NCBI GenBank assembly: GCA_049319925.1
Contig: JBMORS010000024.1
Coordinates: 1 to 24,629 of the forward strand
Length of the DNA stretch: 24,629 bases
Reading direction: 5' to 3'
DNA from: Patescibacteria group bacterium
GTDB lineage: Bacteria; Patescibacteriota; Patescibacteriia; Veblenbacterales; UBA10138
Shown: positions 1 to 24,629 of the stretch, one piece after another
How positions within the stretch are numbered: the first letter of the stretch is position 1
Layout of the letters: each line of letters starts with the position of its first letter
Notes under the pieces: model-generated
What the model was told of the DNA's origin: nothing
Database searches by the model: none
The model's input: the letters and a program-made list of their open reading frames with translations, nothing else
Program-made: the position numbers and the translations under genes

Positions 1-565
1 TATCTGAATTAATTGTTAGGGTTCTAGTCTCATCTGAATTATTTTTTCTTATGGTTAGTTGATCCTTAAATAAGTTTAGATCGGCTTTGTTGAGATGGGA
101 AATTTCCGATACTTTTAAGCCGTAATTTAGTAGCAGTTCGACCAAACACAAATCTCTGAGTTTAATTAATTCCGCGCCAGTTTGTTGTTGAATTGTTTGT
201 CGCAGACTATCAGCCGGATCATTTTCCCAGGCGGATTCATTTGTTTTGGCGTTGTTTAATTTTATGTCAGTTTCGGTTGGCCCACTTTGGTTTGTTTTTT
301 TAAGATAGCGGCTAAAGGAACGCAAGGCGATTAAATGATAGTCGACAGTATTGTTTTTTAGGGAATGAGCCGGACCCAGTAGCCAACGGCTGTATTTTTG
401 TATAGCTAGATAATCAATTTTATCCAAACTAAGTTTTTCTTTGTTTAGCCAATCAAAAAAGCGTTTTAAATATAATTGATAATTTTGGATAGTTAAATTA
501 TTCTTGCCTGAGGTTTCAAGGTAGTTTAGGAAGTTTTTTATTTGGTCGGCTGGTGAATAGTTCAT
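1..565 (-). CDS. Tyrosine recombinase/integrase (XerC/D-like), 3' end runs off the window; box I catalytic Arg replaced by Lys
   Basis: Manual translation from ATG at 565: MNYSPADQIKNFLNYLETSGKNNLTIQNYQLYLKRFFDWL...TVDYHLIALRSFSRYL...LRDLCLVELLLNYGLKVSEISHLNKADL..., open to position 1. SAM-like N-terminal domain and box I (LRD..L.ELL...GL[R]VSE) are recognisable. Absent from the ORF track. Confidence 0.85.
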   Translation of the reverse strand, partial: MNYSPADQIKNFLNYLETSGKNNLTIQNYQLYLKRFFDWLNKEKLSLDKIDYLAIQKYSRWLLGPAHSLKNNTVDYHLIALRSFSRYLKKTNQSGPTETDIKLNNAKTNESAWENDPADSLRQTIQQQTGAELIKLRDLCLVELLLNYGLKVSEISHLNKADLNLFKDQLTIRKNNSDETRTLTINSD

Positions 566-592
566 AAGTAGTTTGTAGTAGTATCCTTGAAT

Positions 593-621
593 ATTTTACG
601 ACACATCTTAATTTTAGGCAA
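593..621 (-). promoter_or_regulatory. Putative sigma70 promoter of the recombinase gene
   Basis: Minus strand TTGCCT (621-616) - 17 bp - TAAAAT (598-593), about 28 bp upstream of the ATG. Confidence 0.45.
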
Positions 622-655
622 AATAGAACAATCAGTGGTTATTTAGTTTAGGCAC

Positions 656-684
656 TTGATTTTATTTGTTTAATCTGTTAGAGT
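656..684 (+). promoter_or_regulatory. Putative sigma70 promoter of rpsO-NYN-pnp
   Basis: TTGATT (656-661) - 17 bp - TAGAGT (679-684) with an extended -10 TG at 676-677. Confidence 0.55.
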
Positions 685-686
685 TA

Positions 687-753
687 CGTCGCTTAATCAT
701 TAAGGCGCGGACTTGGGTTTTGCGGAATTTATCCCAAAAACTCGACCCGTCGC
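687..753 (+). promoter_or_regulatory. Structured 5' leader of rpsO (candidate S15 autoregulatory element)
   Basis: GC-rich island with helices 692-696/700-704 and 707-719/744-753 (bulged), plus internal 715-722/735-743. The position matches known rpsO leaders. Confidence 0.4.
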
Positions 754-766
754 TAAGGCATAAAAT

Positions 767-1111
767 ATGCTAGACAAGATTACTAAAGATAAGATAATTA
801 AAAAGTTTAAAACTCATGACCAGGACACTGGTTCGGCTGAGGTGCAAATAGCCATTTTAACTGAGGAAATAACTCGTTTAACCGAGCACTTAAAGGGTCA
901 TAAAAAAGACTTTTCTTCTCGTCGTGGTTTGATAAAAAAAGTTAATCAGCGCCGTAAGTTGCTTAAGTTTTTACAAAGAGAAGATAAAACTAGTTTTGAA
1001 GATTTAGTTAAAAAACTAAAACTTAAAGTTAAAATTTCTGACCAATCAGCCATTTTAGGGGCCGATCCAGAAGAATCAACCGAGGAAATGCCAGAGGTAG
1101 GAGAAGTTTAG
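767..1111 (+). CDS. rpsO: 30S ribosomal protein S15 (uS15) with acidic C-terminal extension
   Basis: DTGSAEVQIAILT...HLKGHKKDFSSRRGLIKKVNQRRKLLKFL signature. Confidence 0.98.
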   Translation: MLDKITKDKIIKKFKTHDQDTGSAEVQIAILTEEITRLTEHLKGHKKDFSSRRGLIKKVNQRRKLLKFLQREDKTSFEDLVKKLKLKVKISDQSAILGADPEESTEEMPEVGEV

Positions 1112-1129
1112 TTTGTTAGACCGTTAATT

Positions 1130-1654
1130 ATGCTTAAACACAAAGATCAGCGCGTTGGAGTTTTTGTCGACGTGCAGAATATGTATTATTCGGCCCGAAA
1201 CCTTTATGGTTCCCGAGTTAATTTTGATAATATTCTGCAGCAGGCTGTAGAAGGCAGAAAGCTGATCCGAGCAGTGGCTTATGTAGTTAAAGCTGAATCA
1301 CCGGAAGAAATAAAATTTTTTGAAGCTTTGGACAAACAAGGTTTTGAAGTCAATATGAAGGATTTGCAGGTTTTTGTTGGTGGTGCTAAAAAAGGCGATT
1401 GGGATGTTGGCATCACTATAGATGCTATTACTATGTCTAATAAATTAGATGTAGTGGTACTGGTAACTGGTGATGGTGATTTTATGCCCTTAGTCCAATA
1501 TTTACAGTTTTTGGGTCAACGGGTGGAAGTAATAGCTTTTTCCGAAACAGCTTCCGCTAAATTAAGGGAACAGGCTGATGATTTTTTTGATTTATCAGCT
1601 GATAAAAGTAGGTTTTTATTAAGAGGACGTTTGGGAAAAATCCGACGTTCTTAG
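1130..1654 (+). CDS. NYN domain (LabA/DUF88, PIN-like) protein, putative RNase
   Basis: VFVDVQNMYY, KKGDWDVGITID and VLVTGDGDFMPLV motifs. Confidence 0.9.
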   Translation: MLKHKDQRVGVFVDVQNMYYSARNLYGSRVNFDNILQQAVEGRKLIRAVAYVVKAESPEEIKFFEALDKQGFEVNMKDLQVFVGGAKKGDWDVGITIDAITMSNKLDVVVLVTGDGDFMPLVQYLQFLGQRVEVIAFSETASAKLREQADDFFDLSADKSRFLLRGRLGKIRRS

Positions 1655-1687
1655 TAAATTTAAGATTATTAATTGGGTGTTGCAGGC

Positions 1688-1818
1688 AATAACTAAATAA
1701 AATAAGGAGTGTTATTTGAAGAGAGTTTGTTGGTCAGTTTAAAATTGGCAGCAGTCTCCTTTCAAATAACTAACCTCCTAAAGTTATTAAGCCGTGGCGT
1801 CCTATAAGGAGTTAGTTA
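1688..1818 (+). promoter_or_regulatory. Long pnp leader hairpin (1688-1788) with an alternative anti-RBS helix
   Basis: Pairings 1688-1694/1782-1788, 1705-1709/1775-1779, a perfect 10 bp 1711-1720/1761-1770, and an upper G-U-rich stem to about 1740. 1767-1779 is also complementary to the RBS region 1807-1818. Confidence 0.7.
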
Positions 1819-1821
1819 AAA

Positions 1822-4053
1822 ATGAGTAATGTAAAAACATTCAAGCATGAAGTGGCTGGTCGGCCGCTAGAAGTGGAGGTTGGCAAATTAGCCGGCCAGG
1901 CCCATGGTTCTTGTACTGTTCGCTATGGCGATACAGTGGTTTTGGCTACAGTTGTTCAATCAGCCGAGCCTAGGGAAGGAACAGATTTCTTTCCTTTGAT
2001 GGTTGATTACGAAGAGAGATTATATGCGGCTGGCAAAATTAAAGGTTCACGTTTTATTAAACGCGAAGGTCGGCCGACAGATGAAGCTATATTGACCGCT
2101 AGGGTAATAGACCGTTCTATTAGGCCATTATTCAAGGATAGTGAACGCCGTGATGTCCAGGTAATGGTTACGGTTTTGTCGGTTGACGGTGAAAACGATC
2201 CAGACGTACCGGCTTTATGGGCTGCTTCTTTGGCCTTGGCTATATCGCCGATTAATTGGGGCGGCCCGATTGCCGCTTTAAGGGTTGGTCGCATTAATAA
2301 TGAGTGGGTTTTAAATCCTTCTTACGAAGCCAGAGAAAAGTCTGATTTAGATGTTTTTATTTCGGCCACGGATAAAGAAGTGGTTATGTTAGAAGCTGGT
2401 AGTAGCGAGGTATTGGAAGCAGATATATATGAAGCCATAGCTTTTGGACACAAACATATTGCTAAGATGTTTCCTTTTTTGCAGGAAGTTATTTCCGCCT
2501 GTGCTAAAACCAAAACAACTGAACCTGATGTAACAATTGAGAATAAAGAGCAGGAAGCCAAACTTAGGCAAAAAGTGGAGCAGTATTTGCAGGGAAAATT
2601 TGAACCCTTGTTTGCTGGTAATGGTAAGCAAACCTTTAAGCAAGGTTTACGGGAAATAGAAGCTGGTTTAGACGAAGCTTTGAAGGCTGACAACGAAGTC
2701 AGCAAAGAAGACAGAGTCAAAGGCTTAAAGATGATAGAGGCTTATTTGGATAAAGCCTCCCGCCGGTATGTTTTGGACAGTGGTAAAAGAGTGGATGGCA
2801 GAGCTTGGGATGAAATAAGGCCCTTATCAGCTGAGATTGGAGTTTTACCTCGTACACATGGCAGTGGTTTATTCCAGCGGGGCGAGACTCAGGTTCTATC
2901 GGTAGTTACTTTAGGTAGTCCAGGTGATGAACAAACTTTAGATGGTATGGAAGAAGACGGCAAAAAGCGTTATATGCATCATTACAATTTTCCAGCTTAT
3001 TCAGTGGGTGAAGTTAAACCAGTTCGTTCACCAGGCCGTCGGGAAATTGGTCATGGCGCTTTAGCAGAAAAAGCTTTATTGCCGGTTATTCCTCAGGATA
3101 AGGAAAAGTTTCCTTATACCATCAGGGTAGTTTCTGAGGTTTTGTCTTCTAATGGATCGTCTTCGCAGGCTTCCATTTGTGGTTCGTCTTTGGCTTTAAT
3201 GGACGCTGGTGTGCCGATTACGGCACCAGTGGCCGGAATAGCCATGGGACTTATTACTGACCCGGCTGACCCTAGCAGGTACGCTGTTTTAACCGATATT
3301 CAAGGGTTAGAAGATCATTCCGGTGATATGGATTTTAAAGTAGGTGGTACAGCTAAGGGTATAACAGCTGTTCAATTGGACATAAAATTAGGCGGTATTT
3401 CTTTAGCTATAGTGGAAGAAACTTTAAATAAGGCCAAACAGGCTCGGCTTAAAATATTAGATATTATGCTTAAGGCTATTGCCGCGCCTCGGCCGGAATT
3501 ATCTCCCTATGCGCCCAGAATAGTATCTTTCTTTATACCGGTGGATAAAATTAGGGATGTAATTGGTCCAGGTGGTAAGGTAATAAATGAGATAATAGCC
3601 GCTACTGGCGTATCTATAGACATAGAGGATAGTGGTTTAGTGATGGTAACTTCTAATAATGCCGAAATGTCTGTTAAGGCGATTGATTGGATAAAAAACC
3701 TTACTCGTCAGGTGGTAGTGGGTGAAATTTACAAAGGCAAAGTTACTCGTTTGATGAATTTTGGAGCTTTTGTGGAAATATTGCCCAGAACCGAAGGGTT
3801 GGTTCATATTTCCGAATTAGCTTGGGCCAGGGTTAATACGGTTCAAGATGTTGTTAAAGTTGGTGATGAATTGGAAGTTAAGGTAATAGAAATAGACGAT
3901 CAAGGACGGGTAAATTTGTCTCATAAGCAGGTTTTACCTAAACCAGAGGGTTATGTAGAAGATAATCAGGCTTCTTATCGTTCAGAAAGACCTAGCCGTA
4001 ATTTTGGTAATAATAATGGCCGGGATAGACATTCTCGTCCCCCACGTCGTTAG
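1822..4053 (+). CDS. pnp: Polyribonucleotide nucleotidyltransferase (PNPase)
   Basis: Two RNase PH domains (RREIGHGAL, SNGSSSQASICG, GDMDFKVGGT), KH (VIGPGGK) and S1 domains; AAGGAG at 1806-1811. Confidence 0.99.
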   Translation: MSNVKTFKHEVAGRPLEVEVGKLAGQAHGSCTVRYGDTVVLATVVQSAEPREGTDFFPLMVDYEERLYAAGKIKGSRFIKREGRPTDEAILTARVIDRSIRPLFKDSERRDVQVMVTVLSVDGENDPDVPALWAASLALAISPINWGGPIAALRVGRINNEWVLNPSYEAREKSDLDVFISATDKEVVMLEAGSSEVLEADIYEAIAFGHKHIAKMFPFLQEVISACAKTKTTEPDVTIENKEQEAKLRQKVEQYLQGKFEPLFAGNGKQTFKQGLREIEAGLDEALKADNEVSKEDRVKGLKMIEAYLDKASRRYVLDSGKRVDGRAWDEIRPLSAEIGVLPRTHGSGLFQRGETQVLSVVTLGSPGDEQTLDGMEEDGKKRYMHHYNFPAYSVGEVKPVRSPGRREIGHGALAEKALLPVIPQDKEKFPYTIRVVSEVLSSNGSSSQASICGSSLALMDAGVPITAPVAGIAMGLITDPADPSRYAVLTDIQGLEDHSGDMDFKVGGTAKGITAVQLDIKLGGISLAIVEETLNKAKQARLKILDIMLKAIAAPRPELSPYAPRIVSFFIPVDKIRDVIGPGGKVINEIIAATGVSIDIEDSGLVMVTSNNAEMSVKAIDWIKNLTRQVVVGEIYKGKVTRLMNFGAFVEILPRTEGLVHISELAWARVNTVQDVVKVGDELEVKVIEIDDQGRVNLSHKQVLPKPEGYVEDNQASYRSERPSRNFGNNNGRDRHSRPPRR

Positions 4054-4087
4054 GCTAATATTAGCCAAATAAATCTATAAAGGTTTT

Positions 4088-4120
4088 AATCTAGCCCCGC
4101 GTAAGTGGGGCTAGATTTTG
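4088..4120 (+). terminator. Intrinsic terminator after pnp
   Basis: 13-bp stem AATCTAGCCCCGC / GTGGGGCTAGATT (one G-U), GTAA tetraloop, short T tail. Confidence 0.85.
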
Positions 4121-4140
4121 TATAGTATAGTGTATTAAGC

Positions 4141-4201
4141 TGTGCTTATTTGTGTGGATAAATTGTGATTACTGTGGATAATGAACATAATATGTGCTCA
4201 T
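4141..4201. promoter_or_regulatory. DnaA-box cluster
   Basis: Two perfect TGTGGATAA (reverse complement TTATCCACA) at 4153-4161 and 4173-4181, with degenerate same-orientation TGTG-led 9-mers at 4141, 4164 and 4193. Confidence 0.65.
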
Positions 4202-4245
4202 AGTATATTTGGTTTTTTTGTTTAATTTTAGCCAAAAATAGCTTA

Positions 4246-4274
4246 TTGACTGATTTTAAAAAGTATGCTATATT
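4246..4274 (+). promoter_or_regulatory. Strong sigma70-type promoter upstream of an ORF-less structured region
   Basis: TTGACT (4246-4251) - 17 bp - TATATT (4269-4274) with extended -10 TG at 4266-4267. Confidence 0.75.
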
Positions 4275-4280
4275 AAAGAT

Positions 4281-4645
4281 GTACTTTGAAAAAGGAAAGT
4301 AAATAAAGATCTGGTGCTAGCTCAGAAATTTGGCCACAGTTCTTTTCTTACTGTCCTTTTTGGAACTGTTAACTGGTGGCAGTACCAAAAAAAATTTTGA
4401 AACAAAAAGCAAAAACGGCGCTTCTGCCTGAAAAAGGTGGGAGAGTAGCCACAGGACGGTAAGAACAAAGCGTACTTTATAATCTAGCCAGTGTACGCGC
4501 CTAATAAGTCGCTTGAGGATACATTCTTAGTAAGTCTCAAAACAATTTGGGATTTGCTAGGTAGCGCAAGCGTCGCAATTAAGGCGCCAGTACGCCATTA
4601 ATTAAGTTTTTTAAAAAATGGGCGCCTACTGGCGCCTATTTTTAT
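4281..4645 (+). ncRNA. Candidate ~360-nt structured non-coding RNA or long leader, family unidentified
   Basis: Bounded by a promoter and a terminator-like hairpin, with no long ORF. Helices 4312-4318/4381-4387, 4336-4342/4363-4369, 4345-4357/4453-4465 (13 bp), 4470-4475/4493-4498, 4510-4515/4567-4572. Confidence 0.45.
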
Positions 4646-4650
4646 TTTTA
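4582..4650 (+). terminator. Intrinsic terminator-like hairpin closing the candidate ncRNA
   Basis: Perfect 11-bp AGGCGCCAGTA (4582-4592) / TACTGGCGCCT (4627-4637), an inner CGCCATT/AATGGGCG stem, then ATTTTTATTTTT. Confidence 0.75.
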
Positions 4651-4668
4651 AATTTCTACAATACCCGC

Positions 4669-4697
4669 TTGAATAGGTTTGGGCTTTGGGTTATAAT
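4669..4697 (+). promoter_or_regulatory. sigma70 promoter of dksA/traR-lspA-comM
   Basis: TTGAAT (4669-4674) - 17 bp - TATAAT (4692-4697). Confidence 0.75.
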
Positions 4698-4738
4698 TAC
4701 TCCACCTTTATTGGGTGAATTTTTGTTTATTAAATATT

Positions 4739-5104
4739 ATGAATCCAGCTTTTATTGAAGAAATTAAACAGATTTTGAATCAAACTAGGGCCAGGCTTAA
4801 GGCGGAATTAGATTCCACCACATTAAGTTCAGCTGATAAATCAGATAAAAATGCTTGGCCGGAATATGGCGATAAGGAAGATGAAAACGCCGCTGAAGTG
4901 GCGACTTTTTCCGATAAGTTATCTTTGCATAAGGCCTTAGAAGAAACCTTAGAAGATGTGGAAGCCGCTTTGCAGCGTTTAGCAGATGGCAGTTATGGAA
5001 TTTGTAAACATTGTCAAAAGGAAATAGATGAACGTCGTCTTAGAGCTCGGCCGGAGTCCAGTTCTTGTGTGGATTGCAAAACCAGGCTCTTAAATAAACC
5101 TTAA
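4739..5104 (+). CDS. DksA/TraR family C4-type zinc finger protein
   Basis: Coiled coil followed by YGICKHCQKEI...RLRARP....CVDC. The in-frame ATG at 4739 is preferred over GTG 4715, which lies about 10 nt from the predicted TSS. Confidence 0.9.
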   Translation: MNPAFIEEIKQILNQTRARLKAELDSTTLSSADKSDKNAWPEYGDKEDENAAEVATFSDKLSLHKALEETLEDVEAALQRLADGSYGICKHCQKEIDERRLRARPESSSCVDCKTRLLNKP

Positions 5105-5544
5105 TGATTAATAGGTCCTATTACGCCTTGGGAGGGGCTATGGTGTTACTGATAGTTGACCGTTTAGCTAAACAACTGGCGATTTTGTATCAGAACCAAA
5201 CAGGGGTTGGAGATTGGTTATTTTTTGGTTTTTTTGTTAATCCCGGAGCTGTTTTTAGTTTGCCTATGGCAAATTGGCTAGCAGCTATGGCCGGTTGGTC
5301 TATTGTTGTTGGTTTATTATTTTGGCTAATCAGACTTTGGTCAAAGGGTTTTAATTTGTTTATATTGGGTTTGATTTTTTTATTGGTTGGCGGTATGAGC
5401 AACAGTTATGACCGGTTGATTTGGGGAGGGGTGATTGATTATGTCAGTTTGTTTAATTTAATGTCTTTTAATTTAGCTGATTGTTATTTAATAATCGGTT
5501 TAGGTTGTTTGTTAAGAGGGGGCAAGCAACTATATGTCCGCTAA
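5104..5544 (+). CDS. lspA: Lipoprotein signal peptidase II
   Basis: NPGAVFS, GGMSNSYDRL..G.VIDY and FNLAD motifs with 4 hydrophobic segments; TAATG overlap with the upstream gene. Confidence 0.9.
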   Translation: MINRSYYALGGAMVLLIVDRLAKQLAILYQNQTGVGDWLFFGFFVNPGAVFSLPMANWLAAMAGWSIVVGLLFWLIRLWSKGFNLFILGLIFLLVGGMSNSYDRLIWGGVIDYVSLFNLMSFNLADCYLIIGLGCLLRGGKQLYVR

Positions 5545-7060
5545 AATATTTACTTTACATGTTTTGGGCTTAACTGCCAGATTGGTTGAAGTTGAGGCTG
5601 ATACTTCCAGCCAACTGCCTGGTATTTTTATTGTTGGTTTACCAGATAAGGCTGTGGAAGAGGCCAGGGAGAGAGTTAGGTCGGCTTTAAAGAATTCTAA
5701 ATGTCAGTTTCCCAGAACCAAAGTAACTATAAATTTAGCGCCAGCTGATTTAAAAAAAGAAGGTACGGCTTATGATTTGCCCATGGCCCTGGCTTTACTT
5801 ATGGCCAGCGGTCAATTAAAGCCGTCCTTAGATTTAAATAAAATTTTGTTTATTGGTGAACTATCTTTAGCCGGAGATTTACGGCCGGTTAAAGGTATTT
5901 TGGTTATGGCTCAGGCCGCTCGACGTTTAGGCTTTGAGTATTTATTAGTACCAGCTAGTAATGCCAGCGAAGCTGCTTTGGTGGAAGACGTAAAAGTTTT
6001 GCCGGCCCGTAATTTAATTGAAGTTTTAAATCATTTGACTGGTCGAGTTGGTTTGACTTTACAGCCGTTAACTGAATTGAAAGTTCAAACTGATTTTAAA
6101 GCAGCAATTGATTTGGCTGATATTTATGGACAAGAACAAGCTAAACGCGCTTTAGAAATAGCCGCCGCTGGCGGTCATAATGTTTTGTTATATGGTCCGC
6201 CTGGTTCGGGTAAAACTTTGTTGGCGCGGTCTTTAGTTGGCTTACTTCCACCTTTAAGTCGGGCTGAAGTTTTAGAAACCACAGCAATTTATAGCGTGGC
6301 CGGTTTATTAAGTATTGTTGAACCTTTGGTTTATCAACGTCCTTTTCGGGCGCCTCATCATACAGCTTCGGAAATATCTTTGATCGGTGGTGGTACGGCA
6401 CTTAGGCCCGGGGAAATATCCCTGGCTCATCGGGGAATTTTGTTTCTGGATGAGTTACCAGAATTTTCTCGGGCAGTTTTAGAAAGTTTACGACAACCTT
6501 TAGAAGAGGGCTGGGTAACAATTTCTCGAGCCAGTGGCAGTGTTAGGTTTCCGGCTCGGTTTATTTTAGTGGCGGCTCTTAACCCTTGTCCTTGTGGTTT
6601 TGCTGGTGATCCGCAAAAGGAATGTCAGTGTAGCTTGGGTCAGATATATAAATACCAACGTCGTTTGTCTGGGCCGTTGCTGGATAGATTTGATTTACAT
6701 GTCATAGTACCGCGTTTGCCTTTTTCTAAAATTGCCAAAGCCGAAGGCGGCGATAGTAGCTGTTTGGTTCAGAATCGAGTGGTAATTGCCCGGCAAAGGC
6801 AACTCACCAGGTTTGCTGGTTCGACTATTCATCTTAATAGCACTATGTCCAATCAAGATTTAAAAAAAATGATTAGTCTTAATGATAGTTGTTTGCTTTT
6901 GTTAAAACAGGCGGTAGAGCGTTGGCAATTGTCCGGTCGGGCTTACCACCGCCTTCTCAAGGTTGCCCGTACTATTGCCGATTTAGCCGGTTCTGATCAA
7001 ATTAAACCCGACCATTTAGCAGAAGCTTTACAATATCGGCCACGTCAAAATTTTAGTTGA
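5534..7060 (+). CDS. comM: YifB/ComM Mg-chelatase-like AAA+ ATPase
   Basis: IVGLPDKAVEEARERVRSA, NLAPADLKKEG, Walker A GPPGSGKT, PFRAPHH, GEISLAHRGILFLDELPEF, CPCG zinc motif. Confidence 0.95.
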   Translation: MSAKIFTLHVLGLTARLVEVEADTSSQLPGIFIVGLPDKAVEEARERVRSALKNSKCQFPRTKVTINLAPADLKKEGTAYDLPMALALLMASGQLKPSLDLNKILFIGELSLAGDLRPVKGILVMAQAARRLGFEYLLVPASNASEAALVEDVKVLPARNLIEVLNHLTGRVGLTLQPLTELKVQTDFKAAIDLADIYGQEQAKRALEIAAAGGHNVLLYGPPGSGKTLLARSLVGLLPPLSRAEVLETTAIYSVAGLLSIVEPLVYQRPFRAPHHTASEISLIGGGTALRPGEISLAHRGILFLDELPEFSRAVLESLRQPLEEGWVTISRASGSVRFPARFILVAALNPCPCGFAGDPQKECQCSLGQIYKYQRRLSGPLLDRFDLHVIVPRLPFSKIAKAEGGDSSCLVQNRVVIARQRQLTRFAGSTIHLNSTMSNQDLKKMISLNDSCLLLLKQAVERWQLSGRAYHRLLKVARTIADLAGSDQIKPDHLAEALQYRPRQNFS

Positions 7061-7063
7061 TGT

Positions 7064-8323
7064 TTAACGAGTATAACTTAAAGGATTAACTCGTCGGCCA
7101 TTTAGGCGAACTTCAAAATGAATATGAGGTCCGGTGGATCGTCCGGTTGAACCCATAGCCGCTATTTCTTGGCCACGGCTAACTCGGTCGCCTTTACTTA
7201 CGAATAATTTACTGCTATGTCCGTAGAGTGTTTGTAGCCCGCCGCCATGATCAACGATTATATAATAGCCGTAGCCGCCGCGGTTCCAACCAGCTACGGA
7301 AACAACACCGTCTTCGGCAGCGTAAATCGGCGTACCAACTTTGTCAGCCACGTCCAAACCAGTATGTCGCCAACTGTAATATTGGGTGATACGTCGCCTA
7401 ACTGTTGGCCATTGTAGTTTGGTGTTGGTTAAGGCGGCACTACTGCCAGAGGGTTGAAGATTGTTTTGGTTGGGCTGGCTGGCAATTGTTGTTCTTGATG
7501 GCGACGGACTGGTTGTTAATGGCTGGGCGCCGGGTATTATAATAGTTTGTCCAATAGTTAGTTTGTCGCTTAAGGGATTGGCTTCAGTGATGGCGTCAAT
7601 GGCTACTCGGTAGCGCTTGGCAATACTAGATAAGTTATCTCCGGATCTTATTTTATAACTAATACCATTAACCGGTAGAATAGTCAGACTTTGTCCTGGT
7701 CTTATTAAACTGCCGCTCCTTAAATTGTTTTCCCATAGCAAAGTATTAAGGCTCAAGCCGAATTGCTTAGCTATACTAGCCAAGGTATCGCCAGGCTGCA
7801 CAGTATATTTTTCTGTTTCTTGGCGTTTAGCTAAACTAGCTTGTGAACTTATTATGTTAGGTTTTAAAACAGCGCCGCCACTTACTAGGGTTAGGGGTAA
7901 GTCAGTGGGTATACCTACTCCCCGTTCGGCGCTGTCAGCTTTAATTTGTAAACTGCTGTTGTTATCTAGCGGTACGGTTGGGCCATAGTCGTCTATAATG
8001 GTGCCGTCAAATTCATTTTTAATCAGAGGGTAAATTAGATTATTTTGTCCGGCGGTCAATTGGCGGCTTAATTGTTTAGCTTGCAGGTTATTAAGACTTA
8101 TAATAAGTCCGCCACAGATTATGGCTATTAAAATAGTTTGTCGGTTTCTTAGTACCAGCCTTAAGTTAAAATCAGGCCAGCTTTGTCTTAATTTACGGTG
8201 CCAGCGTAGGTAAAAATCATAAGGCCAAACAACCAAAACTAACCAACCGGCTTGGCCCAGCGGTTTTAGGATTTTTTTTATTAAACCAGTTGACAAAGCA
8301 AACGGTTTTTTGAGCCAGGGCAT
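7064..8323 (-). CDS. Membrane-anchored LysM x2 / M23 family peptidoglycan metallopeptidase
   Basis: N-terminal TM helix, two LysM repeats (YTVQPGDTLASIA, YKIRSGDNLSSIA), and M23 Zn motifs HTGLD and GPHIHFEV. The exact start codon is uncertain. Confidence 0.93.
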   Translation of the reverse strand: MPWLKKPFALSTGLIKKILKPLGQAGWLVLVVWPYDFYLRWHRKLRQSWPDFNLRLVLRNRQTILIAIICGGLIISLNNLQAKQLSRQLTAGQNNLIYPLIKNEFDGTIIDDYGPTVPLDNNSSLQIKADSAERGVGIPTDLPLTLVSGGAVLKPNIISSQASLAKRQETEKYTVQPGDTLASIAKQFGLSLNTLLWENNLRSGSLIRPGQSLTILPVNGISYKIRSGDNLSSIAKRYRVAIDAITEANPLSDKLTIGQTIIIPGAQPLTTSPSPSRTTIASQPNQNNLQPSGSSAALTNTKLQWPTVRRRITQYYSWRHTGLDVADKVGTPIYAAEDGVVSVAGWNRGGYGYYIIVDHGGGLQTLYGHSSKLFVSKGDRVSRGQEIAAMGSTGRSTGPHIHFEVRLNGRRVNPLSYTR

Positions 8324-8343
8324 TATTTTTTTAAAAAGCGAAA

Positions 8344-8380
8344 TTAATCGCTTAGTCTGGCGCCAGATTATTATGATTAA
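8344..8380 (-). terminator. Hairpin just upstream of the M23 start, followed by a U-rich run on the minus strand
   Basis: TTAATC/GATTAA outer stem and near-palindrome TAGTCTGGCGCCAGATTA (8353-8370). The minus strand continues TTTCGCTTTTT. Confidence 0.35.
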
Positions 8381-8449
8381 ATGTTTACTGATATTGGTAA
8401 ATCCCTTGTTCGTTTAGTTTAAACAGCTATGACAAAATAAAATAATCAG

Positions 8450-8550
8450 CCTGCCCGACATAGCCTGTTGTTGATTAACCTTAAGCACCTAGTGTTATTT
8501 ATTCACTCACTAGAATTATTCAACCAGACTACAGTCAGATGGCAGGCGGG
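8450..8550 (+). repeat. ~100-bp repeat unit 1
   Basis: CCTGCCCGACATAGCCTGT...TTATTCACTCACTAG...ACAGTCAGATGGCAGGCGGG; shares conserved blocks with units 2 and 3. Confidence 0.85.
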
Positions 8551-8655
8551 CCTGCCTGACATAAGTCTGTGTTTAACTAGCCGTTGGAATAATTAAGCGT
8601 TTATAGGTCGCTTATTTTTCCACTAATATTTAAGGATAGTCTAGTGACAGGCGAG
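8551..8655 (+). repeat. ~100-bp repeat unit 2 (tandem with unit 1)
   Basis: CCTGCCTGACATAAGTCTGT...TCGCTTATTTTTCCACTAATATTTAAGGATAGTCTAGTGACAGGCGAG; the 3' half aligns gap-free with the reverse complement of unit 3. Confidence 0.8.
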
Positions 8656-8706
8656 TCGCTTTTTAAAGCCGCTTGACCAAACGATTTAAGTAAACAAGTG
8701 ATTTAT

Positions 8707-8735
8707 AACATACCATTTTATACCCTCTGGGTCAA
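8707..8735 (-). promoter_or_regulatory. Putative promoter pointing toward the M23 gene
   Basis: Minus strand TTGACC (8735-8730) - 17 bp - TATGTT (8712-8707) with extended -10 TG. Confidence 0.55.
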
Positions 8736-8761
8736 AGTAAATAAAAAGAATTAAGAATCAA

Positions 8762-8855
8762 AATTCGCTGGTTGGTGAAACGAATTAAGGTAAATTTTTA
8801 TACGCTGTTAATACCTTTTAAAAAACCGTGATTTGCTCCGCTGGTTGGCGAATCG
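8762..8855. repeat. Two 17-bp direct repeats, each within a small hairpin
   Basis: CGCTGGTTGGTGAAACG (8766-8782) and CGCTGGTTGGCGAATCG (8839-8855), 2 mismatches, 73 bp apart. Confidence 0.6.
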
Positions 8856-8892
8856 TGCTTCGTGATTCTAAATTAAAATTTTTAGACATTAA

Positions 8893-8995
8893 CCCGCCTG
8901 CCATTGGACTGTACTTAAGTATTAGTGTGTGAATAAGCGATATTTAAAAAACTTAGGTTTAATCATTATTTAAGGTACAGGCTATGTCGGGCAGG
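8893..8995 (-). repeat. ~100-bp repeat unit 3 (inverted relative to units 1 and 2)
   Basis: 8977-8995 is the perfect 19-bp reverse complement of 8450-8468; 8893-8904 is the reverse complement of 8539-8550. Confidence 0.85.
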
Positions 8996-9030
8996 GATTT
9001 AGGATTTAATAAATTTACTCCCCTTACTTC

Positions 9031-9060
9031 TTGTCTTAAAGTGTTTTAAAATGCTAGCAT
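9031..9060 (+). promoter_or_regulatory. Putative leuS promoter
   Basis: TTGTCT (9031-9036) - 18 bp - TAGCAT (9055-9060) with extended -10 TG. It overlaps the track's ATG 9051, which argues for a downstream start. Confidence 0.45.
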
Positions 9061-9092
9061 TATATAAGCCTAAGCAATTAATTAACGGTTTT

Positions 9093-11555
9093 ATGGTGAA
9101 GTATGATCATGAGTCTGTAGAGGCTAAGTGGCAAAAGATTTGGCAGGATAATAATTATTATCAAGCTGATGATAATTCAACCAAGCCTAAAAAGTACGTT
9201 TTGGATATGTTTCCTTACCCATCGGGTGCTGGTTTACATGTCGGACACGTGGAAAGTTACACAGCAGCTGACATTATTAGTCGCTATTTAAGACTTAAGG
9301 GTTTTGAGGTTTTGCATCCCATGGGTTGGGATTCTTTTGGTTTGCCAGCGGAAAATTATGCGATTAAACAAAAAATCCATCCTCGGTTAGTTACGCAAGA
9401 CAATATTAATCGTTTTCGTCAGCAATTAAAACGTTTGGGTTGTTCTTATGATTGGTCCAGAGAAGTTAGTACCTCAGAACCAGATTATTATCATTGGACA
9501 CAGTGGATATTTTTAAAACTTTTTTCTAAGGGCTTGGCTTATCAAGCAGTTGTACCTATTAACTGGTGTCCGTCTTGTCAGACCGGACTGGCTAACGAAG
9601 AAGTAGTGGAGGGGGTTTGTGAGCGTTGTCAGACGCCAGTAGAAAAAAAACAGAAGAAACAATGGCTTTTAAAAATTACTGATTATGCTGATCGGTTGCT
9701 TAAGGACCTGTCTACTCTAGATTGGCCGGAAAAAATAAAGACCATGCAAGCCAATTGGATAGGTCGTTCCGAAGGTGCCCATATTAAATTTAAGTTAGTA
9801 GATGATGATTTTTTTATTTCTGTCTTTTCTACCCGACCCGATACTTTGTTTGGTGTGACTTATTTGGTAGTAGCGCCTGAGTATTCGCAACTTGATAAAT
9901 TGGTTAGGTTGGAACAGCGTAGTGAGGTGGGTCGTTATATAGAAAAAGTTAAAGGAGTCAGTGAGTATGATCGAACGGATTTTAAAAGAAAAAAAACCGG
10001 AGTTTTTACAGGCAGTTATGCTATTAATCCGGCTACTAACCAACCAGTACCAATTTGGGTAGCTGATTATGTGTTGGCTTCTTATGGCACAGGCGCTGTT
10101 ATGGCCGTGCCAGCTCATGATGAAAGAGACTTTGCGTTTGCTCAAAAGTTTGGTTTACCAGAAAGAGAAGTTATTGTGCCAGTTAATTCAGTTAGGCGAA
10201 CTGTTCGTAAAGCTTATTTAGGTGAAGGTCGGTTGGTCGATTCCGGGCAATTTACCAGATTATCTTCAGAAGTAGCTCGTCAGCGGATAACTAGTTGGTT
10301 AAAAGATAACGATTTAGGCGAGCCGGCTGTTAATTATAAACTTAAGGATTGGGTTTTTTCCAGACAGCGTTATTGGGGAGAACCAATTCCTATAATTCAT
10401 TGTTCGACCTGTGGTACTTTACCCGTAGCGGAAAAAGATTTGCCAGTGACTCTACCAGATGTGGAATTCTATCAACCATCAGGAACCGGTGAATCGCCTT
10501 TGGCTAATATTGTTGATTGGGTTCAGACAGTTTGTCCTAAATGCGGCCAACCAGCTAGTCGAGAAACAGATACTATGCCTCAATGGGCTGGTTCTTCTTG
10601 GTATTGGTTAAGATTTTGTGATCCCCATAACAAAGAAGCAATTTTTAGTTCCAAGGCCTCGTCTCATTGGGCGCCGGTGGATATTTATATCGGTGGTGCT
10701 GAGCATGCGGTTTTACATTTATTGTATGCTAGATTTTGGCATAAGTTTTTGTATGACCTTAAGTTAGTTAATCATAGTGAACCGTTTTTGAGATTAGTTA
10801 ATCAGGGCATAATTTTAGCTGCGGATGGCCGTAAAATGTCCAAGAGTTTTGGTAATGTAGTTAATCCGGATGAGGTTATAGCTACTTGGGGGGCTGATTG
10901 TTTGCGTTTATTTGAAATGTTTTTAGGTCCACTGGAAGATGCTAAGCCCTGGCAGGACAAAGGTATTGTTGGTTTAAGAAGATTTTTGGAAAAAGTTTGG
11001 AATTTAGGACAAGATCTTTCGACTAAATCGGCTGATTTGGCAGTTAGTGATTTAGAAGAGTCAGCTGATTTTTCACATCAACTTAATTTTACAATAAAAA
11101 AAGTTACCGCTGATATAGAATCTTTTCGTTTTAATACAGCCATCAGCAGTTTGATGGAGTTTACTAATTATTTAACAGCTACCAAAAATAAAGAGTCCTT
11201 AGGAGCCCGTCTACTTGGCTTTAAAAACCTTTTAATTTTACTTTATCCTTTGGCACCTCATATTACTAGTGAATTATGGGAATTGAGTCAGTCCAAATTA
11301 GGTTCGGCGGAACCTATAGATCAACAAACTTGGCCAGCTTATCAGTCAGCAGCTTTACAAAAACAGTCTGCGGTGTTGGCCGTTCAGGTTAACGGTAAAT
11401 TGAGAGGACAATTGAATTGTTCTCATAATTTATCAGAAGCCGAGATTGTTAGCCAAGCCCAACAATTGCCAATCGTAGCTAAATACATAACGGATAAAAA
11501 AATAAAAAAAGCTATTTATGTGCCGGGTAAAATAATAAATTTTGTGATTGGTTAG
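9093..11555 (+). CDS. leuS: Leucine--tRNA ligase
   Basis: DMFPYPSGAGLHVGH (HIGH), CP1 editing motif GTGAVMAVPAHDERD, and KMSKS. Start placed at ATG 9093 (MVKYDH...), where LeuRS similarity begins. Confidence 0.98.
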   Translation: MVKYDHESVEAKWQKIWQDNNYYQADDNSTKPKKYVLDMFPYPSGAGLHVGHVESYTAADIISRYLRLKGFEVLHPMGWDSFGLPAENYAIKQKIHPRLVTQDNINRFRQQLKRLGCSYDWSREVSTSEPDYYHWTQWIFLKLFSKGLAYQAVVPINWCPSCQTGLANEEVVEGVCERCQTPVEKKQKKQWLLKITDYADRLLKDLSTLDWPEKIKTMQANWIGRSEGAHIKFKLVDDDFFISVFSTRPDTLFGVTYLVVAPEYSQLDKLVRLEQRSEVGRYIEKVKGVSEYDRTDFKRKKTGVFTGSYAINPATNQPVPIWVADYVLASYGTGAVMAVPAHDERDFAFAQKFGLPEREVIVPVNSVRRTVRKAYLGEGRLVDSGQFTRLSSEVARQRITSWLKDNDLGEPAVNYKLKDWVFSRQRYWGEPIPIIHCSTCGTLPVAEKDLPVTLPDVEFYQPSGTGESPLANIVDWVQTVCPKCGQPASRETDTMPQWAGSSWYWLRFCDPHNKEAIFSSKASSHWAPVDIYIGGAEHAVLHLLYARFWHKFLYDLKLVNHSEPFLRLVNQGIILAADGRKMSKSFGNVVNPDEVIATWGADCLRLFEMFLGPLEDAKPWQDKGIVGLRRFLEKVWNLGQDLSTKSADLAVSDLEESADFSHQLNFTIKKVTADIESFRFNTAISSLMEFTNYLTATKNKESLGARLLGFKNLLILLYPLAPHITSELWELSQSKLGSAEPIDQQTWPAYQSAALQKQSAVLAVQVNGKLRGQLNCSHNLSEAEIVSQAQQLPIVAKYITDKKIKKAIYVPGKIINFVIG

Positions 11556-11577
11556 TCTTGGACAGGCAAGATAATTT

Positions 11578-12201
11578 ATGTTTTTTTTAAGCAAATCGGC
11601 CAAAGATATTAATAAGCTAGTTGCTTTATTAAAGGCTGGTCAAGTTGTGGCCGGACCAACCGAGACAGCTTATGGTCTATTAGCCGACGCTACTAATCCC
11701 CAGGCGGTCAAGAAAGTTTTTTCTATTAAAGGGCGGCCGGCGCGGAAGCCTTGCCCAGTAGTTGTAGCTAATTTAGCTATGGCTAAAAAATCAGCCAAGT
11801 TTGATAGTAAAGCTTTAATTTTAGCGCGTCATTTTTGGCCCGGTCCTTTAACTTTGGTTTTGCCAACTTTACCATCAGGTTGGCCAAGACAACTTTTAGC
11901 CGGGCAAACTGCCATAGGTTTACGCCTGCCCGGATCTTTATGGTTACGACATTTAGTTACTCGCTTAGGCCGGCCCTTAACAATTACTTCAGCTAATTTG
12001 TCGGGTCAGCCAGTTTTATACGATTATAAATTGGTGGTTAATCAGTTATCCAGCCAAGGTCTTAAATATGTAGTTAAAGCCAGGCGTTTGCCTATTAGGC
12101 CGGTTTCTACGGTTATTAGGGTTAGGGCTAAGGGTTTTAAGTTTTTAAGATTGGGTGCAATTTCCCAAGCTAGAATAGAGAGTGTGATAAGATATAAGTA
12201 A
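11578..12201 (+). CDS. tsaC: L-threonylcarbamoyladenylate synthase (TsaC/YrdC type, no Sua5 C-terminal domain)
   Basis: PTETAYGL, FSIKGRP, FWPGPLTLVL and TSANLSG motifs. Confidence 0.93.
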   Translation: MFFLSKSAKDINKLVALLKAGQVVAGPTETAYGLLADATNPQAVKKVFSIKGRPARKPCPVVVANLAMAKKSAKFDSKALILARHFWPGPLTLVLPTLPSGWPRQLLAGQTAIGLRLPGSLWLRHLVTRLGRPLTITSANLSGQPVLYDYKLVVNQLSSQGLKYVVKARRLPIRPVSTVIRVRAKGFKFLRLGAISQARIESVIRYK

Positions 12202-12357
12202 TAGAAATACTAATTTCTAATATCTAAATTTTAAATAAATCCTAATTTAATCAATGATTAATTTTTATTGAATGTTTTAATTAAAAAATTTATAAATTGA
12301 TTAAAAATTGAAAATTTAAAATTACTATGCCTTAGGTATCATTTAAATTTTAGGATT
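12202..12357. repeat. AT-rich nested inverted repeats with ~7-nt periodicity
   Basis: TAGAAAT/ATTTCTA (12202-12219), AATTTTAAAT/ATTTAAAATT (12227-12236/12314-12323), TTTAATCAAT/ATTGATTAAA (12246-12255/12296-12305). Confidence 0.55.
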
Positions 12358-12368
12358 TTGATTTCATT

Positions 12369-13529
12369 ATGCTTCATCAATTTGCTTTAAGTTTTGGTCG
12401 ATTGTTTCCTAGCCGCTTGGCTCGTCAGGTTAAAGAATTGTATCTGGCCACTATTTTACAGTCTTTGGCTTTGGCCATGGTGATTATTTTTGAGCCGATT
12501 TATTTGTGGCAGCAAGGTTTGGGACTTAGGGGGATATTATTTTTTTATTTATTAGTTTACGGTTTATACATTCTGGTTATGCCCCTAGGCGCCAGATTGG
12601 CTAATCAGTTAGGTTATGAAACTTCCATTGCCTTATCAACCGTAGCTCAAACCATTTATTTACTGACTTTGTTTTTGTCAGCCTGGTCTTGGTGGTGGTT
12701 GCTTGTTACTGTTGTGGCTTATGCTTGGCAAAAAAGTTTGTATTGGCCGGCTTATCATGCTGATTTTGCTTGTAATTCGTCAGCAGAAGAAGAAGGTCGG
12801 GAATTAAGTGGTCTATCAGTTTGTATAGCTTTTGTTTATGTATTAGGTCCACTTTTAGCCGGGCTATTGCTGACATTTACTTCTTGGTTATGGTTGTTTG
12901 TTTTAAGCAGTTTAATATTATTGTTGTCTAATTGGCCGCTGCTTAGAACCAGAGAGATTTTTAAACCAACCGATTTTCCTTATTTAGCTACTTATCGTCA
13001 GGTATTTAGTTCAGCTAACTGGCGTAGTTTGCTGGCTTATGTGGGTTTTGGGGAAGAATTGATAGTCATGGTAATTTGGCCGGTTTTTATAGCTATAGTT
13101 ATAGTTAATTATGCAGAAATAGGCGCAGTAGTGGCTGCTTCCACCTTGGTAATGGCTTTGGTTACTTTGTATGTAGGTAAATTGAGCGACGAGCAAGATG
13201 CTGGTCGGGTTTTACGTTGGTCAGTTTTATTTTATTTTTTAAGCTGGTTGGGCCGTTTGTTTGTTCGGTTGCCTTTTTCGGTTTTTATAGTAGATGCCTG
13301 GTCTAGGGTATCTAAGAACGCCGTTATTATTCCTTTAATGTCCATAACTTATCGTCATTCCAAAAAAACACAGGTAATGTACGGCGGAGTTTTTTTAGAA
13401 ATGAGTTTAGCAGTTGGTAAAATAGTTGCCGCTTTATTACTTTTGGTGGTTTTTAGTTTTGCTGAACCCTGGACGGCAGCCTGGTTGACTGGGGCGGTCA
13501 TGACCTTGCTTTATTTATTGTTGAAATAG
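12369..13529 (+). CDS. Major facilitator superfamily transporter, substrate unknown
   Basis: About 12 hydrophobic segments; motif-A-like loops (GARLANQLGYE, GKLSDEQDAGR). Confidence 0.85.
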   Translation: MLHQFALSFGRLFPSRLARQVKELYLATILQSLALAMVIIFEPIYLWQQGLGLRGILFFYLLVYGLYILVMPLGARLANQLGYETSIALSTVAQTIYLLTLFLSAWSWWWLLVTVVAYAWQKSLYWPAYHADFACNSSAEEEGRELSGLSVCIAFVYVLGPLLAGLLLTFTSWLWLFVLSSLILLLSNWPLLRTREIFKPTDFPYLATYRQVFSSANWRSLLAYVGFGEELIVMVIWPVFIAIVIVNYAEIGAVVAASTLVMALVTLYVGKLSDEQDAGRVLRWSVLFYFLSWLGRLFVRLPFSVFIVDAWSRVSKNAVIIPLMSITYRHSKKTQVMYGGVFLEMSLAVGKIVAALLLLVVFSFAEPWTAAWLTGAVMTLLYLLLK

Positions 13530-13565
13530 AAAATAGAATCCTGAATTAGGATTTTTAATTATATT

Positions 13566-14453
13566 ATGCTGCCGGATAATTTATTAAGTTGGACTAAGGC
13601 TTTGGTAAAAAAATATCATCTTAAACCCGGCCAGCGTTTAGGGCAGCATTTTTTAATAGACAAATCAGTTATACAAACTATTTTGGACACCGCTGAGTTA
13701 AAACCCGGTCAGCCGGTTTTAGAGGTCGGTGGTGGTTTGGGTACTTTAACTTTATTTTTATTGGCAGCTGGCGTTAATTTAACCGTGGTGGAATTAGACA
13801 GCCAGTTAAAATCGGTTTTAGATGAGTATAAAAAAACCAGTCCTAATCTTAAAGTAATTTTGGCTGATATTTTAAAAATAAGTGATCAATCTGTAAAAGA
13901 CAGCTTGCAGTTAACTTCGGATCAGCCTTGGTTTTTGTTAGCCAATTTACCTTATGAAATAACCGGCGCTTTTTTGCGTCGTTGGTTGTCTGGAAATTTT
14001 AAACCTAATTTAATGGTTTTATTGTTGCAGCGTGAAGTTGCCGAGCGTCTGGTTGCTCCGCCCGGTCAACTTAGCTTGTTGGGCCTTCAGGCCCAGTTGA
14101 ATGCTCAGGTTAAGTTAGTGAAAAAAGTAAAACGAGGTGCTTTTTTGCCACCACCCAAAGTGGAATCATCTGTAGTCAGCTTATCTATTTATTCTCAAGA
14201 TCAAAAAAATGAATTGCTTGATGGTTTGTCAGAAGATTTTTTTTGGCAGGTAGCTCATATTGGTTTTTCTACCAAACGCAAGCAGTTGCTTAATAGTTTA
14301 AGTCGCGGTTTGGAGATGGACAGAGGGCTGTTGACTGAAATTATTTTATCCCTTGGTTTAAAAATTACCTCTCGGCCGCAGGAATTATCTGTAAAAGATT
14401 GGATTAGGTTATGTAAGAAGCTAATAAAATGCGATTTGAATTTTAAAAAATAG
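13566..14453 (+). CDS. rsmA: 16S rRNA (adenine-N6,N6)-dimethyltransferase KsgA
   Basis: LGQHFLID, EVGGGLG (SAM binding), ANLPYEI, QREVAERL, F.PPPKVES. Confidence 0.97.
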   Translation: MLPDNLLSWTKALVKKYHLKPGQRLGQHFLIDKSVIQTILDTAELKPGQPVLEVGGGLGTLTLFLLAAGVNLTVVELDSQLKSVLDEYKKTSPNLKVILADILKISDQSVKDSLQLTSDQPWFLLANLPYEITGAFLRRWLSGNFKPNLMVLLLQREVAERLVAPPGQLSLLGLQAQLNAQVKLVKKVKRGAFLPPPKVESSVVSLSIYSQDQKNELLDGLSEDFFWQVAHIGFSTKRKQLLNSLSRGLEMDRGLLTEIILSLGLKITSRPQELSVKDWIRLCKKLIKCDLNFKK

Positions 14454-14562
14454 GAATAATAATAAATAGGCGAGAATCCGCTATTCTTAATTAAAATCTG
14501 GTAATAATTATAGGCTAGTGGCTAGGTATTAATATTAGTTGTTTATTTAGGATTTTGTTTTA

Positions 14563-14591
14563 TTGACTTTTGGGCTTTGATGTGATATAAT
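14563..14591 (+). promoter_or_regulatory. Near-consensus sigma70 promoter of the membrane protein / giant protein unit
   Basis: TTGACT (14563-14568) - 17 bp - TATAAT (14586-14591) with extended -10 TG at 14583-14584. Confidence 0.85.
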
Positions 14592-14668
14592 TCAGCTATC
14601 TTTTACAGAATGTTTAGTGTTTTATTTGAGCCCGTTAGATGTTTTAAATCTAGTTAATAGATATACTA

Positions 14669-15379
14669 ATGGCTAGTCAGGAAAATTTAGAGCAGGATAA
14701 ATTAATGGGCCATAATTTAGGTTTAGGTTTGTTGGCGGTATTGGCGGTGATTTTTGGAATTTGGCAAATTAGAAATTCAATCAGATTGCCATTTGCTCCC
14801 AAAATTTATAATGATGATAGTCAAATGACAGCTGCCAACGAAGCTGTTTTAAGGGCTAGTGATACAGATGGAGATGGTTTATCAGATTATGAGGAAATAA
14901 ATTTTTATCGAAGTAGTATTTATTTAAAAGATACTGATTCCGACGGAGTGGATGATAAAATAGAAGTCGATAAAGGGGAAGATCCTAATTGTCCTCAAGG
15001 CCAAGATTGTCTTAGATTTTCCGCTCCAGTTAGCCAAAATGATTTAACAGAAGATGATTCAATAGCCTTACTTGATCCGCAAGATATCAGGAAAATTTTA
15101 AAAGATAATGGTGCGACTGAGGAAATGTTAAATAAATATAGTGATCAGGAGTTAATTAACATTTATAAGCAGGTGGCTGGGGATACGGGCAGTGCGGTTC
15201 AGACCGGCACTTTGGATACCAGTTTACAACTGACTGAAGAAGAGAAAAGTCTTTTAAGAGGTATGTCGGGTTCTGAATTACGTCAATTTTTAATAAGTGG
15301 TGGAGCTAAAGCTGATGATCTAGTTGGTTTAGACGATAAGGCGCTTCAGGATACGGTTAAACAATTGTTTGGTTTATAA
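14669..15379 (+). CDS. Single-TM protein with thrombospondin type-3-like Ca-binding repeats and a duplicated C-terminal helical motif
   Basis: TM helix LGLGLLAVLAVIFGIW; DTDGDGLSDYEE and DTDSDGVDDKIE DxDxDG repeats; CPQGQDC. Confidence 0.85.
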   Translation: MASQENLEQDKLMGHNLGLGLLAVLAVIFGIWQIRNSIRLPFAPKIYNDDSQMTAANEAVLRASDTDGDGLSDYEEINFYRSSIYLKDTDSDGVDDKIEVDKGEDPNCPQGQDCLRFSAPVSQNDLTEDDSIALLDPQDIRKILKDNGATEEMLNKYSDQELINIYKQVAGDTGSAVQTGTLDTSLQLTEEEKSLLRGMSGSELRQFLISGGAKADDLVGLDDKALQDTVKQLFGL

Positions 15380-15391
15380 TTAAATTGAATC

Positions 15392-18300
15392 ATGTTTAAA
15401 CGAACACCCCTAAAACATTTATCAAGCCTCGCTGCTATTTTGACGGTGATGGTTATTTTATTGGGTGGTTATGTTTTTACACCCAAACCAGCCAGAGCTA
15501 TTCCTGTGGAAGATGTTTTGGGCGCGCCCATAAAATTAGCTAATTTTATTTGGGAAAAAGTAGAGTCAGCCGTCAGCTGGACCTTGGAGCATGGTGCTGC
15601 CATTGGTTTTAGAAACGCTGCTCGTACTTTTACTCAAAAAATAGCTTATGATGCGGCCGTTATGTTAGCATCGGGTGGTACTGGACAAACGCCGCTTTTT
15701 AGCTGGAAACGATTGGGTCAATCAGCTCAAGATGCGGCCGATGCTGCCGCTGGTTCTTTTTTGGACGGTATAACCAGTGGTGAAGCTTGGGGAAATTTTA
15801 ATGTTTGTCAGCCAACCGGTCCTAATGCCCCGTCGGTTAAGTTGATTATTGGTCTGACAGCTTTTAACGAACAAAAACCTCCGGTACCCAAATGTACTTT
15901 AAGTCAATTAAGGACTAATTGGGATAAAGCTTTAAACGATCCAACTGAACGTAAAAAATTCTTAAGTAATTTTAAAGTGGCTTTAGACCCTAAACAACAT
16001 GATTTGGGGGTAGCTTTGAATGTTCAGCAAAATTTGGTCAATGATGCTAATAGTAAAAAAGAATTGGCTAAATTGGAACAAGCAGCTAATCAGGGTTATA
16101 AAGATATTGTTCAATCTATCACCGGTTTTATTAAAACACCGGCTCGTAGCGTGGCTAACACTAAAGATTGGTCAGTACAGCAGGCTTTAAATGAGCCCTT
16201 GGTTTATACCGGCGATATTATGGCCGATGCTTTGGGAACCTTTACTAATACTTTGGCCGCCCGTTTGTTAAAAAGATTAATGCAGGGTGAAATACCGAAC
16301 CCAGCTTCCATTGGTCAAGGTTCAATTTTCGCGGCCGAGTTTGGCAGTGGTGTGGATTATGCCACCAGAGTTAACACCTCTATCGCCACGCCGCAAATTG
16401 TTGGCGGGGAAGTGATTGATGTTATAAGTGAATTTTCCAATTGTCCGCAGAATCAGGATTATGCGGCGCTTAATAACTGTACAATTGATTCTAAATTTGA
16501 ACGAGCTTTAAGGGGAGCTCAAGAGGGCAAGGCCTTGACGGTTCAGGAAGCAGTTGATCAAGGACTGCTTAATGGTAATTGGCCATTTAAGTTAGAAAGA
16601 CCGCGCGAGGTTAGAATACCCGACGCTTGGTATTTGTCTGATGTAACTAAATTAAGATTAGCTCGTATTTTGCCTTTGGGTTGGGAACTCGCTGCCCAAA
16701 AAGTCGGTTCACGCGGCATTACCCTTAATGAAGTTTTAAATAATTTTAGTCAACCCTACATTAATAACGACGTCAATCAGCCTAATCCTTATTATCATTT
16801 AATAGATCCTAATTGGATTTTAAAGGCGCCGTCAGCCCAGTGTCGCCTGCAAGGTTCTGGTCAAATTTTGGAACAGCAAGGTTCTAATCGTCAGGAATCT
16901 TGTGTTGATACTCAGCACTGTGTGGTGGAAAATCCCGACGGTACTTGCGCTTCTTGGGGTTACTGTACTAAAGAAAAAAATGTTTGGCGTTTAGGTGGAG
17001 ATAGTTGTGAATTTCCAACTGATTCTGGCCAAGCACCTTTTGCTTCTTGTCAGACTTTTTCGGCTGTGTCCGGTGGAGATACAGCTTCTTATCTAATTAA
17101 TTCTTTAGCTAGTTTTAATGATGGTGTTTGTACTGGAGCGGCTGGTTGTGGTTGGTATTCTACTGATTTTAATCCTTTAAGCACCGGAGCCGACCGCTAC
17201 AATTTGAATAATCGTCTTTATGTAAAGAATTTTGACCGTTATGCCTGTTCGTCTAATGATGAAGGTTGTACCTCTTTCTTACGTTTAAGTAATATTTCAA
17301 CTTCTTTAACAGCTGCTGGTGCTAATCCCGTGGAAAAGGTGGTAAATCAAGTTACAGGTTCATCAAGTCAGGTTTATTCAACCTATGCTACGGTAACAGA
17401 GGCTCATTTAAAACAAGCACCTGATTATTTAAAATGTTATGATAATGATCTAAGTAATGATTCAGCTGATTGCAAAAAGTATATTGGTTTTTGTTCAGCC
17501 AACGAAGTTGGTTGTGAACTTTATACTCCCCTGGATGGCACGCCAGCTGTACCTGGTCAGCCGCATCCGGATAATACTTGTCCAGGTGATTGCGTGGGTT
17601 ATCAATCTTATGAACAACAGGCTAGTAGTTTTAATCCGTCTGATAAAGCAACTAAATATTTTATAGCCAAGACAGCTCAATCTTGTCCGGCCGAGGCTGT
17701 TGGCTGTAGTGAATTTACCAATGTTGGTTTAGGAGAACAAAAAGAATACTTTACCGAGCTTAGGCAATGTATAAATTTGGGTGAGGGTGATAAAACTTAT
17801 TACACTTGGATAGGTTCGGATTTGACTGGTTATCAGCTTAAGCCTTGGCAGTTAAAGGCGGCTCCGGCTGATGATGATTATGATAGTTATCCGCCGCCGG
17901 CCACGATAGATAATTCTTTGGATTGTACGCCAGGCGGAATTTATCCAACCAGTAATCCCGATTGTAAACAATTTTACACTTCGGACGGCGCGGTTTATTA
18001 TCGTTTGGCTTCCAAAACTATCATAGCTTCAGATAGTTGTACTCGTTACCGTAAAACCGCCAGTAATCAGGCTGATTGTTTAGCTACGGGAGGCGGTTGG
18101 GAGGGCAATGCTTGTTATTATCGGGCTATAGCCAGCGCCAGTCAGACCTGTTCGGCTCAGTATAATGGTTGTCGTGAATATAAAGGGCCTAATGCCAACA
18201 GTGTAAAATTGGTTTTTCCTATTTCTACTTTTGGCGACAAAGAAGCTAATACTCGTTTAACTTATGATGCCACCCCATCCAGTGGTTGGTATTCAGGTAC

Positions 18301-21300
18301 ACCATCTAACGAGTCAACTTCAGCTTTTGGCCATTCGTATGATTCAGGTTCAGATGGCGTAATTTATAAGGATGTGGTGGGTTCGGTGGCCGCCGGACAA
18401 AAATATTTAGTGTCAGTTTGGGCTAAAAAAAGCGGCTTAGGTTCGGTGGCGGTTGTTGAAGATCAGCCGGAGGTTGTTTTAACTTCTCAGTCCGTAAATA
18501 ATTTAGGCTGGCTAAATCGATTAAGCAATTCTTTAAACCAGGCTAACAAGTTAGCTTGGCAAAATTTATTAGGTGGTTGGTCTTTGATTAATGAAGCCGT
18601 GGCTCAAACTGCCAGTGTATCTTTGCAGGCCAGTCCATCAGTTTTTGATAATACTGGTTTTAGTAATGCTTTTTCCACTAATTTAAGCTGGTCAGCTTCT
18701 ACTACCTCGACCGATGCCATAACTGTTAATATTCCCGGAGTTTTAAGTACTTCTTTCAAAGCTGACAGCCGTTGTTTTTATGCCGGTTCCAAAACCGATC
18801 AGCCTTGTACTAATAGTGATAGTTGTCGAGATTTAACACCGGCTTGCGTACCGCAGGATTTTAAGTGTAATAGTGGTTTGAATATTAATAAGGCTTGTTC
18901 ACCAACTGAAAATAGTTTTTGTCAGCAACCAACAGCCACTTGCCAATCAATTGATTATAAGTGTTCGGGCGGGCCCTATGATGGCAGTGCTTGTAATATT
19001 CAAAACGGTAGTTCGGATTGCCGTAATACCACAGCTACCTGTGTGGAGGGTAAATGTTCTAATAATGCCGCCTTATCTTGTACTAGTGATGCAACTTGTC
19101 GTAGTACCACGGCGGTTTGTGTAGCCACTAAAAAAGTTTGTTCTAATGAAAATACTAAACCTTGTTCAGTTGATGGTGATTGTCGTTATCCTACAGCTCA
19201 GTGTTTATCTACTATCAGCAAGTGTGACTCTGGTTTTAAGTCTGGCCAGGTTTGCAGCGTTAAGGATGATTGTATAGACAAGACGCCGGTTTGTAAGTCT
19301 GAACCAACCGGACCTAAATCCGGTACCATCCAGGTAAATTTGCCGACCCAAAGTTTTAGTGATGGTTATACTTTGCCGGTTTCTAAAACTTATGATTTAA
19401 CCGTTGTTTATAATGGTACTACCACGGTAAATCGTCAGGCGCCAGTACAAGTAAATAATCCACCAGGGACTTTTAACATAACAGCGCCAATTGACGGTTC
19501 TAGTAACCAATCTTTAAATCCGACTATCAGCTGGACAGCCTCAGCCCGGGCCAATAAATACGATATTGCTATTAGTGGTGGCACTACTTACAATACCACT
19601 ACTACGGCCACCAGTTTTACTGTGCCTAGCAATATTTTAACAGCTAATACTAGTTATACCGTTAAGGTTACAGCTAAAAATGACAGTTCTAAAATTCAGG
19701 AAAAAACCGTGCAGTTTACCACTCAAGCGTTAGCCACGCAGAATTTTACTATAATTTCCCCAGCTGATAATCCTTTGACAAACGATAATGAAATGGAAAG
19801 TCTACCTTTGCCTTTTACAGTAAGTTGGTCTAAATCAACTGATGCTGTTAGTTATGTGGCTATTTTGGAACAGCCGCAGGGGACGGTGGTTTTAGCCAGG
19901 ACCCTCGGAAAAGACGATTTCAGTATGCCGGTTAATGAAGGGGCTTTAAAGTTAAATACTCCCAATACCACCATTAGGGTAATTGCTTATAACTCGGCTG
20001 GTTTGGCTAACGAACAAAAAGTAGCTTTTCACACGCAAAGACCACCCACGGATTTTAATACCACCGATCCGCATGGAAGTAAATCTGTGTCAGCCAAAGT
20101 TAGTACGTCTCGGCCTAATTTTACTTGGCAGAAATCTTATTGGACGGAAACTTATAATGTCAGTTTGTGGCGTTATGATGAAGAGTCACCCACCAGTGAT
20201 CACTTGGTTAAGATAGCGGATAAGGCCGTTAACGGTTCTGTAACTAATTTATTTTTTGATGATTTAGACAAATTGGCTGGATTTACCGATTTAACTACAG
20301 GCCAAATTTATGCTTGGCGTATTACAGCCATTAACAAAGCCGGACAGGCTATTAGTGACGGCGGTCAATATTCTTATTTTATCTTATCAACTTTTACTCA
20401 GGAGTATGGGTCGTCTGATATTAATTTTTTTACTTTACCTAAAGAAGTTGGGTCTAATAAGGATATTCAATTACCATCAGCACCAACTGGTTTAGCCGCT
20501 AACCTGACGGCTTGTTCAGGTGATTGTCCGGCTGGTAAATATAAGGTTACTTTAACTTGGCAAGATAATAGCGATAATGAAACTGGTTTTACTGTTTATC
20601 GCGGTGATAATGGTCGAGCTGTTAGGCTTATACAAGTAGCCGCTAATCCTGGTACAGTAAGTTTTATTGATAGGGGTGTGGATCCGGATGATGGTCAGAC
20701 TAATAAAGGTTTAGCTGTGGACAGCCGATTTGTTTATCAGGTTAGAGCCTACAATACAGGCGGCGAATCTAAAGGTTTGACAGCCGTGGTTAGTACGCCG
20801 CGTACAACCATTTCAACTGATATTGGAAACGGCGAGACGCCGTCTGTTAACCAAGGCACAATTTATTTAAAAATGACTTTGAATGGTCAACCAATAGCTG
20901 GCGGTGGAGGTTACAGTCTTAATAATAATACGACAGGTAATAGTATTCCGGTTACTGGTTTGGTTTTGAGGTCTAATGAAGCGCCAGGCAATTTTGATTT
21001 TATTTGGCGCTCCGGCAGTCCAACCGGAGTTAGTGGGGCTACTGTTTATTCGGTAGAAGCTAACCCCGGCGGTAGTGAATCTTGTGTTGGTAATGACTGC
21101 GGTCCGGTTAGTGGTATTTTAGCGGCCGACAGCACTTTAACTTATACAGTAAACTATGTCAGCGCGGCCGAGTCTAGTCTTAATCCTCAGGCAACTATCA
21201 CCTTTAATTTAAACAGCAGTCAGTTAACTAGTGATTGGCAGCTTTATACCGTAGGTCCAATTGAATTACCCACTGGAGCAGATATTAGCCAAGGCGTTAG

Positions 21301-24300
21301 GGTACAACTCCAAGCGGCCGGTGTAAGATTCGTATCTGATAATATAACTGTACAAGAAGTTGGTGATAGATTCTTTTTGAAAAAAGATTCTTGGACCACG
21401 CCTGGCGTTTGTCAGCCCTCTGGCGACCAGCTTAGGTATTTGGGTTGCCGGGCCTATAAAGATAGGCAGAACCGAGCTTATTCTTTTACTGGTTTTGCTA
21501 AAATTTGCCGGCAGGAAGCTGTGGGTTGTGAAGCTTTGGTGGATACTAAAAATTCAGTAAGTCCGCAAGCTCAAAATTTTGTTATCAGTGGACAAAGTAT
21601 ATCTACTACCAAAGATGAAGTAGTTTATCGCATTTACGATAAAGCTAAACAGTGTTCAGCTCAAAATCAGTCTTGTCAAAGGCTTGGTCAACCCGGCTTT
21701 ACTGGCACTGGTGCTATTTCCGCTTGGTCTGACAAATTTATGAAGCTTGATCCTGATAACTTTAACGACAGCCCGACTTCACCGCTTTGTACTAAGGAAC
21801 AAGATCGCTGCCAGGAATATACAGCTAGCGGAAAAACTTATTATTTTAAAGATCCAGGCAATAGAACTTGTGAATATAAACAGCTTAGAGCTGGCCAGCC
21901 TTATGACTGGTATAAAAAAGGTACCAGTGAGCCTTGTAATCTACTTACCAATGGTAGCTTTGAGAATTTTTCCGCTGTCAGTGGTCTAAAAGGTTCGGGT
22001 CAGATAAACGATAACACTCAGGATTATTTTGTTGGTTGGGAAAGAAACGGTGCCACTGGCAACGAAGATAACCGGGGTCAATTATATGCTCAGCCGTCTT
22101 TTAACGGTCAGTATTGGGGTAGCAACATTTTACAAGTTAAAAGTACTAATGTTCAGTATTCAGGCGTGTGGTCGTCTCATATTACTTTAGAGCCTCAAGC
22201 TAACAATCGTTTATTCTTGATTTCCGCCCAAATATATGTGCCCAAGTCCGAACAGTTGCAAGGCGATTGGACATTGTCTAGGCACGCTTATCCTAAAGTT
22301 GGCACTGGTTGTGGCGGCAGCACTTGCCATCATTACGATGTCATAGCCGGTAATCCTACTGTAACTAATAGTGATGATAAAGGTAGTTGGCTTAGTCGTA
22401 GTTATATTATAAAAACTAGGCCCAATATAGACACTTTGTCGGTTGGTTTAATAACCAACGAAGGCGGTTTGCGTCAAACCAGCACTGTTTATTTGGACGA
22501 TGTCCGTTTATTGGAATTGCCTTCTAGTTTAACCGACGATCAAGCCAAAGAATTTTTGGCTGTGCCTTATGCTTATTTGTGCCCAGCTGAAATGTCTTCT
22601 TGCAAGGCTTTCCAGGATAATACCTTAACCAATCGGACTTATTATTATTTGGATAATGGCAAGTTAGACAGAACAACTTGCGGCGGTAAGGTGGGCGAAA
22701 AAGATGGTTGTTTGTTACTAAATAATTTATCTATGGGTGGTGAACTGGCTTGGTCAGCACCGTTAACTTATGAACAAAGCCGTAGTCAGGATAACACTCA
22801 GGTATCGCCCTTGGCGCCTAAAGGTGTTTGTTCCAATAATTTAAGTCAGACTTGTCAAAAGTCAGCTGATTGTCCAGGTGATGACGCCTACTGCTCTTTT
22901 GGTTCAGGCGTCCAACCTACTAGTAATACTATTTTGAAAGTTCAGCGCGATCGAGTTTGCGCCGAGTGGTTAGCTTGTCAAACTAGCACCACCATTACCG
23001 ATTCAGCTGGCAAGTCTAGGGAATTATGTTATTCTTTGGGCCGTTGTAATCAGGCTGCAATTGGCAACGCGGCCGGCGGCTGTGGTAACTGGCTGGAACC
23101 GGATAATGAACAACATCCTCTAGATGAAACTGATTATGTGGGTCGAAATATTACCTGGGCTGGTCAGGATTACACTGGTTACTCCATTCCGGGTTTGTGC
23201 TCGTTAGATGCCATTAATTCCAGTTCGGCTTGTTCGGTTTCTTTGGCTAGCACTAAAGCTTGCCGTTTGTATCCAGAAGTAGATTCCCCCTTCCCGGCCG
23301 AAGTAGCTACCTGGGATTCACAGAGCAAAGAAGCTAAGTTGGTCAGTCGGGCGCCGGGTTATAAGGACGCTAATGTTTGTCAGCCAAGTACCGATCCAGA
23401 TGAAAATTGTGAGTGCGCTTATCAGCGGGCGGTTTATAAGAATGGTGAAACCAGATTCTATAATTACCGCAGTCTGGCGTTGCCGACCATTAATGAACCA
23501 CCAGTTACTTGTGAATGTGGTACGGTTGGTTTGACGGACGATTGTCAGGAATTGTGCACGGAAAGAAGTAATCTTAAGCAGATAACTTACGCCCAGGGCT
23601 TAAAAGGTTATTGTTTGGAAAAAGATTCTTCCCGCAAAATAAACAACGGTATGGCCAATGCTTGTTTAACCTGGTTGCCGGTTGATGTAGTGCAAGGCGA
23701 AGTTTCCATTTATGACGATAAACCCAAGGCAGGTTTCACGGCACCGGGCGGTGGTGATTTATTTTATTGCACGGCCGCTCAGGGTAATGTCCAAAATGCC
23801 GGTGTCACCAAAGTTTATACTATGAATCCAATGGCTACTGCCTTACCTTATAATGGTAATACCTCGGTTTTACGTAAAGGGTATTGGGCTAAAACTGTTG
23901 ATGGAGCAGACTGGACTTATGGTAATGCTATTGGCGGCGTGGGCTGCGTTAATAAACCAATTGGTGTGTTTGATTTTAGCGATAGGCATGGTACTTGTTT
24001 GTCTATAAATAATATTAATAGTAATGTTTATTATCCTTTAGTTATTAATGGTCATGTGGATGCGGAATTGGGATTCGTGGTCGGTTTATCTGATTTGGAA
24101 AAACAACTAGGAGGTTTATCGGTTATTGACAGTGTTCAAATAGATTATCGTTTAAGAAAGTTTGGTGAAACGAGTGATCCCAATAATCCTTATAGTCCTA
24201 TCAAACTGAATCGTCAGGTTGTTAATGGTGCTCAGCAAAGGGCTTCTTGTAGTCAGTCTGGTTATAACAATTGTTGGATAAAAGCCAAGATAGATTTTAG

Positions 24301-24629: not shown

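What the first reader, a model, noticed from the sequence alone, without database searches (positions are those of the whole stretch)
4281..4645. Orphan ~360-nt transcription unit: candidate undescribed structured ncRNA with a long-range pseudoknot
Seen: its own strong promoter (4246-4274), a terminator (4582-4650) and a separate downstream promoter (4669-4697) isolate a region with no long ORF. The loop of hairpin 4336-4369 (TTCTTACTGTCCT, 4345-4357) is complementary over 13 bp (one G-U) to AGGACGGTAAGAA (4453-4465), which gives either a pseudoknot or an alternative fold. Further helices are at 4312-4318/4381-4387, 4470-4475/4493-4498, 4513-4517/4536-4540 and 4510-4515/4567-4572. I could not match tmRNA, RNase P, SRP, 6S, T-box or common riboswitch signatures by eye. 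Inference: a novel ncRNA, or a highly diverged housekeeping RNA.
Basis: partly seen in the sequence, partly recalled or inferred. Interest (0 to 1): 0.7.

Follow-up and report, generated by a model that had tools for sequence, protein, structure and literature searches.

The report
New structured RNA gene of CPR bacteria
This is a real, separately transcribed, roughly 370-base folded RNA gene with no match to any catalogued RNA family, conserved as a single copy in many ultra-small (CPR/Patescibacteria) bacteria and always placed behind binding sites for the replication initiator DnaA; what it does is still unknown.

Summary
Window 4281-4650 (+) is a stand-alone transcription unit. It has a near-consensus extended -10 promoter and a long two-part intrinsic terminator. 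It has no conserved ORF and no Rfam match.

It is a conserved gene. One copy was found in 21 of 21 genomes of the family, in 71 of 151 sampled genomes of the class, and in 14 genomes of other classes of the phylum.

Covariation supports the fold:
- helices P5, P6 and P7 and the terminator;
- a loop-loop pseudoknot between P3 and P5.

It is not tmRNA or RNase P RNA, which lie elsewhere in the genome. It is not SRP RNA, because no Ffh or FtsY was found. It is not oriC.

DnaA boxes upstream and a DksA-like gene downstream are widely conserved.

Best reading: an undescribed trans-acting structured RNA under DnaA control. The mechanism is inferred only.

The parts
4153..4161 (-). DnaA box 1 (perfect TTATCCACA on the minus strand)
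   Evidence: It is invariant or nearly so in the 15 aligned intergenic regions. The genome holds only 15 perfect boxes, and this is the only pair within 30 bp.
4173..4181 (-). DnaA box 2 (perfect TTATCCACA on the minus strand), 20 bp from box 1
   Evidence: Family members that lack this box carry a TGTGGAT box just after the -10 instead.
4183..4201 (.). Conserved inverted repeat (GAACAT..ATGTGCTC; consensus GAGCAC..GTGCTC) between the DnaA boxes and the promoter. Its role is unknown; it may be a regulator site.
   Evidence: Alignment. Both arms change together among relatives. This was read by eye and not counted.
4246..4274 (+). Promoter of the RNA: -35 TTGACT, 17-nt spacer, extended -10 TGCTATATT
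   Evidence: 10 of 12 matches, TG present. TTGAC and TG.TATA.T are conserved in all 15 aligned regions. A promoter of this kind lies upstream of the RNA in 40 of 41 loci, against 2 of 180 control windows.
4281..4650 (+). The RNA gene (inferred transcript of about 370 nt). The 5' end is inferred from the -10 and the 3' end from the terminator T-run.
   Evidence: The ends have not been measured; no RNA run was listed.
4305..4344 (+). P1, the 5' hairpin. Its apex varies in length among relatives.
   Evidence: RNAalifold and MFE. The apical stem shows two-sided changes.
4345..4357 (+). P2 5' strand (pyrimidine-rich, contains the invariant UACU)
4358..4390 (+). P3 hairpin. Its loop ACUGGU (4372-4377) kisses the P5 loop.
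   Evidence: MFE. Loop-loop complementarity is kept through at least 15 different sequence pairs.
4391..4415 (+). Conserved single-stranded A-rich strand (UUUGAAACAAAAAGCAAAA; class consensus AAAYAAAAAYAAAA)
   Evidence: Invariant A columns. It is unpaired in the consensus folds.
4416..4450 (+). P4 hairpin, followed by the conserved (G)ACCA / CCACA junction
   Evidence: MFE. A hairpin is present at this place in relatives, judged by eye. It was not counted by columns because the alignment register shifts.
4453..4465 (+). P2 3' strand (purine-rich, contains GGUA; U4352 and G4458 form the conserved wobble pair)
   Evidence: 94.2% of cells paired, 12 of 14 pairs with two-sided changes, U-G wobble in 49 of 51 sequences.
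4470..4498 (+). P5 hairpin (GCGUAC/GUACGC). Its loop GCCAGU (4487-4492) pairs with the P3 loop.
   Evidence: (helix 2, 79.2% paired on an imperfect register).
4508..4574 (+). 3' domain. P6 is 4508-4515/4567-4574 plus 4517/4565. A conserved 8 x 3 internal loop follows (GAUACAUU 4518-4525 / UAG 4562-4564). P7 is 4526-4529/4558-4561, with a variable apex.
   Evidence: helices 3 and 4 are 96.7% and 96.3% paired. In P6, 6 of 9 pairs show two-sided changes.
4582..4650 (+). Two-part intrinsic terminator. Outer stem 4582-4592/4627-4637, inner stem 4593-4599/4617-4624, then the T-run 4639-4649. An alternative local hairpin is 4620-4636.
   Evidence: helices 7 and 8: 89.9% and 88.3% paired, with 8 of 11 outer pairs showing two-sided changes.
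4669..4697 (+). Separate promoter of the downstream DksA/TraR-type gene (4739-5104)
   Evidence: 10 of 12 matches. The -10 is conserved in the family. The gene matches PF01258.

Best explanation
Window 4281-4650 (+) encodes an undescribed, independently transcribed, single-copy structured non-coding RNA of about 330-430 nt. It is conserved in a large part of the CPR/Patescibacteria.

Shown here:
- It has its own near-consensus extended -10 promoter, a strong two-part intrinsic terminator, and no coding frame.
- It has a two-domain fold. The 5' domain is P1 plus a 13-16 bp polypyrimidine/polypurine helix, P2. P2 carries an invariant U-A, A-U, C-G, U.G core and closes a multiloop. The multiloop holds hairpin P3, a conserved single-stranded A-rich strand, and hairpin P4.
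- The 3' domain is P5, then P6 with a conserved asymmetric internal loop, then P7.
- The two domains are tied together by a P3-loop/P5-loop kissing pseudoknot.
- DnaA boxes sit about 60-135 bp upstream of the -35 in most lineages.
- A DksA/TraR-type gene with its own promoter usually follows.

Inferred:
- The RNA acts in trans as a folded scaffold. It presents the A-rich strand and the U.G-containing helix to a partner, most likely a protein.
- Its synthesis is tuned by DnaA, that is, by replication status.
- My guess for the partner, at about 0.3, is the transcription machinery (the DksA-like factor or RNA polymerase), working like a 6S or Ms1-type regulator without being a member of that family.
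- The confidence given below applies to 'a genuine, new, stand-alone structured RNA gene', not to the partner.
For: Transcription unit:
- Promoter and terminator were found.
- A promoter with at least 9 of 12 matches lies upstream in 40 of 41 loci, with a TG extension in 39. In control windows, 2 of 180 reach this with TG.

Non-coding:
- ORFs are listed.
- There is no conserved ATG frame in 20 family members, and the window's longest is 7 aa.

Conservation:
- The pnp-to-dksA spacer is 608-744 nt in 12 relatives, and 685 nt here.
- Model R1 finds it in 21 of 21 family genomes, one copy each.
- Model R2 finds it in 71 of 151 class genomes, one copy each, under strict filters.
- Weak matches in the right place appear in 7 more of 9 poorly matching dksA loci with filters off.
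- It is found in 14 genomes of other classes.
- 24 of 80 pattern-matched public records score 41 bits or more. Apart from one record titled only 'bacterium', all are labelled Parcubacteria, Falkowbacteria, Veblenbacteria, Buchananbacteria or Patescibacteria, or are MAGs labelled 'uncultured Gammaproteobacteria' that share the same locus features.

Structure:
- z = -5.81.
- On the family alignment, 49 pairs are 89.8% paired against 76.9% in shuffles (0 of 500 reach the observed value) and 42-51% when slid. 28 pairs show two-sided changes.
- P2, on 51 sequences not used to build the model, is 94.2% paired with 12 of 14 pairs changed on both sides.
- Kissing loops: the longest complementary run with the RNA's own partner loop averages 5.94, against 4.19 with foreign loops. 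Runs of 6 or more occur in 69% against 15.7%.

Independence from dksA:
- It has its own terminator and dksA has a second promoter.
- The RNA lies 5-67 kb from dksA, or occurs without a DksA match, in several genomes.

DnaA link:
- A DnaA 8-mer lies within 420 nt upstream in 26 of 43 loci, against 0 of 108 control windows.
- It is present in 22 of 24 named records.

Not a known family.
Against: - No expression data exist. No RNA run was listed, so the transcript and its ends are inferred from sequence signals only.
- No partner, ligand or activity was tested. The link to DksA or RNA polymerase rests on gene order alone (29 of 43 loci), and neighbouring genes are weak evidence.
- The RNA lacks the end-to-end rod with a central bubble that lets 6S mimic an open promoter.
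- Distribution is incomplete. 80 of 151 class genomes gave no match under strict filters. Only 14 matches came from other classes. In the class of a record labelled Saccharibacteria there was 1 weak match in 41 genomes.
- Alignment A4 was assembled partly with a search for P2 complementarity, so one search is partly circular. A6 is fitted to the model's structure.
- P1, P3 and P4 could not be counted by columns.
- The kissing-loop test is a script of my own.
Confidence: 0.85

Rival explanations
1. It is a cis-acting leader (riboswitch or attenuator type) of the downstream DksA-like/lspA operon. The folded RNA would sense a ligand or protein and decide between termination at 4582-4650 and read-through into dksA.
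For: - A DksA-like gene lies downstream on the same strand in 29 of 43 loci, 27 of them within 550 nt, and in 17 of 24 named records.
- Four GC-rich, mutually complementary segments (4496-4502, 4583-4588, 4620-4626, 4631-4636) allow alternative pairings.
Against: - Both alternative folds leave a GC-rich stem directly before the T-run, so no anti-terminated state is evident.
- dksA has its own conserved promoter after the terminator.
- The RNA is 5-67 kb from dksA or on the other strand in G047, G073, G080 and G110. It is present without a DksA match in G040, G050 and G113.
- Other neighbours occur: a CCA-adding enzyme, a DinG-like helicase and lspA.
- At about 370 nt it is larger than the riboswitch classes I can recall (recalled, not tested).
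Confidence: 0.07
2. It is the lineage's functional 6S or Ms1-type RNA. It would be a diverged or analogous RNA that binds RNA polymerase, with the A-rich single strand acting as a pseudo-template.
For: - No 6S match (RF00013) was found in the own genome.
- Strong promoter, single copy and wide conservation.
- It is linked to the gene of a DksA-type factor (PF01258). That such factors bind the secondary channel of RNA polymerase is recalled, not from a call.
- A 16-25 nt conserved unpaired strand lies between helices.
Against: - No 6S family appears at E <= 10 on this region.
- The 5' and 3' ends do not pair.
- The unpaired strand faces only about 3-4 nt on the other side of the multiloop, so there is no open-promoter-like bubble.
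- The size is about twice that of 6S (recalled).
Confidence: 0.15
3. It is a ribozyme or other RNA with catalytic or self-assembling function, as proposed for other large, ornate bacterial RNAs. The invariant U.G wobble in P2 would mark an active or recognition site.
For: - Complex fold with a long-range pseudoknot.
- Invariant nucleotides concentrated in the P2 core and in junctions.
- U.G wobble in 49 of 51 sequences, next to a position that is often mismatched (15 of 51).
Against: - No similarity to any ribozyme family in Rfam.
- No evidence of processing.
- Nothing was tested.
Confidence: 0.08
4. The conserved DnaA boxes mark the chromosomal replication origin or a DnaA-titrating site. The 'RNA' would then be origin-associated sequence or an origin-activating or primer transcript rather than a functional RNA.
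For: - Two perfect DnaA boxes 20 bp apart, followed by an AT-rich stretch.
- This is the only such pair in the genome.
- The boxes are conserved across lineages.
Against: - GC skew is positive on both sides through the whole window. There is no sign change at the locus in two complete relatives.
- Flanking genes run through the site on one strand.
- The boxes have a fixed position relative to a promoter.
- Compensatory changes in more than 28 base pairs show selection on RNA structure, not only on DNA.
Confidence: 0.03

Closest known systems
raiA motif RNA (a large structured RNA of Firmicutes and Actinobacteria next to the raiA gene; recalled, the family is in Rfam)
   Same: - Single-copy, pseudoknotted RNA of a few hundred nucleotides.
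- Persistently found just upstream of one particular regulatory gene.
- Function not obvious from the sequence.
   Different: - No Rfam family matched the region at E <= 10, and none but tRNA matched 20 homologous loci at E <= 0.01.
- Different fold, a different neighbour (DksA-like rather than raiA) and a different phylum.
- DnaA boxes at the promoter.
6S RNA / Ms1 RNA (regulators that bind RNA polymerase)
   Same: - Widely conserved, single-copy RNA with a strong promoter.
- Contains a conserved unpaired strand between helices.
- Genomic link to a transcription factor gene.
   Different: - No model match.
- No end-to-end rod and no two-sided central bubble.
- Two domains joined by a kissing loop.
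- About twice the length of 6S (recalled).
SRP RNA (4.5S RNA / scRNA)
   Same: A housekeeping-type RNA of comparable size to the long SRP RNA forms.
   Different: - No match to RF00169 or RF01854.
- No Ffh M domain in 0 of 61 and 0 of 151 genomes.
- No SRP-type GTPase above cut-off in the own genome or in 10 further genomes.
OLE, ROOL and GOLLD (large 'ornate' bacterial RNAs; recalled, the families are in Rfam)
   Same: Large, highly structured, lineage-restricted RNA whose biochemical role was not known when it was found.
   Different: - No model match.
- Smaller than these RNAs.
- A chromosomal, single-copy core gene rather than phage- or plasmid-associated.
DnaA-regulated promoters (for example dnaA and sda of Bacillus subtilis; recalled)
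   Same: One to three consensus DnaA boxes at a fixed distance upstream of, or overlapping, a sigma-70-type promoter.
   Different: - Here the regulated product is a structured non-coding RNA.
- The arrangement is conserved across many families.

Membership tests
Any Rfam 15 family | Covariance-model match at the family's gathering score | tested here: not met
   0 matches in the window at gathering score. At E <= 10 the best is 26.4 bits against a gathering score of 60. 20 homologous loci gave only tRNAs at E <= 0.01.
tmRNA | tRNA-like domain and tag reading frame (ARAGORN, RF00023) | tested here: not met
   ARAGORN finds none in the window. The genome's tmRNA is on contig C128, 99.3 bits.
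RNase P RNA (bacterial type A) | RF00010 match with the P4 core | tested here: not met
   No match here. The genome's RNase P RNA is on contig C138, 226.8 bits.
SRP RNA | Domain IV matched by RF00169 or RF01854 | tested here: not met
   No match in this region. None in the genome at E <= 10 or at E <= 1. 0 of 61 relatives.
SRP RNA | Partner protein Ffh (M domain) encoded in the genome | tested here: not met
   PF02978 in 0 of 61 and 0 of 151 genomes. PF00448 gives only sub-threshold P-loop matches in the own genome and 10 others. No DTAGR motif in the six-frame translation of the genome; the motif is recalled.
6S RNA | RF00013 (or related) match | tested here: not met
6S RNA | Rod formed by pairing of the 5' and 3' ends, with a large two-sided central bubble | tested here: not met
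   The consensus and MFE folds give two domains. The ends are unpaired, and the multiloop has a long strand on one side only.
6S RNA | Binds the RNA polymerase holoenzyme and templates product RNAs | not testable with these tools
   Needs biochemistry.
Riboswitch / transcription attenuator | Lies in the 5' UTR of the regulated gene with no promoter in between, and has mutually exclusive terminator and anti-terminator folds | tested here: not met
   A second promoter lies between the RNA and dksA. Both alternative folds keep a terminator stem. The RNA is not adjacent to dksA in several genomes.
oriC | DnaA-box cluster at a GC-skew sign change | tested here: not met
   Boxes are present, but there is no skew switch in the window or in two complete relatives.
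Small protein gene | Conserved reading frame with a start codon | tested here: not met
   The longest ATG frame here is 7 aa. Frames in the 19 relatives differ in place and length.

The most novel reading that the evidence does not exclude
The RNA is the core of a CPR-specific ribonucleoprotein or ribozyme of housekeeping rank. It would be produced under DnaA control and work with the adjacent DksA-like factor, coupling chromosome replication status to global transcription. Alternatively, it could supply a function that these bacteria, which appear to lack Ffh, FtsY and SRP RNA, obtain in no known way. Either case would add a new member to the very short list of broadly conserved bacterial RNAs (rRNA, tRNA, RNase P, tmRNA, SRP, 6S).
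Probability: 0.12. Interest if true: 0.95.

Novelty: categorically new. Interest (0 to 1): 0.8.

Why it matters
By recall, the CPR/Patescibacteria make up a large share of bacterial diversity, yet almost nothing is known about their RNA biology.

If confirmed, a single-copy RNA of about 370 nt with a conserved two-domain pseudoknotted fold would be a rare addition to the large structured bacterial RNAs. It would also be the first I know of (recalled) whose promoter is wired to the replication initiator. It is kept across many families, behind DnaA boxes and beside a DksA-type gene.

The finding makes several questions directly testable:
- what partner reads the invariant U.G helix and the A-rich strand;
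- whether DnaA controls the promoter;
- how bacteria with very reduced genomes couple replication and gene expression.

Tried and rejected
- **RNA-seq support.** No RNA holder was listed for window 2000-8000.
- **Family-level 3' domain model R1.** It is too narrow outside the family: 5 of 151 genomes, one of which (L044) is a false positive in repeat-like coding sequence.
- **Whole-region RNAduplex test of the P3-P5 contact.** Uninformative (self -15.3 against non-self -14.3 kcal/mol).
- **MFE-chosen loops and whole-region runs.** Noisy. They were replaced by stem-anchored loops.
- **Column-based counting of P1, P3, P4 and the kissing loop.** Abandoned because the MAFFT register shifts between sequences.
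- **Antisense-target idea.** 17 sites match the complement of the A-rich strand with at most 1 mismatch, all in T-rich low-complexity contexts and none compelling.
- **Hfq as a partner for the ARN-like A-rich strand.** No Hfq was found in the genome.
- **oriC.** Rejected.
- **Small ORF.** Rejected.
- **Pattern scan of genome contigs.** Only 24 of the 80 listed loci were confirmed at 41 bits or more.
- **R2 matches L134 and L135** (29-31 bits). L134 lies inside long ORFs. Both were treated as probable false positives and dropped before the promoter count, leaving 41 of 43 loci.
- **G002's copy (L013).** It carries a 116-nt insertion and nearly duplicates G015's copy. It was left out of alignments A1 and A5, so A5 covers 20 of the 21 family genomes.
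- **Literature.** Five searches and passages of three papers gave no description of this RNA. bioRxiv supplements are closed and were not seen.

Full report
**Setting**

The finding lies in a 685-nt spacer between pnp (1822-4053, +) and a small gene with a DksA/TraR zinc finger (4739-5104, +; PF01258, 33.6 bits). That gene is followed by lspA and a ComM-like ATPase. The window is contig C24 of an 835-kb genome in 191 contigs, estimated 95% complete.

**The observation**

- The scan finds TTGACT-17-TATATT with a TG extension at 4246-4274. It finds a second promoter at 4669-4697 and a terminator stem at 4614-4643 with a T-run.
- The region holds only 31-48 aa frames with TTG or GTG starts. The longest ATG frame inside the RNA is 7 aa.
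- The 13-bp complementarity between 4345-4357 and 4453-4465, with one G-U, can be read directly.
- The 370-nt stretch folds at -123.7 kcal/mol, against -90.6 +/- 5.7 for shuffles (z = -5.81).

**Not a known RNA**

- Rfam gives nothing at gathering scores in the whole window. At E <= 10 there are only sub-threshold chance matches on 4050-4760.
- ARAGORN finds nothing.
- The genome's RNase P RNA (C138, 226.8 bits) and tmRNA (C128, 99.3 bits) lie elsewhere.
- 6S RNA and small and large SRP RNA were not found anywhere in the genome.
- SRP RNA is further excluded because its protein partner is missing.
  - The Ffh M domain was found in 0 of 61 relatives and in 0 of 151 genomes sampled across the phylum.
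  - The SRP GTPase domain gives only sub-threshold P-loop matches in the own genome, in five one-contig genomes and in five named CPR genomes.
  - The six-frame translation of the genome has no DTAGR motif (motif recalled).

**Conservation in the family**

- blastn found the spacer in 14 of 20 genomes of the same family. It always lies between pnp and the DksA-like gene where both are on the locus, with spacers of 608-744 nt.
These are two perfect DnaA boxes (4153-4161, 4173-4181), a palindrome (4183-4201) and the promoter.
- It then shows RNA blocks, the terminator and the second promoter.
- A covariance model of the 3' domain (R1) finds exactly one copy in 21 of 21 family genomes, covering 14 genera.

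**Structure**

RNAalifold on 14 sequences predicted 46 pairs, 30 of them with compensatory changes.

On 20 of the 21 family genomes I counted 49 pairs in P2, P5, P6, P7 and the two terminator stems.
- 89.8% of cells are paired, against 76.9% in shuffles (0 of 500 reach the observed value) and 42-51% when partners are slid.
- 28 pairs change on both sides.

The resulting fold is as follows.
- P1 is a 5' hairpin.
It closes a multiloop holding hairpin P3, a conserved unpaired A-rich strand (4391-4415) and hairpin P4.
- P5 is a hairpin.
- P6 is followed by a conserved 8 x 3 internal loop, then P7 with a variable apex.
- The terminator is two-part: outer stem 4582-4592/4627-4637 and inner stem 4593-4599/4617-4624.
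- The loops of P3 and P5 are complementary (ACUGGU/GCCAGU here). They stay complementary through at least 15 different sequence pairs, for example CUCCGAC/GUCGGAG, UCCUUAUC/GAUAAGGA, GCUAACU/AGUUAGC and UUGGCC/GGCCAA.
- With stem-anchored loops, the longest complementary run with the RNA's own partner loop averages 5.94, against 4.19 with foreign loops. Runs of 6 or more occur in 69% against 15.7% (n = 32).

This loop-loop contact is the real pseudoknot.

**Beyond the family**

- R1 did not reach other families.
- The DksA-like gene of other families, however, has a 500-850-nt ORF-free stretch upstream with a DnaA box.
- A family profile run with nhmmer hits those stretches (E down to 5.6e-9).
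- They share the same core. It runs: pyrimidine-rich P2 strand with UACU; optional P3; AAAYAAAAAYAAAA; P4; ACCA; purine-rich P2 strand with GGUA.
- A class-level model (R2) finds exactly one match per genome in 71 of 151 class genomes under strict filters.
- With filters off, weak matches in the right place appear in 7 of 9 further dksA loci.
- R2 also finds 14 genomes of other classes, but only 1 weak match in 41 genomes of the class of a Saccharibacteria-labelled record.
- On 51 matches not used to build R2, P2 is 94.2% paired with 12 of 14 pairs changed on both sides. The C-G pair is invariant (51 of 51) and the U.G wobble nearly so (49 of 51).
- Caveat: A6 is fitted to the model, and the earlier count on A4 is partly circular.
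- None of 20 homologous loci matches any Rfam family except tRNA.
  - They are labelled Parcubacteria group, Falkowbacteria, Veblenbacteria, Buchananbacteria or Patescibacteria group, apart from one record titled only 'bacterium'.
  - Seven MAGs are labelled 'uncultured Gammaproteobacteria'. Five of these carry the same DksA-like gene or a DnaA 8-mer, and L166 carries the whole pnp-RNA-dksA order.
  - No named non-CPR isolate was confirmed.

**Promoter, DnaA boxes and neighbours**

- In 41 loci (two probable false positives dropped), a promoter with at least 9 of 12 matches lies 4-164 nt upstream of P2 in 40. It carries a TG extension in 39. In control windows, 2 of 180 reach this with TG.
- A DnaA 8-mer lies within 420 nt upstream in 26 of 43 loci, against 0 of 108 control windows. 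It usually sits 60-135 bp before the -35. It is present in 22 of 24 named records.
- In some family members the second box sits just after the -10 instead.
- The own genome has only 15 perfect boxes, and the only pair within 30 bp is this one.
- The site is not an origin. GC skew is positive throughout the window and does not switch at the locus in two complete relatives.
- The DksA-like gene follows on the same strand in 29 of 43 loci. pnp precedes in 8.
- Other neighbours are a CCA-adding enzyme, a cytidylate-kinase-like gene, lspA or lgt, and a DinG-like helicase in four loci of other classes.
- The RNA is 5-67 kb from dksA in four genomes, and is present without a DksA match in three.

**Interpretation**

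Shown: this is a genuine, independently transcribed (by sequence signals), single-copy, structured, non-coding gene family without a catalogued relative.

Inferred:
- It acts in trans as a folded scaffold.
- DnaA tunes its synthesis.
- Its partner may be the transcription machinery, a guess at about 0.3 based on gene order only.

Rival readings are scored in their own section: a dksA leader, a 6S analogue, a ribozyme and an origin element. No expression data could be obtained. No paper in five searches describes the RNA. I saw only search listings, abstracts and three sets of passages.

Noticed in passing
whole genome G000 and sampled relatives (not in the window): The SRP pathway appears to be missing. 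The Ffh M domain (PF02978) was found in 0 of 61 relatives and 0 of 151 genomes sampled across the phylum. SRP RNA (RF00169) was found in 0 of 61. The SRP GTPase domain (PF00448) gave only sub-threshold matches in G000, five one-contig genomes and five named CPR genomes. There is no DTAGR motif in G000. All 14 control genomes gave matches. Whether this is already in print is unknown to me; two searches gave nothing on it.
   Followed up: partly
window 4183-4201: A conserved inverted repeat (consensus GAGCAC-N5-7-GTGCTC) lies between the DnaA boxes and the RNA promoter. Both arms change together in relatives. It could be a second regulator's site or a DNA or RNA hairpin.
   Followed up: no
window 4083-4117: A separate strong hairpin with a T-run (CTAGCCCCGCGTAAGTGGGGCTAG TTTT) lies directly after pnp. 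It is the likely pnp terminator, so the RNA unit is insulated on both sides.
   Followed up: no
L013 (G002) versus L012 (G015): One genome of the family carries an insertion of about 116 nt in the 5' leader/P1 region of the RNA. The insertion is absent from its congener.
   Followed up: no
L065, L066, L085, L086 (other families): Some lineages lack the P3 hairpin altogether, with the A-rich strand following P2 directly. In these the P3-P5 kissing contact must be dispensable or replaced.
   Followed up: no
L138, L140, L147, L148, L166, L180, L192 (genome contigs records): Seven MAG records titled 'uncultured Gammaproteobacteria bacterium' carry this RNA at 43-67 bits. Five of them also carry the DksA-like gene downstream or a DnaA 8-mer. 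L166 has the full pnp-RNA-dksA order, with 68% PNPase identity to the window. Their labels look wrong.
   Followed up: partly
loci of other families, e.g. L081, L072, L078, L088: Next to the consensus DnaA box many lineages have a second, related box, GGGGATAA.
   Followed up: no
G000 contig C96: Three perfect DnaA boxes lie on one contig (positions 1425, 8642, 9854). This may be the dnaA/oriC region. It was not examined.
   Followed up: no
genome G000: No 6S RNA (RF00013) and no Hfq (PF17209) were found in the own genome.
   Followed up: no

Follow-up and report, generated by a model that had tools for sequence, protein, structure and literature searches.

To our knowledge, no type IV secretion system (T4SS) other than that of Patescibacteria has been reported to be essential for the growth of its owner (on a host). 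In Southlakia the Patescibacteria T4SS is essential for epibiotic growth, and the literature names no adhesin for this system (PMC12102498; PMC12857230; both citing Wang et al., 2023, on the chromosomal T4SS of the Patescibacteria clade); according to PMC12102498, none such as PrgB was detected in Patescibacteria. As described there (Quinonero-Coronel et al., 2025), the cluster is chromosomal, lacks a relaxase and contains PrgI/VirB3, TraC/TrsD-like, VirB4, VirB6-like, and pilin-like genes. The same cluster is headed by the giant gene described here; the T4SS components listed in the consulted sections of PMC12102498 do not include the giant, its stand-alone ~280-aa homologue, or its TSP3-type partner.

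The closest described surface proteins of monoderm T4SS operons are PrgB (aggregation substance), PrgA, and PrgC of the Enterococcus plasmid pCF10 (MPF-FATA), which are likewise large, Sec-exported and, like the giant, have a proposed role in contacting the target cell. However, the giant is 2-3 times larger, Cys-rich, and composed of a different set of domains, shows no sequence or domain similarity to these proteins and no Pfam match to PrgB/antigen I/II-type adhesin domains, and lacks an LPXTG-type C-terminal anchor. TraN of F-like plasmids provides a functional analogy, being also Cys-rich and T4SS-encoded, with a variable part that recognises a receptor on the recipient surface, but it is a ~600-aa outer-membrane protein of diderms, and Pfam, which presumably holds a TraN model, gave no TraN match to the giant at E<=1. 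VirB5-type pilus-tip proteins (TraC of pKM101, CagL) are, like the stand-alone homologue, small, Sec-exported, and helical, and their genes likewise neighbour those for VirB6-like and pilin-like proteins. The giant extension would be compatible with an adhesin located at the tip, the likeness to VirB5 being a lead and not a statement of membership; neither the N-terminal domain of the giant nor the stand-alone proteins gave a match, to VirB5/TrbJ or any other family, in Pfam or PDB sequence searches. RTX/BAP-type adhesins and the giant proteins of Omnitrophota have in common with the giant their size, β-sandwich spacers, lectin-like modules, and a calcium-binding element. Unlike these giant modular adhesins, it has no long single-repeat arrays and no RTX or T1SS signal, its rigidity would stem from ~100 disulfide-forming Cys in family-specific modules, and it is single-copy, class-wide, and T4SS-linked.

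The window, i.e., the whole stretch of 24,629 nucleotides analysed, encodes no tRNA or Rfam family and carries the following features of this locus:

14563..14591, + strand: sigma-70-like promoter candidate (TTGACT-17-TATAAT, extended TG, 11/12 matches)
14669..15379, + strand: partner protein, 236 aa, ending 12 nt before the ATG of the giant
15392..24628, + strand: giant ORF, 3,079 aa, 3'-open, ~89% of a ~3,480-aa protein
15392..15499, + strand: Sec-type signal peptide, aa 1-36, with an A-R-A cleavage motif
15500..16411, + strand: N-terminal helical domain, aa 37-340 (from model secondary structure)
16412..16846, + strand: α/β domain, aa 341-485, conserved family-wide (pLDDT ~80-95)
16847..18193, + strand: Cys-rich module A, aa 486-934, with ~25 invariant Cys
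18194..18457, + strand: first half of CBM-like jelly roll 1, aa ~935-1022
18773..19294, + strand: ~6 tandem ~29-aa repeats with four Cys each, aa 1128-1301, 24 Cys (from Cys spacing)
19349..20791, + strand: FN3-like units, aa 1320-1800 (Pfam fn3 and jackhmmer)
21239..21931, + strand: Cys-rich module B, aa ~1950-2180 (from homologue coverage and invariant Cys)
21932..22531, + strand: CBM4/16/22-type jelly roll 2, aa ~2181-2380
22589..23791, + strand: Cys-rich module C, aa ~2400-2800 (from coverage and invariant Cys; pLDDT 80-95)
23792..24391, + strand: hypervariable segment, aa ~2801-3000 (from identity to the homologue P0002)

The original prediction, made from the nucleotide sequence, had described a continuous giant ORF with a Sec signal peptide, a helical N-terminal region, about 100 Cys counted by hand, FN3- and CBM-type β-sandwiches, no recognisable catalytic domain, and an uncharacterised scaffold, and had set an assembly chimera as one outcome that would overturn it. 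All of this description is borne out: the frame is open for 3,079 aa up to the 3' end of the contig, it encodes 102 Cys, and the 3,475-aa homologue P0002 from the same genus, 72% identical, aligns over its entire length. That the long ORF is an artefact joining different genes or strains is exceedingly improbable, since P0002-P0005, which come from four further assemblies, are colinear with it from end to end, its pieces share k-mer overlaps with no foreign joins, and the architecture recurs in hundreds of genomes; such an origin would draw on the high fragmentation of the bin (191 contigs), on branching at 20466-20539 and 23387-23447 in the Logan graph built from the run that is probably the source, and on a mismatch at the end of the contig (C24). 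There, the last part of C24 and the first part of C116 cover homologous positions but differ in sequence, on account of which C116 may derive from a sister strain; no sequence overlap joined C24 to C116 or C116 to C58. C116 carries the C-terminal domain of the family (E 1e-43), upstream of which the giant ORF leaves C24. This conserved ~190-aa domain (DNWGWC ... G-x-I-I-V-x-P at the end) occurs in 141 of the 208 long family members, and full-length homologues end in ...IIVKP with neither an LPXTG motif nor a TM segment. No cell-wall or membrane anchor was found in the family, and the only hydrophobic segment of the giant is its signal peptide, whose P..AQA cleavage site is kept family-wide and in the stand-alone homologues.

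Searches of Pfam, NCBIfam, and PDB sequences with the whole giant, the C-terminal piece, and the neighbours recovered only fn3 and TSP3; the sole other match, a weak one to OspC (E 0.019), was dismissed as compositional. PF00041 (fn3) scores 32.6 bits in the giant (gathering cut-off 25), and jackhmmer delineates three FN3-like units at aa 1320-1601, with a fourth discernible by eye at ~1686-1800. The CBM4/9/16/22-type assignment is based on the β-jelly-roll fold: sequence identity to solved CBMs is 11-19%, and PF02018 is below threshold in the giant and precomputed in many homologues; such a fold alone is no proof of glycan binding. The second half of jelly roll 1 restarts at aa ~1932, and therefore a variable block of ~900 aa appears to be nested inside it. 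The FN3 units and Cys repeats lie in clade-specific inserts (the Cys-repeat region, aa 1128-1301, is covered by the 4 closest homologues only), while the three Cys-rich modules are family-wide. Module A contains recurrent C-x(4-7)-G-C-x-x-[YF] hairpin motifs and confident β structure at aa ~730-930, and module B weakly resembles part of it (the module-A HMM matches aa 2015-2165, i-E 1.3e-3).

No entry in Pfam, NCBIfam, or PDB corresponds to the conserved scaffold modules. Fold searches with model A (aa 30-1025) against PDB, AFDB clusters, VIA-wide, and Atlas returned nothing meaningful besides the CBM start and loose helical hairpins, and those with model BC returned the CBM alone, each model being >900 residues long, a size at which single-domain matches could be missed. 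Neither module A nor the α/β domain (aa 341-485) had a match in these searches, and an ESM Atlas feature search with aa 485-1025 gave low scores only. The Cys-rich modules appear to be new folds. The N-terminal helical domain, which contains an invariant Cys pair (C139, C168), was modelled with low confidence (pLDDT ~30-70), making any fold comparison of it meaningless. No relation was found by hhalign between the domains of the giant and the neighbouring cluster proteins.

The giant family is found only in the class to which the window belongs (ABY1-type by the NCBI names of the matches) and is near-universal there. A set of 113 homologues (2,500-3,800 aa) comes entirely from Patescibacteria, all annotated as 'hypothetical', and a profile search yielded 1,179 clusters at 50% identity with E<=1e-30. 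Within the class it is present in 273 of 301 genomes (219 of 237 genera), with one locus per genome, and groundwater and biofilm samples are among its sources; in a separate comparison it was found in 23/24 same-class genomes versus 0/376 genomes of other classes. The proposal that it is a core gene hence stands for this lineage (273/301 genomes) and fails as a general feature of CPR bacteria (0/376). The giant of the window has the family's signal peptide, helical N-terminal and α/β domains, and modules A, B, and C with their invariant Cys; coverage is 100-110 of the 113 homologues at aa 50-1000 and 1950-2050, and ~70-100 at aa 2400-2800. Its own genome encodes no paralogue of the N-terminal or C-terminal domain.

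The gene directly upstream codes for a small membrane protein with a short N-terminal tail, one TM helix (aa ~17-34), a CxxGxxC motif, two DxDxDGxxDxxE calcium-loop repeats of the TSP3 type, and a helical C-terminal motif. The loop residues (D65/D67/D69/G70/D73/E76 and D88/D90/D92/G93/D96/E99) are invariant across 42 homologues, and Pfam TSP3_bac scores 22.3 bits on this protein, slightly below its cut-off. A homologue immediately precedes the giant gene in 5/5 fetched loci. The promoter candidate lies 78 nt upstream of the partner gene and is a consensus match only, the count of promoter-like sites in the region being not above shuffled expectation; no terminator-like site separates the partner gene from the giant gene, and the two may be co-transcribed.

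In relatives the giant gene heads a T4SS-like cluster, in which it is followed by genes for a VirB6-like polytopic protein, a 620-aa protein, PrgI/VirB3, TraC-like, and VirB4 proteins; the order KsgA, TSP3 protein, giant, ~1000-aa protein, ~620-aa protein, PrgI, TraC-like, VirB4 is seen in four loci (L002-L005). In a 60-genome sample, 34 genomes were scorable with both genes on one contig, and in 32 of these the giant gene precedes virB4 by 10-22 kb, both being on the same strand. The T4SS-like genes of the window's genome are on other contigs (C58 and C139), its VirB4 is 94% identical to that of L002, and the upstream gene order of L002 is identical to that of the window; from this synteny we infer the same adjacency in the window's own genome. 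The adjacency may be due in part to gene order being stable in general in this class, because the upstream order of Sua5, MFS, and KsgA is also conserved. The giant gene and virB4 are distant or on different contigs of good assemblies in G321, G413, G095, G432, and L006, and in two genomes of the class that have the T4SS cluster (G238, G417) the slot of the giant is taken by an unrelated ORF of 480-665 aa. The original prediction had not noticed this T4SS-like context, in which the giant heads a cluster and its N-terminal domain is a conserved cluster component across the phylum.

The N-terminal domain is where the connection extends beyond the class. Residues ~40-320 of the giant are homologous to stand-alone secreted proteins of ~280 aa (hhalign 98.9%, E 3.2e-17), with which they share the signal-peptide site, the Cys pair, and an IKTPG motif. 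A short query for small relatives (aa 37-340) retrieved giant fragments only, and the relatives emerged only with a profile: that of aa 37-485 picks up small ORFs in 14 other-class genomes. We fetched 8 loci from other classes, selected by this profile match alone, and 8/8 also hold the ~1000-aa protein, PrgI, TraC-like, and VirB4 genes with their order preserved. Wherever the HMM re-found the stand-alone ORF (7 loci), it is flanked by the TSP3 gene (identified by blastp in 6) and the ~1000-aa gene, i.e., in the slot upstream of virB4 that the giant occupies in its own class. The ESM Atlas cluster of the stand-alone protein has 2,269 members, and the genome of the window encodes no separate copy of it. 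The giant thus appears, from homology and gene order, to be a class-specific and greatly extended form of a ~280-aa secreted protein of a T4SS-like, MPF-FATA-related cluster of Patescibacteria. As a small secreted protein occupying the same cluster position in other classes matches its first ~300 residues, it is probably the outward, host-facing arm of the T4SS. Being small, the stand-alone homologue is tractable for structural and genetic tests in those classes.

These observations bear on an alternative in which the giant is a general envelope or S-layer-type protein, a rigid, disulfide-rich coat whose proximity to the T4SS is only conserved gene order. A near-universal, single-copy, and very large protein would suit a coat, as would the equal conservation of the upstream housekeeping synteny and the location of the giant away from virB4 in L006 and several other genomes; the complex predicted for its aa 37-485 and the ectodomain of the partner received a score of 0.00, a value that gives no verdict and counts neither for nor against binding. 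A coat can hardly account, however, for a stand-alone N-terminal domain beside T4SS-like genes in 8/8 other-class loci, in the slot of the giant wherever it was located, and the 32/34 linkage to virB4 and the absence of SLH or other wall-binding domains from the giant in the Pfam search also weigh against it. We regard this alternative as unlikely.

A Sec signal with no accompanying anchor would equally be expected of a cargo that is Sec-exported and then released or passed to the host by the T4SS-like system, as an effector or nutrient scavenger. Pertussis toxin, the Sec-exported cargo of the Ptl system, which has no coupling protein, is the model for such an arrangement. In keeping with this, the cluster stretches that were fetched carry no gene annotated as a VirD4 coupling protein, and the literature reports few t4cp genes near virB4 (PMC12102498). 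However, neither the 3,079 aa of the giant nor the C-terminal 676 aa of P0002 yielded a catalytic or toxin domain, a 350-kDa protein with multiple disulfides is an improbable substrate for translocation, and modular FN3/CBM architectures are typical of proteins retained at the surface. A cargo role is accordingly very unlikely.

On balance, we consider it probable that the giant is a subunit of the T4SS cluster that was expanded in one class into a host-binding arm, acting as an adhesin and determinant of host range. We propose that Sec would export it, that its oxidation would take place extracellularly, and that the ancestral N-terminal domain would hold it at the T4SS-like apparatus or the envelope, possibly via the Ca-binding partner. 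The Cys-rich stalk, long and rigid, would then push the jelly rolls and fast-diverging segments toward the host cell, where these might attach to glycans or proteins on its surface and bring the secretion machine into position. More tentatively, the system may possess two previously unrecognised, conserved extracellular components, a Ca-binding single-pass membrane protein and a small helical secreted protein, the latter having grown, throughout one class, into a disulfide-stapled arm of 2,500-4,300 aa at the tip or mouth (VirB5-like) with hypervariable segments that would determine the host to which each ultra-small bacterium attaches and on which it feeds. If true, this would amount to a new T4SS architecture in monoderms and supply the missing adhesin of the system. 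The role in host recognition or attachment proposed originally is a reasonable one to infer. A near-universal, cluster-heading gene with lectin-type modules and fast-diverging segments is an obvious candidate for host recognition.

The conserved and variable segments to which the original prediction had drawn attention can be placed on the protein, with divergence concentrated at aa ~1500-1700 and ~2800-3000. The first stretch, in the FN3-like region, is 48% identical to P0002, and the hypervariable segment at aa ~2801-3000 is 24-34% identical, versus 72% overall; across the class, VirB4 is 66-82% identical versus 33-46% for the best module of the giant. In runs X3 and X4, from near-identical strains, no contigs cover 23400-24629, which at their low depth is only suggestive. 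The DNA of the giant gene is not duplicated, in whole or in part, elsewhere in the genome. A diversity-generating retroelement target was considered and rejected, as neither RVT_1 nor a template repeat was found in the genome, which is 95% complete, so that absence is not proven. The gene occupies ~1% of the 0.8-Mb genome, and its Cys-rich modules require extracellular disulfide formation in a minimal cell; VKOR was not found in a search, and five DsbA-like genes are present in the genome.

The sequences considered here are two adjoining genes:
14669..15379 (+), gene for the 236-aa TSP3 protein, the partner of the giant
15392-24628 (+), ORF of the giant disulfide-rich protein, open at its 3' end

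The window is one entire contig (C24) of a bin (G000) of 835 kb in 191 contigs that is about 95% complete, and its frame +2 stays open from the start codon (ATG) at 15392 through the final base, giving 3,079 codons that occupy 37.5% of the window. The product contains 102 Cys residues (3.3%), which are densest at aa 500-1000, 1128-1301, and 2000-2800. Its sole hydrophobic segment (aa 6-32) is followed by an A-R-A motif, at the same position as a 'P..AQA' site kept family-wide; these features together define a cleavable Sec signal, and the giant is thus exported by Sec. Pfam searches recovered one fn3 domain and no other family above the cut-off, and NCBIfam and PDB sequence searches yielded no match. 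The original prediction holds in all its descriptive aspects, viz., an open, Cys-rich ORF with a Sec signal, FN3- and CBM-like domains, and no catalytic domain. The giant has a disulfide-rich extracellular build with lectin-type and spacer folds. The same bin encodes five DsbA-like (Thioredoxin_4) ORFs on contigs C33, C164, C7, and C112 (loci L010, L011), including a tandem pair on C33, and gave no VKOR match; five such ORFs in 835 kb represent a heavy investment in extracytoplasmic disulfide formation for the genome size.

A homology search with the giant retrieved 113 relatives of 2,500-3,800 aa, all from Patescibacteria and all annotated as 'hypothetical'. The closest of these, P0002 (72% identity; 3,475 aa), comes from a different assembly, where its contig measures 252 kb, and aligns without a break (residues 1-3078 to 1-3079); three further relatives (P0003 to P0005) are also colinear with the giant. 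Independent Logan contigs from the probable source run cover the ORF as three k-mer-overlapping pieces, and branches in the graph at 20466-20539 and at 23387-23447 point to strain variants; near-identical fragments were also found in runs from three further studies (groundwater, biofilm). The full-length colinear homologs and the overlapping Logan contigs both argue against a chimera, the outcome that had been proposed as a refutation, and an assembly artefact is exceedingly improbable; the giant is a real gene. About 400 of its residues are absent from C24. The conserved C-terminal domain of the family is found elsewhere in the bin, on C116, with 77% identity to P0002 (HMM E 1e-43). The window end (24365-24629) and C116:1-130 encode the same protein stretch, about 50% identical, and do not match at the DNA level. 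Because homologous positions thus overlap with different sequence, C116 may derive from a sister strain. Two strains seem to be mixed in the bin at the most variable part of the giant, which is probably why the assembly breaks at the end of C24.

Using aa 340-1025 as the query, we found the giant in 23 of the 24 sampled genomes of the window's class and in none of 376 genomes drawn from the phylum's other classes. When the class was sampled at 300 genomes, 273/301 contained it (250/269 of high quality; 219/237 genera), typically with a single open frame of 2,400-4,300 aa in each; it is, therefore, conserved class-wide. In a 60-genome sample, the giant was present in 56/61 and VirB4 in 59/61 genomes, and where both lay on one contig, the giant preceded virB4 on the same strand by 10-22 kb in 32 of 34 cases, the remaining two showing distances of 42 and 63 kb. 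The other genomes, mostly fragmented bins together with three good assemblies, carry the two on separate contigs. The apparent absence in G453 reflects a divergent giant overlooked by the short query. Two genomes (G238, G417) possess an intact T4SS-like cluster with an unrelated Cys-poor ORF of 482 or 665 aa in the position of the giant (L020:9298-10743 (-); L021:8198-10192 (-)), which may be a replacement. In another genome, the entire giant-to-virB4 locus occurs twice, as inverted copies separated by about 10 kb (G424:C2:647008-693538), both of which score identically.

The gene order in four relatives (35-72% identity) is KsgA, TSP3 protein, giant, a ~1000-aa protein, a ~620-aa protein, PrgI (VirB3), TraC-like, and VirB4. 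The upstream order of one of these loci (L002) is that of the window, and the bin's own T4SS genes are on C58 and C139. A fifth relative retains KsgA, the small TSP3 gene, and the giant, with no T4SS genes within 10 kb. The TSP3 gene ends 12 nucleotides 5' of the giant, with a near-consensus promoter candidate upstream of it and no terminator found between the two; in its product, a short tail and a single TM helix are followed by two invariant calcium-loop repeats of the TSP3 type (DxDxDGxxDxxE), and a CxxGxxC motif and a C-terminal helical motif are also present. The ~1000-aa protein (L002:20743-23871) has at least six TM segments in its N-terminal part and then a hydrophilic domain of ~700 aa, an extended-VirB6-like layout, with no Pfam match, and a homolog occurs on C58:775-2166 of the bin. 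The giant is tightly linked to the T4SS-like cluster; that it is a coat protein unrelated to secretion strikes us as unlikely. In one relative, three 23S_rRNA_IVP (PF05635) four-helix-bundle genes are interleaved among PrgI, TraC-like, and VirB4 (L003:26021-28500).

Outside the window's class, a profile of aa 37-485 matched small ORFs in 14 genomes, mostly of 274-363 aa with a few of 548-1,204 aa, the match covering the helical domain alone. All eight other-class loci that we fetched, with this N-terminal match as the sole selection criterion, show the same gene succession, with a homolog of the ~1000-aa protein and then PrgI, TraC-like, and VirB4. The matched ORF is directly upstream of the ~1000-aa gene in the seven loci where the HMM re-found it, and in six of those seven the TSP3 protein (blastp) is directly upstream in turn. 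Profile-profile comparison of the giant's N-terminal domain with the stand-alone protein gave 98.9% probability (E 3.2e-17), and in their alignment the signal-peptide site, one pair of Cys, and an IKTPG motif are common to both. An unnamed Atlas cluster of 2,269 members includes the stand-alone protein, and a whole-library profile search returned 2,728 clusters at E<=1e-3, against 1,179, the giants, at E<=1e-30. No separate stand-alone copy was found in the bin. The shared homology and position therefore identify the giant as the orthologous occupant of this slot in the cluster, its N-terminal domain descending from an old, phylum-wide component. The giant is a secreted cluster protein of ~280 aa that has gained 2,200-4,000 residues in a single class; that it is instead cargo exported by Sec appears very unlikely. 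One genome of another class has a 915-aa slot protein (L016:7871-10615 (-)) matched twice by the N-terminal profile (aa 76-231, 724-815); thus, this component has also expanded moderately outside the class that bears the giant.

Conservation of segments of the giant, mapped by BLAST coverage across the family:
aa ~50-1020, module A, family-wide
aa ~1022-1931, insert, four closest relatives only
aa ~1950-2180, module B, family-wide
aa ~2400-2800, module C, family-wide

About 55 Cys are invariant in family alignments, in which C-x(4-7)-G-C-x-x-[YF] motifs also recur. AlphaFold models, built from alignments of 64-66 sequences, predict a helical N-terminal domain with low confidence (aa 37-340) and, confidently, an α/β domain (aa 341-485) and β-rich Cys modules; aa ~934-1025 are modeled as the first half of a further jelly roll. 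The sequences flanking the insert are contiguous in a relative devoid of it (P0008), and the insert therefore appears to be nested inside this first jelly roll. Within the insert are about six repeats of four Cys each (24 Cys), together with FN3-like units, of which jackhmmer recovered three and visual inspection a fourth. Searches of PDB, AFDB clusters, and Atlas gave no fold match for the Cys-rich modules and the α/β domain, a result weaker than a clean negative as the queries were two whole models of >900 residues. The giant is best described as a secretion-system-associated surface protein whose modules appear to be new.

Full-length VirB4 matches across the class show 66-82% identity, whereas the best-conserved module of the giant shows 33-46%, indicating that the giant evolves much faster. 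Against the same-genus P0002, identity is 75-89% over most of the protein and falls to 48% at aa 1500-1700 and 24-34% at aa 2800-3000; the rapid divergence is thus localized. Near-identical strains in other samples lack contigs over some low-identity regions, which, with the low depth there, is suggestive at most. Diversity-generating retroelements (DGRs) were rejected as the cause of the variation, as neither a reverse transcriptase nor a template repeat was found.

Of the original interpretation as a core attachment structure with an uncharacterized scaffold, the core status (273/301 class genomes) and the scaffold (no Pfam, NCBIfam, or PDB match to it) stand; the T4SS link and the class restriction had been missed. 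The role in attachment is plausible, if unproven: the N-terminal domain would dock the giant at the apparatus or envelope, perhaps via the Ca-binding partner, and the remainder would form a rigid arm, binding the host surface and perhaps setting host specificity. The component account in a survey of Patescibacteria T4SSs includes VirB1/2/3/4/6/8-like, TrsD, PrgF, and others, and states there that an adhesin was not detected (PMC12102498); a 2025 review describes the system as essential in Southlakia, with its function unknown (PMC12857230).

Elsewhere in these loci, LeuRS bears an inserted α/β-hydrolase domain in two relatives (L003:1654-5520, 1,288 aa; L004:3284-6325, 1,013 aa), and that of the window (9051-11555) is the plain 834-aa form. 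Two intergenic stretches of the window, 4054-4714 (~660 bp) and 8324-9050 (~730 bp), are long for so compact a genome and contain no ORF of at least 80 aa, tRNA, or Rfam match. A tyrosine-recombinase gene of the XerC/D or phage-integrase type (2-565 (-)), cut by the contig start, adjoins rpsO, an NYN-domain gene, and PNPase.
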